Source: a virus. Taken from it: DNA of 64,000 bases. Where the stretch lies: IMG/VR virus record IMGVR_UViG_3300037264_007554, positions 31,494 through 95,493 of that record; one strand, written 5' to 3'. The position numbers and the translations under genes are program-made. Below the pieces are notes generated by a model. The model saw only the letters and a list, made by a program, of their open reading frames with translations. It was not told the DNA's origin and did not search any database. This document shows, one piece after another, positions 1-64,000 of this stretch; position 1 is the stretch's first letter; the number at the start of each line of letters is the position of its first letter.

Positions 1-691
1 GGTAGTCACGTGACCGTGCGTACACACCATCCCCCTCTCGCCCACCCCCGCGGTTGGTGTTCCCTTCAACGGCCCGCAACCCGGCCGCCTCGGCCGCCGT
101 GAGAATCCCCATGTGCCCGCGACGGTTGCCGTGGTCGATGAGGAAAAGCGTGCCCGGCGGCAGGATTCTTAGATCCTCGAACGCGGCCTCCGGCGAGATC
201 TTGACCTTGGCGGGGGCGCGCTCCCAGTGATCGAGTACGGAGCCCGTGCGCACGAGAGGGTTCGGCTCACCGAGCTTGTGGGCAGCCTCGTTGAAGACCC
301 AGTAGCAAAAAGCCACGCACCAGGGATTGCCCTTCGGCAAGCCCACCGACGCCAGGTACTTCTCGACCTCGGGGCCGCAGTTCGGGCCTCCGGACTCCGT
401 GACCCCGATCTGGAGCTTGGCAATCCGCACGGCTGCGCCCGAGAGCGCGCTCCCAGGCGCCAGCACCGTCGCGGGAGCCGTGCGGAAAAGGGCGCCCCAG
501 GAGACGGGGCCGACGATGCCGTCCGCCTCCAGGCCGCGCCGGGTCTGAAAAAGTCTAACCGCGCTCTCGGTCGCAGGTCCGAAATCGCCGTCGATCGCTA
601 TCGCGTCACCAAACTGGACAAGACGGTCTTGAACCAGCTTGACGAGATCGGCGCGGTCGTCTCCGCGGCGAAGCGCCTTACCTGGGTACAT
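1..691 (-). CDS. Endolysin, peptidoglycan-binding domain plus CHAP-like amidase (3' end runs off window)
   Basis: Manual translation from ATG 691: MYPGKALRRG..VKLVQDRL..IDGDFGPATESAVRLFQ..LEADGIVGPVSW (PG-binding), then GNPWCVAF, GHMGI, VEGNT (CHAP Cys/His). Absent from the ORF track because there is no stop in the window. Confidence 0.85.
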   Translation of the reverse strand, partial: MYPGKALRRGDDRADLVKLVQDRLVQFGDAIAIDGDFGPATESAVRLFQTRRGLEADGIVGPVSWGALFRTAPATVLAPGSALSGAAVRIAKLQIGVTESGGPNCGPEVEKYLASVGLPKGNPWCVAFCYWVFNEAAHKLGEPNPLVRTGSVLDHWERAPAKVKISPEAAFEDLRILPPGTLFLIDHGNRRGHMGILTAAEAAGLRAVEGNTNRGGGREGDGVYARSRDY

Positions 692-1035
692 CAGCGGTCG
701 ATGGTGTGAACGAACCGGAACATCACCATGTAGAACGCAACCCCTGCGGAAAGGAAAAAGATGTCCAGTGGAGGGTTGGCGTTGTGCATCAGGATCGATC
801 CAGGGAACGCAGTTCCGCCCGTATCACAGATCGAAACGAGAAGCCTTGGATCGTTGAGCAGCGCCGTCCACACCGCGGGATCTGTGGTACTGAGCAAAGC
901 CTTCAACGGTCCCGCAGGCAGCGCCGCGAGAATGACCGACTGAAACAACAAGAAGTTTCCGGTATCCAAAGAAGCAGCGAACTTGATGCCGTAAGGCGTT
1001 GCGGACCCGGGTACGATGGTTACGCTTGATGCCAT
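691..1035 (-). CDS. Putative virion protein, paralog of 11086-11457 and 11563-11949
   Basis: Shared GPLKxLL and C-terminal RFxHT motifs; leaderless promoter upstream. Confidence 0.6.
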   Translation of the reverse strand: MASSVTIVPGSATPYGIKFAASLDTGNFLLFQSVILAALPAGPLKALLSTTDPAVWTALLNDPRLLVSICDTGGTAFPGSILMHNANPPLDIFFLSAGVAFYMVMFRFVHTIDR

Positions 1036-1041
1036 GCCTGA

Positions 1042-1075
1042 ACTTTACCTCACACCGACGAAGGCACGCAAATTA
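1042..1075 (-). promoter_or_regulatory. TAAT-extended sigma70-like leaderless promoter
   Basis: taatTTGCGT-N18-TAAAGT-N6-ATG(1035). Confidence 0.65.
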
Positions 1076-1225
1076 GCGGCCGCAGTTGCAGTCGCGCTTC
1101 CGGCGCAAGGGTGCCCCAGCCATTCTCTGCGGGTTTTTCTTCCCGCTCGACGCCGCAAGGCCGATGGCGGCCGCCAGACCTCCCAGGATCCCGACAGCGA
1201 CAACGGCCTTGCCGGTATTCGACAT
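1073..1225 (-). CDS. Small membrane protein with basic CxC tail
   Basis: MSNTGKAVVAVGILGGLAAAIGL...MAGAPLRRKRDCNCGR. Confidence 0.55.
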   Translation of the reverse strand: MSNTGKAVVAVGILGGLAAAIGLAASSGKKNPQRMAGAPLRRKRDCNCGR

Positions 1226-1278
1226 CGGCGCGGATTCCGTCGCACCAAAATTTTCTCTCCGTCTCAGAAACATACAGG

Positions 1279-2238
1279 TTAACGCCTTCGACTCATGCGG
1301 TTGCTCTCATCAATCCACTGCTTGACATCAGACAGGCTATCAAACTTTAGAAATCTTTCACCTGTGTAGATTTCGTAGTACCCGCTCGGATGCAGTTTGG
1401 TGATTAGCCTACCTTTGTACATTCTGTTCCCAGTCTCCCGACGCGATCCAGCAAACCCAGCACCGTCGATCGCATCCGAAGGCCCTTCGCCTCCGCCCTT
1501 TTTCACCGCGCGATAGACCAAGTACCCCACGGCGGTCACCCCGATGACGATGAGGAATGTGCTGATGAATCCGGCGGATGCTTGCGGAGCTTCACTCCCG
1601 ATTCCCTTGCACGTCTTCGTAGCTTCCGCACGCGACACCTTGCCTGTGCTCATCACACGATCAACGCAATCGAGCTGCGTCTGCACATGAATGATTTCGG
1701 CTTTCGCAGTTTCGATGGCAGCGCCCGGCCAGTTCTTGATGACCACTGCCGTGAGCGTCACGGCCGTCACACCGAGTACGAACACGATGGCGATCCAGGC
1801 GAGCGCCGGGAGCGCACCAAGAGTACCTGCGAAAGCACCTGCCATCGGTGCGTTGTCAAGACAGCCGGGGATGGAATACACCGTGGGCATCACCGGCCGA
1901 GGCTTCGTCACCGTCGCCATGAGGGTGCCGCTCGAATCGTAGACGTACTGCACGATCTTGTAGCTCGGATTCTGCGCGAGAATCTGGTTGAACACCGACT
2001 GCGCGGCTGTCTGGTACGCCCTCACGGCGTTGTTGTGCGCCACCTGCACGTCGCACGGGATCGCTGCGCCGTACACGCGATCAATACGCGAAGCCTGGGC
2101 CTGCAGCACCCGGTACAGGTCCGCGATCTGCCCGATTGCAACGTCGGCCGGGACTGCACCCGGCGGGAGCACCTGGGGCAAGATCGGCGCCTGTGAATCA
2201 CCTGCCCCGAGCCTTCCGAGTGCTACCTGTTCACCCAT
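1279..2238 (-). CDS. Putative virion membrane protein with fused C-terminal small basic domain
   Basis: Two hydrophobic segments, 4 Cys, LGA/FAG motifs, AT-richer C-terminal domain ending SRRR. Confidence 0.6.
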   Translation of the reverse strand: MGEQVALGRLGAGDSQAPILPQVLPPGAVPADVAIGQIADLYRVLQAQASRIDRVYGAAIPCDVQVAHNNAVRAYQTAAQSVFNQILAQNPSYKIVQYVYDSSGTLMATVTKPRPVMPTVYSIPGCLDNAPMAGAFAGTLGALPALAWIAIVFVLGVTAVTLTAVVIKNWPGAAIETAKAEIIHVQTQLDCVDRVMSTGKVSRAEATKTCKGIGSEAPQASAGFISTFLIVIGVTAVGYLVYRAVKKGGGEGPSDAIDGAGFAGSRRETGNRMYKGRLITKLHPSGYYEIYTGERFLKFDSLSDVKQWIDESNRMSRRR

Positions 2239-2240
2239 GG

Positions 2241-2699
2241 CTACTTGAGTCTCGAAAAGAGCACCGCAGAGCGGCCTGCGATCCCGGCCACCGTGGCACC
2301 GGTGCCGAAACCCAGTAGCGAGCCGAAGCCGACGTTGCGCAGACGATTGCTCGGATCTGAAAACAAGAACGCCGCACCGAACCCGAGGAGCGTGCAGCCT
2401 AGAATCGAAAATATCGCCAAATTTTTACCCGCGAACTCACCCGCGTACGTTTCGATTGCACCGAGCGCTCCGGCCGGAACGAGACGACCGTCCGGCAAGA
2501 ACTTCCGCGGCTCATCGAAGTACGGGTCACGGGCCCAGCCTGACTCCGGATCCGGGGCTCCCGGGAAAGGCGTGCGCGAGACCATCACGGTCTCATCGGC
2601 TGGGACAAGCCGGAACGGCGATCTCCGCAACGGCCCGCCGCCGCTGTCCGGATTGTTGTCCGGGGAAACCCGAACTTGAGCACCGTAACCGAAGTGCAT
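2241..2699 (-). CDS. Putative virion membrane protein
   Basis: MHFGYGA N-terminus, two C-terminal TM segments, RBS GGAGG. Confidence 0.55.
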   Translation of the reverse strand: MHFGYGAQVRVSPDNNPDSGGGPLRRSPFRLVPADETVMVSRTPFPGAPDPESGWARDPYFDEPRKFLPDGRLVPAGALGAIETYAGEFAGKNLAIFSILGCTLLGFGAAFLFSDPSNRLRNVGFGSLLGFGTGATVAGIAGRSAVLFSRLK

Positions 2700-2711
2700 G
2701 AACTTCCTCCC

Positions 2712-3209
2712 TTAGATACCGTTCGGATCGCGGTCTTCGTCCTTCGGCTCCATCAGATCAAAATGCACAACGAAAAGACTGCTACCCGACTCGACGTTGG
2801 GAGTCAGAAGCCTGATGGTGGGCCCATAACTCGGATCTGGGAAAGCCGTGGCACTGATGACAGGGCCGCCTGACTCGGTCGAATCAAGATTGTTGATGAT
2901 GCTCCGCGAGAGAAGAAAGCCGGGGATGTTCGACACGTTGTTGTAGTGGTAGATCGAAAGTCGCCAGTTGAGCCGCGCGCGCGGAACAAACGCGGGGTTC
3001 GCCACACCATTCAGGATCGCCGGGTTCGGAAACACAATCGGACGGCCGCGCCACTCGTAATACGCACCCAACGCACTCACAGTCAACGGAGTTACCGCAA
3101 CGCCACCTGAACCGACAGGAGCCGAACGCGAGCCCGGCGCATTACGCACGGCGATGTCGAGATCGTTGCTTTCGGTCGGCATCTGGCAGATGTACGTTCG
3201 TGAAATCAT
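2712..3209 (-). CDS. Hypothetical beta-rich virion protein
   Basis: Virion operon context; taatTTGGTT..TAGGAT upstream. Confidence 0.5.
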   Translation of the reverse strand: MISRTYICQMPTESNDLDIAVRNAPGSRSAPVGSGGVAVTPLTVSALGAYYEWRGRPIVFPNPAILNGVANPAFVPRARLNWRLSIYHYNNVSNIPGFLLSRSIINNLDSTESGGPVISATAFPDPSYGPTIRLLTPNVESGSSLFVVHFDLMEPKDEDRDPNGI

Positions 3210-3221
3210 GATGCAGCCATC

Positions 3222-3854
3222 CTATACCAGAGCCGACGCCCGAACCAAATTAGCGTCCCAGGCAGGGAGAGAAGCCAGATAGGGCTGCCCTGTCAGCTTG
3301 TCTATGAACAGGCTTGGGTCGCGGCCTTGTTCCACAGCGCTGCTGGCCTGGACACCGCGGTACTGCAGGCGCAAGAGCCTCTCCAGGGGGACTTTTGACG
3401 GCCGCTTTTCCAACGCCCTGCGAACTCTATCGTACACCCCCCGCAAGATCTTTGTACCCCACTCGATGTTGATGTCCGGCTCGAACAGCATCGTCCGCGT
3501 GACACCCGCGGCCGCCAACGCCGGTCCGTGTGCCTTGGTGTTGATCTGCATCAGCCCAATCGACGCACCTTCCGGGAGCACGTGGTAGTCGCCCACACAC
3601 GTCGGGTTGCCGCTGGACTCCGCCAAGATGGTCGCGACCACCCACTTCGCCGGAAGGCCCCGTGCGGCTGCCCATTTTCGCGCCAGGTTGATGATCTCGG
3701 GCGTGAGCTTGCGGGGCTTGCAATAGCCGCTTCGCGCCCTGGCGGCCGCCGCAGGCGTCGCCAGCATAAGCAGCAAGCCGAGCGCTGCAGCAGCCGCGAT
3801 AATAGGAACGGCTACCCGCGTTGCACGTGCAGGCCGCCGCGTACGCCGCCGCAT
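3222..3854 (-). CDS. Lytic transglycosylase (SLT) with N-terminal basic/TM anchor
   Basis: AESSGNP catalytic Glu motif, GLMQI, NIEWG. Confidence 0.85.
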   Translation of the reverse strand: MRRRTRRPARATRVAVPIIAAAAALGLLLMLATPAAAARARSGYCKPRKLTPEIINLARKWAAARGLPAKWVVATILAESSGNPTCVGDYHVLPEGASIGLMQINTKAHGPALAAAGVTRTMLFEPDINIEWGTKILRGVYDRVRRALEKRPSKVPLERLLRLQYRGVQASSAVEQGRDPSLFIDKLTGQPYLASLPAWDANLVRASALV

Positions 3855-3856
3855 GG

Positions 3857-4315
3857 TTACACCCGACGCTCTCGGTCGCCGATGAGGATGGGAGCGATCT
3901 GCACACGCAACGGCAGCCAGGTTGGCGCGTCCGTCACAGCGTAGAGAGGCTGGTTGCCGGGAAGCACGATCTGGTAGGGCAAAAAAGCAGGAAGCGCATG
4001 GCCGTTGCTCACGCGCACACCTGCGTTCCCGACGAAAATCGAGAACCCGACGAACGGTGCAGAGAGCGTGATCAGACGCGACGCGCGTCCGGCCGGAACG
4101 ATGAGCGTCGGCTCGACTCCGCTTCCGGCGAGCGCAGACTCAGGAATCACCTGCGCAGAAAAGAGATCTGTAGGAGGAGGTGCACCGGTCTCCGACCCGA
4201 GAACTTCGGCATTCGCCTGGCCGGGAATGCCGTTAGATGTCGAGCCAAGAGACTCGGCGCCCGGGTTCCCGAACGACCGCTCTCCCAGGATTTGCGCAAC
4301 AGATCGCGGCGCCAT
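3857..4315 (-). CDS. Hypothetical virion protein
   Basis: Beta-rich ORF in the capsid-gene operon. Confidence 0.5.
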   Translation of the reverse strand: MAPRSVAQILGERSFGNPGAESLGSTSNGIPGQANAEVLGSETGAPPPTDLFSAQVIPESALAGSGVEPTLIVPAGRASRLITLSAPFVGFSIFVGNAGVRVSNGHALPAFLPYQIVLPGNQPLYAVTDAPTWLPLRVQIAPILIGDRERRV

Positions 4316-4316
4316 G

Positions 4317-4806
4317 TTACGTGCGCGGAATCAACAGGGAGCCGATGAAATTGATGTCGACGGTGATCGGGTTGACGGTGTCGAGATTGTCGACCGTGAT
4401 GGTGAGCGCGCCTCCCTTCGGCCGCACGACCCACGGAAACGTCAACTTCCAGGCACCGGTGTCGTCATCGACGAGCAGGGCAACCATGGCCTGGGTCTTC
4501 ATCCAGTCCATGGTGAAGATCTGATCCTTGATGTTGATCCGCCAGTCGCGGAACGTGTGCGCCGGATCCTGACTGAACTTGATGCGCTCAACCTCGAACG
4601 GGTATTCGAGCGCGTTGCTGAAGTCCGTGCCGGTAAGCACTTGCCCCGACAACCCTGCGCCGATCACCGCGCTCGTGCGCAGCGCCATCGAAAACGGAAA
4701 GCGCACGATGGGTTGATCGACGATAGGCTTGATGCGATCGATCACGCCTTTGATGAGCGGCGCGAGTTGGAGAAGACTGGCCTCGATTCCTTCTGATGGC
4801 GGCATG
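4317..4806 (-). CDS. Putative minor capsid/penton-like jelly-roll protein
   Basis: Beta-strand pattern, directly downstream of the MCP candidate; promoter TTGCAG-N17-CAATAT-N7-ATG places the start at MPPSEG. Confidence 0.45.
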
Positions 4807-4864
4807 GGAGTCATATTGCCGATTCTTGTGCAACGCTGCAAGTTACGTCCAGTCGCCTTGCCCC

Positions 4865-4902
4865 AAAAGAAAAACGCCCCGGCAGCTTTCGCCGCCGGAG
4901 CG
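4865..4902 (-). terminator. Rho-independent terminator after MCP candidate
   Basis: cgctccggcggc-gaaa-gctgccggggcg followed by T-run. Confidence 0.8.
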
Positions 4903-4937
4903 TCCTTCCGACCTTCGCTTTGCGTTGCCGCTTTGCG

Positions 4938-5699
4938 CTAGGTGACCGGACGCTTGACCAACCCTTCGAGGGTCTCGCGGACGTCGAAGCCCAGCGACGT
5001 CGCGGGCAGGCCGGTCCAGTCGGCGTAGCCCTGGATGAACGTCGGGCCCGCGCCCAGAGCGAGGCCGAGCGCCGCCTGCGGCCGCAGCTTCGCGGTGTAC
5101 CCGATGTTCGGGCGCAACCAGATCGGGAGCACGAACGCCCCCTGATCACGCGGGGAGGGCGGACCGTTGTTCGCCACTTCCTGCGAGGTGTTCGTGGTGA
5201 ACACGTGGATGCCCGACCCCTGGGGGTATTCCTCGATCGGCCCCTCGGACTGCACCTTCTGGTTCACAGTGAACTTGTGGAAGGTCTTCCGCATGAAGTC
5301 GAACAACACACCACCCGACGTGACGGCCGGATCGTAGCCGCCGACGCGAGTCGCGCGCGACAACTGCACCCCCGCCGTGTCCTGCAGCGCGAACGCTGCC
5401 ACACCGGCCGCCGAGCCCATCTCGCGGACGATCTCGATCTGGATGCTGTAGATCAGCATCTCCCAGCCCTGCTGGAGCCCGTTGTCACCCGAACGCGAGA
5501 TGTTGGTGTCCACCTCGGTCAAGATGCGGGAGCCGCCGGGGATCGGCGAACCGATGCCGCCGATGAAGGCGATGATCTCTTGCGAGTCATTGCCCTGGAA
5601 CTCCACGGTGTGGAAGAGACGATCGTGCGTCCAGTCCGCGAACTGGATTGCGAACGGTACGCCTCGAACTCGAACTGTCAGTGTGCCCGTGTCAGCCAT
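4938..5699 (-). CDS. Putative major capsid protein (single jelly-roll type, 253 aa)
   Basis: Strong RBS (AAAAGGAAAC), biased codon usage, terminator directly after, LTEVDTNISRSGDNGL motif, beta-rich pattern; fold inferred only. Confidence 0.55.
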   Translation of the reverse strand: MADTGTLTVRVRGVPFAIQFADWTHDRLFHTVEFQGNDSQEIIAFIGGIGSPIPGGSRILTEVDTNISRSGDNGLQQGWEMLIYSIQIEIVREMGSAAGVAAFALQDTAGVQLSRATRVGGYDPAVTSGGVLFDFMRKTFHKFTVNQKVQSEGPIEEYPQGSGIHVFTTNTSQEVANNGPPSPRDQGAFVLPIWLRPNIGYTAKLRPQAALGLALGAGPTFIQGYADWTGLPATSLGFDVRETLEGLVKRPVT

Positions 5700-5826
5700 T
5701 GTCGTTTCCTTTTTTGTTTCGGGGTCGGCTTTGCCGGTTTGGTCCCGAATACCTGGCATCGAACTGGTTTTGAGGCGCGACGACGGCCGATGCCAGACCG
5801 CCGTCGCGTCTTTCAGGACAGACGAA

Positions 5827-6324
5827 CTAGGACAGGAAGTTCGAGCCGAAGGCGCCGAGCAGCTCGACATCGGGGACGCCACCGGCGCCACTCATGTCTT
5901 GCTCGGGGACCACGGTCCCGAACATGCCGGTCGAGCCCGAGCCCGAATCCAGCAACTGCACGTCACCCGCCGGGACACCGGTGTTGGCACCGAAGTACCC
6001 CGCCAGCTCCTGCTCGGGCGTGATCACGCCGAGGTAGCCCTGCATCGGGCCACCCATGACCATGTCCTCGATCTGGCGGGGGATACCCACCAGCGCGGCC
6101 GTCGCCAGGCCCTGGATGCCCATGCGCCGGTAGCGCGGCGAGAACATCAGTCCCGCCGAGATCCCGCCGCCGAGCAACGTGCCGATCAGGCCCGCCCACT
6201 TGGTGATGGGTTTGCCCTTGAAGAGCATTTTGGTCGCCAGCATGCCCACCTGAGCAGCGCCGCCGCCGATCAGCGGACCTGCCAGGTCTTCGCCGACTCC
6301 CTCGAAATCTCCGAAGTCATCCAT
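5827..6324 (-). CDS. Gly-rich virion membrane/scaffold protein
   Basis: Strong RBS; TM segments; repeated FG/LG/MSG motifs. Confidence 0.6.
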   Translation of the reverse strand: MDDFGDFEGVGEDLAGPLIGGGAAQVGMLATKMLFKGKPITKWAGLIGTLLGGGISAGLMFSPRYRRMGIQGLATAALVGIPRQIEDMVMGGPMQGYLGVITPEQELAGYFGANTGVPAGDVQLLDSGSGSTGMFGTVVPEQDMSGAGGVPDVELLGAFGSNFLS

Positions 6325-6384
6325 TGGTGTTGTTTCCTTCTTGAAAAATTTGTTGCTGGTTTGGGGTTTTGGGTTTCGCGAGAA

Positions 6385-6474
6385 CTAGCGGCGAGCGCGC
6401 TTGTTCTTCAGGCACTGGCCCTTGCGGCGGCCGCGCTTCACGATTCCGAACTTGCAGTGTCGCTTCCTTGCCAT
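6385..6474 (-). CDS. 29-aa protamine-like basic protein with 2 Cys
   Basis: MARKRHCKFGIVKRGRRKGQCLKNKRARR; RBS GAGGAG; below ORF-track cutoff. Confidence 0.7.
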   Translation of the reverse strand: MARKRHCKFGIVKRGRRKGQCLKNKRARR

Positions 6475-6519
6475 GCCGATCTCCTCTGTTGTTGGTTGAT
6501 TTTCTCGGACAAAAATTTT

Positions 6520-7071
6520 CTAGCTGATCGCCGCCCGGGACGTGATGATCTGGCCGTCCTTGTCGCGCTGGTAATCGGCCGACGGGATGCTGGCGTAGCC
6601 GCGCCTCCGGAGCGCGTAGAGAGCCACGGCCGCGGCGCCCACGCCTGCGACTCCGCCCACGATCGCGCCGCGCGTGCGGCTGTCCGGCGCACCGAAGATC
6701 CCGCCGAGGATTCCGACGACCGCACCGACACCGGCACCGAGGATCCAGTGCTTCTTGTCGATCGTCCCGACCACTGCCCCTGCCTCGCCGAAGCCGGAGT
6801 AGCCGAAGCCGTTGATCGGCGCGACACCCGGCTGCATTGCCACCGGTGCATTCGTCACGCCCTGAACGTGCCGCTCGGAGATGTCCTGACGCGCGTTGAT
6901 CGGATTGAACGGCGAGATGACGCCCGTTCGCATGACGAACTGAGGAATCGAATCCATGTCGCTGTGTCCGAATTGTCCTTGCAGCACCGTTGAACCTTTC
7001 CAGCGGCCAAAAGCAAAACGGCGTCCGACACGAGCCTTCTCGTGAGGGACGCCGTTGTCTACGGTCGCCAT
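6520..7071 (-). CDS. Putative virion membrane protein
   Basis: First gene of capsid operon; two Gly-rich TM segments; FG motifs. Confidence 0.55.
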   Translation of the reverse strand: MATVDNGVPHEKARVGRRFAFGRWKGSTVLQGQFGHSDMDSIPQFVMRTGVISPFNPINARQDISERHVQGVTNAPVAMQPGVAPINGFGYSGFGEAGAVVGTIDKKHWILGAGVGAVVGILGGIFGAPDSRTRGAIVGGVAGVGAAAVALYALRRRGYASIPSADYQRDKDGQIITSRAAIS

Positions 7072-7106
7072 GGGTTGTGCCCCCTGCGAGAGCACTATGT
7101 ACCAAG

Positions 7107-7189
7107 AGGATTACAGGGCTATTTCCCGGCTGTCAAATTAAGCGGACCGCTATTTTGCGTGCGTTGCAAAATCGGCCTACTGTTTCGAC
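7107..7189. promoter_or_regulatory. Divergent promoter pair
   Basis: Minus strand taatTTGACA at 7131-7140; plus strand TTGCGT-N17-TACTGT-N6-ATG(7190). Confidence 0.6.
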
Positions 7190-7444
7190 ATGCGTGGCTC
7201 GATCTCCCAGAGCATCATCGGCAAACTGACCGAAGCCGAAGTTCCAGTTCCGTTCTGGAAATTCGCAGTACCGATCGTCGCAGGCAGCGTGGCCGGGAGA
7301 GGCGCCGCCTACCTCGTCAAGAACACATTCGTGGAATCATCCCCACGCACGCAAGAAACCGCCAGCATCGTCGCGGGCATTGCTGCCTTCTGGATCGTTG
7401 CTGGCGGCACCTGGATCGCACTGTCGCCGAAGCGCGGCGCCTGA
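7190..7444 (+). CDS. Small membrane protein
   Basis: Two hydrophobic segments; leaderless promoter. Confidence 0.55.
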   Translation: MRGSISQSIIGKLTEAEVPVPFWKFAVPIVAGSVAGRGAAYLVKNTFVESSPRTQETASIVAGIAAFWIVAGGTWIALSPKRGA

Positions 7445-7457
7445 GCGGCGCGCGCGG

Positions 7458-7631
7458 CTATCTGCGCTTACCGCGGCGGCCGGAGCGGCAGCGGTTGAAG
7501 CCCTTGAAGCAGCTTCGGCCGGTCTGCGGGCTCAGCGCGGGCCCCGACTTCAAGCAGCTCTTGAGCGCGGTCTTGCAATGAGCGGGAGCGCTTGCTCCTC
7601 CGCGGCCGGACTTTCTTCGACGACGTGCCAT
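7458..7631 (-). CDS. 57-aa basic twin-CX6C protein
   Basis: MARRRRKSGRGGASAPAHCKTALKSC..SCFKGFNRCRSGRRGKRR; paralog at 23125-23271. Confidence 0.7.
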   Translation of the reverse strand: MARRRRKSGRGGASAPAHCKTALKSCLKSGPALSPQTGRSCFKGFNRCRSGRRGKRR

Positions 7632-7643
7632 GGTGATTCTCCC

Positions 7644-9374
7644 TTACGCGGTTCTGAGACGCCGACGTGGCGCCGATCGGTATCCACTCTGCGACTTTTT
7701 TCCGCGGAACGCAAAATAGCCGATCGTTCCGAGACCGATCACGCCCACACCGGCGGCGATGTAGTGCCAGACCGGACGCTTCCCTTGTACTGCTTGCGTG
7801 GCTGCCTGCGCCTGTTCCACCTGCGCCGCAGCCGCCTGCGTCTCCTGCGTCGCCTGCGCGACTGCTTCTTTCGCTTGTGCTTCCTGTGCAGGTGTTGTCG
7901 CCTGCGCTGCAGCAGCCTGCGCTACAGCCTGCGCAGCCAGTGCCCGATCCATCTGTGCCTGTGCCGCTGCTTCCTGGGCCTTCGCCGCCGCTACCGCCTC
8001 CGCCTCCGCCCGTGCCTGCGCGGCCGCGGCCGCAGCCTGCTCTGCTGTGGGCAACTGCTCCGCGGGAACCGCCGGTGTCTGAGCAGGTGTCGTGGCCGTG
8101 GCCGCCACGATCTGATCGGGCTCCGGAGAAGGCTTCGGAACTTCCGTCACCTGTGTCGGAGTCTCACCACACTCTGCAATCCTTGCCGCGAGGTTGTTCG
8201 CAATACTTTCAGCCTTGGCCGACACCTGCGCGATCGAGTACCCGGGGCTCAGACCGGTGTGAGGTAGCTTGGAACAGGGCCCCACGTCACTCAACGCTCT
8301 GTTCACGGCCGCCGTCGTCTTCGGACCGTTGATCCCGTCAACGGGAACAGTCAGACCTGGATCTTTTGCGAGCAGTGCAAGCTGCCCGAGGCTCTGCTGG
8401 ATCTGTGTGATCGCTGCCGAGCGCGAAAGCCCAGGCTTCGGAGCTGCTGCCGGGAGCTTCGGCGGTTTCACACCGAGTTGTGCCAGATGTGCTTCGACGA
8501 TCTTCGCAATGCTCTCCGCATTCATCACGATGTCGGACTGGCTCAACATGCCCGTACGAAACTGCGAAGGCGCAGTCGCGATGCTCGCCAACGCTCTGTT
8601 GACGGCGGTCGCCGTCTTCGGTCCGATCAAGCCGTCGGCACCGATCTGCAAGACCTTGTCGCCGAGCTTTTTGCCGAGCGCTGCGATTGCCTGCTGCAAC
8701 CGCTGCACGGTCGGCGACTTGGTAGGCTTGGACGGAGCCGGAGCCACCGGCTTCGTCACTATCGAAGCCTTCGCATTGGCCTCGCTCGTGATCGAAGTGA
8801 CGATGTTCGGGTTCGTCAGATCCGCGGCCGTCACCTGACGCGAGTACACGCCATAAGACGACACGGCCTTGTTCACGGCCGCGACCGTCTTCGGACCGAC
8901 AGCACCATCGGCCGCAATCATCAAGGTCTTGTCCCCGATCTTGCTGCCGAGCGAACGCAACGCATTTTGCATCGCCTGCACCTGAGAGCGACTCGCGCCT
9001 GCGGCCGGTCTCTTCGGCGCGACGGCCGGTGCAGCGGCTCGCGGAGCCGTTGTCGTGAGCAACTGTTTCGACCCAGGAGCGCTCCGGCTCGCGGCAGCCG
9101 ATTCGATCGCGCTCGAAAGAGGAGCTGCATTTTGCGAGACGTTCAACGGCGTGAGTTTGCCGGTACGCAGACTGGCGGGCGCCGTCGTCACGTACTTCGT
9201 CATCGCGCGATTCACGGCCGCCGCGGTCGCGGGCCCTGTGATCCCGTCGGCGTTGACCGCGAGAGCGGTATCGTTGACTGCAAAACCGAGAAGCGCGAGA
9301 GCGCGTTGCAAACGCGCGACGGCTGGCGAAGAGGCAGCGCCGAAACCGTAACCCATGAAGTGCTGGGACAACAT
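7644..9374 (-). CDS. Protein with four peptidoglycan-binding-like repeats and C-terminal TM anchor
   Basis: Four LQxAL..LG..DG..GPxTxxAVN repeats, Ala/Gln stalk, TM plus basic tail. Confidence 0.75.
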   Translation of the reverse strand: MLSQHFMGYGFGAASSPAVARLQRALALLGFAVNDTALAVNADGITGPATAAAVNRAMTKYVTTAPASLRTGKLTPLNVSQNAAPLSSAIESAAASRSAPGSKQLLTTTAPRAAAPAVAPKRPAAGASRSQVQAMQNALRSLGSKIGDKTLMIAADGAVGPKTVAAVNKAVSSYGVYSRQVTAADLTNPNIVTSITSEANAKASIVTKPVAPAPSKPTKSPTVQRLQQAIAALGKKLGDKVLQIGADGLIGPKTATAVNRALASIATAPSQFRTGMLSQSDIVMNAESIAKIVEAHLAQLGVKPPKLPAAAPKPGLSRSAAITQIQQSLGQLALLAKDPGLTVPVDGINGPKTTAAVNRALSDVGPCSKLPHTGLSPGYSIAQVSAKAESIANNLAARIAECGETPTQVTEVPKPSPEPDQIVAATATTPAQTPAVPAEQLPTAEQAAAAAAQARAEAEAVAAAKAQEAAAQAQMDRALAAQAVAQAAAAQATTPAQEAQAKEAVAQATQETQAAAAQVEQAQAATQAVQGKRPVWHYIAAGVGVIGLGTIGYFAFRGKKSQSGYRSAPRRRLRTA

Positions 9375-9580
9375 CGTTCTTCCTACGAGCCAGAGTACGA
9401 CAGGCCGGGGGAGCCGCGCAAATTAGGGCAGATTGGGTAGATTCGCAGGCAGGTAGCTACGGTTCACACGCACCTGCTTGATCTGGCCGCCTTGAATAGA
9501 AAGCGCGACTTCTGCGTGCGCACCCTCTTTCATCAGGCCGCCGACGAGCTTGCTGTAGAGCGCCCAGAACGTCGGCAGAT

Positions 9581-9766
9581 CTAGTTTCGGATCAGACGCG
9601 AGATTCCCCAAATTGTGAGCCCTCCCAGGAGCAGGCCGCCCAATACGGGAATCCATACCGGCGTCGACGATACAACCGCGCCCGAAAGCTGTCCACCCGG
9701 AATCGGGATGTCAAAAGAGCCGCCACCGGGGAGAAAAAGTCTTTTCGTGCCGCCCATGTTTTTCAT
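9581..9766 (-). CDS. Small membrane protein
   Basis: MKNMGG..LSGA..TM; coupled to upstream gene. Confidence 0.5.
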   Translation of the reverse strand: MKNMGGTKRLFLPGGGSFDIPIPGGQLSGAVVSSTPVWIPVLGGLLLGGLTIWGISRLIRN

Positions 9767-10278
9767 TCCTTCGCCGCTGCGAAATCTTGGTACTTGGCCC
9801 GAGGAGGCTCGGCAGCGAACCGGCCGAGCCCGAGTGTGGTGTCGAGTGCAATCCAGCGCCTCGGCGCATGCTTCGGCACCCCCGCCATGCAGTAGATGTG
9901 ATCCCACGACGCGCCGGTGTTCGACGTGATCCGCCACTTCGCTTGAAAACCATTCTCCATCGCAAGCACAGCATTCAAAATTGACGCATCGTCACAATCA
10001 CCTCCGCCAAACTGCAACGTCCGCAGCGCCGACTGAAAAGTGTCCTTGAAAGTGATGTCGCCGGTGTACCGCACGTTCTTCGTGACGAACTCAAAGATCG
10101 ATCGCAGCTCACACACGTCGTCTCGGGCTGGACACTGGCGCGTCGCAAGCAGTCCGATCTGGCGCATTAACGGGTCGCGTAGTCCACCGTCCGCCAGCAT
10201 CACGAGCCTGCGCAAATGCTTCACGCGATCTTCGAGGCTTCTGCCTACCTCGTGAGCTTGCAGAGTCGGGTTCGACAC
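9763..10278 (-). CDS. Transglutaminase-like cysteine protease (candidate maturation protease)
   Basis: GDCDD (Cys), WDHIY (His), ALDTT (Asp) triad. Confidence 0.75.
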   Translation of the reverse strand: MSNPTLQAHEVGRSLEDRVKHLRRLVMLADGGLRDPLMRQIGLLATRQCPARDDVCELRSIFEFVTKNVRYTGDITFKDTFQSALRTLQFGGGDCDDASILNAVLAMENGFQAKWRITSNTGASWDHIYCMAGVPKHAPRRWIALDTTLGLGRFAAEPPRAKYQDFAAAKE

Positions 10279-10351
10279 GCCTCTGAGAATGCTCCGGCCG
10301 CCCCTACCCCGTCAAATTGCACCCGGCGGAAAAATTCCCTATGCTGGCGGC
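10279..10351. promoter_or_regulatory. Overlapping divergent leaderless promoters
   Basis: GTCAAATTGC core; minus TTGACG-N18-CATTCT-N7-GTG(10278); plus TTGCAC-N17-TATGCT-N6-ATG(10352). Confidence 0.65.
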
Positions 10352-11014
10352 ATGATCAGCACGGACGACCAATTCGGCATCAGCTTCAAGAAACTTGCCA
10401 AGGGTGTCGGCAAGGGCATCTCGAAAGGCGCCAGAGGCGTCGCGAAGGGAGCCAAAGCCGTCGGCACAGTCGCCGTGAGCGCAGCACTTCTGCCGTTCAA
10501 GCTCGCCATGCGGGCCGTCATCAAGCTCGCAATTCCTCTCGGACGCGCGCTCTGCATGGCACCGCCGCAGATTCTTTCTGTCGGCGCAGCCTCTGCGGGC
10601 GTCAGCATGAACGTCGTGCCGATGTTCTGCACGGCCCTCAATCTGAAGAACATGGGAGAGGTACGGCGACTGCTGCCACCGGTGCTCAAGATCGCCGTCA
10701 AGGTTGCAGCCACCGGCGCCGTTCCCGGCATCGGACCGGCTCTGAGCGCGATTCGAGTCGTGCCAGGGCTGAAGCTCATCCCCGGCTTGAAGTTCCTGGC
10801 CGGAGCAGATGCAAATGACGATCTCGCGATGGCCGAAATCAATGGTTTCGCGTACGCACTCTCCGGTGTGAGCGATGAAGAGTTGGCGGAGGCGGTCGAC
10901 GAAATGTCCGGATTCGGTGCCGCCACGCTCACCCCCAACGTCGGCTACGGTATCGGTATGGGAATCGGCGTCACGGCGCTCGCGGCCGGGCTGTTCTTGG
11001 CGTTCAAGGACTGA
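10352..11014 (+). CDS. Putative virion membrane protein
   Basis: QFGISFKKLAKGV amphipathic basic helix, MSGFGA, C-terminal TM, 2 Cys. Confidence 0.6.
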   Translation: MISTDDQFGISFKKLAKGVGKGISKGARGVAKGAKAVGTVAVSAALLPFKLAMRAVIKLAIPLGRALCMAPPQILSVGAASAGVSMNVVPMFCTALNLKNMGEVRRLLPPVLKIAVKVAATGAVPGIGPALSAIRVVPGLKLIPGLKFLAGADANDDLAMAEINGFAYALSGVSDEELAEAVDEMSGFGAATLTPNVGYGIGMGIGVTALAAGLFLAFKD

Positions 11015-11085
11015 TCTCCGCCCTAATTTGCTTTTCGTTTGCAATCGGTTTTAAGTAAGGAAAGAAAGGTTCGGGAGAAAAACAA

Positions 11086-11457
11086 ATGGCAACAGCAGCA
11101 ACCAAGCAATCCGCTTCCCAGAACAGCATCAAGTACGCTTTGTCGAGTACGGGTGCTGGGTCTCTCACGCAGACGACCCTGCTCGCAGACTGCGTGCCCG
11201 GGCCGCTCAAGTCCTTCCTTGCAGGATTGAACACGAATGCTCTCTGGGACGCTGGCTGGCCGGGGACCGCAGCGGCCGTCGCGAACGCGGGCAAACTGTC
11301 CGTCACCCTGACGCCGACGCTCTCCCCCGCCGCCGCCACCGCTGTCAATCCGAGTGCTTTCTTCTCCTCCATCACCAATCGGCACATCGACATCAATCAG
11401 GCGACCGAGGGCAACACCATCCTCGAACTCCGGTTCCACCCGACGCCCGAGCAGTAG
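11086..11457 (+). CDS. Putative abundant virion protein (GPLK family)
   Basis: RBS, terminator after, paralog motifs. Confidence 0.6.
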   Translation: MATAATKQSASQNSIKYALSSTGAGSLTQTTLLADCVPGPLKSFLAGLNTNALWDAGWPGTAAAVANAGKLSVTLTPTLSPAAATAVNPSAFFSSITNRHIDINQATEGNTILELRFHPTPEQ

Positions 11458-11487
11458 GCGCGGTAGGCCAGAACGGCTGATACCGGA

Positions 11488-11523
11488 GACCCCGTTCCCT
11501 TTCCAAAGGGGGCGGGGTTTTCG
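11488..11523 (+). terminator. Rho-independent terminator
   Basis: accccgttccct..agggggcggggt hairpin plus T-run. Confidence 0.7.
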
Positions 11524-11562
11524 TAATTTGACAGATCAATCCCACCGGATGAAAATACGCTC

Positions 11563-11949
11563 ATGGCAACAGTACTCACGCTTCTTGCGAGATCCCAACA
11601 CTCCTTGAAGTACCTTGCCGCTGATGATGGCGGAGATGGCGGTCCCCTGCTCGGCAAGGTGACCCAGGCCCAAATGTTCATCGACGCAGCCCCCGGGCCG
11701 TTGAAGAAACTTCTCGGAAAGATCTTCTCCGCTGCGCGGTGGACAGACCTGATAGGAGACGTCAACGCCAGTCCGCCCACGCCGCCGCAGTTGTCGGTGT
11801 ACCTGACTGTGGACCCCGAGAGTGTGGTGGTTACCGCCGCAGCAGCCGGTCTCTTCAACGACGGCGCGGACAACATTCTCGGTGCGCATTCCGAGGCCAC
11901 AACACGAGCCATCGTCGAACTCCGATTCAATCACACCATCGACTTCTAG
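11563..11949 (+). CDS. Putative virion protein (GPLK family)
   Basis: taatTTGACA-N17-GAAAAT-N6-ATG; paralog motifs. Confidence 0.6.
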   Translation: MATVLTLLARSQHSLKYLAADDGGDGGPLLGKVTQAQMFIDAAPGPLKKLLGKIFSAARWTDLIGDVNASPPTPPQLSVYLTVDPESVVVTAAAAGLFNDGADNILGAHSEATTRAIVELRFNHTIDF

Positions 11950-11961
11950 GACTCCTGACTT

Positions 11962-12480
11962 CTAGCCGCCGACAATTTCGGCCGCGAGTCTGTCCGGCAG
12001 CCAGAGCCCGAATGACCAGCGCTCGGTCAGAGCATCGACGCAGTGCCAAGAATCCGGGCCGGTTTTAAACAAGTTCGCGTGCCCGTTTTTATCCAGGATG
12101 ATTCCTTCAATCGTCTTGAAGTAGGAGCGGGCGTTCTCCGGCACTCGTACGACGTACGCGCGCCAGCCCGGCTTGTCTGAGTTGGTATGCCAACCCATGC
12201 CGCCGCCAGGCGGGTAGTAGTACATCCCGCGGGGAACAACACCTGGATAACAGGGATCCGACGAGTAGCTCGCGGTCAAACTGGCGCATACGGCGCATAC
12301 GTTAAGAGAGGCTGTGCACAGATCTGTTTTTTGCGGCCCGTTCGCGATGTCGACTACGAGCGCCGCACGATCTCGTTCTCGGTTATTCCAAACGTGCATC
12401 ACCGGTTGCACGATCAAGGATTGCCAAATCTGCATGAGCAGCGGATGCTGCTCAACAGGAACTTGCTGGACTTCCATCAC
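11962..12480 (-). CDS. 2OG-Fe(II)/cupin-fold oxygenase-like protein
   Basis: YYPPGGGMGWHTN and WHCV...RWSFG motifs. Confidence 0.55.
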   Translation of the reverse strand: MMEVQQVPVEQHPLLMQIWQSLIVQPVMHVWNNRERDRAALVVDIANGPQKTDLCTASLNVCAVCASLTASYSSDPCYPGVVPRGMYYYPPGGGMGWHTNSDKPGWRAYVVRVPENARSYFKTIEGIILDKNGHANLFKTGPDSWHCVDALTERWSFGLWLPDRLAAEIVGG

Positions 12481-13250
12481 GGTGCTTCGCAGATGGCGCC
12501 GAACGGTATGTAATCGCAGGGTTCATCAAACCATCCCGTATCGTAGTAGAGAATGCAGTCTTCACCGTTCGGATTGCTCTTCGTCAAGTTGTTCGGCTGC
12601 CCCGGTGCCCAACCAACGTGCGCTACCGTCGTACCGTCGAGCCACACATATGTACCTTCAACCGCCCGATCTGAGAGCCCGATCCAATACCAAGAGGTAA
12701 ATAGCTTGTGGCTGCGCAACCAGAGATCCTCGTCCATCGTCTCGATTTTTACGAGATGGTATCCAAGCGACAGGCACAACGCTTTTGATTCATCCCAAGA
12801 AATTCTGCTTTGAATGAACAGGTAGGCGTGGCCACCAAAGATGTTGTGTTGGCCGGGGCATCCGGCGCTGTCGTCTATCACACCGTTGCAGTCGTCATCC
12901 TTGCCGTTGCAGATTTCTGCCAAGGGGATACAAGCAGAAGTACCGGCCGCGCCTCCCGCTCCGGCCGTGCCTCCCGCGCCTCCCGCTCCGGCCGTGCCTC
13001 CCGCTCCGGCCGTGCCTCCCGCTCCGGCCGTGCCTCCCGCTCCGGCCGTGCCTCCCGCTCCGGCCGTGCCTCCCGCTCCGGCCGTGCCGCCCAGGCCCCC
13101 CGCGTCCGTCTCCTCGACCATCATCCGCCCGCGCACCACCCCGAAATCCGCCGACGCCTCGGCGTCTCCCTTCATGACCTCGCTCGGATCGACGCTATCC
13201 GCCCCGCACGCAGCCACAAGACAAAACAGAATCAAGCCAAGACAACGCAT
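12477..13250 (-). CDS. Myxobacterial-type lipoprotein with C-type lectin domain
   Basis: Lipobox LVAAC; GGTAGA linker; EICNGKDDDCNG motif; WIGL, GQPN, EDC, WFDEPC lectin motifs. Confidence 0.8.
   Translation of the reverse strand: MRCLGLILFCLVAACGADSVDPSEVMKGDAEASADFGVVRGRMMVEETDAGGLGGTAGAGGTAGAGGTAGAGGTAGAGGTAGAGGTAGAGGAGGTAGAGGAAGTSACIPLAEICNGKDDDCNGVIDDSAGCPGQHNIFGGHAYLFIQSRISWDESKALCLSLGYHLVKIETMDEDLWLRSHKLFTSWYWIGLSDRAVEGTYVWLDGTTVAHVGWAPGQPNNLTKSNPNGEDCILYYDTGWFDEPCDYIPFGAICEAP
12950..13090. repeat. 18-bp tandem repeat encoding GGTAGA linker
   Basis: (cctcccgctccggccgtg) about 7 copies. Confidence 0.9.
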
Positions 13251-13258
13251 GACCCCTC

Positions 13259-13801
13259 CTACTTTTTCTTGAAACACCCATCGCTCGCGTCGGTCCGGGC
13301 CCGCTTGCTGAAACGCCGGACCCACTTGCAGAACTTCTTGTCGAACCGCGACGGTGCCTTCACCGGTGACGCCGTATCCACACGGCCGCGACGCCCAGGC
13401 GCAGACCACTCGATGTAGACTTCACGCTGCCCCAGGTCTCCGGCCACCTGCTGCGCGAGTTCCTCGACGTTCTTGAAGAACGTCCCACGGCGCCTCTCAG
13501 GCTTTTCCCCGATCCAGATGATGTCGATCTTCATCGACGGCTCCCGCGTGCCTTTGTAAAGACCCTCGGCGCGAACGCCCGTCAAGCCGACGTTCGTCTC
13601 GCCGATCTGATCTGCTCGGCGCTCGAAGACAGCTCGGAACACCGAGCCCGGCTTGATCTTCTCGCCCTCTTTCCAGCCGCCGTAGCTCAACCCGGCCTTG
13701 CGGCCGATGCTGAGAGTGGCTTTCGTGCCCTCTCCGTAGCTGCTGTAGCCGCTGAGATGCTCCACGTACCCGCGCCAGCCTTGCCGTTGTTGCCGGTTCA
13801 T
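13259..13801 (-). CDS. Basic hypothetical protein with 2 Cys
   Basis: Coupled ORF; C-terminal FCKW..GCFKKK. Confidence 0.6.
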   Translation of the reverse strand: MNRQQRQGWRGYVEHLSGYSSYGEGTKATLSIGRKAGLSYGGWKEGEKIKPGSVFRAVFERRADQIGETNVGLTGVRAEGLYKGTREPSMKIDIIWIGEKPERRRGTFFKNVEELAQQVAGDLGQREVYIEWSAPGRRGRVDTASPVKAPSRFDKKFCKWVRRFSKRARTDASDGCFKKK

Positions 13802-14013
13802 TTTTGCGCCACGCTTTCGCTACAGTGTTGATCAGACCGCGTTCCCTGTCCACGAAGTAACCGCAGCACCGAGCGCTCGGCCCTGCGACCCATATCGCCC
13901 AGAGACACCGTCGCCATCCGGCCGCCCTTCTCCAGCAAGGTGTGCTTGCCGGTCTGGCGGATGATCGTCCAGCCTTCTCCGCGCAAACGACGAAGCGCTT
14001 CCTTCCCGTTCAC
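13798..14013 (-). CDS. HicA-like protein
   Basis: GKEALRRLRGEGWTIIRQTGKH...ATV resembles the HicA fold signature. Confidence 0.6.
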   Translation of the reverse strand: MNGKEALRRLRGEGWTIIRQTGKHTLLEKGGRMATVSLGDMGRRAERSVLRLLRGQGTRSDQHCSESVAQK

Positions 14014-14231
14014 TTTTTCACCAGCACTTTCTGGAAGTAGACCGGGCCGCTCCAGTCCATCGCGATCCCTCGCTTCGCCTCCGAGACTCCCTTGGGCGTC
14101 AGCACTGACCCGGTGCCGACCGTCCAGCCGTCGCCGCCCTCGAAGACACCGACGTACAGAATTCTCCGGCCGTCGCGTGGCCACCACTTCGGGGCGCGCA
14201 CAGGGCGGAAGAACAGATGGTAGCGTCTCAT
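14010..14231 (-). CDS. Hypothetical protein
   Basis: Coupled ORF. Confidence 0.5.
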   Translation of the reverse strand: MRRYHLFFRPVRAPKWWPRDGRRILYVGVFEGGDGWTVGTGSVLTPKGVSEAKRGIAMDWSGPVYFQKVLVKK

Positions 14232-14638
14232 TCATCCTCCGGCCGCGGCTGGATGTACTCCGAAATTGCCGTCGCTGTGTTGTTGGCACGCTCCCGGGCC
14301 ACGTCTTCCGTGATGACCTGGCCAGCGCACGTCAGCAAAGACTTACAGATCATCTCCGCCACCGCGAGCACGGCCGCATGCTTCCGCCGGACTTCATTCC
14401 TCTCGTCGCGGAGCATACGCCTGGTGCATTCACTCACCGTCTCGGAATCGTACGCCTCCCAGTAGTCCCCCATGAGGTGAAAAACCGATGGCTCCCAGAT
14501 TTTTCCGTCGTCGGCCCGAACGATCATATTTCCGCCCAGGCCGAAGTCATCAATCCTCAGTGGTGAAGCAGAGGGGCTCGGTCTGATCAAGGCCCCCGGC
14601 ACCTCGCAAGTTTTCCAAAGTATCTCGTAGATGTTCAT
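14228..14638 (-). CDS. Hypothetical protein
   Basis: RBS GGGAG; coupled ORF. Confidence 0.55.
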   Translation of the reverse strand: MNIYEILWKTCEVPGALIRPSPSASPLRIDDFGLGGNMIVRADDGKIWEPSVFHLMGDYWEAYDSETVSECTRRMLRDERNEVRRKHAAVLAVAEMICKSLLTCAGQVITEDVARERANNTATAISEYIQPRPEDE

Positions 14639-14722
14639 GATGTCTCCCTTCCGCAGTTGCGCGCGGTGCGGGTGTTGATCCCGCCCAGGCTTTCGCCTGG
14701 CCCACTGAGGCCGCGCTGCTCG

Positions 14723-15592
14723 CTAGGCCGCGAGCGCGGCTGCCACCACACTCCCCGCCAGCCCTTCGATCCGGGTCTGGATCTCGGGCAGCTTGACGCC
14801 CAGGAGCGTCTCGTACGACCGGATCTTGTCGAGCAGCTTCTCGCAGCGGACCTTGCGGCTCGCCAGTGCCCGGTCACCGATGCCGCTCTCCTCGGTCCGC
14901 GCGGCCAGCTCGGCCTCGATCTCTTCGGCCGCGTCGCGCGCCTCGCGTGTGATCGAGTCTAAGATCGCCTCGACCGCTTCGTCGCAGTGCAGAGCCGGGA
15001 TACGGAACACCCGGTGCTCACCTGCGGCCTGGATCGCGCGGGCGACCTGCTCCCAGAACGCGACGTTCGGCCGGGGCACGAAGTAGATCCCGCCCGAATC
15101 CCGCAGGCTCGTGGCGGCCTTGCCGTCGGCCAGCTTGACCAACCACCCGCCGATGTCCGTCGAAGCGAGCGTCACGCGCGCCGCACGGAAAGCGGCCTGA
15201 ATCTCGTTCGAGATCTTGGACGTCTCGACCGAGAGGGTGTTGATGTCCGTGCGGATGATCTGATACCCGACGTCCCAGCGCGCACGGATCAACTCCGTGG
15301 TGTTGACGTGCCCGTCCTTCGTGTCGACCTCGACGAGACCCCACCCGCCGTTGAAATCGCCGCCCTTGATCTTGAACGCCTTCCGATTCGCGGATTCCTG
15401 GGAGACGACCGCGCGACGGATCGCGACTTCGGCCGATGGCTCGCTCGGCAGCAGCGCCGCGTCGAGGCCCTCCGCCTGCCACGCCTGAGTTAGTTTCGCG
15501 AGCGTGGTGTCCCCCGACAGGCGCCAGTAGCTGATCGCGCCCGCGGTGTCCGTGTTGGTGACGATGAAGTTGCTGCTCTTGGTGTTGGTCAT
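14723..15592 (-). CDS. Hypothetical early protein (DUF6744-like)
   Basis: RBS AGGAGG; SLRDSGGIYFVP motif. Confidence 0.55.
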   Translation of the reverse strand: MTNTKSSNFIVTNTDTAGAISYWRLSGDTTLAKLTQAWQAEGLDAALLPSEPSAEVAIRRAVVSQESANRKAFKIKGGDFNGGWGLVEVDTKDGHVNTTELIRARWDVGYQIIRTDINTLSVETSKISNEIQAAFRAARVTLASTDIGGWLVKLADGKAATSLRDSGGIYFVPRPNVAFWEQVARAIQAAGEHRVFRIPALHCDEAVEAILDSITREARDAAEEIEAELAARTEESGIGDRALASRKVRCEKLLDKIRSYETLLGVKLPEIQTRIEGLAGSVVAAALAA

Positions 15593-15618
15593 GTTCGTTG
15601 CCTCCTGTTTATCAGACG

Positions 15619-15632
15619 TTCTCAAATAAGAA
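15619..15632 (+). repeat. 14-bp direct repeat, left copy TTCTCAAATAAGAA
   Basis: Identical copy at 21033-21046. Confidence 0.85.
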
Positions 15633-15636
15633 AACT

Positions 15637-16080
15637 TCACTTTCTCAAAGAAATTTCCGCGATGATTCTTTTACGCTCCACGACGGATTTCACGGCCTTG
15701 CGCAACGGCACGAGATTGTCGATCCCGATCGTGTGCGCCCAGCCTGGGATGAACAACTCGTCGAATCTGACCCCTGTCTTGCTTTTCCCCTGCAAGCGCT
15801 TGACGGTCACGCTTTCGGCCGCGTACTTCCCGGCCAGCTTTGAATCGACACTTTCCCAGTCGCTACGAATCAACCGATTCCGACGCCCCTCCCACGTCAA
15901 CCGCTCGACGCCCTCCCGCGAGATGATCGCCGGGTACTCTGCGTCTACGACGCCCCGCAGGCCGCGCAGGGCCCCGAGCACGCGCTTACGGGCATTGCGT
16001 CGAGCGATTGGTCGATCGGTCGTACCGTCGAGCGTACGCAGCACCCTGCGCAGTTTCTTGATGTGCTTGTCGAAGTTCAT
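15637..16080 (-). CDS. Hypothetical protein
   Basis: Coupled to VWA gene. Confidence 0.55.
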   Translation of the reverse strand: MNFDKHIKKLRRVLRTLDGTTDRPIARRNARKRVLGALRGLRGVVDAEYPAIISREGVERLTWEGRRNRLIRSDWESVDSKLAGKYAAESVTVKRLQGKSKTGVRFDELFIPGWAHTIGIDNLVPLRKAVKSVVERKRIIAEISLRK

Positions 16081-17372
16081 GCTGCCTCCACTTCTCGTGC
16101 GCCGTCGTCGTCGATCTCGATTCGCGTGCCCCAGGGCGCCGCGGGCCCTCCGCCGATCACACACCAGATCGTCTTGCACCACGTGGGCTCAGCGGCCGGA
16201 AAACCGTCGCCCAGGTGCCCGTCGGTCAGCACGATCACTACCTCGCAGCGCGGCCGCGCCTTTTCCAGTTCCACGAATGCGGGCGTCATGTCGGTGCCCC
16301 CGCCGCCCTTGAGTTGCGCGCACGCTGCCGCGATGTCCCGCACCCGCGCGATACCGTGCACCCGGGCATCGATCGCCACCACCGTCACCTGGGCCGCGAC
16401 CGCGCGGAGCACGCCCTCGATCTCGGACGCGGCCTCGGCCAATTCTTTGTCGCCCATCGAGCCGGACGTGTCAACGACAACACCGACCTCCGGCACCGGC
16501 GCGCGGTACGCAGGCAGCACCGGCCGCCCGACGCCGTAGCCGAACCCGGCCTGACGTCGGCTCGGGCGGCCCCAGTGCAGATCGACAGCACCCGGCCGGT
16601 AAGCGACGGCGTCGCGCACCACACTCGCGAGCTTGGTCCGCCAATCGACCTTCGCCGGAGCGAGAAACTGATCCGCCCAGCGCGCCAGATCCCCCGGCAC
16701 CGTGCCCCGGCCCTGCGTCGCCTGCACGGCCTCCGCGACGGTCCGCTTCATCCGATCTAGTTCGGCCTGGGACCGGCCGCCTCCCTCACCACCGCCCGGC
16801 TCCTCTCCCGGTGTCGGATTGCCGCAGCACGATCCGCACTGGCCGCTGCCGACACCGTTACCCTTGCCCTTGCCCTCGCCTGGCTTGCCCTGCCCGCCGC
16901 CCTGGCTCTGCTGCGGCTGCTTCTGCTTCTGCTGATCGAGCAGCCGGAAACGCTCCTCGAAAATCAGCTTCTCCGGCTGCTGCAGGGTCTCGGGGTACAC
17001 CCATTCCTTCGGCAACTCGCGGCCCAGCTTTTTCGCGGCGTCGCGCAGCGATTCATTGATGCACGCGTCCTGTGCGACGTTCGCCTGCGACGCAGTCTCC
17101 CCGGTCACGCCGAGGGCCTCGGCGCGCGTGAAGTGATCGAGCATCACGTGCATGCACTCGTGGAACAGGCCCCAAGCGACCGTCTCCGGCGTCTGCGAAT
17201 CCACCCACGCCCGGCCCCAGTACAGCACGCCGTCCTTGCTCACCGCGAGCGTGGGCACCTGAGAGGACTCACGCCGTACCAGCGTCGCGAAGACGCTTGC
17301 CAGGTACGGCGCGATGCCCTTCTCGTCGGTGAGCCGCGTGATCGCGACGCCGAGCTTCGTCTGCGCGTCCAT
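16077..17372 (-). CDS. Metallopeptidase plus VWA protein (DUF2201-like)
   Basis: HECMH; MIDAS DTSGS, GGGT, LTDG. Confidence 0.85.
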   Translation of the reverse strand: MDAQTKLGVAITRLTDEKGIAPYLASVFATLVRRESSQVPTLAVSKDGVLYWGRAWVDSQTPETVAWGLFHECMHVMLDHFTRAEALGVTGETASQANVAQDACINESLRDAAKKLGRELPKEWVYPETLQQPEKLIFEERFRLLDQQKQKQPQQSQGGGQGKPGEGKGKGNGVGSGQCGSCCGNPTPGEEPGGGEGGGRSQAELDRMKRTVAEAVQATQGRGTVPGDLARWADQFLAPAKVDWRTKLASVVRDAVAYRPGAVDLHWGRPSRRQAGFGYGVGRPVLPAYRAPVPEVGVVVDTSGSMGDKELAEAASEIEGVLRAVAAQVTVVAIDARVHGIARVRDIAAACAQLKGGGGTDMTPAFVELEKARPRCEVVIVLTDGHLGDGFPAAEPTWCKTIWCVIGGGPAAPWGTRIEIDDDGAREVEAA

Positions 17373-17373
17373 G

Positions 17374-18543
17374 TTACTTGCCCCCCACGAGACCGGCGCC
17401 ACGGAGGAGGGGTTCGAGACGCCCGAGCAGCGGCCGGGCCGCGGGCAACGACGTGAGCAACTCTTTCGTGCCGGGGAACGGCTGCGCCCGCGAGAGCACC
17501 CGCGCGGCCGGGATCGCGCAATCCGCCGCGTCGGCGATCACTTCGCCGATCGTCTGCCACAGCTTGGCCGCACGTTCACGGCGCCGCTCCGCGGTCGGAG
17601 GAGCCACCAGCGCGGCGCACGCACCGAGCACGGCCAGCGTGCGATCCAGGCGGCGCACGTCGTGCTTCCAGTCGACTTTGCCGTCGAGGTAGTCGGCCGT
17701 GTCCGGCAGATCCGCGGTTGCGCGGAAGGTCGCCAGCTCCGAGACCCAGGCCGAGCCGACGAACGCCCCCACGAACTCGTCGGACTCCGACTCGGTCAGG
17801 CCGTGGACCTTGCTCGCCGCCAGCGCGAGCGCGGCGTACTCGACGGAGCGGCGCGACGGCCACGCCTTACCCGGGGCACCCTGCGCTGGCTGCTTGTGCA
17901 GCAACTCGGGGCGCCTCTGGATGAAGCCCGCGACGAGACCACGGGCAGCCGCGTCGGCACCCGGCCACGCGTCCTGCACGCGCTTCTCCTCGGCGAGAGC
18001 GTCGATCGGAGTGACGTCGCCGGAGCGAAAACCGCCCAGGAAACCAGCGACCCACTCCGTCGTCGACAGGCCGTTGTACTCCAGATGACCGAACCGGTTG
18101 CGCAGCGCCGGGGCCAAATCCCAGCCTCCGGCCGCGTCCCGCACTTCGTTCGCCGCGCCGATCACCCGGGCACGCTTGCCCAGGTAGTGCGACCCGATGG
18201 TCCGGAGCTGCACAGCGCCGAGCAGCGGCGCCTGCAGCGCGGGCGGCGCCGTGTTGATCTCGTCCAGAAAAAGCAGCCCGCCGCGCTCGAACTTCTGCGC
18301 GTAATCCGGCGCCGGGTAATGCAGGAACCCGTCCTCACCGGGGATTGGTACGACCCCGAAAGCGCCCTCGCCGCGCTCGGCCGGGGACAGCCGCTCGTAC
18401 TGCAGGCCGGTGCGCGCCGCGATCGACGCGAGCAGACTTGTTTTCCCCACACCCGGGGGCCCCCAGAGCAGGAGCGGCAGGCCCCAGGCCCCCTCGGGGG
18501 ATGGTGTGAACAGCGCGGCGTGGATGATCTTCTCGATGCTCAT
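17374..18543 (-). CDS. MoxR-like AAA+ ATPase
   Basis: GPPGVGKT, LFLDE, AAN, LRNRF; adjacent VWA gene. Confidence 0.88.
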   Translation of the reverse strand: MSIEKIIHAALFTPSPEGAWGLPLLLWGPPGVGKTSLLASIAARTGLQYERLSPAERGEGAFGVVPIPGEDGFLHYPAPDYAQKFERGGLLFLDEINTAPPALQAPLLGAVQLRTIGSHYLGKRARVIGAANEVRDAAGGWDLAPALRNRFGHLEYNGLSTTEWVAGFLGGFRSGDVTPIDALAEEKRVQDAWPGADAAARGLVAGFIQRRPELLHKQPAQGAPGKAWPSRRSVEYAALALAASKVHGLTESESDEFVGAFVGSAWVSELATFRATADLPDTADYLDGKVDWKHDVRRLDRTLAVLGACAALVAPPTAERRRERAAKLWQTIGEVIADAADCAIPAARVLSRAQPFPGTKELLTSLPAARPLLGRLEPLLRGAGLVGGK

Positions 18544-18564
18544 TGGAGTGTCCTTTCGCGAGAG

Positions 18565-19023
18565 TGATATACGTGTATCACATGGTAGGACCGGGCGGCT
18601 ATCTTTTTAATTCACTCTTTTTCAAACTTTCTTCCGACCCCAGCCCGATCCGTGTCAGACCCCCATGTATCATTAGAGGGGCGCCAGAGGGCCGTCCAGG
18701 TCGGTTAAAACGGCTCCCGAGGGTCTTTTTAAGACGGGTCGCGTTATTCAAAAGAGTGCTCGCCAGAACGCATACGCGGCCCGTGGCTGCACGTAAAACG
18801 CCAGGCCCCTTTGCTACACGTATATCAAGATCGCAAAATCGGTATCTCGCGTCATCAAGGGGTTACACGTATGGTCATACGTAAAAAAGTAGGGTTAGTC
18901 GTGAATAGTCGAATAGTTGCAAACGTCCGATTCCGGGCGCGAGCCCGCGACCGGGCGCCTGACCTCCCGCGAAATAAGTTTGAAAAAGTGTGAATGGCAA
19001 GAAAATGTGATACGTCTATATCA
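18565..19023. promoter_or_regulatory. Divergent control region with ATGTGATAC-N3-TATATCA motif before both genes
   Basis: Copies at about 18565-18583 (-) and 19005-19023 (+); partial TACACGTATATCA near 18815. Confidence 0.6.
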
Positions 19024-19039
19024 GTAGGAGACAGAGACC

Positions 19040-19858
19040 ATGACGACACCAGACCTGAAGAGCTACGATGTGATTTTGGTGAACAGCAGCGCGGGCAAGG
19101 ACAGCCAGGCGATGCTCGACTACGTGGTGGCGCTCGCGACGGCCGCCGGGGTGCGTGACCGGGTGTCGGTCGTGCACTGCGATCTCGGGCGCGTCGAGTG
19201 GCAGGGCACCTTAGCCCTGGCCGAGCGCCAGGCCGCCCACTACGGTGTGCCGTTCCGGGCCGTCTCCCGGCCGCAGGGTGACCTGCTCACCCACATCGAG
19301 ACCCGCGGCAAGTTCCCGTCGTCCACGGCCCGCTACTGCACGAGCGACCACAAGCGCGGCCAGGTCCGGCGCGTGATGACGGCCCTGACCGACGCGGTCC
19401 GCGCGACGGGCGGCACGACCGGGCGCCCGGTGCGCATCCTGAATTGCATGGGGATCCGAGCCGACGAGAGCCCGGCGCGCGCCAAGAAAATCGACTTCCA
19501 GCGCGACGAGAAGGCCAGCAACGGTCGCCGCTCCGTCGATGCCTGGCTCCCGATCTTCACCTGGACCGTCTCCCAGGTCTGGGATCGCATCAAGGCGTCG
19601 GGCGTCGAGCACCACCGCGCGTACGATCTCGGCATGAAGCGCCTGTCGTGCGTGTTCTGCATCTTCGCTCCCAAGCCCGCGCTGCTGATCGCCGGTGCGC
19701 ACAACCCCGAACTGCTCGCCGAGTACGTGCGGGTCGAGGAGAAGATCGGCCACGACTTCCGCAAGGGCTTCAAGCTGCGAGTCATCCAGGACGAGATCGC
19801 GGCGGGCGTCGACACGGCGAAGCTCGCCGACAGCGACACCGGCTGCTGGAACATGTAA
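19040..19858 (+). CDS. PAPS reductase family protein
   Basis: SSAGKDS PP-loop, RYCT..K, GIRADES..RA, RLSCVFC. Confidence 0.85.
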   Translation: MTTPDLKSYDVILVNSSAGKDSQAMLDYVVALATAAGVRDRVSVVHCDLGRVEWQGTLALAERQAAHYGVPFRAVSRPQGDLLTHIETRGKFPSSTARYCTSDHKRGQVRRVMTALTDAVRATGGTTGRPVRILNCMGIRADESPARAKKIDFQRDEKASNGRRSVDAWLPIFTWTVSQVWDRIKASGVEHHRAYDLGMKRLSCVFCIFAPKPALLIAGAHNPELLAEYVRVEEKIGHDFRKGFKLRVIQDEIAAGVDTAKLADSDTGCWNM

Positions 19859-19879
19859 CACCGGAAAGGGACACCGACC

Positions 19880-21028
19880 ATGAAAACAGTTCTCAGTTTC
19901 GGGATGGGCGTCGACAGCGCGGCGATCTTGCTGCGTTGGCTCGATGATCCGGCCTCGCGCGACTTCGACCTCGCCGACCTCATCGTCATCACGGCCATGA
20001 CAGGCGACGAATTCGAGCAGACCCGCATCGACTGTGAAACCCACATCCTGCCGCGCCTGCGGGCCGCTGGCGTGCGTTTCGTGCAGGTCGCGCGCGGCAA
20101 CCGCCAGGGCATGCTGGCCGTCCTTGACGACAGCCGCGCGCCCCAGGCAGTGCTCCTCGAAGGTTGGTACAAGCTGTCGCAGGAATGGGAGGAGTCCGGC
20201 ACCATCCAGGCCACGGCTGGACAGCGGCTGTGCAGCATCCACGCCAAGGGCGAGATCCTCGACAAGTGGCTGCTGCAGGAGTTCGGCAACCAGCCGTTCC
20301 GCCACGTGATCGGGTTCGAGTGCAACGAGACCGGCCGCCGCGACAAGGACGCAGCCCAAACGCGCGCGACCCAGCCGGACAAAGCCAACCGGATGCCGAA
20401 CAGAGTTCCCTGCTACCCGCTCATCGACTGGGCATGGGACCGGCAACGCTGCATCAACTACATCGCTTCGGTGACGAGCGCGGCCTGGGAGAAATCCTGC
20501 TGCGGCTACTGCCCGTTCGCCGGACAAAACAAGGCCGGGCGCGCGGACTTCGTGCGCCGCTTCCGCCGCGAGCCGGACCGCGCGGCGCAAGCGATCTGGC
20601 TCGAACACAACGCCCTGGCCTTCCACGACGGCATGAAGCTCTACAAGACCACCACCGTGCGCCAGGTGTGCAAGGATGAAGGTCTCACCGACGGGCTGAA
20701 GTTGTTCGACGAGAAGCTCGCGGCCGTCTCGGAGTGGTCCGTCTACCGCGTCGGCCGCGTCTACAACGGTGCGGCCGTGCCGCCCCGCTCGATTGTGAAA
20801 GAGGGCACCGGCAGCCGCGCGGCGATGCTGTCGCTGCTCTCGACGTTCGGACAGGTCGAAGTGGACGAACACGACCACCACCGGGTTCACCTTTCGCACA
20901 GGCCCGCACCAAAGCGTCAAGGCGTCGAGGAATACCTCGTGGTGGCCCCGGCGCACGTGCACGAGAAGACGAACAAGGCGTTCGTGAACGCGCGGGCAAG
21001 GCTGGCGGGGCTCGTGGTCGCGGCCTGA
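19880..21028 (+). CDS. PP-loop adenine nucleotide alpha-hydrolase (PAPS reductase-like)
   Basis: SFGMGVDS, RLCS..AK, YPLIDW, KSCCGYCPF. Confidence 0.7.
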   Translation: MKTVLSFGMGVDSAAILLRWLDDPASRDFDLADLIVITAMTGDEFEQTRIDCETHILPRLRAAGVRFVQVARGNRQGMLAVLDDSRAPQAVLLEGWYKLSQEWEESGTIQATAGQRLCSIHAKGEILDKWLLQEFGNQPFRHVIGFECNETGRRDKDAAQTRATQPDKANRMPNRVPCYPLIDWAWDRQRCINYIASVTSAAWEKSCCGYCPFAGQNKAGRADFVRRFRREPDRAAQAIWLEHNALAFHDGMKLYKTTTVRQVCKDEGLTDGLKLFDEKLAAVSEWSVYRVGRVYNGAAVPPRSIVKEGTGSRAAMLSLLSTFGQVEVDEHDHHRVHLSHRPAPKRQGVEEYLVVAPAHVHEKTNKAFVNARARLAGLVVAA

Positions 21029-21032
21029 ATAA

Positions 21033-21046
21033 TTCTCAAATAAGAA
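21033..21046 (+). repeat. 14-bp direct repeat, right copy
   Basis: Identical to 15619-15632. Confidence 0.85.
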
Positions 21047-21075
21047 CGTCTCATCAAAACTGAAAGGGGCGCATC

Positions 21076-21525
21076 ATGACCACACCAATCAAAGCCATCC
21101 ACATCGAGCGCGCCGAAGGCACCGACGAAGACTGCCGCGCGGGCCAGGGCGTGCACGCTGACTGGGCGAGCGCAGAGGCTCACATCAAACGCATGGCACG
21201 CACGGCGCCCGAGGGTGGCGGCTACGACAAGACCGACATTCGCGTCGAGTGGGCCGACGGCGAGAGCTACGCCTGGCGCTTCGACATGACCCGCGAACAC
21301 GCGACCGATCCGGCGCCGCTCGCGAGCGAACTGCGCAGCATCTCATCCTGCTGGGCCGGGCGCCGCTGCCCTGATCATCTGGATGCAGCCGAGTACCTCA
21401 AGCTACGCGAACGCTTCGCGAAGTACACAGAGACAACGCGTGAAGCGCGCGACGCGGCCTTCGGCCACCTGCTCGACGAATACGAGATCGGGGCATGCAC
21501 CATACGAGAGGAAACACGAACATGA
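21076..21525 (+). CDS. Hypothetical early protein (LPD25-like GYDKT motif)
   Basis: GGGYDKTDIRVEWADGESY; RBS. Confidence 0.5.
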   Translation: MTTPIKAIHIERAEGTDEDCRAGQGVHADWASAEAHIKRMARTAPEGGGYDKTDIRVEWADGESYAWRFDMTREHATDPAPLASELRSISSCWAGRRCPDHLDAAEYLKLRERFAKYTETTREARDAAFGHLLDEYEIGACTIREETRT

Positions 21526-22028
21526 AAATCACTCCGGAAAAATGCCGAGCCTGCAGCGCCGCGCGCTACGTAAAAAACGACAACACAGCAACGTGCGACG
21601 GGCACAAGAATGGCGCTGTGCAGCCCTCCACGCCGACGCAACCGAAACCACCGAAGCCTTGGAAACCTGGCGACGCGATCAACCCCCAGAGCGTCGACGC
21701 GGATTCTCTCGGCGACATCTTGCTCGTGCTCCAGAACGTACTAGATCACATGAAGCACCCGCGCAAGATCGCGCTCGACAAGGAAAAAATTGAACGCGCG
21801 CTCGACGATGCGAGAGGTTTAGCCGAAGACCTGGGCAAGCTGTCCGGCAACGCGGCCGACGCAGAAAACTACATCGACGAGAACTGGAACGAGAGCGCCG
21901 TCGACGCGCTCGACACACTCCGTGATGCCCTGACCGACAACCTCCCGCCCTGGGTGTGGTCCGAGGCTCTGGATGCGGCGGAAAAAGGTGATACCATTCG
22001 TGTGCGGAAAGTGTTCGAGCTGTCATGA
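21522..22028 (+). CDS. Hypothetical protein
   Basis: RBS GAGG; coupled. Confidence 0.55.
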   Translation: MKITPEKCRACSAARYVKNDNTATCDGHKNGAVQPSTPTQPKPPKPWKPGDAINPQSVDADSLGDILLVLQNVLDHMKHPRKIALDKEKIERALDDARGLAEDLGKLSGNAADAENYIDENWNESAVDALDTLRDALTDNLPPWVWSEALDAAEKGDTIRVRKVFELS

Positions 22029-22408
22029 ACCTCGACGATCTTGTGGGCAAACGCTGGGCCTTTTACGGCGTGGACAACAACACGTTCCGGATTCGAGAGA
22101 TCGGAACCCGCAACACAATCACGCTCGAAGTTGTCGAAGACAAAGAGGACGGATACCGATCTTCTCTCGACAAATTGAGAACGATCGACAGCCCTGCCGA
22201 ACTGAAGAAACTCATTTTCTTCAAACGCCCGGTCGTCACCTTGACTGGGCGTAGCGCCGAAAACGATGCCAACATCGTCGAGCTATACAGCGGGACAGAC
22301 TTCGTCTGGCTACGCATCGGAACCGACGAGAGCGACTCCTACTACCCTACCTTCGTCTTCAGCTACAACACGCCGGAAGACGCGAGCATCGAGGCGCTGG
22401 TACGATGA
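22025..22408 (+). CDS. Hypothetical protein
   Basis: Coupled ORF. Confidence 0.6.
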   Translation: MNLDDLVGKRWAFYGVDNNTFRIREIGTRNTITLEVVEDKEDGYRSSLDKLRTIDSPAELKKLIFFKRPVVTLTGRSAENDANIVELYSGTDFVWLRIGTDESDSYYPTFVFSYNTPEDASIEALVR

Positions 22409-22596
22409 CCTGGGACAGAGTCAACGAGCTGCTCGACGCCGGGCAAGACGCCCACGCGATCGAACTCGCGCACAACCTGGCGGCATCCTTACAGCGGCAC
22501 ACGGACGCCCCGCGCTTCACCCGGCTGCCAAACTACCGAGACATCGAAGTGCTCGACCGAGTGAAGGCCGCGCTGATTCGCAAGGTGCTGTCGTGA
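22405..22596 (+). CDS. Hypothetical protein
   Basis: Coupled ORF. Confidence 0.5.
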   Translation: MTWDRVNELLDAGQDAHAIELAHNLAASLQRHTDAPRFTRLPNYRDIEVLDRVKAALIRKVLS

Positions 22597-22874
22597 GCTA
22601 CATCGCGATCCAGGTCACCGAGGAAGGCGGCGAGGAAATTCTCGGCGCGGCTCTCAGCCTCGAACTGCTACGGACGCAAGTGATCGAAGACGTGACCGCG
22701 CTCTACATCGAGCAAGTGACGACCGACAAGGACAGAGAAGCGATCTGCGTCCTCATGGAAGAAGGGGTCGACAACCGGGTCGCCCTGCACACCGTGCTAG
22801 GGCCGGACTTCCCGCTGCGCCTGATGCGTTTCGTGAACGACGTCCTGGCGTCGGTGAAGTTCGAGCCTGCCTAG
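22593..22874 (+). CDS. Hypothetical protein
   Basis: GTG start overlapping previous stop. Confidence 0.5.
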   Translation: MSYIAIQVTEEGGEEILGAALSLELLRTQVIEDVTALYIEQVTTDKDREAICVLMEEGVDNRVALHTVLGPDFPLRLMRFVNDVLASVKFEPA

Positions 22875-23124
22875 TCTCCGCTCTCTTCGCCCTCTTCACC
22901 CTCGTGCGCGTACCACCAACCCTTTTCCCAGAGCGTGTACAGATCCTTTTCCTTGTCAATCGTGTGCGGGTTGCCGTTGAGCCGTCCACCGGCCTGCGCG
23001 AAGTCGAAGCCCGCGGCGTACGGATCACCCGGAGCCTCGAACACCCGATGACGAACGCCCCGTACACGACGGCGTCCTACCGGTCGCGGGCGCTCTGCGA
23101 GTGCGGGCACAGGTGCCACGGCGG

Positions 23125-23271
23125 CTAACGCTTGCACGCGTTGAAGCGCTTCATGCAGTGGCTGGCCTTTCGGCGGCCTCCCTTACCCCGCATGCAGTGC
23201 GAGAGGGCTTGCTTGCAGTGACCTGGAGCGGCCTTCGCCGCGCGCGCGGCGCCGGTGAGTCGTCTTGCCAT
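23125..23271 (-). CDS. 48-aa basic twin-CX6C protein
   Basis: MARRLTGAARAAKAAPGHCKQALSHC..SHCMKRFNACKR; taatTTGACA-N18-TAGCCT-N7-ATG. Confidence 0.7.
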   Translation of the reverse strand: MARRLTGAARAAKAAPGHCKQALSHCMRGKGGRRKASHCMKRFNACKR

Positions 23272-23317
23272 GCGTCGAAGGCTACGCGAAGCCTCGAACG
23301 CTTGTCAAATTAGGTGG

Positions 23318-25381
23318 CTACGCCTGCGCGACTTGCCCTTGGTGACCGGCCCCCGGAGGCGGCCGCAACTGGGCTTCGAGCGCCTCGACGATAGCGCCGT
23401 GGCTCTCGTCTTCCAGTTCGGGGAACAGCCTCTCGACCAAGATGTCCAGGTGCTTGCCGTTCAACACCTCGATGCACGGCGGGACCATCCCGAGGGACAT
23501 GAGTTGCTGCCGGGCCATCATCACGAACTGCGCGACTTGCTCCGGCGTGGTTTCTTCCAGCGCCTTGCGCAATTCCAGGACGTTGTTGTGCGCCGGTCCG
23601 AAAAAGTCTTCGTCCGAAAGCTCGTCGGTGAGTTGCCGGATGACCTCGGTCGGGGCCCCCACGATGGGGATCGCCGGAGGCCCCGCGGGCGTGACGACCA
23701 TACCGGTCGGAGACACGACGGCGTCCGGAACCACCGGCGCGGGAGCCGGAGCAGCAACGCGTCGCTTCCGCGGCGCCGGAGCGGCGGTCTGGGGCGGAGG
23801 GGCGACGGCCGCGGCGGGCGGCGGCGCGACAGCGGCCGGAGGGTAGACGACGGCCGCGACAGCCTCACGCTGTTGATCTGCAGCCGGGACCGGCCCGAAC
23901 ACCTGATCCGCGATGCGGTCCCGCTCGGCATCATTCGCCGTCCGTCCGGGGACGGCCGCCGGAGGCGCGGCCTGCGCCACCTGGGGGGCCTGGGGGGCCT
24001 GTTGCACCTGCTGCGGTTGCTGGCGCTGCGGCTGCGGCTGCTGCACCTGCTGACGCTGCGGCTGTTGCTGTTGCTGCGGGGGCTGGTACTGCGGCCGCTG
24101 CGGTTGCTGTGCCTGAGCCATCTCCCGGGCCTTGGTGGCGGCGTACATCTGGGCGACGCGGCCGAGCGCCTGGACACCTTCCTGCGCGACCGGCAGCCAG
24201 GCCGGGCCGCCCGACTGCGAGTACATCTCGGCCTGCTCTTTCACGAGACCCTTGGCCATGCCGAACAGGTTCTGGAACATCTCGACCATCGACGAGTTGA
24301 TCTTGTCGTTTGATGTCGTGTCCTTCGCCGTCTTGATCATCTCGACGATCTGCAGCGGGGTCATGATCGATCCGCCGAGCCGATCCGCGATGATCTGCGC
24401 GTGCCGCTCCGACGCGGACGCCTGAGCCGTCGCCGACGCCTGGACTGCTTTCGACGTCTCGGCTCCGGCGGCCATCGCCGACGTCATGACCTGGGTCAAC
24501 ATCATCAGCATCGGGTCGGACTTGTTGGCCGTGGTCTCTCGTACCAGCGCCTCCAGCCGATCCGCCGATGCCTTCATCTCGGTGCGCAGGTTGGTCTCGC
24601 GTTGCAACTCGTCGCTGCGCCGACGCTGTTCGTCCAGATCACGTTGCAGTCTCAACTCAGTCTCCGACGGACCGGAAGGCTTCGCCGTCAATTTTTCGAT
24701 CAGCGTTTCCATTCGCTGCCGATCTTCTGCGGCCCGCCGCTCGACCCCTGCGATGAGATCTGCCGTCTCCCGCGCGCGCGCATCTTCCCGGATTTTGTCT
24801 TCCAGAACTTTCACCCGATCGTTCGCATCGGTCGCAGGGTAACTGCCCCAGGGCGGAATCTGGCCGGGCTGCAGCGGCGGGATCGCGCTGGCCGCCGGAC
24901 TGGCGTGACCTCCGGGGATCTGCTCGCCGGGCTTCCAATTGAAGACCATCCGCTGCGGCGTCGTCAACGTCCCCAGCTCGGGGTTGTAGAAGTAGCCGTG
25001 GCCCATCGGGATGCAGCCCTCGGGCACGGGAATGCTGGCGGCCCCTTGCGGGCCGGACGCGGGAACTCCGGGTACGCTCATCAGGTTTGCCTCCGGGACT
25101 TCGGCGCCGAGGCGCACGGTCCATTCGTCTTTTTCCGAACTGCCTTCATCGTGAACCTCGAAATGGTACGTGCCCGGCCCGGCCCCGACGGTCACCGGCA
25201 GCGACTTGTGCAGCTCTGTGATCTGATCGAGCGACGCGTTCTTGATCATCGGCACGACGAGATGCCCGGGGCCCCGCGCGATCCCCTGCCGCGTGACGGT
25301 CACCATCCGCGACGTCATGTTCTGGATCTTCGAGATGTCCGGAGTCGACTTCAGGGGGGCGACGGTCACGGAAGTTGCCAT
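23318..25381 (-). CDS. Large coiled-coil, Gln/Pro-rich hypothetical protein
   Basis: 687-aa ORF with plausible composition and its own promoter. Confidence 0.7.
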   Translation of the reverse strand: MATSVTVAPLKSTPDISKIQNMTSRMVTVTRQGIARGPGHLVVPMIKNASLDQITELHKSLPVTVGAGPGTYHFEVHDEGSSEKDEWTVRLGAEVPEANLMSVPGVPASGPQGAASIPVPEGCIPMGHGYFYNPELGTLTTPQRMVFNWKPGEQIPGGHASPAASAIPPLQPGQIPPWGSYPATDANDRVKVLEDKIREDARARETADLIAGVERRAAEDRQRMETLIEKLTAKPSGPSETELRLQRDLDEQRRRSDELQRETNLRTEMKASADRLEALVRETTANKSDPMLMMLTQVMTSAMAAGAETSKAVQASATAQASASERHAQIIADRLGGSIMTPLQIVEMIKTAKDTTSNDKINSSMVEMFQNLFGMAKGLVKEQAEMYSQSGGPAWLPVAQEGVQALGRVAQMYAATKAREMAQAQQPQRPQYQPPQQQQQPQRQQVQQPQPQRQQPQQVQQAPQAPQVAQAAPPAAVPGRTANDAERDRIADQVFGPVPAADQQREAVAAVVYPPAAVAPPPAAAVAPPPQTAAPAPRKRRVAAPAPAPVVPDAVVSPTGMVVTPAGPPAIPIVGAPTEVIRQLTDELSDEDFFGPAHNNVLELRKALEETTPEQVAQFVMMARQQLMSLGMVPPCIEVLNGKHLDILVERLFPELEDESHGAIVEALEAQLRPPPGAGHQGQVAQA

Positions 25382-25459
25382 TGCTGTACGAGTATCAGTA
25401 CCGGCCGCGCAGAGTCAAGAGCCTTGACGGGGCCTCGGATTTCCGGCTACAAGGACACA

Positions 25460-25831
25460 GTGACGATAGGCGAAACGGGATGGCAGCCGATCCGGCCGAC
25501 CGGCGGCGACGGCGACCGCGGCGCGGCCGGAAAAGTCGAAATGATCTCCGGCCTTGAGGACCGGCCCTGCGTGATGTGCAAGTCCTGGGAATACGACGTG
25601 CCGAAGCTCATCCGGCACTTGATGTCGAAAAAACTCACGCTGCTGCCCAACGGGCACTTCCTGACGCCGATCGCCAAAGACTTCCCCGGCCGGAAGTCCC
25701 TCATCCTCGATCCGGTGAAAAACGGCTTCTGCCGTTACGAGTGTAGCGTGACGGAGGATCTTGCTACGTGTGAAAATTGGAACCCTGTGCGTACAGTTTC
25801 CGAGCTACAGAGCCGACTCAAACGCCGATGA
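25460..25831 (+). CDS. Hypothetical Cys-containing protein
   Basis: TTGACG-N18-TACAAG-N6-GTG; CVMC motif. Confidence 0.55.
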   Translation: MTIGETGWQPIRPTGGDGDRGAAGKVEMISGLEDRPCVMCKSWEYDVPKLIRHLMSKKLTLLPNGHFLTPIAKDFPGRKSLILDPVKNGFCRYECSVTEDLATCENWNPVRTVSELQSRLKRR

Positions 25832-26151
25832 TACAGCTACAGCAAGTCGCCCTGTTCGCGATCCTGTGCGCCGTCATCCACTGGTTCGTCGCACGGTCGT
25901 CGATCATGCGTTGGTTCTGGGGCCGGGCCACCGGTTGGCTTGCGGAATTGCTTGTCTGCCCCGCTTGTTTTGGATTCTGGACTGGCCTGCTGCTCGATGT
26001 TACAGGTATATCACCGCTCGGACCGTCGCAGCACTGGGGCGAAGTGCTGCTGTCCGGAGCGCTCGGGCTTTTCTTCACCCCGCTCGCGGAGGCCCTGCTT
26101 CTCTGGGGGATCGACAAGGCGGCCGTGCGCGAGGCGCCGCCCGAGGGCTAA
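25828..26151 (+). CDS. Membrane protein with CPAC motif (DUF1360-like)
   Basis: LAELLVCPACFGFW at the start of a TM helix; three hydrophobic segments. Confidence 0.65.
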   Translation: MIQLQQVALFAILCAVIHWFVARSSIMRWFWGRATGWLAELLVCPACFGFWTGLLLDVTGISPLGPSQHWGEVLLSGALGLFFTPLAEALLLWGIDKAAVREAPPEG

Positions 26152-26378
26152 CCCCGCTCAGCCTTGGCAATCCCCTCTTCGAGCCGCTCCGCTGCGCTCC
26201 TCAACGCCTGAACCATCAACTTCGCATCCTCTGTGGTCATGTGGCTACGAGCCCAAGCGATGCTCCTGTCGCCCCCGAGCGTCTGCGTTGCGGCCAGAGC
26301 TTCGTGTTCCTTCTGAAAATTCTCACGTAAACGCGTCGCCCCGCATGCTGCGCACCGCAAGTGTTCCCGAGTGACCAT
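26148..26378 (-). CDS. Hypothetical CxxC protein
   Basis: LRCAACG. Confidence 0.4.
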   Translation of the reverse strand: MVTREHLRCAACGATRLRENFQKEHEALAATQTLGGDRSIAWARSHMTTEDAKLMVQALRSAAERLEEGIAKAERG

Positions 26379-26461
26379 CTCACTACTGAGTTTACCACCG
26401 GTTGGCCCCCTGCCGCTTGGCCCCCTTGACGCCGTAGACACCCCTGGTGTACCCCTACCGC

Positions 26462-26662
26462 ATGCCCCGAGCTAAACCGGCCGAAAAAGAGTTTCCCGAG
26501 CGCGACGTCGTCTCCTCGGATCTGCGCGACGGCCAGGGCCGGGTGGCGCCGCCGGTGATGGTGAAGCTCTGGGTGTTGAAGCTCTCCTGCGGCCACGAAG
26601 AGATCCGCGTCGCGGCCAAAGGCAAGGACGCCCCCACGAAAGTCCACTGCGGAAGTTGCTGA
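26462..26662 (+). CDS. Small Zn-ribbon-like protein
   Basis: LSCGH..HCGSC. Confidence 0.5.
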   Translation: MPRAKPAEKEFPERDVVSSDLRDGQGRVAPPVMVKLWVLKLSCGHEEIRVAAKGKDAPTKVHCGSC

Positions 26663-26711
26663 CAACAATTTTTTGTTGACGGCCGCCGCGCGCCGGTGGT
26701 GTAGTGCGGCC

Positions 26712-26945
26712 ATGAAGCGCAGGGGGATCACCGCAGGCGTCGTCGAGGATTCCGAAGGCTCCGAACACGGCTACTGGGCCACGGTGCTCAACCGGCGCGG
26801 GGAAGTCATCTGGCACTCCGACACGTCGTCCCCTGACATAGTCGCGGCCTTCGCGGCTGCGGCTGAAAAGAAAAAAGAGATGGTCGCGGCCAAGGACGCG
26901 CCGACGGCAGAACCGTCCCAGAGTAAGGGCAAGGGCAAAAAGTGA
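26712..26945 (+). CDS. Hypothetical protein
   Basis: TTGACG-N18-TGTAGT-N6-ATG. Confidence 0.5.
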   Translation: MKRRGITAGVVEDSEGSEHGYWATVLNRRGEVIWHSDTSSPDIVAAFAAAAEKKKEMVAAKDAPTAEPSQSKGKGKK

Positions 26946-26963
26946 GCTGAAGGAGCAACGAAC

Positions 26964-27335
26964 ATGGACCGACGAGATCTTCCTCCCGATTTGTACATGG
27001 CGAATCTCTTGAAGGACGCCCAGAAGCAGCGCGTCCCTCTGATCGCGATCTACTCCACGCTCGAAAACGAAAAGCTGATGCTCAAGGTCGTCGCGAACTG
27101 CGGCGAAGCCATCATGAAGCAACTCTGGGGTCAGGTCTTCCCGCTCACCGACGCGGCCATCGAGACCGCGGCGAAAGCGCTCGCGGCGACGGAAGGACAA
27201 AACTGGGACGGCCTCGACGACGGCCCCCGCGCGGCCTTCCTCTCCATCGCACGGACGGCCGTGACTGCGGCCTACCGCGCCCACGCTCCGAAACTGCCCG
27301 CGGCAGAGCCTACACCGATCATCAAGCCTGCGTGA
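26964..27335 (+). CDS. Hypothetical protein
   Basis: RBS AAGGAG. Confidence 0.6.
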   Translation: MDRRDLPPDLYMANLLKDAQKQRVPLIAIYSTLENEKLMLKVVANCGEAIMKQLWGQVFPLTDAAIETAAKALAATEGQNWDGLDDGPRAAFLSIARTAVTAAYRAHAPKLPAAEPTPIIKPA

Positions 27336-28210
27336 TAGACGGTAGCGAAGATAATAAAGTGAAACGGATTGCTCTTGGTGAAGACATTCAATTATTGGAG
27401 GGGGATTCGCGAACAATTCTAACTACCATACCGGGCGAGACTTTTCAGTGTTGTGTTTCAAGCCCGCCATATTGGGGTCTCAGGGATTACAGCGTTGACG
27501 GCCAGATCGGTGCGGAGGCCGCGATAGGCGACTATCTCAGCGCCCTGGTAGCGATTTTCCGTGAAGTACGCCGCACCCTGCGTCGCGACGGAATGCTATG
27601 GCTTAACGTTGGCGATTCGTTCACAAGCGGAGATCGCGGCTGGCGAGCGCCAGATAAGAAAAACCGGGCGCGAGCCATGACCTATCGGCCCCCGACACCG
27701 GAAGGGCTCAAGCCAAAGGATCTGATCGGGGTGCCATGGCGACTGGCGCTGGCACTCCAACAGGATGGCTGGTTTCTCCGCTCAGACATCATCTGGAACA
27801 AACCAAACTGCCAACCGGAATCCGTCAAAGACCGGCCGACTCGTTCCCATGAATACATTTTCCTCATGAGCAAATCTGAATCGTACTTTTATGACCATGC
27901 GGCCATCGTCGAGCCTGCGGCCAACGGACAGACAAAGAATCGACGAACGGTTTGGAACATCAACACCAATGGTTTCCATGGCGCACACTTCGCCGTGTTT
28001 CCCCCCGAATTGGTGCGCCTCTGCATCCTCGCAGGATCAAAACCCGGCGACCTTGTGCTCGATCCTTTTTTCGGGTCCGGTACGGTAGGGTTAGTTTGCC
28101 GCGAACAGAGACGACGATGCGTTGGGATCGAGCTGAATCCTGAATACGTAGAGATCGCGAAAAAACGGATAGCCGGATTGATCATGCAACCCGGCGGACC
28201 CACTACCTGA
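27332..28210 (+). CDS. DNA N4/N6 methyltransferase (beta class)
   Basis: SSPPYW, HFAVFP, VLDPFFGSGT. Confidence 0.92.
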   Translation: MIDGSEDNKVKRIALGEDIQLLEGDSRTILTTIPGETFQCCVSSPPYWGLRDYSVDGQIGAEAAIGDYLSALVAIFREVRRTLRRDGMLWLNVGDSFTSGDRGWRAPDKKNRARAMTYRPPTPEGLKPKDLIGVPWRLALALQQDGWFLRSDIIWNKPNCQPESVKDRPTRSHEYIFLMSKSESYFYDHAAIVEPAANGQTKNRRTVWNINTNGFHGAHFAVFPPELVRLCILAGSKPGDLVLDPFFGSGTVGLVCREQRRRCVGIELNPEYVEIAKKRIAGLIMQPGGPTT

Positions 28211-28223
28211 TAGACTCCGCGCC

Positions 28224-28433
28224 ATGGATCAATTTCTTGCCCAGGTTTCCTCTCTCGCACAGAAGAGCGGGATCCGCAGTCTCGTGATCGGCTGCCGCGA
28301 CCCCCAGTCCGGCAACGTGAAAGTCTTGACCACGGCCGGAGCTGTCGAAGATCTCAAAGTCGCCGTCGCGCAGAAGTTCGGCCTGACCGATCCGGCGCAC
28401 GCCGAAACCGAAGTGGGCTGGGGCGGGGCCTAA
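28224..28433 (+). CDS. Hypothetical protein
   Basis: Short ORF continuing the operon. Confidence 0.45.
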   Translation: MDQFLAQVSSLAQKSGIRSLVIGCRDPQSGNVKVLTTAGAVEDLKVAVAQKFGLTDPAHAETEVGWGGA

Positions 28434-28798
28434 CGGCAAGTACGCCAGCGGTTCCAGTCCGTTTTCGGAACGAGCACGTCGATGTCCCGGTCCCCGCGCA
28501 GGCGCGCAGCAGCTCCGCGGTGGTTCCCGTTCCACACGAACAGCGTGGTGATCCGGCGGCGGCAGGCGCGCTCTCCGTAAGACGCCAGCACTGCGGGAAA
28601 TGGTGTCTTTCGCGCGGCGTACGCGGCGACGCGGCCTACATCAGCAGGCTCGTGAATGTCCAACGCGTCCAGTGGAAGCCGAATGCGCACATGGGGCTCG
28701 TCTCTGACACGTGCGATCGTCGCAGGTCTGCCGTGCTTGCCTCCGGTGTCCGTCCGTGCGACGTGTCGGCGCACTTTCGATGCAGGAACGATCCGCAT
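28430..28798 (-). CDS. Basic ParB/Srx-like protein with 2 Cys
   Basis: VWNGNHRGAAARLRG motif; TGATG coupling. Confidence 0.55.
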   Translation of the reverse strand: MRIVPASKVRRHVARTDTGGKHGRPATIARVRDEPHVRIRLPLDALDIHEPADVGRVAAYAARKTPFPAVLASYGERACRRRITTLFVWNGNHRGAAARLRGDRDIDVLVPKTDWNRWRTCR

Positions 28799-29151
28799 CA
28801 GCACTTCCGCCAGAGCGTCACGCCGCCCGGCCGGACGACGGCGTAGAGGCCGCCGTGCACCGGTTTCTTGCCCTTCCGGGTGACGAAGGTCTTGTACTTG
28901 TACGGATCGTACGTGACGGCGATTTTGCAAGCGCCGCGCGGGGCGCCCTTGCTCGTCAGCGTTCCGCGCACGAAGGCGTGGACGTTCTTGCGCTTCTCTC
29001 GCAACACACGCGCGCGGCCGCCCGCGCCGACCACGAACTTCGGCGTCAGCAAGGCGACCTTCTGCGAGCACTTCTGCACGCGGCCGCCCTTACGGACGCT
29101 GATGCAGCCCTTGTGCAAGTTGCGGTAGGCGTCGACGGTCACGGCAGCCAT
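28798..29151 (-). CDS. Basic phage protein with 4 Cys
   Basis: YRNLH..RVLREKRKNVHAFVRG..YDPYK. Confidence 0.65.
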   Translation of the reverse strand: MAAVTVDAYRNLHKGCISVRKGGRVQKCSQKVALLTPKFVVGAGGRARVLREKRKNVHAFVRGTLTSKGAPRGACKIAVTYDPYKYKTFVTRKGKKPVHGGLYAVVRPGGVTLWRKC

Positions 29152-29402
29152 CCCTCCGGCGCAGGCATGAAACCGTAGGGCGCTTCGGTGCGGCCGTAGC
29201 CAAGGGCTTCCACACCTGCCTGTGTGGCAACCCCCCACGGTATGTTCCCACGGCCGTACGTCGCCCGCCGCCAACCGAGACGAACGAGACCCATGCGAGT
29301 GAGCGCCCGCGCCGTCGGTTTGGACAAGTAAGAGAATTCGCCGTAGCCATGCCCGCCCGCCTGCGCAAATTTTCTCAGCGCCTCTTGTTGAGCTTTCGTC
29401 AT
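29139..29402 (-). CDS. Small basic winged-helix-like protein
   Basis: TARALTRMGLV..TQAG. Confidence 0.5.
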   Translation of the reverse strand: MTKAQQEALRKFAQAGGHGYGEFSYLSKPTARALTRMGLVRLGWRRATYGRGNIPWGVATQAGVEALGYGRTEAPYGFMPAPEGWLP

Positions 29403-29409
29403 CAACGCC

Positions 29410-29649
29410 TCACCTGAGAGATTTCCTGAGACGATTCACGTCGGCAAGTTTGTAACAGCGGCTGTCGTGCATCACAAGGTAGCCTGTGTCGTACGCCTCT
29501 CGGGATTGCGCGCCCATATGCCAGCAAGCGCCCTTCCAGCGGCCTTCCCGCGCCGCAACAATCACCCGCGACTCGCCGACGAAAGTGATGCCCCCTTTCC
29601 GCACCGAGCCTTCGACGTAGTCTAGGTTGAACCGGCGTTTTCGACGCAT
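29410..29649 (-). CDS. Small basic protein with 2 Cys
   Basis: taagTTGCGG-N16-TACAAT-N6-ATG. Confidence 0.6.
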   Translation of the reverse strand: MRRKRRFNLDYVEGSVRKGGITFVGESRVIVAAREGRWKGACWHMGAQSREAYDTGYLVMHDSRCYKLADVNRLRKSLR

Positions 29650-29684
29650 GCCCTGATTGTAAGGCCGCGGCCGCAGGCCGCAAC

Positions 29685-29993
29685 TTACGACCTCGGCAGC
29701 CTCATCCGGGCGAACTGATACTTGAACGCCGAGTACCCTCCCAGGTCGCCAGGCTCGCCTGGCTCATCCAGCCGGGCGTCGTCCTCGTAGGCCGGTAACT
29801 TCCGGCCCGTCGCGGACGTCGCGTCGTACGGCTCGCCGTGGTCCGGCGTCAGCGACATCTGCGTCTGTGCGCCGCCTTTCAGGGGCAGCAGCCGGAACAA
29901 GAAGTCGCCGACCCAGCGATCCCGCGGCGTGCCTTGCACGAGAAAGCGGGCCATCTGGAAGATGCCGCGGTCGATGGTGGTGACGCCCCTCAT
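29685..29993 (-). CDS. Hypothetical protein
   Basis: Coupled to DnaA-like gene. Confidence 0.5.
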   Translation of the reverse strand: MRGVTTIDRGIFQMARFLVQGTPRDRWVGDFLFRLLPLKGGAQTQMSLTPDHGEPYDATSATGRKLPAYEDDARLDEPGEPGDLGGYSAFKYQFARMRLPRS

Positions 29994-30430
29994 GCCTGGG
30001 GGCTCTCGCGGTAGAGCGGGATCGTCCCCTGGGGCGGTGTCACCACGCACACCGTCTCCCGTGTCCCCATGTTCGACAGCAGCTTCGAGATCTTAAACAA
30101 GTCCTGCCGGACTTGAGCACCTGTCAACTCGTGCGCCAGCAGCCCCTCGACCGTCTCCACGGCGTGCATGACCGTCGTGTGGTGCTTGCCGCCGAACTCT
30201 GCCGCGATACCTGGGAAGCTCAACTCCGTGAGCCTGCGCATCAGGAACATCGCGAGGGACCGCGGGTACGTGTGCACGCGTGCACGGCTGCTGCCGATCA
30301 GCACCCTGCGCGTGATCTTGAAACGCTTCTGAACGGCCTCCCGGATCTCGGCTGCGGTCCAGATGGAGACGGTCCGGATGACACTGGTCCTGCTGACGAT
30401 AGGCGGCGCGTTCGACGGCACGTGGTCCAC
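29990..30430 (-). CDS. DnaA domain-IV (C-terminal HTH) protein
   Basis: PRSLAMFLMRRLTELSFPGIAAEFGGKHHTTVMHAV. Confidence 0.85.
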   Translation of the reverse strand: MDHVPSNAPPIVSRTSVIRTVSIWTAAEIREAVQKRFKITRRVLIGSSRARVHTYPRSLAMFLMRRLTELSFPGIAAEFGGKHHTTVMHAVETVEGLLAHELTGAQVRQDLFKISKLLSNMGTRETVCVVTPPQGTIPLYRESPQA

Positions 30431-30544
30431 TCACCGTAGCACGGGCCGCGCGAACCGAGGCAACAGAAAAGAGCCAGACCGCGGCGCGGGCGGCGCGGGC
30501 GGCGCGCGGCGCGCGGCGCGGCGCGGCGCGGGTGGCAACGCCGC

Positions 30545-30582
30545 AAAAAGAAAACCGGGGGCCCCTTTCGGAGCCCCCGGTC
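30545..30582 (-). terminator. Rho-independent terminator
   Basis: ccgggggctcc-gaaa-ggggcccccgg plus T-run. Confidence 0.8.
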
Positions 30583-30629
30583 GCCCGGGGCCCTACCTCT
30601 TCCGGAAGCGGGGTCGTCTGAGCAGGATC
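30545..30629 (-). ncRNA. Candidate ~85-nt small RNA
   Basis: Promoter TTGACT(30659-64)-N17-TACGGT and intrinsic terminator 30545-30582; no ATG-initiated ORF between. Confidence 0.45.
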
Positions 30630-30739
30630 GCAGCCACCGTAACGGCAACGGCGTAACGAGTCAAGCGGTTGTTTCCTCTGTGCTGTTGACGCGCCGTCCA
30701 CGCGCCTGTCTACGGCGTTTTCGAGCAACTTCCGAGAGC

Positions 30740-31150
30740 CCCTGAATACCCCTTTTTAATTACGCAGCACAGCAGCACAGGTTCTCGTCTATATTGTAGT
30801 GGGTAAGGATGATGTTTTTTTTTCAGAGGTTTCTTCAGTCAATTTCACTCCAACTGTTGTGCTGCGTTATCTTTTTTCCGTTTTCCTTAATGATTATCAC
30901 ATCTAATGCAGCACAACATAGTTTTTGTGTTGTGCTGAGTTAAAATAAAGAATAAAGAGATCAAATATTTAGAGAATTTGACACGGCACAACGATTTCCG
31001 AAATGCAGCACAGCATCTTTGTGTTGTGCTGCGTTGATCAAATATAAGTGGTCCCCGCGAAAATGCGCTCGACGGAATTAATAATCGCATTATGTGCTTT
31101 TGTACCGCAGCACAGCAAGTGATGTCGAAAAACACCATGTTGTGCTGCGC
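30740..31150. other. Putative replication origin with iteron-like repeats
   Basis: AT-rich noncoding block with about 9 GCAGCACA(G/A)C repeats in alternating orientation, between DnaA-HTH and primase genes. Confidence 0.65.
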
Positions 31151-31467
31151 CAGTGTGCCGCGTCATTCGTCTGAAAACGACCGGAAGCGATCTTCTGAAG
31201 CGGTCCTGAAAACGACCCGGGAAGCCGGTCTTTGGATGCACCTCCCGGACGCGACGAAGTGACCTTCGGAGGAGACCCGCGCGTGCGCGCGGGCCGGGCC
31301 ACGGGGCGCGCGAACGGGAGGGGGAAGGTGCTGGCCGTGACCGCGTGTCACGCGGTGGTCGCGTTTTTCTGATCCTGTGGATAAGAAAATTCTTGCCTCG
31401 TGCGATCGAAAAGGAGCATCTTCTTTTTCCCTCTTCCGGTCCGGCCCGAGTCGTTTTGAGTCGCTCG

Positions 31468-33861
31468 ATGCTGATCAGTTATTTTCCGAACATTCAACAG
31501 ACCCTCCCCGATCGCCAGGACAAAACCTGGGACGAATTCGCCGCAGATCTAGAGAGCCGCGGCCACGACTTCACGTACGCACGCAAGCTCGACGTGCCTG
31601 CGATTTCTCCGGCTGAGTACGCTCCAGGCGTGCACCGGCTCAAGAGCAAGGTCTTGGCTGTCCACTTCGGGTTCCTCGACTGGGACAAACTCACCGACGA
31701 GCAGTTCGCGGCCGCGAACGCCAAGCTGCAAGGCTACGAGCACATTTTCTACACGACGTGGTCGCATGCGGCGAGCGCGCCGCGCCTGTGCGGCCGCGTG
31801 GCCGTACGTTTCAGCAGGCCGGTGCTGGCGTCGGAGTGGGACGTTTTTTGGCCGCGGATGAACGCGCTGTTCGGGAACGTCGGCGATCCGGCCTGCAAGG
31901 ATCCAAGCCGGGTCTACTTCATCCCCGCGGCCCCGGCCGGAACCGAGGGCGACGCCATCCTTCACCATGAAACCGGCATGGCGATCGACGTGGACGCGCT
32001 GCTTGCGGCCCCTGCACAGACGACGGAGGCCGGTACAGAGAGCATCGCCCGGCGAGATGTAGAAGAACTCGCGAAGCGGCTCAAGCGCCGTCACTCTGCG
32101 CACCATCAGAAGATGGGTGGCGCTCTGACGCAGGTGTTGGAGGGCGAGCCTTTTGCTGACGAAGGTGAGCGGGATGAGGTGATCTTCCAGGTCACGTCGA
32201 TCTTGGTCGAAGCCTGGCCGAAGGCGAACGCGCACACGCTGGCGAATTTCTTCGCGCCTTCGATCGGCAAGATGTCGAAGATATCGACCGGCTGTCCTAC
32301 AGTAGCGGACGTCGAGGCGAAGATCCGGCGGCACCAAGAGTCTTTTCAACAAGAGCAGGCCGCGAAAGATCAGGAACAGTTCGAGAAGCGATCGGCGACG
32401 ATCCGCCAGGCATTCGCGAACGGACGATCGCACCCATACACAGATGACGAGCTGAATCAGTTCGCGGAGAGCGCAGGGTGTTCACGGGAAGCCTTCAGGC
32501 GTCGGTGGATAATTCAAAAAGCCAAGAGCTACTACCTGTATTTCAACGGCAGCTACCGGCCGCCGTTTTCAGATTCGGACATGGCCGTCGCCGCTCTCCG
32601 TGATCTGGCGCCCGCGCACTCGGCTGGCGTCGATCTCTGGAAAGTCTCCGCGCGTGGAGATCTGACTCTGAAATCGGCGCCTGAGTTGATGCAGAGCTAC
32701 GGCACGGTCGCGAGCGAGATCGTCGTGGACTTGACGGCCCAGGTGGCGAAGTTCGACGACAAGACGCAGACGTTCTACGAAGCGCCGTGTCCTCTGAGGA
32801 AGCTGAGACCGACGTACGATTGGCAGGTAGACGAATGGCTGCGCTGGCTCGCCGGGCAGCAGCACTACGAGACACTGTGTGACTGGATCGCGGTGGTCAC
32901 GAATCTGAAAGAGTCCTGCGCGGCCGTGTACCTCGACGGCGTGCCGGGCGCCGGGAAGACGCTGCTGGCCGACGGCCTGGCGCGGCTCTGGACCGAGGAA
33001 AAGCCGACGCCCTGCGAGGAAGCCATGAGCAGCTTCAACCAGTCGCTGTCTCGGTGTCCTCTCGTGCTCGCGGATGAAACGCTTCCAAAAGATTTTCGCG
33101 GCCGGGTGCGCACGGCGGATCTACGCCAGTTCATCCAGGCACGCGCGCGGCCGCTCTCGCGGAAGTTCTTGCCGAACGCGTCGATGCGAGGATCGATCAG
33201 GCTCATCATCACGGCGAACAACGAGGAGTTGCTCGTCAGCGGCGAAGCGCTTTCATCCAACGACATCCAGGCCATCGTCGACCGGGTGATCTACATCTAC
33301 TGTCCGAAGAACGCGGCCAGATACTTGAAGACCGTAGACACGCGCAGCTTCGTGACCGGCGATCGAATCGCGAAGCACGCGCTGTGGCTGGCGGAGTACA
33401 GAGCTGTGAAGGAGGGGAAGCGGTTCTTGGTCGAAGGCTCGGACTCGTCGCTGCACCGGACGTTAACGACATCGACGGGACTTCGATCTGCCGTCTGCAA
33501 CTGGTTGGTCGCGTTCTTGCTCTCGCCGAAGAATGCCGAGACCACGACGAAAAAGCTGGTTCGGGTACATGAGGGGCAACTGCTCGCGACTTCGCGCGGC
33601 CTCGCGCAGTGGTGGGATCTCTACAAGACCAACGAGCCATCACCGGCGGCTGGGCGGGTGAGCCAGGCGCTGGCCGGGCTGAGTAAAGGCCCCAAGATGC
33701 AGCTAATAGACGGGGAGGACAGAAGAACGCACTACTGGGTGATCGATCCGGAGAATCTCGTTTCCTGGGCCGACAGGAATGGGTACGCGACCGGCAACGT
33801 GATCTTGGAGGCGTTGATAGCTGCGGCGGAAAAAACTGAAACTACGGCGGACCTGAACTGA
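31468..33861 (+). CDS. Primase-helicase (N-terminal primase-like, C-terminal SF3/D5-like ATPase)
   Basis: LDWD, YTTWSH, DPACKDPSRVYF; GVPGAGKT, LADE, ITAN. Confidence 0.8.
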   Translation: MLISYFPNIQQTLPDRQDKTWDEFAADLESRGHDFTYARKLDVPAISPAEYAPGVHRLKSKVLAVHFGFLDWDKLTDEQFAAANAKLQGYEHIFYTTWSHAASAPRLCGRVAVRFSRPVLASEWDVFWPRMNALFGNVGDPACKDPSRVYFIPAAPAGTEGDAILHHETGMAIDVDALLAAPAQTTEAGTESIARRDVEELAKRLKRRHSAHHQKMGGALTQVLEGEPFADEGERDEVIFQVTSILVEAWPKANAHTLANFFAPSIGKMSKISTGCPTVADVEAKIRRHQESFQQEQAAKDQEQFEKRSATIRQAFANGRSHPYTDDELNQFAESAGCSREAFRRRWIIQKAKSYYLYFNGSYRPPFSDSDMAVAALRDLAPAHSAGVDLWKVSARGDLTLKSAPELMQSYGTVASEIVVDLTAQVAKFDDKTQTFYEAPCPLRKLRPTYDWQVDEWLRWLAGQQHYETLCDWIAVVTNLKESCAAVYLDGVPGAGKTLLADGLARLWTEEKPTPCEEAMSSFNQSLSRCPLVLADETLPKDFRGRVRTADLRQFIQARARPLSRKFLPNASMRGSIRLIITANNEELLVSGEALSSNDIQAIVDRVIYIYCPKNAARYLKTVDTRSFVTGDRIAKHALWLAEYRAVKEGKRFLVEGSDSSLHRTLTTSTGLRSAVCNWLVAFLLSPKNAETTTKKLVRVHEGQLLATSRGLAQWWDLYKTNEPSPAAGRVSQALAGLSKGPKMQLIDGEDRRTHYWVIDPENLVSWADRNGYATGNVILEALIAAAEKTETTADLN

Positions 33862-35777
33862 TGTGGACGGATCACGCTTTCTTGCACCTGGGGGACTGCC
33901 TCGAAGCGCTGGCGACGCTGCCGGAGAGCAGCATCGACGCGGTCGTGACGGACCCGCCGTACCACCTGACACAAGTCTCGCGTGGCGGTTCTCCTCGCAA
34001 GAACGATCCCGAGAGCCCGTTCGGCCGACACCACATCGGCGAGCGTGGGTTCATGGGCCGGGTCTGGGACGGCGGCGATGTCGCGTTCCGGCCGGAGACC
34101 TGGGCCGAGATCTTGCGCGTGGCGAAGCCCGGCGCGCACTTGCTGGCCTTCGGTGGGACACGGACCTGGCACCGGTTGGCGTGTGCGATCGAAGACGCAG
34201 GCTGGGAAATCCGTGACACGATCATGTGGGTCTACGGTACGGGGTTTCCGAAGTCGCTGAACGTGCAGCAGGCAATCAATAAAGCGGCGCGGGGAGTTCC
34301 GCAGGGTGTGGCCGATCCAAAAAGCCCGAATCATGGAAAATTCAAGGGAGGGTGTTCGGTTGAATCGCCAAATGGGCGAGGGTTTGGTGCAGGGGCCGGA
34401 GCATTTATGCAAGAGCAGGGCGTGCGGCGTGGAGATGATGAGGGGCCATGGAACGGTTGGGGCACGGCGCTCAAACCGGCAGTCGAATATATCGTGTGCG
34501 CAACAAAACCTCTTGATTTGCAGGGTTTGTGTGAAAGACTGGCTTTTAAGATAGGGGACAGTGTATGCCAGTTGAGATTGTGTGTGAAGGCTGCGGTAAA
34601 CGATTCTTCGTCAAACCAAAAAGAGTACGACGCGGGTGCAGATTTTGCTCGCTGGCGTGTCGTGCCTCCGTTCAGTACACCGGCAGATTTGTTCGCAGCG
34701 ATGGATACGTTGCGGTGCGTGTCGGATCTTCCTTTGAGCTTGAGCACCGCGCTCTCATGGCTCGATCTCTTGGGCGCCCTCTCAGAAATTGGGAGCACGT
34801 TCACCACAGAAACGAAAACAAGTCTGATAACAGACTTGGAAATCTTGAACTCATCTTCCGCAGCGATCACACCAGAATCCATCATCGCGGCATCGACCAT
34901 TCAACGTGGCATAGGATCAAATGCCTTACTTGCAGCAAGTATTTTCAACGTCGTATCAGCCAAACTCGTGAACATCCTCGGTGCTTCTGCTCCAGGTCTT
35001 GCTACATCGTTGGACGGGCATCCGGGCTTACGCCCTAACTGGCTTCCGATCATTCTGGCTCGCAAGCCGCCGGAAGGAACGGTCGCGGCGAACGTCCTGA
35101 AGCACGGGACAGGTGGTATCAACATCGACGGATGCAGAATCGAAACGAATGAGAATTTGAACGGAGGAGCTTACAGCGGCGGAATAAGACCCACTTCACT
35201 TCCCGGAGATGCGCGTCCGGCAGCTACTAGAAGCTATGCAAAACGTCGTGATCCAGAAGATTTCAAGCAGCCACCGGGCCGCTGGCCCGCGAATCTAGTC
35301 CACGACGGTAGCGATGAAGTGCTGGCGGCGTTTCCGGTGACGACGAGCGGATTGCTCTCACCGCATCATAAGCGAGGTGAGCAGGTCAACGTGTTTGGAA
35401 AAAGCAATGGTGCTTCACCTTCGAGAGAATTTGGAAACGATGTCGGCTCTGCGGCGCGGTTCTTCTACTGTGCGAAAGCAAGCAAGTCAGACCGTGGTGA
35501 AGGGAACAACCATCCGACGGTCAAGCCCCAGGCGCTCATGCGCTGGCTCGTCCGATTGGTGACGCCGCCCGGCGGCATGGTGCTCGACCCGTTCATGGGT
35601 TCGGGCACGACCGGCGTCGCCGCGCTGCTCGAAAAGTTAGACTTCATGGGCATCGAAAAAGAAGACGACGCGTTTCACATTTCAGAAAAACGCATCTCGC
35701 GAGCATTTTCCGGTGGACAGCCGGAGGTGACTCGTGCAAATACTGACAACGAAGCGGCCCCTCCTGGGTCGGGTTAG
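33861..35777 (+). CDS. DNA methyltransferase (beta class) with ~185-aa in-frame insertion
   Basis: TDPPY, GFPKS, WGTALKPA, RFFYCAKAS, HPTVKP, VLDPFMGSGTT. Confidence 0.85.
   Translation: MWTDHAFLHLGDCLEALATLPESSIDAVVTDPPYHLTQVSRGGSPRKNDPESPFGRHHIGERGFMGRVWDGGDVAFRPETWAEILRVAKPGAHLLAFGGTRTWHRLACAIEDAGWEIRDTIMWVYGTGFPKSLNVQQAINKAARGVPQGVADPKSPNHGKFKGGCSVESPNGRGFGAGAGAFMQEQGVRRGDDEGPWNGWGTALKPAVEYIVCATKPLDLQGLCERLAFKIGDSVCQLRLCVKAAVNDSSSNQKEYDAGADFARWRVVPPFSTPADLFAAMDTLRCVSDLPLSLSTALSWLDLLGALSEIGSTFTTETKTSLITDLEILNSSSAAITPESIIAASTIQRGIGSNALLAASIFNVVSAKLVNILGASAPGLATSLDGHPGLRPNWLPIILARKPPEGTVAANVLKHGTGGINIDGCRIETNENLNGGAYSGGIRPTSLPGDARPAATRSYAKRRDPEDFKQPPGRWPANLVHDGSDEVLAAFPVTTSGLLSPHHKRGEQVNVFGKSNGASPSREFGNDVGSAARFFYCAKASKSDRGEGNNHPTVKPQALMRWLVRLVTPPGGMVLDPFMGSGTTGVAALLEKLDFMGIEKEDDAFHISEKRISRAFSGGQPEVTRANTDNEAAPPGSG
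34565..35038 (+). mobile_element. HNH homing endonuclease nested in an alternative frame of the methylase gene
   Basis: CxxC, FCSxxC, EHR..LGRPL..EHVHHRNENKSDNRLGNLEL; own RBS AGGGGA. Confidence 0.85.
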
Positions 35778-35788
35778 CGAGTGAAGAG

Positions 35789-36496
35789 TTGAGCGAAAAA
35801 GCTGCTGTTCCTTTCATATACGGGCCCCAGTCTCGGGATACTGAGGACGATCGCGTGTGGTTCGCCGATCATCCCGGGAGGGATTGGAGAATTAGGGACA
35901 TAGGGTCGGGTGAAATGGAGTGGCTCTCTCTGACAACGCATCAAGGACAAGTTCCTGATCAGGTTCTTATGTATGAGCTGCTAAAAGCGCTCGCAGAAAA
36001 AAGTCAAAAGAGTTTCGAGATCAGGATGTGCGTTTTTCAAATCAAGCCGGGGCATCGCTACAGAGTTCCAATTTTAGGGCCGCGAGGCTGCTCTGACGAC
36101 GCGAAAATTATTTTTCAAGAAGAGTCCTTCGCTCGGCCTGTTTCTGCGAAAGAAAAATTGGAGGAATTGAGGAGAAGGTGGGCAGAAGTGGGAGAAGAAG
36201 CAGGGGTCTTGTCTGCAGATCCTCACGAGCATTGCGCGCAGTGTTCTACGAGTTTCAAAAACGGAGACATCACTATAGCTTTCGAGGGGCCAGTTCATCT
36301 TTGCGAAAAATGCGGCGTAGCTAGAGGGGGATCTCCGATAGGTTTGAGCGTGTTCGTTTTAGGTAGTAGCCGAGAAGACGCGAACGAAAATTTAGTTTAT
36401 TGGCTACAGAAAAGCGCTCGCCGGATACCGTCTGTAGCGAAGCAATTCGGAATGACGCTCAGGAAAACTAATACGGACAGGCAAGGCAGCAGTTGA
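35789..36496 (+). CDS. Hypothetical protein, lower GC
   Basis: 235-aa ORF with two CxxC. Confidence 0.55.
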   Translation: MSEKAAVPFIYGPQSRDTEDDRVWFADHPGRDWRIRDIGSGEMEWLSLTTHQGQVPDQVLMYELLKALAEKSQKSFEIRMCVFQIKPGHRYRVPILGPRGCSDDAKIIFQEESFARPVSAKEKLEELRRRWAEVGEEAGVLSADPHEHCAQCSTSFKNGDITIAFEGPVHLCEKCGVARGGSPIGLSVFVLGSSREDANENLVYWLQKSARRIPSVAKQFGMTLRKTNTDRQGSS

Positions 36497-37677
36497 TGAG
36501 CGAAGACTTTTCCACGCCGGACGGCGACTATATTTCTGCGAGTCAGATCGAATCCTGGCGTCTGTGCAAGCGGCGATGGGCATGGGGCAAGATCGACAAG
36601 ATCTACGGCCCGGCGAATCCTGCGGCCGAAAAGGGCAAGATCGTTCACGAGGTTCTTGAGGAATGGCTGAAGCATGGCGTGGTGATCGATCTCGATGCGA
36701 CGCGGACGCTGCCCGACGGCACGGTGTTCAAACCCGGGCCGATCGCGGCCGCGGGTCTGAAGCATTTGCCGATGCCGGGCACATGCGGGACCGAGCGAAA
36801 CATTTTCGTCAGGACGAAGGTCGCGAAGTACCAGGGGTATATCGACTGGGACACGAAAGGTGAGATTCCGGTCGTCGGCGATCACAAGACCACGTCGAAC
36901 TTCAAGTGGGCGAAGACTGAAGATGATCTGAGAAAAGATCCGCAGGCAACGATCTACGCCGCAGCTTTGATGGAGGAGACTAAAAAGTCTACCGTCGAGC
37001 TGCGGTGGGTTTACTACCTGACGAGCGGCAAGAGCCAGTCGAAAAAGGTGAGCCTGCTGGTCTTGCGCGAGGACATCGAGAAGAACTTCGATGACCTGGA
37101 CGTGACGGCCGCCGAGATTATGCACGCCAGGAAGACCGTCAAGACGGCGAAAGATTTGGAACCGAACGTGCGCTCGTGCGACATGTTCGGAGGATGTCAG
37201 TACAGGGAAAATTGCAATTTGAGTTCAACAGAAAGGATCAAGGGAATCATGGCACAACAGTCATTGGCAGAGAAAATGGCGGCGAGGAGCGCGGGCAAAA
37301 CTCCGGCCGCGGCAGGCCCGGCGACGAAGACCAACGGTGCGGCAGTCGGCGCGGGCATCAACCCGCCGGAGGGTAAGGCGCCGACGACACCGGCGGACAT
37401 GGCGGCCGCAGCGACCGCTGCGACCGCGGCTGCGGCACCTGCAGCGGCAGCGCCTCCCCAGGTGGAAGCGGGCAAGAAGCGAGGCCGACCGGCCGGAACG
37501 GCGGCAACTTCCGCGGCCGGGCCGACGGCTCTGCCGGAGACGACGCCGTCCGGCGGTCTGCGCACGGCGAAAGAGGTGTGGCGGGGGTACGCGAAGGCCG
37601 CGCTCTCCGGCGGGCACGACTTGCAGACGGCGATCGGGCTCGCGAACGGCATGCTGGATTACGATCTGAGCAACTAG
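36496..37677 (+). CDS. PD-(D/E)XK RecB/Cas4-like nuclease with Ala-rich tail
   Basis: ISASQI..C, GxxVH, GYID, DHKT, QxxxY, C-terminal Cys cluster. Confidence 0.8.
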   Translation: MSEDFSTPDGDYISASQIESWRLCKRRWAWGKIDKIYGPANPAAEKGKIVHEVLEEWLKHGVVIDLDATRTLPDGTVFKPGPIAAAGLKHLPMPGTCGTERNIFVRTKVAKYQGYIDWDTKGEIPVVGDHKTTSNFKWAKTEDDLRKDPQATIYAAALMEETKKSTVELRWVYYLTSGKSQSKKVSLLVLREDIEKNFDDLDVTAAEIMHARKTVKTAKDLEPNVRSCDMFGGCQYRENCNLSSTERIKGIMAQQSLAEKMAARSAGKTPAAAGPATKTNGAAVGAGINPPEGKAPTTPADMAAAATAATAAAAPAAAAPPQVEAGKKRGRPAGTAATSAAGPTALPETTPSGGLRTAKEVWRGYAKAALSGGHDLQTAIGLANGMLDYDLSN

Positions 37678-37680
37678 CTC

Positions 37681-38103
37681 ATGACCCTCGCCGACAGGAT
37701 GCGCGCGAAGGCTCAGGAGCGCTGGGCAGAAAAAGGGCCAGAGTACGCGCAGCGGCGGGAGCAACGAGCCAAGGAACAGCAGGCAAAGGCAGAAAAGAAA
37801 GCACGTGCCGCCGAAGCACAAGAAAGGGCACGGCAGGAAGCCTGGCGGCATTTTCACGCGCAGCAACAACAGAGACAGCAAGCAGAGCAGAACACGTACC
37901 GGATATGGGAGGATGCTTTTGGATTTGGTCGAAGTCAGCCTCAGCCTCAGACGAAGGCGCTCTCGAAAGAGCGCGTCAAGGTCATCGACAGAATCCAAAA
38001 GCTCCTCCGGCTCGCGGCCGGGGGCACGACAGCAGAGGAATCTCGGACGGCAGCGACGGCCGCGTACAAACTGATTGAGGAACACAGGATCGAATTCAGA
38101 TGA
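37681..38103 (+). CDS. Hypothetical protein with DUF2786-like C-terminus
   Basis: IDRIQKLLRLA..TAEE..A..AYKL. Confidence 0.6.
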   Translation: MTLADRMRAKAQERWAEKGPEYAQRREQRAKEQQAKAEKKARAAEAQERARQEAWRHFHAQQQQRQQAEQNTYRIWEDAFGFGRSQPQPQTKALSKERVKVIDRIQKLLRLAAGGTTAEESRTAATAAYKLIEEHRIEFR

Positions 38104-38471
38104 GTCTCGCAGAAAAAATGCGTGCGCGGGCGAAGGCCCGGCAGTGGATCCGGGAGGCGGGCTCGCTCGGGCTCGACGACATCACGCGCCGTCGACGCCT
38201 GGGCGGGGACAGCGGCGCAGTCCCCACGCTGCGGCCGTCGGACATGCCCGCGCTTGAGGCAGGGAGCTTGAGGGCGCTCGCGTTGTTGCGGGACTTCCAG
38301 TGGCACGCTGCAGATGAAATCCGGGCGACGGCAGGACATCCTGGGTGTCCGGCGTCGGAAGGTCTGCGCAGGATGCGGGAGCTGCGCAAGGTCTACGAGG
38401 TCGAGAAGCGTCGGGTGCACGACACCCGGCTGTGGGAGTACAGGTTGGTAGGTTTGAAAAAGCAGACATGA
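38100..38471 (+). CDS. Winged-helix-like protein
   Basis: EGLRRMRELRK..VEKRR..WEYRL. Confidence 0.55.
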   Translation: MSLAEKMRARAKARQWIREAGSLGLDDITRRRRLGGDSGAVPTLRPSDMPALEAGSLRALALLRDFQWHAADEIRATAGHPGCPASEGLRRMRELRKVYEVEKRRVHDTRLWEYRLVGLKKQT

Positions 38472-40285
38472 GCATCCTCGACAACATGCTCGCGCGCGTC
38501 GGCAAGACCCGGGAAGACTACGGGAAGTCCGACAAGCTCGGAAAGATCTTCCGTCGTCAGGGTGTGAAGCAATCCGGAGAGTTGGACCGGATTCTCCATC
38601 TGCCCAGGCGCGACTGGGAAGCAGCGCCGTCGCTGCACGTGGATTTGACGGACTGGCTCAAGACTCCGGCCGGGACGATGATGTTGCGGCCGGTGCAGGC
38701 GTACGCGCTGACCGAGATGCACGACTTCTCCGGCCTGCTGGCGCCGATTCGCGTCGGTGGAGGCAAGACCCTGATCTCTTTGCTCGCGGCCGAAGTGCTC
38801 GAAGCGAAGCGGCCGCTGCTGCTGATTCCGGCGAAGCTGAAGCGGAAAACCCAGAACGAGATCGAGGCGCTCCGGAAGCATTGGCGGTTCAAACCGCCGG
38901 AGATCATCTCGTACGAATGGCTCGGTCGCGTCCAGGCCGCCGAGCACCTGGACAAGATGCAGCCCGACCTGATCATCTCGGACGAAACACACAAGCTGCG
39001 CAACAAGTCCGCGGCCGTCACCCGGCGTGTCGGTCGGTACATGGAGGCGCAGCCCGAGACGAAGTTCGTCGCGATGTCCGGCACGATCACGAAGCGGTCA
39101 CTCGAAGACTACGCGCACATCGCTGAGTGGTGCCTGGGCCGGGTGGCGCCCGTGCCGCTCGACTGGAAGATCTTGCGAGAGTGGTGCGATGCCTTCGATG
39201 AAAAGGTCATGGCTGAAAACCGGCTCGCGCCTGGGGCGTTGCTCAAGCTCTGCAACGATCAGGAGCTTCAGGAAATCCAGGGAGACTCTCTCGGGACGAT
39301 TCGCCGTGCGTACCGGCGGAGGCTCGTCGAGACGCCCGGGGTGATCGCGACCAAGGAAGGCTTCGTGGACTGCTCACTCGGGATCTCGGCCGTCGAGCCT
39401 CGGTACAACAGCCAGACCGAGGCCGCGTTCGAGAATTTGAAGTTGAACTGGGAGACGCCTGATGGCTGGCCGATTTCAGATCCGGTCACGTTGTGGAGGC
39501 ATGCGCGGGAGATGGCCTTGGGCCTGTACTACATCTGGGATCCAAGGCCACCGAAGGAATGGATGGCAGCCAGGAAAGAATGGTGCGCGACCGTGCGCCG
39601 GATCATCAAGTACAAGAAGCTCGACAGCGAGTTGCAGGTCGCCCAGGCCATCGCGTCTGGGCGGATCGACGACCCGGAGTCCGAGCGAAAAGATTTGGCA
39701 GGGAATAGGCTCGGCGGTACGGTGTACTCGAACTGGATTTCCATTCGCGACACGTTCAAGCCGAACACGGTCCCGGTGTGGATGGACCACGGGCCGTTGG
39801 AGTTCTGTGAAAACTGGATGAGAGAGAACACCGGGATCGTCTGGGTTGAGCACGTCTTTTTCGGTGAAGCACTTGCGAAGCGAACCGGGCGGCCATTCTT
39901 TCACCGAAAAGGCGAAGACGCGCAACGAAACCTGATCGATCAGTCAACTCCGGCCGGAGGCTCGATCATTGCGTCGATCGCATCGAACTGTGAAGGCAGG
40001 AATCTGCAAGCGTGGTCGCAGAATCTCGTCGCGTCACCGCCGCCCACCGGCAGCGTCTGGGAACAATTAATTGCGAGAAGTCATCGAGATGGGCAACTCG
40101 CTGACGAAGTTTCGGTCGATGTGGTCTTGGGGTGTGTCCAACAGTGGGGCGGGTTTGAGCAGGCTCGGTTGGATGCGAACTACATTCAATCGACGACGGG
40201 GCAGTTGCAGAAGTTGAATTACGCGGACTTGGATGTTCCAAGCCCGCGAGAAGTCGCTGCGCGGACAGAAGCGCGGTGGTTGTAG
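38468..40285 (+). CDS. SF2 (SNF2-like) helicase
   Basis: VGGGKT, DETH, MSGT, EGRNLQ, EQLIARSHR. Confidence 0.85.
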   Translation: MSILDNMLARVGKTREDYGKSDKLGKIFRRQGVKQSGELDRILHLPRRDWEAAPSLHVDLTDWLKTPAGTMMLRPVQAYALTEMHDFSGLLAPIRVGGGKTLISLLAAEVLEAKRPLLLIPAKLKRKTQNEIEALRKHWRFKPPEIISYEWLGRVQAAEHLDKMQPDLIISDETHKLRNKSAAVTRRVGRYMEAQPETKFVAMSGTITKRSLEDYAHIAEWCLGRVAPVPLDWKILREWCDAFDEKVMAENRLAPGALLKLCNDQELQEIQGDSLGTIRRAYRRRLVETPGVIATKEGFVDCSLGISAVEPRYNSQTEAAFENLKLNWETPDGWPISDPVTLWRHAREMALGLYYIWDPRPPKEWMAARKEWCATVRRIIKYKKLDSELQVAQAIASGRIDDPESERKDLAGNRLGGTVYSNWISIRDTFKPNTVPVWMDHGPLEFCENWMRENTGIVWVEHVFFGEALAKRTGRPFFHRKGEDAQRNLIDQSTPAGGSIIASIASNCEGRNLQAWSQNLVASPPPTGSVWEQLIARSHRDGQLADEVSVDVVLGCVQQWGGFEQARLDANYIQSTTGQLQKLNYADLDVPSPREVAARTEARWL

Positions 40286-40314
40286 GAAAAAGAAAAGGAA
40301 AAGGAGAAAGCACC

Positions 40315-40752
40315 ATGGGCTTATTTGCAGGCATCGAAGGAGCACGCGTCGGCGGCGGTGGAGTCTACTTTCTTCCCGGGATCTACCGGGTCGAAGTTCT
40401 GAAGGTCTTCGCGATGAAGGGCAGGAAGGGGGACGACCTGTTCATCGTCGAGTCGAAGATCTTGGAGAGCGACAACGCGGAACGCCGGGTCGGTTCGTCG
40501 TGCTCGTGGGTGGTGAACCTGAAGCACGAGCCCGCCCTGGGCAACATCAAGGGTTTCATCGCGGCCGTCAACGGCATCGATCCGACGAACAAGGGCGAGG
40601 TGGATGCCCAGGTGAACGAAGAGGCGGTCGAGGCCGCGTGTCACGCGGACAACCCGCTCGAAGGCGTGATCGTCGACCTGGAAGCAACCGAGATCAAGAC
40701 GAAGGCCGGTGGGGATTTCACCGTCCACAAGTGGTCGCCGGTCGAGCAGTAG
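40315..40752 (+). CDS. Putative ssDNA-binding protein
   Basis: Strong RBS; position between helicase and polymerase; beta-rich. Confidence 0.45.
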   Translation: MGLFAGIEGARVGGGGVYFLPGIYRVEVLKVFAMKGRKGDDLFIVESKILESDNAERRVGSSCSWVVNLKHEPALGNIKGFIAAVNGIDPTNKGEVDAQVNEEAVEAACHADNPLEGVIVDLEATEIKTKAGGDFTVHKWSPVEQ

Positions 40753-40812
40753 AACACGCGTCCGAGGGCGGCGTCTTCATGAGTAGGACGCCGCCCGAGG
40801 AGAAATGAAACT

Positions 40813-42798
40813 GTGATCCCTCTTGCCCTGGATACGGAGACGGCTTTGATCGGCATCGGTCAACTGGCGCCGCCGTTGACGTGCGCGACCTGGGCGTATT
40901 CCAAAGCCAAAAGCGGTCTTCTCTGGGTCGGGGAGCCGACGTGTCGTCAGATGATTGAAGGTCTTCTGGATGACCAACAGATTGTGTTCGTCGGTTTGCA
41001 CACGGCTTACGACATGGCCGTCATCGGTGAGGAGTGGCCGGACTTGTTGCCGAGGATCTTCGACGCGTACGCGAGCGATCGGATCACGGACATTGGGCTC
41101 CGGCAGAAGCTCATCGACATCGCGCACGGAAAGTTTCGCGGGTACACGGACAGCCTGACCGAAGAATTCACGTCGCACGAGTATTCGATCGCGGCGCTGG
41201 CCGAGCGCTTCCTGTTTAAGAAACGCGACAAGGACACGCATCGGCTGGGGTTCGGCGTGTTGAGAGATGTACGGCCGGAGGATTGGCCGCCAGGTGCGGC
41301 GGAGTACGCGATCGAAGATGCGCAGGACACGATCGAAATTTTTGGGTTTCAGGAGCCGGAGCACAAGTTCTTGGACGATCAGTTTCGTCAGACGCGTGGG
41401 GCCTTCGGTCTGCACTTGATCTCATGCTGGGGCATCCGGACGTCGGAGCAGAAGATTGACGAATTTCAGAAAGACACGGAAGCCGCTTTCAAGAAAGCGT
41501 TCAAGCACTGCAAAGAGGCGGGTTTCGTGAGGCCGGACGGGACGCGCGACACCAAGATCGCGAAAGCCCGGATGGTGGAGGTGATGGCGGAGTTGCAGGC
41601 ACCGACGAAAAAGACCGACGCGTTCATCGAAGTCCGGCGCAAACGCGATGGGCACAATGAGATGTTGACGCCGCGGGATGAGAAAAATCTGGCGGACCCG
41701 CTGTTCGGAATTTCGATCGATGAGGAAGCGTGTCTCGCGTCGGCGGACGATTCGTTGATTGCCTACTCCCAGGTGTCGAGCTTGAAGACCGTCGTCGAGG
41801 TTCACATTCCAGCGTTGCGAAACGGGATTGAATGGCCGATCCAGCCGAGGTTCGAGCCCCTGGTCGAGACCGGCAGGACTTCATGCAAAGGACATGATCC
41901 GAAGCAGTCAACCAACGGATATCAGCTCCACAACGTCCGGCGGCTGCCGGGGATCCGCGAGTGCTTCACGGCCCGGCCGGGAAAGCTGTTCGTCGAGGCG
42001 GACTACAGCGGTTTAGAATTACACACCTGGGCACAGACCTGTCTGTGGGCGCTCGGAGAGAGTGAGCTTGCGAAAGCGTTGAACGCAGGCACGGACCCTC
42101 ACCTCGTGCTGGCCGCGACCATGCTCGACACCTCGTACGAGAATGCGAAAGCCCGGTACAAGGCCGGAGACGAGAAGGTCGCGGGCACCCAGGGCGCCCG
42201 GCAGTTCGGGAAGATCGGCAACTTCGGTTTCCAGGGAGGAATGTCTGCTGAAACTTTTCGCGCGTGGGCTCGCATCCAGTACAAAACGAAATTCAGTCAG
42301 GAGCAGGCGGACCACATTCGCGCGTCGTGGTATTCGACTTGGCCGGAGTCGGAGCCGTACTTCCGGTGGATCAAGGCTCAGTGCGCGCAGGCCGGAGGCT
42401 ACGCGACGATCACGCAGTTCCAGAGCAACCGCGTCCGCGGTCTGATCACGTTTACCATCGCGGCCAACACGTTCTTCCAGGGACTCGGTGCCGACGCGAC
42501 GAAGGCTGCGCTGTTTGCGATTCAGCGGGAGTGCTACGTCGAGAAGTGGTCGCCGCTCTACGGTTGCCGGATGGTGAATTTTGTTCACGATTCGTACTGC
42601 TTGGAGGTTCCCGAAGATCTGGAATTGGCGAACGCGGCCGCGAAGCGTCTCGTCGAGGTCATGATAGAGGAAGCGACGAAGTGGCTGCCGGACGTTCCTC
42701 CGCGGGCCGAAGTGACGCTGTCAAAGCACTGGTCGAAGAAGGCCAAGGCCGTGAAGAATGAGCAGGGACTCTTGATCCCGTGGGAGTGGTCACAATGA
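40813..42798 (+). CDS. DNA polymerase family A with 3'-5' exonuclease
   Basis: DTET, YAIED, TGRTS, ADYSGLEL, RQFGKIGNFG, VHDS. Confidence 0.93.
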   Translation: MIPLALDTETALIGIGQLAPPLTCATWAYSKAKSGLLWVGEPTCRQMIEGLLDDQQIVFVGLHTAYDMAVIGEEWPDLLPRIFDAYASDRITDIGLRQKLIDIAHGKFRGYTDSLTEEFTSHEYSIAALAERFLFKKRDKDTHRLGFGVLRDVRPEDWPPGAAEYAIEDAQDTIEIFGFQEPEHKFLDDQFRQTRGAFGLHLISCWGIRTSEQKIDEFQKDTEAAFKKAFKHCKEAGFVRPDGTRDTKIAKARMVEVMAELQAPTKKTDAFIEVRRKRDGHNEMLTPRDEKNLADPLFGISIDEEACLASADDSLIAYSQVSSLKTVVEVHIPALRNGIEWPIQPRFEPLVETGRTSCKGHDPKQSTNGYQLHNVRRLPGIRECFTARPGKLFVEADYSGLELHTWAQTCLWALGESELAKALNAGTDPHLVLAATMLDTSYENAKARYKAGDEKVAGTQGARQFGKIGNFGFQGGMSAETFRAWARIQYKTKFSQEQADHIRASWYSTWPESEPYFRWIKAQCAQAGGYATITQFQSNRVRGLITFTIAANTFFQGLGADATKAALFAIQRECYVEKWSPLYGCRMVNFVHDSYCLEVPEDLELANAAAKRLVEVMIEEATKWLPDVPPRAEVTLSKHWSKKAKAVKNEQGLLIPWEWSQ

Positions 42799-43283
42799 AC
42801 CTGCTATCGATCGATCCCGGCGTCACGTGTTGCGGCTGGGCGTACTGGCGCGACGGTAAGCTCGTCTTGTGTGGGCTCTCGCGTACGAAGGAAGTCGGGA
42901 TCGAGGCAAGGATTTGCGCTCACGACTTCCGTCGGCACTGGCTCTACGGCCAGCCAGATTTCATAGTGATCGAGAAGCCCGAGGTGTATCAGCAGCGGTT
43001 TTGGAAGGGAGACCCGCGCGATCTGGTGGAATTGGCGATGGTGGTTGGTGGAATCATCGCTCAGTTCCCCGGTGTTCGGGTTCGGGCCGTGTTTCCCAAG
43101 GAATGGAAAAGACAGGTGCCAAAGAGCGTGAGCGAAAGCAGGACGCTGGCGAAGCTATCTGAGTTAGAGAAGAACAAGTCGGAAAGCCCGGAAGTTTTCG
43201 GTGAGCCGGATACGGCGCCGCCGAGTCTTCTACACAACATGATGGATGCGATCGGGATCGGCCTCTGGGCGCTCGGTCGGTAA
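42795..43283 (+). CDS. RuvC-like Holliday junction resolvase
   Basis: LSIDPG, IVIE, PKEWK, DAIGI. Confidence 0.7.
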   Translation: MNLLSIDPGVTCCGWAYWRDGKLVLCGLSRTKEVGIEARICAHDFRRHWLYGQPDFIVIEKPEVYQQRFWKGDPRDLVELAMVVGGIIAQFPGVRVRAVFPKEWKRQVPKSVSESRTLAKLSELEKNKSESPEVFGEPDTAPPSLLHNMMDAIGIGLWALGR

Positions 43284-43304
43284 CAAGAAAAAGGAAAAAG
43301 GAAA

Positions 43305-44207
43305 ATGCAACTGAAACATGGCAGCGTGAAAAGTGGAGAGTGTCGAGTCTCGACGTGTTCGCATCCGGCGTTGGCCGTCGCGGACGGCCGGACGTTTTTC
43401 TCAAAACGGGCTCCGGCAGAGATCGAGCTTTGCGAGGAGCATCTTTTCAAGGCGCAAGAGATGGCGACCACACAAGGGGAAGATCTGATCTGGAGGGAAG
43501 GTTTGATCGAGGTTTCTGCTCCGGCCGCTGACGCTCCGGCCGCTGCCCCGGCTCCGGCTGCCCCCGCCCCCGCCCCCGCCCCCGCCCCCGCGTCCGCTGC
43601 TGTTGCCGTCGTTGTCGAGAAAGAGTTGGCGCAGGAAACGACCAAGGCAGAGGCCGCGCTATTTCAGATCGAAGCGTTCGAGATCGGTACGAAAGACGAT
43701 CTCGACTTCGCGGCCGAGGTTCTCACGGAGACCAAGCAAAGCTGGAAGAGGATCGAAGAAAAGCGGAAAGAGATCACCGCGCCGCTCAACGAAGCTCTCC
43801 GGGCCGTCAACGCGCTCTTCAAGCCCGCGCTGGGCTTCTACGAGAAGTGCGAGCGGCTGATCAAGGGCAAGATGACCGACGCGCACGCGAAGTCCGAGAC
43901 CGCGGCTCGGCAGGCACTGGAAGCCGCGGGTGCTGCGGCCGCAGCCGGAGATGCCGAAGGTTTGTCGGACGCCTTGGCAGGTCACGATGCGGCCGTGCTG
44001 TTTCCCCAGGCCGACGGCATCCAGTACCGGTCGTCATGGAAGTTCGAGATCATCGACGAGTCGAAGATTCCCCGTGAGTTCATGACGCCGAATCTGAGAA
44101 TGATTCAGGGAGTCGTCTTGCAACAGAAGAGCGCGGCGGAGATCCCCGGCGTGCGCGTGTTCGAGGAGAAGATCGTGGCCAGCGTGGGGACGACGCTGCC
44201 TTCCTAG
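43305..44207 (+). CDS. Coiled-coil protein (Gp157/Gam-like C-terminus)
   Basis: IIDESKIPREFMTP..EIPGVRV. Confidence 0.5.
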   Translation: MQLKHGSVKSGECRVSTCSHPALAVADGRTFFSKRAPAEIELCEEHLFKAQEMATTQGEDLIWREGLIEVSAPAADAPAAAPAPAAPAPAPAPAPASAAVAVVVEKELAQETTKAEAALFQIEAFEIGTKDDLDFAAEVLTETKQSWKRIEEKRKEITAPLNEALRAVNALFKPALGFYEKCERLIKGKMTDAHAKSETAARQALEAAGAAAAAGDAEGLSDALAGHDAAVLFPQADGIQYRSSWKFEIIDESKIPREFMTPNLRMIQGVVLQQKSAAEIPGVRVFEEKIVASVGTTLPS

Positions 44208-44401
44208 AGCCACGACTCGAACGGGACTTCACCCGCGGACCACTTCTGGATCTTGGCCGCGGCGTGAAGCCCAGGCGTCGCTGTTCCAGTCCGGAGCTGC
44301 TGGATGTAACTCTTGGTCAGTTCAAGCTCTTTCGCAGCTTCGCCGTCTGACAACTCCCGCTTTTTCAGGTAGTCGCCGAACTTCGTCGTCGTTTTGGACA
44401 T
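44204..44401 (-). CDS. XRE/Cro-like HTH regulator
   Basis: AAKELELTKSYIQQLRTGTATPG. Confidence 0.75.
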   Translation of the reverse strand: MSKTTTKFGDYLKKRELSDGEAAKELELTKSYIQQLRTGTATPGLHAAAKIQKWSAGEVPFESWL

Positions 44402-44469
44402 CTCGGGAAAGACCTTCCAACAAAAATTATTTGTTGTCAAGCAACGGGCCGAAGTGATAGGAGAAGGAC

Positions 44470-45291
44470 ATGGCGCCAGTAGATCCACCGGATACGAGGT
44501 TGCTGGAAGAAATTCCGTTCGCGTCGGACGTTCGCGATGTCGAAGCGCGAAAGCTCGTAGTGGCGAGAGTGCTGGGGATACTCAAGGCTGCCGGGGCGGA
44601 GACAGGACAGGACGTGATTGATCTCGGGTGCACCGGTCTTGGCGGTGTCGAAGCAGGTATCAACGACGCGATCTTCGTCCGTGAAAATATGGCCGGTGCC
44701 GGGTTCGGTCTCACGTGCTACGTCGGCCCCGACCGCTACTGTCTGGTTCACGAGACGATCGGCGGTCTGCAGACTGACAAGAGACAAGAGCCGAGGCACG
44801 TCGGGTATCTTGCACAAGTCTCGCGGGAATTGACCGAGGCCGAGCGGCAGCACGTTGGCATCGTGGAGAGCGCCAGGCGCGTGAAGGCTCGCGAGGGGAT
44901 CAACAAGCGGGAGACCGCGCGGGAAATTCTCAACGAAGGGCCGCAAGGCTTGCCGCTGGAAGGTGCGGACGAACTTGCCGAGGAGATGCGTCGCCATGGA
45001 TCGACCCATGGGTCTTTTATCCCTGACGAGCCTTTCACGTGCCCGGAGCACGACAAGCTGCTCTGGCGCTGCCGGTTCTGCGTCGCGGCTGAGATTGTGA
45101 AGGGCGAATTGATCCCGTCGTTTTTGTTCGCTCCGGCGACCGAAGGCAACAGCGTCGAGGCCGACAACTTTTCGACGATCGAGCCGAACGACATCGAGTC
45201 ACGTGTGGCTGAGATGGACGGTAAAGGTCTCGACGCGGCCGCGGTGTTCGTCAAGGTCGCGGTCTGGCGCCGCAAGCTCGCGAGGGACTGA
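44470..45291 (+). CDS. Hypothetical protein
   Basis: RBS AGGAG. Confidence 0.6.
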   Translation: MAPVDPPDTRLLEEIPFASDVRDVEARKLVVARVLGILKAAGAETGQDVIDLGCTGLGGVEAGINDAIFVRENMAGAGFGLTCYVGPDRYCLVHETIGGLQTDKRQEPRHVGYLAQVSRELTEAERQHVGIVESARRVKAREGINKRETAREILNEGPQGLPLEGADELAEEMRRHGSTHGSFIPDEPFTCPEHDKLLWRCRFCVAAEIVKGELIPSFLFAPATEGNSVEADNFSTIEPNDIESRVAEMDGKGLDAAAVFVKVAVWRRKLARD

Positions 45292-45515
45292 TGGCCGAGA
45301 ATGATGCCATGAAGCAGGTGATGGACGACGTTATTGAAGTCTCGAAGGCTCATATTGTCGATCGTCCCCAGGAGCTAGTGACGGCCTGTTTACAGAATGC
45401 AATCGTAGGCGCGCGTAAAGTTTTCAAGATGTCGCGTGCGGAGTTTCTCGATTTGGTGAATGTGGGGTGGGATGAGGTCGATGTTGAGATGAGGAAAATG
45501 AGGGGTGATGGTTGA
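45291..45515 (+). CDS. Hypothetical protein
   Basis: Coupled ORF. Confidence 0.5.
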   Translation: MAENDAMKQVMDDVIEVSKAHIVDRPQELVTACLQNAIVGARKVFKMSRAEFLDLVNVGWDEVDVEMRKMRGDG

Positions 45516-45846
45516 TCTGACCTTACGGGAGTTGCAGACGCAGCTTCCTTGGACTGTTCACTACAACCGAGATTTTCGTGCGTCTCCGATGTCCCACAAG
45601 GACTTCGGCCATGCGCTGCTGCACGTTCAGAAGGCGGCCGGGAAGCTCGCGGCCGTCGTCAACGATGCGGAGCACGGTGGCTCCGAGTTCAAGCCGGAGG
45701 AGGTCGACAGGTTCGTGGCAGATCTCGTCGTCTGTGCGTTGCGGATGGCGAACACTTGCCCAAACAGGTGCATTGATCTACAAAGGGCCGTTGAAGATAG
45801 AATCCAGCAGAAAAACGACATGGAATTAAAAAGGGAACATCAATGA
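45508..45846 (+). CDS. MazG-like fold protein, probably degenerate
   Basis: ADLVVCALRMAN..IDLQRAV..KN pattern; first acidic motif replaced by KAAGK. Confidence 0.45.
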   Translation: MVDLTLRELQTQLPWTVHYNRDFRASPMSHKDFGHALLHVQKAAGKLAAVVNDAEHGGSEFKPEEVDRFVADLVVCALRMANTCPNRCIDLQRAVEDRIQQKNDMELKREHQ

Positions 45847-46481
45847 GCGAGCGCTTACGGGGGCTGTGTAAGCATTGCGGCAATAATGCTGAGTTTTATC
45901 CGTCACGCCCCTCACAGTGTATTCAATGTATTACTCATAAGAATGCTCAGTATCAAATTGTAAATCGTGATAAAGTACGGTCACGAAAGAAAACTTGGTA
46001 TGAGCAAAACAAAGACACAGTGATCTCCAAACTACGCCGATATTATCGCGAAAATCAGCCTGAGATACGTAAGCGCGCAAAAGAACTACGTGCTGCAAAT
46101 GCGGAGAGAGTACTCCTTCAATACGCTAAGACTAGGGCGCGTCTACTGCACCTTCCCTTTAACATAACAGTTGAAGATATACACATTCCAGCCGTGTGTC
46201 CGGTGTTGGGGATTGAACTACAACCAGGACAAGGAAAAGTATCACAGCACTCACCTTCGTTAGATCGTATTGAATCATCACTAGGGTATGTGCGCGGTAA
46301 CGTTCGCGTAATTTCCTTCCGCGCTAATAGCCTAAAGCAAGACGCATCTGTAGAAGAAATGAAGATGGTGTTGGAAGACATACGGCGCATTCACATAGGC
46401 CGGGTGATCGATCTTCAACGGGCCGTCGAGGATCGCATCGAGCAGAAGAACAACGTCGAGCTGCGGGGAGAAAAGCAGTGA
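45843..46481 (+). mobile_element. HNH-type homing endonuclease
   Basis: CxxC..CxxC, CPVLG, SPSLDRI..GYVRGNVRVIS..AN..K; AT-rich; flanked by a 75-nt duplication. Confidence 0.85.
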
Positions 46482-46840
46482 GCGACAACGTCGACCATCC
46501 TCCGCACTACCAGTCGGGCGGCCTTGAAGCCATCGACGTGATCGAGGCGTTCAAGCTCGACTTTTGTACGGGAAACGCCGTGAAGTACCTGCTGCGTGCA
46601 GGGAAGAAAGATCCCGCGAAGTTCATCGAAGATTTGGCCAAGGCCAAGTGGTACATCGAGCGCGCGATCGAGAAGGCGCCGAGCGCGGCGTTGCCGGATG
46701 AGAAGGCGCCGAGCGCGGCGTTGCCGGATGAGAAGGCCCCGGGCGTCTGCCCGGAGACGTTGCCGGATGGATTCAAGTGCAGTTTTCCGGTCGGGCACGC
46801 GGGGCCACATGTGGACGCACGGGAGATGAAGCTGAGATGA
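46478..46840 (+). CDS. DUF3310 family protein
   Basis: DNVDHPPHY..GNAVKYLLRAGKK..EDLAKAKWYI; internal 30-bp tandem repeat. Confidence 0.85.
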   Translation: MSDNVDHPPHYQSGGLEAIDVIEAFKLDFCTGNAVKYLLRAGKKDPAKFIEDLAKAKWYIERAIEKAPSAALPDEKAPSAALPDEKAPGVCPETLPDGFKCSFPVGHAGPHVDAREMKLR

Positions 46841-46868
46841 GAATTAATGTGACCACGGGAGATGAACC

Positions 46869-47237
46869 ATGACGGACGCGGAGATACTGGCCGAAGAAAA
46901 CACCCGGTTGCGCGCAGAGAACGCGCAAATCCCAAGGCTTGAACGCCGGAACCGGTGGGACAGATTTCTTTTGATCTCGATGGCCGTCATCACTTTTGTG
47001 GGCATCTGGTTCGGCCGTATCTACTGGGAGATCGAGGGCTCGCGCATCGCCTGCCCAGAAATCATCAAGCCTGCTGTCGTCGACGACGCGACCAAGGTCT
47101 GCAAGGACGCAATCCTCGGAATCGACTACAACGGAAATGGTAGATGCCCGCATCCCGATCATACCGGCAAGTACCTCTATCGAAGTAATGGTAACGATCT
47201 TCTCATCTGCAACTGTTCTCGGACGGAGAAGCCGTAA
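46869..47237 (+). CDS. Membrane protein
   Basis: One TM, Cys-rich C-terminus. Confidence 0.5.
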   Translation: MTDAEILAEENTRLRAENAQIPRLERRNRWDRFLLISMAVITFVGIWFGRIYWEIEGSRIACPEIIKPAVVDDATKVCKDAILGIDYNGNGRCPHPDHTGKYLYRSNGNDLLICNCSRTEKP

Positions 47238-48049
47238 TGAAGATCGTCTTGCTAGATCACGGCTACGTTGAATTGATCGAGGCATGGGGCAGCGACGAAC
47301 GGATCGTTGAAGCCGCACGCATGAGCACGGGCAAGGAGTTTCGTCGCTGGGGGCAGTTGCGTTGCCGATGTGGAGCCGTCAGCGATTCGGCACGATTTGA
47401 CGTGGCGCCGATCTTCAAGGACGCCTCGGATTCGCGCTGCCCGATTGAACGGGGCGGTGCGCATGTTGCGATGCCCGATTCGCTCCCTCCAGGCGACGAA
47501 AAGCTGTTGCGCTACCTCTGGGAGAATAAACACGCGACACCGTTTGAGATGGCGGGCATGACCATCGAGGTCAAGGCTCCGATCTTCGTCTATCGAGAAT
47601 GGCACAGACATAGGACGCAGAGCTACAACGAGATGTCGGCCCGGTACGTGCCGTTGCCAGACGAGAACTACGTGCCCACGGTCGAGCGCCTGATGCTCAA
47701 CAGCAAGACCAACAAGCAGGCTGGTACGGTCAAAGGCGCAGAGGAGTTGACGGCGTTTATGGCCGAGCAATTCCGCATCAACCTCTCTCGACAGTACGAA
47801 CAGCAGGAGGTCCACTACCAGTGGGCTCTCAAAATTGGCGTGCCGAAGGAACTGGCTCGCGTCCATTTGCCTGTTGGCCGATACAGTCGGATGCGCGCCT
47901 CGGCCAACCTGCGCAACTGGCTGGCCTTCCTGACTCTGCGAATGGCAGCGGGGGCTCAATGGGAAATCCGTCAATATGCGAACGCTGTCGCGGCGGTCGT
48001 CGCGGAGAAGTTTCCGCGGACGTACGAACTGTTCCAAGGGACTGCGTGA
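47237..48049 (+). CDS. thyX: Flavin-dependent thymidylate synthase
   Basis: HATPFE, RHRTQSYNEMSARY, ELAR, AQWEIR. Confidence 0.95.
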   Translation: MKIVLLDHGYVELIEAWGSDERIVEAARMSTGKEFRRWGQLRCRCGAVSDSARFDVAPIFKDASDSRCPIERGGAHVAMPDSLPPGDEKLLRYLWENKHATPFEMAGMTIEVKAPIFVYREWHRHRTQSYNEMSARYVPLPDENYVPTVERLMLNSKTNKQAGTVKGAEELTAFMAEQFRINLSRQYEQQEVHYQWALKIGVPKELARVHLPVGRYSRMRASANLRNWLAFLTLRMAAGAQWEIRQYANAVAAVVAEKFPRTYELFQGTA

Positions 48050-48375
48050 GGTACACGCGCCTTTTCTTCATTGCGCCGCAGGATCAGTTGCCCGGCGATC
48101 GTGTCGTCACGGAGCCCGGCGTCAGGTTCTACGTCACGGCGTGGTTCATGACGGCGAAGGGGGATCCGAAACTTGCTGCGGATTGGGCTCGTGGGTGCCC
48201 CACAGCCGAGCGGACTGTTCTGATCGCGCGGCAGGTGAAAGGGAAAAATTCGGATGATCCGGTTCCGAATCCTGATCCGGCGTCGATCGAGAGTGTTATA
48301 CGCGTGATCGGCGGTGCGAATGTGCTTGAGGAAGATGTCGCCGAGTTTTTGAAAGCAGAGGAACCGTCCTCGTGA
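48046..48375 (+). CDS. Hypothetical protein
   Basis: GTG coupled to thyX. Confidence 0.45.
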   Translation: MRYTRLFFIAPQDQLPGDRVVTEPGVRFYVTAWFMTAKGDPKLAADWARGCPTAERTVLIARQVKGKNSDDPVPNPDPASIESVIRVIGGANVLEEDVAEFLKAEEPSS

Positions 48376-48520
48376 CCTGCTCCGTCTTCCACACCCCCTT
48401 CGCCGAATTCGCGAAGTGCGCGACTCCGGCCGACTGGACGTTCGCAATTTTGGTGGGCGCGGGCTCGATTGGTCCTGTGATTGCACTCTGCGTTCGGATC
48501 GCGCGCAGGAGATCGACCTG

Positions 48521-48844
48521 ATGGAACTTGCGGTCGAGAAGCCGGTCTCGAAATGGCAGCGTCGGAAAGTCCGCTTCCGCCAGCTCGCTCTCGGTGTGCG
48601 CGACGAGCTTCGTCGTGTGATGGGCAACGTCTGTAAGAAGTGCGGTGCACTTGAGAACCTGACGTTTCATCACCCGCACGGCCGGACCTGGGAGCCCCGG
48701 GACTGCAACGTCCAGCAGCGGATGCGGTACTACAAGCGGGATTTTGAGGCAGGTCTCCTGGAGTTGTGGTGTAATACCTGCAACGGACGGGACGGCGCGA
48801 CGAACGCGAGTTTCTACCGGGAACGAAAAAAGGAAGTGGAATGA
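48521..48844 (+). CDS. HNH-like protein
   Basis: CKKCG..LTFHH..LWCNTCN. Confidence 0.6.
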   Translation: MELAVEKPVSKWQRRKVRFRQLALGVRDELRRVMGNVCKKCGALENLTFHHPHGRTWEPRDCNVQQRMRYYKRDFEAGLLELWCNTCNGRDGATNASFYRERKKEVE

Positions 48845-49083
48845 TCTGTCTTCACTGTCAGCGAGAGACCGGCGCCTACTTCGAGGTCACGCCCAAGGAC
48901 GCGAACGGAACGGACCGAGGCCCTGCCATCCGGCTCTGCTCGACGATCTGCATCGTCAAGTGGGCCTACAACTACAGCGCGCACAAGAGCGCCCAGTTCG
49001 TCAAGACCGCGGCCACGCTCCCGGGGATGGCGAAGTCCATGATCAGCGAGGCTCTCTCACAGATCACCCGAGGGCCGCGATGA
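48841..49083 (+). CDS. Hypothetical Zn-finger protein
   Basis: CLHC..CSTIC. Confidence 0.5.
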   Translation: MICLHCQRETGAYFEVTPKDANGTDRGPAIRLCSTICIVKWAYNYSAHKSAQFVKTAATLPGMAKSMISEALSQITRGPR

Positions 49084-49412
49084 GCGCCAAGAGCCGGTTG
49101 TTCATCGGGAACCTCGACTACAACATGATGGCCGAAGATCTCGCGACCCAGTTGGCCATGCTTGGTCTCGGGGTCAGCAACGTCCGGATCATCACGGATC
49201 ACGAGACCAAAGCCTCGCGGGGCTTCGGCTTTTTCGACGTTGCCGCGGGCGAGGCCAAGGCCGCGATCGAGATCGCGAACCGTGCGGTCATCAACAATAG
49301 ACAGGTGCGGGTCGACATGGCGTCGCAGCAGCCTGGCGACAAGGCGCCGCCCCGGAAAGACGTGTCGGACGCCCGGAGGGAAGATCAGAAGCGGGGCACC
49401 CGGTCCGGCTAA
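49080..49412 (+). CDS. RRM RNA-binding protein
   Basis: RNP2 LFIGNL, RNP1 RGFGFFDV. Confidence 0.85.
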   Translation: MSAKSRLFIGNLDYNMMAEDLATQLAMLGLGVSNVRIITDHETKASRGFGFFDVAAGEAKAAIEIANRAVINNRQVRVDMASQQPGDKAPPRKDVSDARREDQKRGTRSG

Positions 49413-49449
49413 TTTGACCGGCCGGGTTTTTCGCGGCAGCATCATCTCT

Positions 49450-49656
49450 ATGGCTCGAAAGGCCCGGAAGACCCGGAAACGCCGCCGTACGATGCTCGGG
49501 GAAGTGACGAAGCGGGATTTCGTGGCCATCGCCGACATCCTGTGTCGCCGGAGCGCGCCGCCCGGCCTGGTCGACGACCTGACGAGCTATTTCTCGTCGC
49601 AGAACCCGCGGTTCGACTCCATGCGGTTCAAGCGGGCAACGACGACGTGCAGGTAA
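49450..49656 (+). CDS. Small basic protein with 2 Cys
   Basis: MARKARKTRKRRRTMLG..NPRFD..RF; leaderless promoter at 49410. Confidence 0.7.
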   Translation: MARKARKTRKRRRTMLGEVTKRDFVAIADILCRRSAPPGLVDDLTSYFSSQNPRFDSMRFKRATTTCR

Positions 49657-49692
49657 TTTGACGGACCCCCAACGCGAGAATAGGATGGCCAC

Positions 49693-50127
49693 ATGATCTT
49701 CGGACAACCGCAGCGAATCGCTTTTCAGCATCCTTCGTCGGCCGGGTACTACACCCCGGGGACTCCGAACGTCGGGTTCTACTCGAACTTCCATCCGTTT
49801 CCGGGGATGTTTCCCCGGATGCAGGCGGTTCGAGCGCAGATCCCGCCGCCCCAGGCGGACATGGCTCCCGGCGTCGCCAGCAGGGTGAACCCGTCGGCCG
49901 GTGGGTTCGGCCACGCCTTCGGCCACAGCTTCGGGAACTTCGGCAGGAACAACGGCAGCGGCAGCGTGAACCCGTATCGAGTCATGAGGAGCGGCGGGAT
50001 CCCCGGCGTCATGTCGTCCGGTGGAGACATCCGCAGGGGTGTCACCAGCGCCGGTCAACTGATTCGCAGGCTCTCCCCCGGCGCGTTCTCGCAGCAGAAC
50101 ATCCCGGCAGGCCCTGGCGGCGGATAA
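49693..50127 (+). CDS. Gly/Pro-rich putative virion protein
   Basis: taatTTGACG-N17-TAGGAT-N6-ATG; FG repeats. Confidence 0.55.
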   Translation: MIFGQPQRIAFQHPSSAGYYTPGTPNVGFYSNFHPFPGMFPRMQAVRAQIPPPQADMAPGVASRVNPSAGGFGHAFGHSFGNFGRNNGSGSVNPYRVMRSGGIPGVMSSGGDIRRGVTSAGQLIRRLSPGAFSQQNIPAGPGGG

Positions 50128-50140
50128 GGGGCGGGATTCG

Positions 50141-50698
50141 GTGCCGCAGCGTCGGTATCCAGATCCGGCCGCGATCGTCTATCCGACGACGCAGCCACCC
50201 CGCTTCGCGCCGCAGATGACGTCGCGCGATGCGGGTCCAGGGTATCCGATGCACGACCACTGTGCGTTCGTGGATGCCCAGGGCAACGGTGTGACAGACA
50301 CCGACGCGTCTCACTTTCATCGAATCTCAAACGGCCGGATTCGTCCGGATGAATCGGATGGTCACATGCACACATTCGTAGGATTGCCTTGTGGAGCTGG
50401 CGCTGTGCTTCCGATGCCGGGTGGCCCCGTCTCCGGTGCTCTCGGCGCTGCTTCTGGAGCGACGACCTTGGCCATGCGCCGGGCTCGGACGCGCATGAAC
50501 ATCGCGCGTCAGGCACTTGCGCTCCGGAACTGCCGCCTCGCGACGGCCGGTGTCGCTGACGCCTCGATGTGGATGCAGTCTCTCATGAAGGCCCGCGCGG
50601 ATGTAGGGCTCCCTGCCTACGATCCGGCGGTTCGTCTTCTCATGCTCGACCTGGCCCGGCTCCGGGTGCAGGTGCAGAGGGCTTGCTCGCAGCGTTAG
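50141..50698 (+). CDS. Hypothetical protein with His motifs and 4 Cys
   Basis: HFH, DGHMH; LGA linker. Confidence 0.5.
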   Translation: MPQRRYPDPAAIVYPTTQPPRFAPQMTSRDAGPGYPMHDHCAFVDAQGNGVTDTDASHFHRISNGRIRPDESDGHMHTFVGLPCGAGAVLPMPGGPVSGALGAASGATTLAMRRARTRMNIARQALALRNCRLATAGVADASMWMQSLMKARADVGLPAYDPAVRLLMLDLARLRVQVQRACSQR

Positions 50699-51135
50699 GC
50701 CCCGCGCGGCGCCCCGGCAACCACGAAGCCAGGCGTCTGCATTCCGCCCTCGGCGCGTTCAATCTTCAAGATCTGCTGTAGGTGTGCGTCGCAGGACTTG
50801 AGTGACTCTGCGTGCTTGTCCTGCAAGGCCGTGATGAACTTGCGCAGCTTCGTCGGATCGTACCCGGCTTTCACGATCGCATCCCGGCCGACGAGTTCTT
50901 CCAGCGTGTCGAGCAGAACGAGCGCGTAGCTCGCGTGCGTGATCCCGACGATGGGGGAGAGATCTTGAGACGACGCGAAGGCATAGCGCCGGATCTGCCT
51001 GGCGTGGGTGGCGAGCGGACCGACGTCAGGGCCTGCGCCCAGCCCCGGGATGCTCTTGATCTTGGAGTATGCCCAGAGGCCCGCCGCACCGACGGCGATG
51101 CCTCCGATGAACCATGCGGCTTTCACGGAGCCCAT
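50695..51135 (-). CDS. Membrane-anchored protein
   Basis: N-terminal TM, GLGA motif. Confidence 0.6.
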   Translation of the reverse strand: MGSVKAAWFIGGIAVGAAGLWAYSKIKSIPGLGAGPDVGPLATHARQIRRYAFASSQDLSPIVGITHASYALVLLDTLEELVGRDAIVKAGYDPTKLRKFITALQDKHAESLKSCDAHLQQILKIERAEGGMQTPGFVVAGAPRGA

Positions 51136-51191
51136 GGTACGGCGGTTCTTAATTTGCGTCTACTTGCGGCGCTCGACTATCATAGGGGCCC

Positions 51192-51611
51192 GTGGCTGCT
51201 CAGGTCGTTTTCAACCGGGTTTTGACCGGCGCGTTCGTCGCAGGCACGCCGTTCTTCATCACGGCGGAAAAAGTCGTGCTCGATTTTCTCGCGACTGTTA
51301 CGGTGCTGGCCGCGATCGATTGGTTCCTTGAGTTCACCGGGGACAATCCTCTCAGTGCGGCGGCCGTGTGGAATCAGGAGCTGGCCGAAGAAGACGCGGG
51401 CGGCGGTGTGGTCGCCATGCCCAAGGTCGTCCGGACGTTCAAAGAGAACGGCGGTGCGAATCTCGCGATCGGCACGCATTCTCTGAGTTGCCAGTTCGTT
51501 CGTACGCACAAGTATTGCCGCATCCAGGCCCGGGTGAATGCGGTTCCGGCCGGAGGTGCGGCGAGCTTGCAGGTGTCAACGCAGTTCGGTATCCCGGCGA
51601 CTTCGGCGTAA
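51192..51611 (+). CDS. Putative beta-rich virion protein
   Basis: taatTTGCGT-N18-TATCAT promoter; 2 Cys. Confidence 0.55.
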   Translation: MAAQVVFNRVLTGAFVAGTPFFITAEKVVLDFLATVTVLAAIDWFLEFTGDNPLSAAAVWNQELAEEDAGGGVVAMPKVVRTFKENGGANLAIGTHSLSCQFVRTHKYCRIQARVNAVPAGGAASLQVSTQFGIPATSA

Positions 51612-51647
51612 TTTGACGCCCCTGCGCTGCGGCGGTAGCGTGGGGAC

Positions 51648-52181
51648 ATGGAGATCTACACGATCAGCGGCGCGGCCTTCGGTGCAACCACGTGCCCGCC
51701 AGGCTGGACGCCGACTCCGAACGGCAACTGTGGCGGCCCCGCCCCTCGGTACTACCTGAAGGCCGCGGCCGATCTACAGGCGGCGCTGCGCGGCCTCGGA
51801 GCGCGAGTCGGCGATGCAGGGCTCGCGTCTCTGCCGATCGACGGCATCGTTGGCCCTGCGACCGTCCAGGCCGCCGAGCGCGCGTTCTCCACGCACATCG
51901 GGCCGGGCCAGGCTCCGGCCGCTCTGCGTGCGGGTGGCCTCGGTATCCTCGGCGTCGCGCAGAGCGCCTCGGTCATGGCGGATCTGGCCAACGCCGAGAC
52001 CACTCGCCGCGGTGGCGCTCTGGTTACGACGCCGCCTCCGCCGAAGGGCACGGTTCGCGTCGAGATTGGCCCGGCCGAGATCATGACGGAGCCTTCCTCC
52101 AGGAAGATGTGGGCGCTCGTCGGTCTCAATGCGCTCGCGGCGACGATCGGGATCTACTTCGTGGCGACACGGGATTCGTAA
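51648..52181 (+). CDS. Peptidoglycan-binding-like membrane protein, paralog of 7644-9374
   Basis: LQAAL..IDGIVGPATV; C-terminal TM; leaderless promoter at 51609. Confidence 0.7.
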   Translation: MEIYTISGAAFGATTCPPGWTPTPNGNCGGPAPRYYLKAAADLQAALRGLGARVGDAGLASLPIDGIVGPATVQAAERAFSTHIGPGQAPAALRAGGLGILGVAQSASVMADLANAETTRRGGALVTTPPPPKGTVRVEIGPAEIMTEPSSRKMWALVGLNALAATIGIYFVATRDS

Positions 52182-52562
52182 ATGCTTCACGCGGCTATGT
52201 GTCCACCGGCCATCGAGCCGGTCGCGCTCACGCCGCCTCCGCAGCCGAAACATGTTCGGTACGGCGATCCGGCATTGCAAAACGCCTACGCTTATCTCGT
52301 CGCGGCGTTGCGGACTAAGTCGGTTCCAATCTACGGCAGAATTTTCAGTGAAGATGAAGCCGATCAGATGGCGCAGCACGCGATCAACGCCGTGCGTGCC
52401 TTGCCAGGCTCTGCCGAGTTGAAAACCCGCGCGCAGTGCGCGCTGGAGCCGCCGGTCACCGCAGCGGTACGGGATACCGTCGGTCGGTTGCTCCTCGGGA
52501 GCTTCGTTTTCGGCCTCGGCGTTGTGGTGGCGGGGGCTACGTTCAAACTCGTGACGAAATGA
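52182..52562 (+). CDS. Membrane protein
   Basis: C-terminal TM, 2 Cys. Confidence 0.55.
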   Translation: MLHAAMCPPAIEPVALTPPPQPKHVRYGDPALQNAYAYLVAALRTKSVPIYGRIFSEDEADQMAQHAINAVRALPGSAELKTRAQCALEPPVTAAVRDTVGRLLLGSFVFGLGVVVAGATFKLVTK

Positions 52563-52872
52563 AAGAGCGCAAGTCACCTCGACGGGTCCGGCGTGTCTCG
52601 AAGCCGCGCGGTCACAAGGCGAAGCCGTCTGATCTGAAAGTCATCCGGGCGAGCGCTTCGATGACTCGCGCAGCCGTGCGACTTTCGTCGAGAATGTGAT
52701 GTCGTCTTCGACGACGCGTAACGGGGTGCTCCCTTCGAGGCCCTTGCGCGCACGTGCTGCGGTCGCGCGTAGGGCGATGCCCAGGGCTTGTAGATCGTCA
52801 TGGCAGGCGCGGCTTCGATCGTCGATGTCGTGCAGCCTCTGAGCCCGAGCGTGCGCCACGGCCTTTTTCAAT

Positions 52873-53124
52873 TCACATCCTCCGTGAGAGAGAATCGAGA
52901 ACCGTTTTCATGTCGCTGGCGTGTTCGTTGTACTTCTCGATCCATTCCTCGGCTTTTTTGAGGTGGCGGTCGTACAGTTCGCGCTCCCGTGTTTCAACTT
53001 TACGCTTTTCCAGGTAGAAAAAACAGGCCGCGGCCAGGAACATGAGGCAGACGGCCCCCAGGATGCCCTGATTCAAAAAGCTCGACGTGACACCCTGCGC
53101 GGTCTGTGTGGCGACATCGTTCAC
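52873..53124 (-). CDS. Holin-like protein (BhlA-like)
   Basis: NQGILGAVCLMF single TM followed by a charged coil. Confidence 0.5.
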   Translation of the reverse strand: MNDVATQTAQGVTSSFLNQGILGAVCLMFLAAACFFYLEKRKVETRERELYDRHLKKAEEWIEKYNEHASDMKTVLDSLSRRM

Positions 53125-53221
53125 TTCGACAGGATGCGGCGGATAACCCATCGCGGTCAAATTGCGGCTCAACTCGGGCGGGACTTGCTACGCGTGTAAC
53201 ACTTATGCGAGAGTGAAAAGC

Positions 53222-53740
53222 GTGCAGATCGTTCGTCTTCGTGACTTGATCGTCCTCTCAGGGGCACCCCACCGGGAGGGCGGCGCGGTCACCGAAAAGC
53301 GTGACGCGACGGCCCCGGAGAATGGTCCAAACGGGGACGACGTCGTGGTTACGAACCAGAGTCGGAGGATCTCCAAGGCCAGGCGCGCGGCCGACACGTT
53401 CGTGGTCTCGTACAGCCGGAAGTTGCGCAAAGATCGGCTGCTCTGGACGCCTTTCGGCGCTCTCTACGATCCGAGCGTGCTTGAGAAATTGCAGGCGTTG
53501 CTGGCCGTGATGACCAAGGAAGCGGCCGAGTTCAACGCTTATCAGTCCGGTGGGTCGGGGGACTGCAAGATCCGGAACTACCTGCTCTGGGAGCCGCTGC
53601 GCGACACGCGCAAGGCTGCCGTCGAGGGCTGGATTACACGGCAGATCATGGACGGTGATCCGGAGGCGACGGCCGCGCTGCCGAAGCTCGTGGCGGCCTC
53701 ACGTGAGCTTCCCGAGCAGCTTCCCGATGTCCGCGTCTGA
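53222..53740 (+). CDS. Hypothetical protein
   Basis: ORF with plausible composition. Confidence 0.55.
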   Translation: MQIVRLRDLIVLSGAPHREGGAVTEKRDATAPENGPNGDDVVVTNQSRRISKARRAADTFVVSYSRKLRKDRLLWTPFGALYDPSVLEKLQALLAVMTKEAAEFNAYQSGGSGDCKIRNYLLWEPLRDTRKAAVEGWITRQIMDGDPEATAALPKLVAASRELPEQLPDVRV

Positions 53741-53956
53741 GATTGCGCCGATGCGCTTGGTGACGGTCCCGGCGCTGTCGCGCACGACCGTGGTCGGAGT
53801 GGCCTTCACGCCCAGGCGGTCGGCTAGCGCGGCCGCGCGCCGGTCGCGAGAGACATCGAGAATCCGCGCACCCCGAAACGCTTTCCGAAACCTGGGCACG
53901 TATTCGTGGCAGGCAGGGCAGCCGGTCATGACGAACACGAGAACAGCGGGGGCCAC
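53699..53956 (-). CDS. Thioredoxin-fold oxidoreductase (CPAC)
   Basis: VLVFVMTGCPACHEYVP..LGVKATPTTVV..GA; no signal peptide; TTGCGC-N18-CAAATT-N6-GTG. Confidence 0.85.
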   Translation of the reverse strand: MAPAVLVFVMTGCPACHEYVPRFRKAFRGARILDVSRDRRAAALADRLGVKATPTTVVRDSAGTVTKRIGAISDADIGKLLGKLT

Positions 53957-54002
53957 TCCGGTAATTTGACCACGGGCGGGGTGGGAGCGCAATCTAGGCC
54001 CT
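53957..54002. promoter_or_regulatory. Interdigitated divergent leaderless promoters for thioredoxin and the array
   Basis: Plus: taatTTGACC-N18-CAATCT-N7-GTG(54003); minus as given for the thioredoxin. Confidence 0.65.
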
Positions 54003-54335
54003 GTGGGTGCGCGCTGTCTGACTCTGGTGAAGTTGCGGCTCAAGAACAAATGGGCGGGCTACGGGACCGTCCACACCGCAGGCAAGTTCAGAGGGCTCGA
54101 TCTGGAAGTTCCACATTCGGAGTTGGCCATGCACACCCGGGCCGCAGGCAAGAAGTTGATCGCCTGGGCATGCAAGCCGTCCGGCCGCGAGTGCGGCATC
54201 GTGTTCGCCGAGCCGAAGGGCGGTTGTGGAGACACGTTCGGACTTCCGACCGAGGTGCTGCCTCACGGGGTTCTGCGCAGGATGGGCGGGCCCGCGGCGC
54301 GGAGCCTTTCCGGGGCTCACCGGAGGCGGCGATGA
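54003..54335 (+). CDS. Array protein 1 (basic, 4 Cys)
   Basis: Ends LSGAHRRRR. Confidence 0.7.
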   Translation: MGARCLTLVKLRLKNKWAGYGTVHTAGKFRGLDLEVPHSELAMHTRAAGKKLIAWACKPSGRECGIVFAEPKGGCGDTFGLPTEVLPHGVLRRMGGPAARSLSGAHRRRR

Positions 54336-54505
54336 AGCGTAAGATCTGTGACCCGTGGGCGGCGCGATTTCTTCGTCGGACGATGTTCAACGATATCAAG
54401 ATCGCTCGTGCCAACAAGGTGTTTACGGACAAGGACATCACGGATCTGCGGAGAACGGCATTTCGGATGCTGAGTGCGTGCAAGCGCCGTCGGAGAAGAC
54501 GCTGA
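54332..54505 (+). CDS. Array protein 2 (2 Cys)
   Basis: MKRKICD..ACKRRRRRR; ATGA coupling. Confidence 0.7.
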   Translation: MKRKICDPWAARFLRRTMFNDIKIARANKVFTDKDITDLRRTAFRMLSACKRRRRRR

Positions 54506-54714
54506 TGCCTTACATCGTCCTCAAGAAGAACGGCAAGAAAGAGCATCCGTCGTTCTTGTTTTTGGAACGCGACGTGGTGAACCTCGCGCGTGATCGGAAG
54601 AACTGCTACACGCTCATGAACACGACGACCCGCCGAACACGGAAAGTCGGCATGTGCAACGGGGTTTCGGCCGGGCTCAACGGGTCTCGAAGGCGTCGTC
54701 GGAGGAAGCGCTGA
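54505..54714 (+). CDS. Array protein 3 (2 Cys; paralog of protein 14)
   Basis: Ends LNGSRRRRRRKR; TGATG coupling. Confidence 0.7.
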   Translation: MPYIVLKKNGKKEHPSFLFLERDVVNLARDRKNCYTLMNTTTRRTRKVGMCNGVSAGLNGSRRRRRRKR

Positions 54715-54971
54715 TGGCGAAATACCAGATCCAGGTCGGCCGTTGTCAGGGAGCTTTCCACACGCGCTATTCACTGGACAACCACTTTTCCGCTGAAATG
54801 TATTACCGCGGCCTCAACGTGGGCCGAGGGTACAAGAAACGGATCAAGGAAGACGGTAGAGTCATCGCCAAGACTGCGCCGGACATGGACTACTGCCCTT
54901 CACCTTCATCAAAACGCGCTGAACGTGTTTCTTTTCTGGGCGGTGCGCGTCGCCGCCGGAGGAAGCGCTGA
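54714..54971 (+). CDS. Array protein 4 (2 Cys)
   Basis: Ends FLGGARRRRRKR. Confidence 0.7.
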   Translation: MAKYQIQVGRCQGAFHTRYSLDNHFSAEMYYRGLNVGRGYKKRIKEDGRVIAKTAPDMDYCPSPSSKRAERVSFLGGARRRRRKR

Positions 54972-55240
54972 TGGCTCTCTATCGTCTGAAAGTCTGGACA
55001 GGGCCGGTGGGGGTCGTCGAGATCGGACGAAAAGTTCGTCGCGCCGGTCTCAAGAGCTACACCACGGGTACAGAGCACATCTACGTCGACGTGAAGGGTC
55101 AGTCCTGCGACGGGGCCGCGTGGAACATGCGGGCGCAGTTGTTCAGGAAGTACCGCAACGATTTCGGTCTGAGGGCGGTGTCGTGTCACATACGGAAGAA
55201 GTCCCGGCGAGCGCCGATGAGTTTCGGGTGGCGCAGATGA
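54971..55240 (+). CDS. Array protein 5 (2 Cys)
   Basis: Ends SFGWRR. Confidence 0.7.
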   Translation: MALYRLKVWTGPVGVVEIGRKVRRAGLKSYTTGTEHIYVDVKGQSCDGAAWNMRAQLFRKYRNDFGLRAVSCHIRKKSRRAPMSFGWRR

Positions 55241-55575
55241 AACGGCGCCGGAAAATCCGCCTCGGGTCTACTTCGGCTGAACACGAGGAACGTGCTGCGT
55301 ATCATCGCGGGAGCGCGGAGCACGCAATCACGCGCGGTTTGCAAGCCCTCGAAGACATGAACTGCTCGCGAGCGTTCAGTGAATTTGCAAGCGCGAAGTT
55401 GTATATCGGGGAGTACGAAGCGCACATGGCATCGGCTGGAAAGGCGTCGAGCCACGAACGCATTTCCGGCAAGATCATGGACATTCATCGTCTCGAAGTA
55501 GACATCGGACGGATGTGTCTTCGTCCCAAGTCGGATTTCGTTGTGCGGAAACAGAAGGGCAAGGGGCAGAACTGA
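55237..55575 (+). CDS. Array protein 6 (2 Cys)
   Basis: Starts MKRRRKIRLGS. Confidence 0.7.
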   Translation: MKRRRKIRLGSTSAEHEERAAYHRGSAEHAITRGLQALEDMNCSRAFSEFASAKLYIGEYEAHMASAGKASSHERISGKIMDIHRLEVDIGRMCLRPKSDFVVRKQKGKGQN

Positions 55576-55796
55576 TGGCCAAGTCTTGCAGCTTGTGGAT
55601 TCGTGAACACCGGCCTTCCGGCTCGGCGCCCTGGGTGCGCCGTTGTACTTTCGGGGACCGCGCCGAGATCGTTTCGGGTGGTTCATATTTCACGTACAAC
55701 GTCTACAAGGACAATACGTTCGTCAAACGCGGCAGCACGAAGTCGTTAACGGCCGCAAAAACTGCGGCGTCGCGGATCTTGGGGAGGCGGCGTTGA
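55575..55796 (+). CDS. Array protein 7 (2 Cys)
   Basis: Ends ILGRRR. Confidence 0.7.
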   Translation: MAKSCSLWIREHRPSGSAPWVRRCTFGDRAEIVSGGSYFTYNVYKDNTFVKRGSTKSLTAAKTAASRILGRRR

Positions 55797-56110
55797 TGAA
55801 ACGTGCCCGTTCACATTTTGGTCAGCCAGCGGCCACCCGCCCGCTCAAGACCTACGGCTACCCGAAGAAGACGCCGATGGGCTGGGCGCTCACCGACGGG
55901 CACGGCAACATCATCGGCCGCGGGAAGTTGAACGAGTGCCACAAGATCCGGCCCGGGGCTCCTGGGTCTTGGATCGATTCCAAGCGCTGTAGCTACCACT
56001 TCAAGATCGCGGGCGCGGCCGGGAAGGCGAAGTGGTACTCGTGCCGAGGGTACGGTGAGGGGATCGCGGTGTCGTGCCGCCGGATGAAAAAGCCGCCGAG
56101 GTTCTCATGA
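55796..56110 (+). CDS. Array protein 8 (4 Cys)
   Basis: Starts MKRARSHFG. Confidence 0.7.
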   Translation: MKRARSHFGQPAATRPLKTYGYPKKTPMGWALTDGHGNIIGRGKLNECHKIRPGAPGSWIDSKRCSYHFKIAGAAGKAKWYSCRGYGEGIAVSCRRMKKPPRFS

Positions 56111-56340
56111 AGAAGAAGTGGATTCGCACCGATCGTCCGTACGGATCTGAACATATGGACGCAGGCCGCTGCGGCGGCCGTATTCGCCAGCTTACCGGGC
56201 GTTCAAAAGCGTACGAATGGTCGTCGTGGATTGGAGAGCCCGGCAGCCGTGTGCTTCACAACAACGGTTTGGTCAGGACGAAGGCGAGTGCGAAACGTGC
56301 TGCGGAAAGAAGCTGCGCACGTCTGACGGGGAGACGCTGA
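56107..56340 (+). CDS. Array protein 9 (2 Cys)
   Basis: Ends LTGRR. Confidence 0.7.
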   Translation: MKKKWIRTDRPYGSEHMDAGRCGGRIRQLTGRSKAYEWSSWIGEPGSRVLHNNGLVRTKASAKRAAERSCARLTGRR

Positions 56341-56594
56341 TGGCGACGCGCGGCCGAATGAAAGGTATCTCGAACCGAGTGCTCTGCAAGCTCGGTACGC
56401 TGTCGCACAACCGGCAATTCTCCTCGCGGGATTTTGTCGATTACACTGGCGAGGCCCCGACGCAACTTCGCGTGTTGATGAAACGCGGCATTGTTGAACA
56501 GAGTAGAGAGGGTTTGTACGCGGTTCGCAGCTACTACCCGACGCGCCGCGGGTGGGACATCATCGAGCGCGCGTGCAGGATCGGATACAAATGA
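56340..56594 (+). CDS. Array protein 10 (2 Cys, winged-helix-like)
   Basis: LRVLMKRGIVE..YYPTRRG. Confidence 0.7.
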   Translation: MATRGRMKGISNRVLCKLGTLSHNRQFSSRDFVDYTGEAPTQLRVLMKRGIVEQSREGLYAVRSYYPTRRGWDIIERACRIGYK

Positions 56595-56794
56595 CGAAGC
56601 GCGCGGCCTGGTACGCCATCGCAACGAACGCGGGGTTCGTCGTCAAGAAGACGCGCAACCCGAAGATCCGTGGCGGCCGCTACGCGTTCGGGCCGTACAA
56701 GACCAAGGGAAAAGCCTGCCAGGTCGGCATGTACCAGCGCCATGGTAATGTGCCGAGAGGGTGCGAAGGCGTGTCGGTCCGGAGGGACAACTGA
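56591..56794 (+). CDS. Array protein 11 (2 Cys)
   Basis: FGPYKTK motif; coupled. Confidence 0.7.
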   Translation: MTKRAAWYAIATNAGFVVKKTRNPKIRGGRYAFGPYKTKGKACQVGMYQRHGNVPRGCEGVSVRRDN

Positions 56795-57057
56795 TGGCGA
56801 AGAAAAAATTGGCAGTCAGAAGTTGCGATGCCTACTACGGCGTGTCCGTCGAGCAGGTGAAAAATTACTTGGCGCGGAAAGGCGCCGGGCACGTTCACCG
56901 CAAGCGTTTCCTGCGAGACGCGAAGTTCCAGCAGTCGGGCAAGTCCGTGCTCGCGGAAACCGGGCGCCCGCACTCGTCGGATTGGGATCAGACCTTGTAC
57001 CGTTGCGAGTACGGACGAATCGTCGGGTACGCGGACTACCGAGGATCGTTGCGCTGA
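56794..57057 (+). CDS. Array protein 12 (2 Cys)
   Basis: TGATG coupling. Confidence 0.7.
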   Translation: MAKKKLAVRSCDAYYGVSVEQVKNYLARKGAGHVHRKRFLRDAKFQQSGKSVLAETGRPHSSDWDQTLYRCEYGRIVGYADYRGSLR

Positions 57058-57197
57058 TGGCCATGACCTGCGTAGAATACAACCGCGGCTACGGCTGGGA
57101 AAGTCTCGGCTGCTTCCGTAAACGCAAACAAGCCTTCAAAAAAGCCAGGAAGATTCGCATGAAGGGCTACAAAAAAGTACGCGTGAGGGCTTACTGA
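57057..57197 (+). CDS. Array protein 13 (2 Cys)
   Basis: MAMTCVEY..GCFRKRK. Confidence 0.65.
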   Translation: MAMTCVEYNRGYGWESLGCFRKRKQAFKKARKIRMKGYKKVRVRAY

Positions 57198-57409
57198 TGA
57201 CGAAGTCACGCGGCCTCTTCATCGTTTTCAAGGGCAAGAAACGCTTGTCCAACAACGTCGCCGGGCGTGTGTCCCCGTACGTCTGGAAGAAAAGCGAGGT
57301 TCGCAAGCTCGCGGCGCGCAACCCACGCGTCTGCTACAAGCTCGGCAACATCGACACGCAGCGGGTTTCGTACGTCGGCGCGTGCAAGCGCCGTCGGAGG
57401 AAACGTTGA
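57197..57409 (+). CDS. Array protein 14 (2 Cys)
   Basis: Ends VGACKRRRRKR. Confidence 0.7.
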   Translation: MTKSRGLFIVFKGKKRLSNNVAGRVSPYVWKKSEVRKLAARNPRVCYKLGNIDTQRVSYVGACKRRRRKR

Positions 57410-57681
57410 AGAAAAAAGATCCGCCCGACTGTCGTATCTCCTCCTCATTTCCAGATCAGAGACTCATTTTCAAATCTCGATCCGGCAATCACGCTTTGTG
57501 GACGTACCGGCGTTCGGATACTGGAAAAGAACGTGCGGCGGTAGCCATCAACTGCCTGAGTGGCTTCACAGATTATCCGATTAGATACGACGACGGCGGT
57601 GTAGGCTGGGACCGTCCAGAGGCGTTTCCTGCTTCTTTTCGCAAAAGCGTTCAGCGCATGTTTGGTCGGAGGAAGCGCTGA
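57406..57681 (+). CDS. Array protein 15 (2 Cys)
   Basis: TTG start after GGAGG; ends MFGRRKR. Confidence 0.65.
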   Translation: MKKKDPPDCRISSSFPDQRLIFKSRSGNHALWTYRRSDTGKERAAVAINCLSGFTDYPIRYDDGGVGWDRPEAFPASFRKSVQRMFGRRKR

Positions 57682-57941
57682 TGCGCGTGCTTAAGGGCCA
57701 AGTTTTTCCGGGGCAGTCTGTCTGCATCCGCAAGAATCAACGTGTGCAAGTGGGTGCGCAGACACGAATTGGCGCTGTCCAAGAGTTCAAGAAACTCAAG
57801 CACGAGGTTTGCGGTGTTTTGGCCAGGGTCGGGGGACAGGGCGCGTGGGTTCACATGCCACAGGGAGAGTTGCTGTTTTCTCCGTGGAAATCTGTTTTTG
57901 TTCGACGCGGTAAACGCAAAGTTAGCTTGAGGGTGGTGTGA
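57681..57941 (+). CDS. Array protein 16 (2 Cys)
   Basis: TGATG coupling. Confidence 0.7.
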   Translation: MRVLKGQVFPGQSVCIRKNQRVQVGAQTRIGAVQEFKKLKHEVCGVLARVGGQGAWVHMPQGELLFSPWKSVFVRRGKRKVSLRVV

Positions 57942-58021
57942 TGGCCAAGCGCCGCCGTATCACGCTCGGCAATGCTCCGAAGCGCGGCCTGTCCGGGGCT
58001 CGTCGTCGGAGGCGTCGTTGA
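57941..58021 (+). CDS. Array protein 17 (26 aa, no Cys)
   Basis: MAKRRRITLGNAPKRGLSGARRRRRR. Confidence 0.6.
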   Translation: MAKRRRITLGNAPKRGLSGARRRRRR

Positions 58022-58338
58022 TGGCGAAGAAATGCAGCATTGCGCAGACCAAGCAGTATGCTGCCAATCAGGTAGCGCATGGTGGAGAGCGCATGGCATT
58101 TGGTGTTCTGCAACAACGTGTGGCACGGCTGGGGTACAAGCTGCAGCGTGAGCACAGCTACCACAACAACTACAACCCGCCCGAGTGCTGGCGTGCGGCC
58201 AGTTTTACGACCATCGATCGCGAAACAGGTAAAAGTTTTGCGCATTACCAGGGCCGCCGCGATGCACGTTATCAAGAGTTGCAGCGTCTTCGACGCTACG
58301 CCGTTGTGCTGCACCGCGGGCGTCTGGTGGAGTTCTGA
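58021..58338 (+). CDS. Array protein 18 (2 Cys)
   Basis: TGATG coupling. Confidence 0.7.
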   Translation: MAKKCSIAQTKQYAANQVAHGGERMAFGVLQQRVARLGYKLQREHSYHNNYNPPECWRAASFTTIDRETGKSFAHYQGRRDARYQELQRLRRYAVVLHRGRLVEF

Positions 58339-58529
58339 TGGTAAAGCGCGCGGCTTGCAAGGTGGTTTTCGACAGGGACAACCGTTCGGCATTTTTGATG
58401 TCGAAGTCCGGTTACGTCCTCAACGCGATCAACTACGACCCGGGACACTGGCCGTCGAAAACCGAAAAGATTCGCGATCGTCGCAAGCTCATGCGTGGAT
58501 GCGAGGAGTTGTTGCGGAGGCATTTCTGA
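58338..58529 (+). CDS. Array protein 19 (2 Cys)
   Basis: TGATG coupling. Confidence 0.7.
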   Translation: MVKRAACKVVFDRDNRSAFLMSKSGYVLNAINYDPGHWPSKTEKIRDRRKLMRGCEELLRRHF

Positions 58530-58741
58530 TGGCTCGACGTCGCAAACTCACGCACTGCACGGTCAAGGATTATCTTCGCGCGCAAGGCATCGATTTCTCT
58601 CGGGACTTTTTTGTGCTTCCGTCGAGAGATGTCGGGCTGATCGTAGATGGCGCCAAGGCGGCTGGATACCGCAAGAGCAAGAACGCCCCAGGCTCTACCG
58701 GCCGGATGTACTTCAGCCTTTTGCAACGGAAGTCTTGCTGA
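58529..58741 (+). CDS. Array protein 20 (2 Cys)
   Basis: MARRRKLTHC..LQRKSC. Confidence 0.7.
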   Translation: MARRRKLTHCTVKDYLRAQGIDFSRDFFVLPSRDVGLIVDGAKAAGYRKSKNAPGSTGRMYFSLLQRKSC

Positions 58742-59010
58742 TGTCGCTGCGTAAAATCCACACCACGCGCGTCGGCCGGTGCTCGGTAGGGATCTACCGC
58801 GACTCCGAGTACGGCGAGTTCGTGGTCAAGAGCGTCGGCGCGGGCAAGGACACCGGCTACTTCACGAGCGACAAGCCCGACGCGCGCAGCACGGCCGCGT
58901 TTTTGGTTCGGCGTTTGCGCAAGGACAAGAGGTGTCGCGGCGAGGAGGGTGCCGTAGATCCGCGAGCTGCGCGTCCGCGGTACATAAAGCCGTGGGGACG
59001 GAGGCACTGA
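58741..59010 (+). CDS. Array protein 21 (2 Cys)
   Basis: IYRDSEYGEFVVK; ends PWGRRH. Confidence 0.7.
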   Translation: MSLRKIHTTRVGRCSVGIYRDSEYGEFVVKSVGAGKDTGYFTSDKPDARSTAAFLVRRLRKDKRCRGEEGAVDPRAARPRYIKPWGRRH

Positions 59011-59228
59011 TGCCGAGGCGCCGCATCTCGACCCAGTATTGCGTCCACACCGGTGTGCCGTCGTGGCACCAGCAGCGCGCCGGGCACGGCTCGGCAGGCG
59101 CGATGTGCTTCTGGATGAAGACCGAGGCGAAGCGGTTTCTTCGTCGGGTGAAGAAGCTGCGGCCTCATGAGCCCGCGTTCATCACCACGAGTCGGAAGCT
59201 GCGTCATTTCGCGGGAGTGCGCCGGTGA
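59010..59228 (+). CDS. Array protein 22 (2 Cys)
   Basis: Ends FAGVRR. Confidence 0.7.
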   Translation: MPRRRISTQYCVHTGVPSWHQQRAGHGSAGAMCFWMKTEAKRFLRRVKKLRPHEPAFITTSRKLRHFAGVRR

Positions 59229-59491
59229 AACACTGTCTGGTTTTTAACTCGACCACACGGGGAAAGCAGACGCGAGTTGATTCGTGTTTCACGACCAAGG
59301 AATACGCCAAGGCTGAAGCGGCACGGCACAATCGAACGGCCGGTTACGGCGGATTTTACTCCGTACACAAGGCGGCAACGATCGCGATGTGGCGCAGATT
59401 GAAGTACGACATGAACTTCGAGGCGCTGGATACGCCGACGTTGGCGGGTGTGCGCTCGCGCCCGCGCCAGCGAAGGGTTGTTCGGCCATGA
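59225..59491 (+). CDS. Array protein 23 (2 Cys)
   Basis: Ends LAGVRSRPRQRRVVRP. Confidence 0.7.
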   Translation: MKHCLVFNSTTRGKQTRVDSCFTTKEYAKAEAARHNRTAGYGGFYSVHKAATIAMWRRLKYDMNFEALDTPTLAGVRSRPRQRRVVRP

Positions 59492-59697
59492 AGTACAAGA
59501 CGTACTACGAAAAAGGCAGCCACCGGCGCGGAACCCACAAGTTCCATCGAGGCGGGCCGTACTCGTCGAAGGAAAGGGCGATCGAGGCCGCTTGCCGTTT
59601 GTCCAAGCGGGTGCGCACCTGGGTATTCGTGGCGAACGCAGGCACGCGGGGATTGACCGTCGCGGCCTGTGCGAACGGGAAGCGCAAGGAACTATGA
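59488..59697 (+). CDS. Array protein 24 (2 Cys)
   Basis: GPYSSK motif; ATGA coupling. Confidence 0.7.
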   Translation: MKYKTYYEKGSHRRGTHKFHRGGPYSSKERAIEAACRLSKRVRTWVFVANAGTRGLTVAACANGKRKEL

Positions 59698-59906
59698 GGC
59701 AGGTATGCAACCGCTCCGTCCATGCGAAGAAGGTCAATGAGATCCGCCGCATGAAATTTCAGGTCGCCCGAGAGTTGCGCCCGTTGTTTGCGCACATTCT
59801 GAAGCTCTCGATCAGCAGCGCCAAGCACGGGTACTGCCAGCGCGCCGGTCAAGAGTTGCGAAAAGCGAAAAACCTGGCGAAAAAATATCCTGCCGTCTGG
59901 AACTGA
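59694..59906 (+). CDS. Array protein 25 (2 Cys)
   Basis: ATGA coupling. Confidence 0.7.
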   Translation: MRQVCNRSVHAKKVNEIRRMKFQVARELRPLFAHILKLSISSAKHGYCQRAGQELRKAKNLAKKYPAVWN

Positions 59907-59907
59907 A

Positions 59908-60165
59908 ATGACCCAACGTCGACGTACCATCAAGTGCCGTGTCGGTGAAAAGCGCTTCACCGTCGTCCGGGTCAACGGCGATCCGTACGACACGCATGCG
60001 GGGCGCAGTTTCGAGCAGGCGATGAGTACGGCTACGCCGGACCGAGGCTCGACTGTCGAAGTCTTCGCGGTCTGCGGCAAAGATCCGGGCGCCGTCCGGC
60101 TGCCGTCCGAGTACGAGAGGCGCGGGCAGCTCCTGCGGACGTTCAAGGCGAAGGGCGGCCGATAG
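59908..60165 (+). CDS. Array protein 26 (2 Cys)
   Basis: Last gene; converges on glycosyltransferase. Confidence 0.7.
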   Translation: MTQRRRTIKCRVGEKRFTVVRVNGDPYDTHAGRSFEQAMSTATPDRGSTVEVFAVCGKDPGAVRLPSEYERRGQLLRTFKAKGGR

Positions 60166-61432
60166 GCCCGTCGGGCGCCCTTTTGTGAAGGTTCGCTCGC
60201 ACGTAGGAAATGTTGTGCTGGCGGTGCCAGGGCGACGGGAAATGGGTGGTCAGTTCGGCCATTTGAAACCGGATGTCGCGATTGCTGATGTACTTGGCCT
60301 GTTCGTCGTGGATCCAGTACCAGAAGGCAGGCTCATTCCAGTAGGACACGTGTGTCGGATCCATGAAGGCTCCGCGGCCGTCGGTCGACGGCGTCTCTGA
60401 CAGGAGCCAGCCGCCCGGCGCCAGACACCGCCATATCTCGGACATCGTGTGCTGCTTGTCGGGTAGATGTTCGAGTAGATCATGGGCGCGGAATGCGAAG
60501 ACGCTCCCATCTTCCCAAGGCCAGCGCTCCCGAAGATCGGCTTCAACACCGTCAGTCCGAGTTTTGTTCGTTTGACTGGCCCAGGTGTTGTCGACAGGTA
60601 TCCAGCCTTCGCGTGGATTGAGAGCACCGCCCAAATCGTAGGCGGGCAGTCCGACGATCTTGGCTTCACGGAGAACCAGAGCCTCGATGTTCTTGCGACC
60701 GAGTTCGGTAGATTTTTCCCGAATTTCGTCGGCACGCGGCGCCCAGGTGTTCCCCTTGTGAATCCGGTAGAGGTAGAGCGGTTTGGGAATGTGAATCATC
60801 TCGGTGTGCAGATACGTCCGTATAAGCAGGTCGTGGTCGTCGCACAGGTCGAAGCCGCCTTTGTGGCCTCCAACTTCCTCGTACCAGGATCGGCGCCAGG
60901 CTCGTATGTGATTCGGTGCCCACAAGATCGTGGAAAGAGATGCGGCCGACGGCCGAAACGATCTAGGACAGAGGTAGGTCTTGCCCGCGATCTCTGCTTC
61001 GTAGAACGTCCAGCCCGAAGCCTCCCAGGCCGCGCGGTTCATTTCGTATGTCTTGCCCTCGAAGTCGGTCCAGTCAGAGTAGAAAAACCCGGCGTTGGGA
61101 TGATTGGTCGCGTATTCGGTCAAGGTTTCGAGAGCAGTCGGTGCGAGCCTGTCGTCGTGATCCAGCTCGATCAAGAGATCGCCTGTGGCTTGTTGGAAAG
61201 CCGCCAGCTTGATCTGTCCGATGCCCCAGTCTCGCGCGGGATGACTTACGACACGAACGCGCTCGTTAGTACCGGCAATGTGTCGACCAAGAACTGCAAT
61301 CTCTTTGGCGTACTGTCCGTTGCAGAAGATGATCCATTCCCAGTCTTCCAGTTTCGTCTGAGACTCGATCGACTCCCAGACTTCCAGAAGATGGAGTGGA
61401 TCGTGCGTGGGGGTGATGAGGGAGAGCTTCAT
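60143..61432 (-). CDS. GT2 glycosyltransferase fused to SAM-methyltransferase-like domain
   Basis: SLITPTH, ELDHDD, DDHDL; DLGG, LLEHL, LAPGGW, DPTH. Confidence 0.85.
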   Translation of the reverse strand: MKLSLITPTHDPLHLLEVWESIESQTKLEDWEWIIFCNGQYAKEIAVLGRHIAGTNERVRVVSHPARDWGIGQIKLAAFQQATGDLLIELDHDDRLAPTALETLTEYATNHPNAGFFYSDWTDFEGKTYEMNRAAWEASGWTFYEAEIAGKTYLCPRSFRPSAASLSTILWAPNHIRAWRRSWYEEVGGHKGGFDLCDDHDLLIRTYLHTEMIHIPKPLYLYRIHKGNTWAPRADEIREKSTELGRKNIEALVLREAKIVGLPAYDLGGALNPREGWIPVDNTWASQTNKTRTDGVEADLRERWPWEDGSVFAFRAHDLLEHLPDKQHTMSEIWRCLAPGGWLLSETPSTDGRGAFMDPTHVSYWNEPAFWYWIHDEQAKYISNRDIRFQMAELTTHFPSPWHRQHNISYVRANLHKRAPDGPIGRPSP

Positions 61433-61986
61433 TCGTCGAAGAAGAAGACCATGAAAAGACGGCTGTCGTCCACGGTGTTGCCGAAGTAGCAGGAGGCCGA
61501 GTGCACGAGGTTACCCTCCCACAGAACGAGTCTGTTGTAGACGTTGCCGATGCGGTCAACTTCCTCCCACTTCGTCCGATCGTAAAGGTTGCCGCCGTAC
61601 ATGAGGTTCTCTGTTTCAGCATCCGGGGGCGGCCGTCGAAGCCCCGTGATACGGCTACGGAAAAAAGAAAGTCCCGTTTCGGGGGGTGCATCGGGCGTGA
61701 GATAAAGGGCTCCCGCCCACTTTTGCCCGTCTGAATGATAGACGAGTGGATCTTCGCTCGTGCAGAATTGCAGGCGAGCGTTCATGCCGTGCTTGGCCCA
61801 ATCTGGGATGACGATGTCAAGCAAGCGCTCGAATTCGGATTTGTCGATGAGATCGAGGTATCGTTCGATGCTGCGGCGGCCCTTGTGGTAGTCGCTTGTC
61901 CGGTATGGTGCTTCAAGAGCCGTCGCGCGCACCTCGTCCGGGTTCGGTAAGAAGTCGTCAACGACGACCAAGGACGGGCGCTTCAT
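61429..61986 (-). CDS. 2OG-Fe(II) oxygenase-like protein (DUF6445-like)
   Basis: VVDDFLPNPD, HSD, LYLTP, YNRLVL, HS, RL. Confidence 0.7.
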   Translation of the reverse strand: MKRPSLVVVDDFLPNPDEVRATALEAPYRTSDYHKGRRSIERYLDLIDKSEFERLLDIVIPDWAKHGMNARLQFCTSEDPLVYHSDGQKWAGALYLTPDAPPETGLSFFRSRITGLRRPPPDAETENLMYGGNLYDRTKWEEVDRIGNVYNRLVLWEGNLVHSASCYFGNTVDDSRLFMVFFFDE

Positions 61987-61988
61987 GG

Positions 61989-62384
61989 CTAGATGCCGAA
62001 GATAGCCGCGTGAAGGTTCGCCACGTCGAGCGCAGATGCCGCGTTGATTGTCAGGCCGGAACTGTCTTTGATGGCTACAGGGTAGACAAGCGAGAGTCTG
62101 CCGTTGAAGTACGCGGTGAGATCGGTGCGCTTGTCTCCCGTGAAAAGGTAACGTCTGCCGCCGAAGGCGATCTTGCCTTGTTGCACGTCGATCGCAGTGT
62201 CGACGGCGTCTTTTTCGGCCTGCGACATTTCGACGACCGAACCCGAGACGATCTTCCAGTAGCGTTGACGTACGCCCGCAACTGCCGACAGATCAGGATT
62301 TATCATCCAGTCTGCCGGGGGGTAGTCGGGCGTGTTCACAGATTCGAGGTACTGAAGACTCGTTTTGTTGAGGACGTTCGCCAT
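61989..62384 (-). CDS. Hypothetical fibre-associated protein
   Basis: MANVLNKT..SVNTPDY..WMINPDLS; context. Confidence 0.55.
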   Translation of the reverse strand: MANVLNKTSLQYLESVNTPDYPPADWMINPDLSAVAGVRQRYWKIVSGSVVEMSQAEKDAVDTAIDVQQGKIAFGGRRYLFTGDKRTDLTAYFNGRLSLVYPVAIKDSSGLTINAASALDVANLHAAIFGI

Positions 62385-62448
62385 GGTTTTTATCTTAAGC
62401 GGCGTGTCCCCGCGGCACAAGTGCACCTGGAAAATAAGTGGGGCCTTC

Positions 62449-63168
62449 CTATGCGACTCTTCTACGTGGGCCGAGAACCGATGAAGAGTACACGGGAACA
62501 CTCACAGTTGTTGTTCCCTGCGCGCCGATGGGCCCGCTGTTCTTGACGGCGGCAGTTGCGCCGATCCCAAGCTCGTTCATGCGCCACCGGCCGCGCAATC
62601 CGAAGGTAATGCCATCGCGGCCCCGCGACGTGTAGATCGTGAGAATTTCCGCCAGCGACAGCGCGCGGCTGTAGATGCGGGCGTCCTCGATGTCGCCGTC
62701 AAAGAAATTGGCAGTGCCATCCACGCCAGCGCCGATGCGGCCGTTCTTTTCGTTGGTGGCGCTGAAATTGACGGACGAAGAATTGGTAAAGGTTCCCGTA
62801 CCTGCTGCTGCGCCGTTGATGAACAGCGACGCGAGCCGGGTCGAGTTGACGTAAGTCCCGGCAACGTGCGCCCAGGTGTTAGCGACGATCGCACCTGGGC
62901 CTGACGAGTTTACAGTGGTTGGACTGTTAGCATCGAGGTCTCTCCCGATGAGAAACACTAGCGTTGTATCGATGCCCAGGCGCATCCTGCTAGAAGATGA
63001 CGAGCCGGGTGGAGGACCGATCGACACTCCTACGATACTTTGGGATGTACCTGTCGTTCTGGTAGTCCGTGCCCACCCCATGAGGGTCGCCCCAGACTGG
63101 CCGTTGAGAAATGGCAAGTCCGACCCGAGACTGACCACATCGTCGACGTTGTCAAAATCTACAGCCAT
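62449..63168 (-). CDS. LamG/concanavalin-like domain protein
   Basis: NTWAHVAGTY, LFING, FDGDIEDARIYSRALS. Confidence 0.85.
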   Translation of the reverse strand: MAVDFDNVDDVVSLGSDLPFLNGQSGATLMGWARTTRTTGTSQSIVGVSIGPPPGSSSSSRMRLGIDTTLVFLIGRDLDANSPTTVNSSGPGAIVANTWAHVAGTYVNSTRLASLFINGAAAGTGTFTNSSSVNFSATNEKNGRIGAGVDGTANFFDGDIEDARIYSRALSLAEILTIYTSRGRDGITFGLRGRWRMNELGIGATAAVKNSGPIGAQGTTTVSVPVYSSSVLGPRRRVA

Positions 63169-63173
63169 TTAGA

Positions 63174-64000
63174 TCACGTCGATGTGACCCGGAGAAGAGC
63201 GAGATGAAGGTCTCCGGGTAGCTCGTTTGCTAGACCTACGTTGCGTGTGATTTCGATGTTGTTCAACGTGTCGGCCGCCAGCGAAAGCGCCGCGAGCGTG
63301 AATGTGTCAGTGAATTTTTGAAGGCGGGTATTGGTAGGCATGCTCTGTTCCGTGAAGTTTACGGCTGCCGACCACGCTGTGGGTGCCACGTTGCTTGCGT
63401 ATTCTTTGCGGTAGTGCTTGAGCTGGACTTGATCTGCAGGTGCTGTGGGCGCAGTGGCCGCAGCGATCCAGTAATCGTAAACTATGTTGGCCACTCCTGA
63501 CGCCGGAATGTAGAGCGCGAAGCCTCTGCCTTCCTCAGTCGTGTCGTCGTAGGCTGCTACTTTTAGATCATCGTCTGTACCGCCCTTGGTAGTCGTGGGC
63601 GCGATTGCGTTGATTGTCCAGTCGGCATTGTCCGGTACGTCGAGTTGGTCCGCGAAAAGTTGGAAGTTTACGCCCGACGCCGCTGCGCCCTGAGCGCCCT
63701 GCGCACCGGCCGCGCCCTGAGCGCCCTGCGCACCGGCCGCGCCCTGAGCGCCCTGCGCACCGGCCGCGCCCTGAGCGCCCTGCGCACCGGCTGCGCCCTG
63801 AGCGCCCTGCGCACCGGCTGCGCCCTGAGCGCCCTGCGCACCGGCTGCGCCCTGAGCGCCCTGCGCACCGGCCGCGCCCTGAGCGCCCTGCGCACCGGCC
63901 GCGCCCTGAGCGCCCTGCGCACCGGCCGCGCCCTGAGCGCCCTGCGCACCGGCCGCGCCCTGAGCGCCCTGCGCACCGGCTGCGCCCTGAGCGCCCTGCG
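63174..64000 (-). CDS. Collagen-like fibre/spike protein (5' end outside window)
   Basis: (GAQGAQGAA)n in frame with the 63174-63494 beta-rich C-terminal domain. Confidence 0.8.
63683..64000. repeat. 27-bp tandem repeat encoding G-X-Y triplets
   Basis: At least 11 copies of gcgccctgagcgccctgcgcaccgg(c/t)-type unit. Confidence 0.9.

Follow-up and report, generated by a model that had tools for sequence, protein, structure and literature searches.

The question raised by this locus is how the DNA methylase gene of a phage can hold a second protein-coding gene, for an HNH endonuclease, in the middle of a conserved motif and in a different reading frame, and apparently still be read from end to end. 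The window, by which we mean the whole 64,000-nt stretch of DNA that was analysed, is part of an IMG/VR virus record of 95,493 bp that is estimated to be 99% complete. The reading that we favour, and in which we place considerable confidence, is that the insert would be a 'hidden HNH' homing element of the ShiLan type, one that ribosomes read through and that is never removed. The ShiLan domain was reportedly first published by Gosselin et al. in 2023 (Genes 14:288).

An HNH gene nested in a methylase motif

The initial annotation described a duplicated methylase motif around an insert of about 560 nt that contains an HNH gene in another frame with its own ribosome-binding site. This description is accurate and the interrupted-motif insert is confirmed as genuine (Table 1). 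The insert comprises 558 nt (186 codons), which is the distance between the two copies of the motif KPAxEPIxxARKP, and its boundary is ambiguous within the 13-residue repeat. At least 60 of the 120 best protein homologues carry an insert at exactly the same site, with a length of 163-222 residues (mostly 192-208), and in these homologues the first copy reads ALKP[AS]xE... and the second ...PIxxARKPLxGTVA. Insert-free methylases from 80 viral-contig loci, which are fairly distant relatives and served for the motif consensus only, have the uninterrupted form GTALKPAxEPIxxARKPLxGTVA in 82 of 82 motif instances, and the Glu is invariant among them. The same Glu is present in every copy 1 listed and is gone from about half of the copy 2 sequences.

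The host gene matches PF01555 (N6_N4_Mtase; Pfam E 5e-28), and an alignment with homologues indicates that the catalytic and SAM-binding motifs of the interrupted methylase are all intact. It is part of a replication module, with a gene for a DUF5906 protein upstream and, on the downstream side, genes for a family A DNA polymerase, a helicase and two PD-(D/E)XK nucleases. The same phage genome also has a second, shorter PF01555 methylase, which is uninterrupted.

We assign the nested ORF to the HNH nucleases because it matches PF13392 (HNH_3; Pfam E 1e-6) and because the H-N-H and Cys residues are invariant among its relatives (H80/H81, N93, H102 and two sets of four cysteines). The core is flanked on either side by a Cys4 zinc ribbon, one at each end of the protein. 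A predicted model of the protein (pLDDT 85) has a ββα core between two zinc ribbons, and its best match in the PDB according to Foldseek is I-HmuI, a weak match (E 0.11, probability 0.87). The relative frame of the nuclease is constant: the methylase is read in the HNH frame +1 in each of the 13 loci collected first and likewise in all 96 nested loci. The HNH gene ends within the first codons of motif copy 2.

An antisense ORF overlaps the HNH gene. Its best family match (TrmB, E 0.08) is not credible, and the corresponding ORFs at other loci range in length from 17 to 263 codons and occupy differing frames. The antisense ORF probably arises as a side effect of the two constraints that act on the sense strand.

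Table 1. Coordinates of the interrupted methylase gene, its insert and other features of the window
Feature	Position	Strand	Basis or remarks
N4/N6 DNA methyltransferase (PF01555), 638 aa	33861..35777	+	ORF and Pfam; frame runs through insert
DPPY motif	33951-33962	+	Near methylase N-terminus
Motif copy 1	34473..34511	+	KPAVEYIVCATKP; insert 5' end; methylase residues K205-P217; Glu kept
Linker from copy 1 to HNH start	34512..34564	+	Weakly conserved in methylase frame
HNH-frame stop upstream of HNH gene	34547-34549		TAA
Shine-Dalgarno site	34553-34558		AGGGGA, 6 nt 5' of HNH ATG
HNH homing-endonuclease gene (predicted), 157 aa	34565..35038	+	ORF and Pfam; frame -1 relative to methylase
HNH core H80..N93..H102	34802-34870	+	
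HNH stop codon	35036-35038		TAA; TAA-C at 35036-35039
Motif copy 2	35031..35069	+	RPNWLPIILARKP; methylase residues R391-P403; Leu in place of Glu
SAM-binding FMGSGTTG (FxGSG type)	35592-35615	+	Near methylase C-terminus
Second PF01555 methylase	27332-28210	+	Uninterrupted; 292 aa, E 3e-52
Antisense ORF overlapping HNH gene	34331-34900	-	189 aa

Stop codons and selection in the methylase frame

The initial annotation further held that the methylase frame lacks a stop across about 185 codons and that such openness is unlikely by chance. The first statement is borne out by an open frame of 645 codons; by comparison, 10 stops fall within the HNH span in the third frame. The second statement depends on the null model when the window is considered alone. 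A null built from codon usage in the flanking methylase predicts 4.7 methylase-frame stops over the HNH span and P(0) = 0.0006, whereas permuting the synonymous codons of the HNH gene itself gives P(0) = 0.16. The open frame of the window is by itself only suggestive, and it is the comparison across homologous insertions, a check that the initial annotation had proposed, that is decisive.

We drew the sample of homologues from viral, metagenome and genome contigs by means of the HNH protein, and hence independently of methylase ORF calling, because a search by methylase ORF length would favour open frames. The resulting sample for counting stops contains 96 loci with an HNH gene nested at the site, which form 67 clusters (below 85% HNH identity). 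Across the HNH gene, 66 of these 67 clusters are free of methylase-frame stops. When the genes' own synonymous codons are permuted, 106 methylase-frame stops are expected over these clusters, which share ancestry and are not strictly independent but have wobble positions near saturation (0.45 identity), and a single stop is observed; the third frame has 724. This synonymous-permutation null errs on the conservative side, as the constraint has already left its mark on codon choice. The null from flanking-methylase codon usage, applied to other loci as well, predicts 3-12 stops per gene (P(0) 0.0002-0.02). In more distant HNH relatives that reside outside this methylase, the corresponding frame is interrupted by 3.8 stops per 157 codons. 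The purging of stops is real, specific to the host frame and old.

The sole lineage with a methylase-frame stop across the HNH gene (L122:471-950) is represented by a 1-kb contig, and its stop may stem from decay of this copy or from an error in sequencing.

Codon alignments of ten lineages reveal which of the frames is selected as protein. Over the HNH span, the HNH frame has a mean amino acid identity of 0.58, compared with 0.33 for the methylase frame and 0.32 for the third frame; at the three HNH codon positions, nucleotide identity amounts to 0.65/0.71/0.45. The methylase-frame reading of this span is kept open, and its amino acid sequence is unconstrained. Certain blocks of the methylase frame that seem conserved (TFTTET, TDLKxLNS and ICQL) are shadows of the nuclease sequences HVHHRNE, DNRLGNLE and the MPV start. 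Outside the HNH span, the methylase-frame identity of copy 1 is 0.70 (0.75/0.79/0.39 for nucleotides by codon position), that of copy 2 together with the next 20 codons is 0.60 (0.69/0.74/0.37), and that of the linker between copy 1 and the HNH start is 0.21 (0.42/0.44/0.36). To judge by these profiles, copy 1 and the segment just 3' of the insert are under purifying selection in the insert-bearing lineages.

These comparisons bear directly on the proposal that the insert, as read in the methylase frame, forms a domain with a function of its own, for instance a helical module involved in regulating or retargeting the methylase, in which case the DNA would be dual coding in the true sense. AlphaFold2 models six helices in residues 220-372 with pLDDT values up to about 80, and an alignment of the full-length proteins looks conserved in this region. 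However, identity in the methylase frame is at the level of the third, non-coding frame, the blocks that look conserved map to HNH motifs, and substitutions follow HNH codon positions only. Pfam finds no match in the methylase-frame reading of the insert, and the authors who examined the host-frame reading of the corresponding insert in phage ShiLan likewise found no hits (Arsenault, Gosselin & Gogarten 2025, Genes 16:178, PMC11855218). We regard a functional domain as improbable.

Is the insert removed, bypassed or read through?

The presence of an HNH gene invites a different explanation for the insert, since such genes often reside in group I introns. An unrecognised self-splicing or host-dependent intron would remove the insert from the mRNA and make the open frame incidental, and the resemblance of the 5' end of the insert to the sequence that follows the site might be taken as a sign of this. 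Yet a search of Rfam yields no group I or group II intron in positions 33800-35800 with permissive filters, or in 20 homologous loci at the gathering score. Only 92 nt of the insert are outside the HNH ORF, which leaves no space for a ribozyme core because 39 of them are copy 1, and these 39 are under protein-coding selection in the methylase frame. Furthermore, a spliced insert needs no stop-free host frame, yet nearly every lineage has one. We consider an intron very unlikely. The preference of the initial annotation for dual coding rather than splicing survives in part: the frame is kept open and no intron is found, but the host-frame sequence is unselected.

The initial annotation noticed no intein motifs, and we concur, given that Pfam reports no Hint or intein family in the methylase or insert ORFs. 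The junctions were also considered as intein junctions and rejected on their residues, which are variable, with no Cys, Ser or Thr at the N-terminal junction and no conserved His-Asn plus nucleophile at the C-terminal one. On the basis of the conserved open frame, and because there are no known ribozyme or intein signatures, we infer that splicing is absent.

The initial annotation also entertained ribosomal bypass of the insert, which is disfavoured by the same observations on stops. If ribosomes were to hop over the insert as they do in T4 gene 60, the duplicated motif could in principle provide matched take-off and landing sites; alternatively, the two halves of the methylase might be made as separate polypeptides, and split methylase-like arrangements do exist, for example in L011, where the HNH gene and the C-terminal half adjoin a different methylase. 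Under either scheme the selection against stops would vanish, yet stops are purged, and the window has neither a stop after copy 1 nor a start codon at copy 2. The bypass in T4 gene 60 spans 50 nt, and a hop of 558 nt would be more than 10 times this known distance. Both schemes are, in our estimation, extremely unlikely.

Hardly more credible is the idea that the methylase is already dead and that its open frame reflects a mere recent insertion, for although the gene is probably dispensable, given the second, uninterrupted methylase of the same family, its motifs are intact, its flanking codons are under purifying selection where the HNH genes have diverged to 45-70% identity, and insertions so old would have gathered stops.

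We therefore return to the ShiLan-type element that is read through. According to this proposal, the HNH protein would be made from the methylase mRNA by ribosomes that initiate internally in the ordinary way, and would cut insert-free alleles at the DNA that codes for the motif, for which the candidate target is the DNA encoding GTALKPAWEPIILARKP. Repair would then copy the insert into the cut allele. The element would be removed from neither RNA nor protein, such that ribosomes engaged on the methylase would read through the HNH gene in its +1 frame. The predicted product is one 638-aa chain with an unselected filler loop of roughly 175 residues, and this filler, together with a partly decayed copy 2, would lead into the C-terminal half of the methylase.

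How an element of this kind might persist in a strand motif that appears essential is suggested by a model of the full-length methylase, which was made by AlphaFold2 from 82 aligned sequences and is of moderate confidence (mean pLDDT 67). Copy 1 is modelled as a core β-strand (residues 208-215; pLDDT of the block 73-88) and copy 2 is not modelled as a strand. The filler between them is modelled as the helices noted above, with pLDDT 40-81. In the modelled fold, copy 1, which is carried by the element, probably takes the place of the interrupted strand. We offer, as a tentative idea that may prove wrong somewhat more readily than right, that the element survives in an essential strand motif by bringing a working spare in the form of copy 1, while copy 2 decays at its Glu and the stretch between them is unselected, stop-free filler. 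If true, this would be a third strategy for homing endonuclease genes inside coding sequence, besides introns and inteins. It would also be general, since the open-frame rule extends to a second HNH gene, to an antisense ORF and to inserts in unrelated hosts, which are described below.

Relation to the ShiLan element and wider distribution

The arrangement that the initial annotation put forward had already been published for mycobacteriophage ShiLan (PMC11855218). The gp65 methylase of that phage has a 202-aa in-frame insert without stops, and an HNH gene that ends in TAAC is hidden there in another frame (PMC11855218). The first 11 residues of the ShiLan insert resemble the 11 residues after the site, a resemblance at the 5' end in which the authors saw a possible sign of an intron; they could detect neither an intron nor an intein, and AlphaFold suggested a protruding loop (PMC11855218).

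That the element of the window is a distant member of this published 'hidden HNH' type is well supported by sequence comparisons. Its HNH protein shares 45% identity (E 1e-23) with ORFs nested in the methylase genes of ShiLan, OwlsT2W, Pollywog, Bipolar, MISSy, Filuzino and others, and 59% with an ORF in the methylase gene of Cylindrospermopsis phage Cr-LKS3. The methylase of the window is 35-39% identical to ShiLan-type methylases over 90-97% of its length; for those of Pollywog, Bipolar and ShiLan, tblastn gives 35-37% over 95-97%. The two systems have in common the PF01555 host family, the ALKPxxEPIxxARKP site and the repetition, by the first 11-13 residues of the insert, of those that follow the site. 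They also share the frame of the HNH gene relative to its host, the TAAC ending, the stop-free host frame, the lack of an intron or intein signal, and I-HmuI as the best structural match, although this match is weak here. They differ in that the HNH proteins have diverged to the identity given above, and in that the host of the present element is an uncultivated 95-kb phage rather than an actinophage.

A further difference concerns the start of the nuclease. For ShiLan, no ribosome-binding site was found, and leaderless initiation from an upstream GTG was proposed (PMC11855218). The HNH gene of the window starts with ATG behind a clear Shine-Dalgarno site, and a counterpart of the upstream start is barred because the HNH-frame TAA just before this site makes a longer N-terminus impossible. 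Among 65 lineages with a usable start, 55 have a Shine-Dalgarno-like motif 5' of the HNH start, a count that takes in weak GGA or GGGG matches and spacings up to 14 nt; about 45 lineages have a core site (GGAG, GGAGG, AGGAG or GAGG) 4-8 nt before the start. The start codon is ATG in 57 of 66. In the ShiLan locus (L004), GGAGG is located 4 nt before a GTG at 3001 that aligns with the starts of all other lineages, and the GTG proposed in the ShiLan paper is at 2923, inside copy 1. From these signals, internal initiation on the methylase mRNA seems sufficient for production of the nuclease and leaderless translation seems unneeded. A conserved Shine-Dalgarno site and start codon thus suggest a simpler answer to the question of how the nuclease is translated.

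Two better-known classes of mobile elements also invite comparison. The putative nuclease resembles the free-standing and intron-encoded HNH homing endonucleases of the I-HmuI and I-TevIII type, to judge from its ββα-metal core with zinc modules and from its apparent target, a conserved motif in a gene for phage DNA metabolism. Unlike these, the HNH gene of the window is neither associated with an intron nor intergenic, but is embedded in a coding sequence whose translation would continue across it in a different frame. With inteins the element shares the in-frame occupation of a conserved host-protein motif and an apparently patchy distribution, but its nuclease is in another frame and it has no Hint or splicing blocks and no junction residues.

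On a tree of 97 methylases from which the insert was removed (a quick FastTree calculation with no branch supports), the insert state changes at least 14 times, compared with 29.9 changes (range 23-36) for shuffled labels. This number fits repeated gain and loss of the element.

Relative to the ShiLan papers, what is new here is the breadth of the distribution, the statistics of stop purging, the unselected filler, the selected spare motif and the conserved Shine-Dalgarno start. Those papers lack quantitative evidence that stops in the host frame are purged while the host-frame sequence drifts. The arrangement is not an oddity of mycobacteriophages, but an old and widespread lifestyle with representatives in dozens of phage lineages from metagenomes, in a cyanophage and in the genomes of proteobacteria and actinobacteria. 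There is also a practical consequence, namely that gene callers miss nested nucleases of this type: the records of cultured phages that we examined have a single 'DNA methylase' annotation, and the nested nuclease is annotated in none of them.

Several loci from the survey depart from the usual arrangement. In L008, a second nested nuclease ORF (L008:3310-3894, +; 194 aa, HNH_3 plus NUMOD3) is present in the C-terminal half of the methylase in the other relative frame, and the methylase frame is open through both inserts as an 855-aa ORF. In L005, a 251-aa antisense ORF with Cys-rich N-terminal repeats (L005:1197-1952, -) falls between DPPY and GFMGK in the N-terminal region of the methylase. 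Pfam assigns no family to this ORF, and the methylase frame (873 aa) is open across it. An AT-rich phage contig (L011:1477-3869) lacks the N-terminal PF01555 half, and its HNH gene and C-terminal methylase half come after an ORF resembling C5-cytosine methyltransferases; no stop interrupts the frame across the HNH gene, although 2.6-12 would be expected. In the related locus L138, the N-terminal methylase half is broken into three ORFs. Finally, distant relatives of the HNH protein (38-60% identity) are encoded in the +2 frame of long, uninterrupted ORFs (575-598 aa) at L013:1318-3045, L186:754-2550 and L017:2-1738. The hosts in L013 and L186 have no Pfam family, and that in L017 is another PF01555 methylase.

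Follow-up and report, generated by a model that had tools for sequence, protein, structure and literature searches.

The window analysed here is a 64,000-nucleotide stretch of a 95.5-kb virus genome, in which an operon of ~6 kb (54003-60165, plus strand) was found to comprise 26 translationally coupled genes of 26-112 aa when the gene chain was rebuilt from the sequence. The genes of this array, A01 to A26, and the features flanking them are as follows (Cys, cysteine positions).

53699-53953, minus strand: thioredoxin-fold protein, 85 aa, active site CPAC, ATPTT cis-Pro loop, no signal peptide; divergent from the array
53963-54002, plus strand: array promoter, AATTTGAC (-35 TTGACC), 18-nt spacer, CAATCT; ends at the A01 GTG
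54003-54335, plus strand: A01, 110 aa, Cys 5, 57, 64, 75, net charge +13; G002 ortholog also has four Cys; dN/dS 0.09
54332-54505, plus strand: A02, 57 aa, Cys 6, 50, Arg tail
54505-54714, plus strand: A03, 69 aa, Cys 34, 51, Arg tail; both Cys kept in the G002 ortholog
54714-54971, plus strand: A04, 85 aa, Cys 11, 61, Arg tail
54971-55240, plus strand: A05, 89 aa, Cys 46, 72; G002 ortholog 93% identical, dN/dS 0.08
55237-55575, plus strand: A06, 112 aa, Cys 43, 94; N-terminal basic run, then LGS
55575-55796, plus strand: A07, 73 aa, Cys 5, 24
55796-56110, plus strand: A08, 104 aa, Cys 48, 65, 83, 94
56107-56340, plus strand: A09, 77 aa, Cys 22, 70
56340-56594, plus strand: A10, 84 aa, Cys 16, 79; winged-helix look by eye
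56591-56794, plus strand: A11, 67 aa, Cys 43, 58
56794-57057, plus strand: A12, 87 aa, Cys 11, 71
57057-57197, plus strand: A13, 46 aa, Cys 5, 19
57197-57409, plus strand: A14, 70 aa, Cys 46, 63, Arg tail
57406-57681, plus strand: A15, 91 aa, TTG start, Cys 9, 50; best-conserved array member (three homolog clusters among 5.8e9 proteins; dN/dS 0.12-0.21)
57681-57941, plus strand: A16, 86 aa, Cys 15, 44
57941-58021, plus strand: A17, 26 aa, Cys-free; only a basic N-terminal motif and an Arg tail ('empty cassette')
58021-58338, plus strand: A18, 105 aa, Cys 5, 56
58338-58529, plus strand: A19, 63 aa, Cys 7, 55
58529-58741, plus strand: A20, 70 aa, Cys 10, 70 (the final residue)
58741-59010, plus strand: A21, 89 aa, Cys 14, 65; four strands and a helix; phrog_7884
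59010-59228, plus strand: A22, 72 aa, Cys 11, 33
59225-59491, plus strand: A23, 88 aa, GTG start, Cys 4, 21
59488-59697, plus strand: A24, 69 aa, Cys 36, 61
59694-59906, plus strand: A25, 70 aa, Cys 5, 48; dN/dS 0.12
59908-60165, plus strand: A26, 85 aa, Cys 10, 56; dN/dS 0.16
60150-60190, plus strand: putative terminator, a hairpin followed by UUUUGUG, over the A26 stop codon and common to the convergent glycosyltransferase gene

The rebuilt chain bears out the initial annotation, which had described 26 small coupled ORFs of this size range: 24 of the 25 junctions overlap, 16 by 1 nt (TGATG type) and eight by 4 nt (ATGA, GTGA or TTGA), and the remaining one is a 1-nt gap. A GGAG, GAGG or AGGA core lies upstream of 20 of the 25 internal starts. 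Since the promoter ends at the GTG of A01, a leaderless mRNA is implied. The AATTTGAC motif occurs 12 times in the genome and in 8 intergenic regions, compared with 1.3 expected, mostly lies 38-40 nt ahead of start codons in this genome, and is kept at the array promoter in G002. GTG 54003 was taken as the A01 start because it lies 40 nt past the motif, a spacing also found at other genes of the genome, and the count of four cysteines in A01 hinges on this choice. At the distal end, the hairpin is probably the terminator of the array, as its folding energy (-25.9 kcal/mol, z = -1.7) weakly suggests.

As previously described, the array proteins are basic, signal-less and mostly unrelated. All 26 carry a net charge of +8 to +20 (mean +0.18 per residue vs +0.035 in other small proteins), none contains a hydrophobic segment (highest Kyte-Doolittle mean over 18 residues, 1.09), and BLASTP detected no paralogy among them except in the Arg tails. 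None of the 26 matched Pfam, and PHROG gave one match only. A weak AbiEi_4 match (E 0.09) came from one array member; that this member is A10 is a guess. The reported Arg richness holds insofar as every protein is basic, but poly-Arg tails are absent from 15 of the 26 and are only partly a protein feature: the reused junction CGGAGGAAGCGCTGATG contains the Shine-Dalgarno sequence GGAGG, two Arg codons of the tails fall within it, and the tails are largely a side effect of this site. Genes are reshuffled among relatives at the same junction in a cassette-like manner. The array genes are under purifying selection, with dN/dS of 0.08-0.56 in 12 ortholog pairs, and thus are real genes.

The most striking property of the array is its cysteine content. 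Exactly as first claimed, 23 of the 26 proteins have two cysteines, A01 and A08 have four, A17 has none and no count is odd, and the observation proved stronger than first stated. The probability that at least 23 of 26 genes have exactly two cysteines is 2.4e-11, and that all 26 are even 2.9e-8; when the cysteines were redistributed 2 million times, no run gave more than 18 array genes with exactly two. Chance is thereby excluded. Elsewhere in the genome, by contrast, proteins with at least one cysteine are split 62 even to 62 odd. The wide spacing earlier held to argue against CxxC-type Zn binding was also found, as the two cysteines are at least 14 residues apart in all 38 two-cysteine families, which 0 of 200,000 null trials reached, and their mean fractional separation is 0.476 vs 0.333 expected (P = 1.7e-4). 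Histidine is entirely absent from three array members, and a conserved His, Asp or Glu that could partner the pair is not evident. Even cysteine counts are an accepted proxy for disulfides (PMC3177088). The even-cysteine rule is a selected protein-level property of paired cysteines, and reflects neither CxxC zinc knuckles nor chance.

Among 45 array families in three related genomes, 38 have two cysteines, five have four, one has none and one has three. The G002 array contains 18 genes with two, two with four and one with three (B09, the odd exception), and every gene of the G001 array is even. Across nine lineage genomes, exactly two cysteines occur in 53% of the basic proteins that are small and soluble vs 14% of other small proteins; among families present in at least two genomes, even counts outnumber odd ones 26 to 2 in the basic set, where no family is Cys-free, whereas the others are 15 even to 14 odd (Fisher 8e-4). 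The automated census also counted 49 of 251 basic small proteins as odd, for which gene-calling errors may be partly responsible. Ortholog alignments pair cysteine with cysteine at 35 positions and with another residue at two, which are one extra pair. The relatives of A06 in G001, L133 and L142 have cysteines at corresponding places, and the G001 ortholog of A11 shares both cysteines and has one added pair. The gene repertoire is hypervariable, amounting to 45 families in three genomes and ~200 in nine, and basic two-cysteine mini-proteins are also dispersed outside the array. The G001 array runs on from the operon of replication genes, not from a structural module; in L142, basic two-cysteine genes are interspersed within the structural module. 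Proteins of this class are characteristic of the lineage as a whole, a group of uncultured bacterial viruses of 89-122 kb whose capsid is of jelly-roll type.

A21 is the only array member with homologs outside (phrog_7884). Both cysteines are present in 22 members of its family, neither in eight and a single one in two (Fisher 4e-6, kinship ignored). The pair-bearing members are basic, and the Cys-free members, tailed Pseudomonas-phage homologs among them, are non-basic. In line with the proposal that tailed-phage homologs might lack the pair, it is missing from the four Pseudomonas-phage homologs, three being Cys-free and one having a single non-aligned cysteine. The AlphaFold2 model of A21 (pLDDT 84) has no significant match in PDB, with weak PUR, AP2 and WGR-like rows only.

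The divergent CPAC gene matches Pfam Thioredoxin_2 (E = 7e-6) and, weakly, PDB thioredoxins, and is rare, with only 5 clusters among 5.8e9 proteins. Homologs in 9/9 genomes (motif CPAC, CHFC, CAAC or CGAC) make it a core gene throughout the lineage. It diverges from the array in G000 and G002, lies on its opposite side in G001 and is far from the main basic-protein run in G009. A signal-less thioredoxin-like gene is present as first described, but its linkage to the array is found only in some genomes. A second CxxC protein is encoded outside the array.

25828-26151, plus strand: membrane protein, 107 aa, ~3 TM segments; CPAC follows an Arg-rich loop and opens a TM helix

The CPAC, or CAGC, of this protein is kept in 7/8 complete lineage genomes, and in L147 its gene lies two genes downstream of a thioredoxin-like gene; it has no Pfam match. 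Neither an Erv1/ALR-type sulfhydryl oxidase nor a ribonucleotide reductase was found in the genome. The encoded composition is mesophilic (IVYWREL 0.371), so a reducing host cytoplasm is expected, where thioredoxin normally acts as a reductant.

Two further features lie outside the array.

4938-5699, minus strand: major capsid protein (MCP) candidate, 253 aa, Cys-free, jelly-roll model
6385-6474, minus strand: protamine-like peptide, 29 aa, net charge +14, Cys 7, 21; lies within the cluster of capsid genes

Homologs of the capsid candidate form at least 197 clusters. Its AlphaFold2 model (pLDDT 75) is a jelly roll of the kind found in internal-membrane viruses, with VIA-align Z scores of 8.4 against the capsid protein of SPV1, 7.0 against P23-77 VP16/17 and 6.7 against SH1. 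The capsid-module proteins are Cys-free, and the protamine-like peptide (29-32 aa), with both cysteines kept, adjoins the capsid gene in 6 genomes. For several relatives, the MCP homologs derive from records of MAG, sediment or aquifer type, settings that may be poor in oxygen.

Considering the parity, the long-range spacing, the conservation and the joint retention or loss of both cysteines, the pair is most likely an intramolecular disulfide, the most economical reading of these sequence patterns. On the account we favor, to which we assign a probability of about 0.45, the array is one leaderless coupled operon that encodes 26 unrelated accessory mini-proteins, small, soluble and strongly basic, each built on one long-range cysteine pair, occasionally two, which would staple a domain too small and too charged to be stable unaided. 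Their charge and the weakly PUR/WGR-like model of A21 suggest that they may bind nucleic acid. Oxidation could proceed by a virus-encoded thiol pathway, whose candidate parts are the core thioredoxin-like CxxC protein and, less surely, the membrane protein with CxxC, or upon exit from the cell. Against this account stand the presumably reducing cytoplasm of a mesophilic host, in which a thioredoxin should reduce, the lack of any known sulfhydryl oxidase gene, and B09 together with the odd-count basic proteins. The results suggest a disulfide-stapled protein set that is new to description, and no account of such a system was found in the literature searched. The earlier interpretation is partly supported: the selected paired-cysteine rule is borne out, with the disulfide as its most economical reading, but a conserved thioredoxin linkage is not.

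That interpretation had the phage thioredoxin oxidising the array proteins in the cytoplasm, and the proteins packaged with DNA as a stapled, redox-releasable core or effector cargo. The capsid model is nearest to internal-membrane viruses, one of which, SPV1, has a nucleoprotein core (PMC8459092), and packaging would fit the protamine-like peptide, the L142 structural module and the core status of the thioredoxin-like gene; Cys-free capsid-module proteins would be expected if these were exposed to oxidising surroundings. However, the operon context in G001, the missing Erv-type oxidase, the shifting position of the thioredoxin-like gene, the lack of one targeting signal common to all 26 members and a hypervariability that is usual in accessory or arms-race genes but not in structural components make packaged cargo unlikely.

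Alternatively, the two cysteines could be Zn, Fe or Fe-S ligands, forming a half-site completed by a second copy or a partner for dimerisation or nucleic-acid clamping. A bridging half-site of this kind likewise calls for two thiols in each chain, neither more nor fewer. C-x3-C and C-x4-C occur in the G001 ortholog of A11, and a possible scarcity of oxygen around several relatives would suit metal binding. Yet none of the 38 families has a pair closer than 14 residues, three members lack histidine and conserved partners are not evident, as described above, and a dimer could be bridged just as well by half-sites of one cysteine each, leaving strict evenness unexplained; we therefore regard metal binding as quite doubtful. 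It is more improbable still that the pairs stay reduced, either acting as reversible thiol switches or being acted on as clients by the thioredoxin-like protein, so that the activity of host-takeover proteins would track cellular redox conditions during infection. The conservation of a CxxC thioredoxin-like protein with no ribonucleotide reductase to serve, and an array location resembling an early or accessory gene region, speak for switches, but ~200 unrelated families would need the same type of regulation, and the coupling of cysteines to high basicity, with conserved basic families never Cys-free, would go unexplained. Ordinary causes are very improbable: high-GC DNA does yield many spurious ORFs and crenarchaeal viruses do show a genome-wide even-cysteine bias (PMC3177088), but chance fails on the parity statistics, wrong ORF calls on genes common to several genomes and under purifying selection, thermophile-type proteome-wide disulfides on the mesophilic composition and the lack of parity in the remaining proteome, and one diverged paralog family on undetectable paralogy and widely different cysteine positions and spacings.

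The stapled-domain account has partial counterparts among known systems. Signal-less proteins of the hyperthermophilic archaeal viruses SSV1, STIV and SIRV prefer even cysteine counts, read as stabilising disulfides (PMC3177088), and many of these are small DNA binders. Their bias, however, is proteome-wide and tied to hyperthermophily and a host PDO enzyme, whereas the rule described here occurs against a mesophilic composition, is limited to small basic proteins and is stricter, with mostly exactly two cysteines.

Poxviruses and other NCLDVs form cytoplasmic disulfides with the Erv1-type oxidase E10R, A2.5L and the thioredoxin-like G4L. They share with this jelly-roll-capsid lineage a virus-encoded thioredoxin-fold CxxC core gene and paired cysteines in cytoplasmic viral proteins, and the capsid model makes the analogy less far-fetched; unlike here, they have an Erv1/ALR homolog, and their substrates are a few membrane proteins rather than ~200 families of basic mini-proteins. 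Parity is also a signature of bacterial secretomes oxidised by DsbA/DsbB or VKOR, which likewise combine a thioredoxin-fold CxxC protein with a CxxC membrane protein. Here, in contrast, clients and thioredoxin-like protein lack signal peptides, and the membrane protein has a single CxxC, predicted on the cytoplasmic face, instead of the two pairs of DsbB and VKOR.

The T4 internal proteins IPI-III are similarly small and basic and come from a hypervariable cassette-like locus, with packaging and injection as a plausible function, but they share a cleavable capsid-targeting sequence and follow no cysteine rule, whereas no leader is common to all 26 proteins here. Mammalian protamines are cross-linked by disulfides, and together with adenovirus core proteins and the SPV1 nucleoprotein core they represent an Arg-rich DNA-condensing type. 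Such proteins are one or few abundant species, unlike an array of 26 different folded-looking proteins, and intermolecular cross-linking requires no even cysteine count; it is the 29-aa two-cysteine peptide beside the capsid gene that fits this type best.

The 26 genes of the array (A01-A26), whose ORF chain at 54003-60165 was rebuilt from the sequence, lie on the + strand and encode products of 26-112 aa, of which 23 contain exactly two Cys, two contain four, and one, the 26-aa A17, contains none. The even-cysteine pattern described in the initial annotation is thus confirmed. Given the Cys frequency of the array (2.6%) and the protein lengths, the probability of at least 23 proteins with exactly two Cys is 2.4e-11 and that of all array proteins being even is 2.9e-8, and random redistribution of Cys in two million trials gave a maximum of 18 proteins with exactly two. 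A parity check of the rest of the genome (the annotation had proposed the replication genes for comparison) revealed no bias outside the array, where proteins with at least one Cys are 62 even and 62 odd. The net charge per residue is +0.18 in the array vs +0.035 in the other small proteins of the genome. No hydrophobic segments were found in the array proteins, nor any DNA motif around their Cys codons. These are real genes, with dN/dS of 0.08-0.56 across twelve ortholog pairs.

In G002, a 41-kb fragment with DNA ~80% identical to the window genome, the array is a 21-gene mosaic of partly different genes in another order, with two Cys in 18 proteins, four in 2, and three in 1. In G001, a complete 96.3-kb genome with terminal repeats, every array member has an even Cys count. 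The three arrays together comprise 60 proteins in 45 BLASTP families, among which 38 have two Cys, five have four, one has none, and one has three. Ortholog alignments contain 35 Cys-versus-Cys positions and 2 Cys-versus-other positions, the latter both coming from a single additional pair that A11's G001 ortholog has. Although the junction-pattern scan of IMG/VR gave largely chance single matches, it yielded G001; six further genomes of 89-122 kb were fetched with the capsid gene as anchor, and a uniform gene call was applied to all nine genomes for a census of proteins of 40-130 aa.

Nine-genome census of small proteins (40-130 aa)
Soluble and basic class: n=251; exactly two Cys, 53%; even:odd, 169:49
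Other small proteins: n=489; exactly two Cys, 14%; even:odd, 140:198

Restricting the comparison to families seen in at least two genomes, which are the most certain real genes, gave 26 even and 2 odd basic families, all of them containing Cys, and a 15:14 split for the rest (Fisher 8e-4). Because this class is found across all nine genomes, its members also being scattered outside the array, the array is where a lineage-wide class is most densely clustered; the long basic run adjoining the thioredoxin-like gene is particular to the window genome and G002. At 7104-8273 of a 196-kb contig from a much larger phage (L133, IMGVR_UViG_3300037483_000793), four basic two-Cys genes form a mini-cluster that contains homologs of A21 and A06; a homolog of the rare thioredoxin-like family lies ~48 kb from it.

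The two Cys are well separated. Across the 38 two-Cys families they lie 14-69 residues apart, a null simulation of 200,000 trials never reached a minimum spacing of 14, and the mean fractional separation is 0.476 vs 0.333 expected (P = 1.7e-4). Searches of Pfam and PHROGs with all array members gave a family match for A21 (58741-59010) only, which belongs to phrog_7884 and is the sole member with homologs beyond the lineage. The annotation had proposed checking tailed-phage homologs for the Cys pair; it is missing in 4/4 homologs of A21 from tailed Pseudomonas phages, three being Cys-free and the fourth having a single Cys aligned with neither A21 position. Of 32 A21-family representatives drawn from 1.8 billion proteins, 22 have both Cys, 8 neither, 2 the second only, and 0 the first only (Fisher 4e-6, without phylogenetic correction). 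Basic charge (net +5 to +19) is found in the members with the pair, and Cys-free members are neutral or acidic; therefore, a pre-existing fold acquires the basic charge and the Cys pair together. The confident AlphaFold2 model of A21 (pLDDT 84) has four strands and a helix, with Cys14 at the opening of strand 2 and Cys65 after the helix. Fold searches with A21 returned no more than weak PUR, AP2 and WGR-like rows, Foldseek giving no significant match for the model and the ESM Atlas providing leads only.

Strict evenness, long-range spacing, conservation, and joint presence or absence argue for a Cys pair formed within the chain. The simplest such pair would be a disulfide, a reading to which we give a probability of roughly 45%. 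Oxidation might occur by a virus-encoded oxidising route, for which two CxxC core proteins are candidates, or after release, if the array proteins are in virions. The two candidates are encoded as follows.

53699-53953, - strand: thioredoxin-fold protein with CPAC, an ATPTT loop and no signal peptide
25828-26151, + strand: membrane protein of 107 aa with ~3 TM segments; an Arg-rich loop precedes its CPAC, which opens a TM helix

The CxxC active site of the thioredoxin-like protein lies at the N-terminus of helix 1 and is CPAC, CHFC, CAAC or CGAC in 9/9 lineage genomes. The cis-Pro loop facing it, ATPTT, is invariant in the nine, with P54 and T56 invariant in the alignment; the homolog in the more distant G003 has a CEAC active site and VPAT in place of ATPTT. 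The Thioredoxin_2 (PF13098) score of 53699-53953 is 26.8 bits against a cut-off of 27, or 27.2 when neighbouring in-frame matches are added, and the homologs in G001, G004 and G005 exceed the cut-off. The family is rare, with five clusters among 5.8 billion proteins; further homologs are found in L142, a 116-kb metagenome contig sharing the capsid gene, and in the above 196-kb phage with the mini-cluster. A role as ribonucleotide-reductase partner was rejected, as the genome has no ribonucleotide reductase. The genome also contains a PAPS-reductase-like gene (19880-21028, + strand, phrog_424), the product of which could be an ordinary client of the thioredoxin-like protein. Members of the PAPS reductase family are normally thioredoxin-dependent. 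The thioredoxin-like gene and a convergent gene for a 175-aa protein (53213-53740) overlap at their 3' ends by 42 nt (53699-53740), and the two are also neighbours in G001 and G010.

The CxxC of the membrane protein (CPAC or CAGC) is kept in 7/8 complete lineage genomes, and its gene lies two genes from a thioredoxin-like gene in contig L147. No Pfam family was found for this protein. The CPAC shared by the two proteins in the window genome was rejected as a link between them, because the thioredoxin dipeptide differs between genomes (CHFC, CAAC, CGAC). Complex prediction for the pair gave a score of 0.00, which is no verdict and counts neither way. The pair also differs from DsbA/DsbB: the thioredoxin-like protein has no signal peptide whereas DsbA is exported, and the membrane protein has one CxxC and ~3 hydrophobic segments whereas DsbB has four TM segments and two Cys pairs. 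Compared with the disulfide pathway of NCLDVs and poxviruses, the thioredoxin-like CxxC intermediate is matched, at fold level only, but the Erv1/ALR oxidase is absent, the FAD sulfhydryl oxidase family (PF04777) having no match in the window genome (99% complete) or G001 (100% complete).

The initial annotation proposed that the array proteins are oxidised by the adjacent thioredoxin, packaged with DNA, and released by reduction. The thioredoxin-like gene is present in 9/9 lineage genomes, but its position varies: the gene is divergent from the array in the window genome and G002, lies ~1 kb past the array end on the opposite side in G001, and adjoins the capsid module in G009 and L142, a site that on the G009 gene map is distant from the main run of basic proteins. 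This lack of conserved adjacency, together with the hypervariable, accessory-gene character of the array and its junction to the replication operon in G001, makes the full model rather unlikely. Distinctly unlikely as well is that the Cys serve as metal half-sites. Zinc-ribbon or zinc-knuckle mini-proteins were rejected, since Cys spacing in the two-Cys families is never below 14 and close CxxC or CxxH pairs are absent; His is missing altogether from three array members. That the pairs are reversible thiol switches seems very unlikely. As causes of the pattern, chance, an annotation artefact, thermophily or hidden paralogy can practically be dismissed. All-against-all BLASTP and MAFFT alignment of the 26 proteins show shared Arg tails only. 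A thermophile-linked explanation for even Cys is known for crenarchaeal viruses (PMC3177088), but it is inapplicable to the present proteome, which is mesophilic in composition (IVYWREL 0.371-0.382); it would also predict the proteome-wide parity of thermophile-type disulfide proteomes, which the 62:62 ratio does not show.

The array junctions comprise 16 1-nt TGATG overlaps, 8 4-nt overlaps, and one 1-nt gap, and a Shine-Dalgarno core precedes 20/25 internal starts. The DNA CGGAGGAAGCGCTGATG is reused at several junctions and reads Arg-Arg-Lys-Arg-stop in the upstream frame, so the Arg tails, present in only 11/26 proteins, are partly a by-product of the ribosome-binding site. A17 (57941-58021, + strand) has nothing but the recurrent basic motif MAKRRRITLGN at its N-terminus and an Arg tail, and resembles an 'empty cassette' that recombination at reused junctions left behind. 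In A06, A17 and relatives, but not in every array member, LG[SN] follows a basic run. Alignment of the array reveals no conserved leader such as RiPP precursor arrays have, and no modifying enzyme is nearby. A scan of the array for sigma-70 and terminator consensus gave nothing above background. The operon starts at a promoter-like motif.

Start of the array operon: AATTTGAC + 18 nt + CAATCT
Window positions 53963, 51610, 49411, 11525, 10318 and 7139: examples of the AATTTGAC motif

Across the genome the motif was found 12 times, and 8 intergenic regions contain it vs 1.3 expected; it is shared by the array and the capsid-module operon. Its usual place is 38-40 nt ahead of a start codon, with a TAnnnT-like -10, which implies leaderless mRNAs. 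From this spacing, the start of A01 is GTG 54003, hence A01 has four Cys. A hairpin and U-run overlapping the last array stop codon provide weak evidence of the operon's end.

The virion type was approached through the capsid module, where the following features were found.

4938-5699, - strand: capsid candidate of 253 aa, Cys-free
6385-6474, - strand: 29-aa protamine-like peptide between capsid-module genes, net charge +14, Cys 7 and 21
1073-1225, - strand: 50-aa TM protein with a basic tail and C-terminal DCNCGR
3857-7071, - strand: five consecutive capsid-module proteins of 97-273 aa with zero Cys

The capsid candidate was modelled as a jelly roll; its homologs, 60-98% identical, fall into at least 197 clusters, and the contigs carrying them span 60-132 kb. 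The best VIA-align match is the SPV1 capsid protein (Z 8.4), followed by P23-77 VP16/17 (Z 7.0), SH1 (Z 6.7), and the HCIV-1 and PRD1-type capsid proteins; though the Z values are modest, the modelled matches form a consistent set of internal-membrane viruses. The lineage thus looks like a large, apparently undescribed group of bacterial viruses that probably have a membrane and no tail, their genomes being unusually big. The peptide beside the capsid gene recurs in six genomes (29-32 aa, net +14 to +17, both Cys conserved) and may condense DNA as a core peptide. The CxCGR ending of the TM protein is also found in G006, G008, G009, G010 and L142, and the G001 counterparts of the five Cys-free proteins are nearly Cys-free. 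SPV1 virions contain a nucleoprotein core (PMC8459092). Considering the internal-membrane-type capsid, the SPV1 core, the two-Cys peptide, the CxCGR protein, and the Cys-free larger capsid-module proteins, virion-associated basic Cys-pair proteins are plausible in this lineage, a statement that concerns the structural module and not the array. T4-type internal proteins share an N-terminal capsid-targeting sequence and a protease site; the LG[SN] run recurs in part of the array, and no prohead protease was identified here.

A wider scheme would join the within-chain disulfide to these virion features. The cytoplasm-facing CxxC membrane protein and the thioredoxin-like protein would replace the Erv-type oxidase of giant eukaryotic viruses and put one disulfide into each basic mini-protein of a large repertoire with fast turnover; these proteins would enter the membrane-lined capsid with DNA, and reduction in the next host would free them. 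Taken jointly, all these steps are improbable.

Even-Cys bias is a known disulfide signature of exported bacterial proteins and of hyperthermophiles and their viruses, and poxviruses and other giant viruses are known to encode their own cytoplasmic oxidation. Our literature search found no description of a rule limited to a single class of ~200 small basic families in a lineage of mesophilic bacterial viruses that conserves CxxC core genes and lacks an Erv oxidase; the suggested mechanism is our inference. Phage cytoplasmic proteins are usually assumed to remain reduced. Should the pairs prove to be disulfides, disulfide-stapled, signal-less proteins would be made or used by a mesophilic bacterial virus, contradicting that assumption and extending to bacterial viruses a trait of giant eukaryotic and hyperthermophilic archaeal viruses; the array proteins would then be natural cases of minimal domains that one staple keeps stable. 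A simple signature (small, basic, two distant Cys) marks ~200 otherwise unannotatable families, and the two conserved CxxC proteins are candidate parts of a new thiol pathway. The lineage itself appears undescribed and is large: its capsid protein forms at least 197 clusters, and the contigs reach 132 kb.

The 95,493-bp record, whose final 64 kb form the window, is 99% complete (CheckV). The closest isolated phages have PolA identity of at most 28% and no match for A15, and a search of prokaryote genomes for a host clue gave only ~30% identity matches. The genome codes for a family-A DNA polymerase, primase-helicase, helicases, exonuclease, DNA methylase, topoisomerase, and an endolysin with peptidoglycan-binding domains; genes for a terminase, a portal or an HK97-type capsid were not recognised. 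A further gene at 28798-29142 (- strand), with a high coding score and kept in G002, encodes a 114-aa protein with a net charge of +24 and four Cys.
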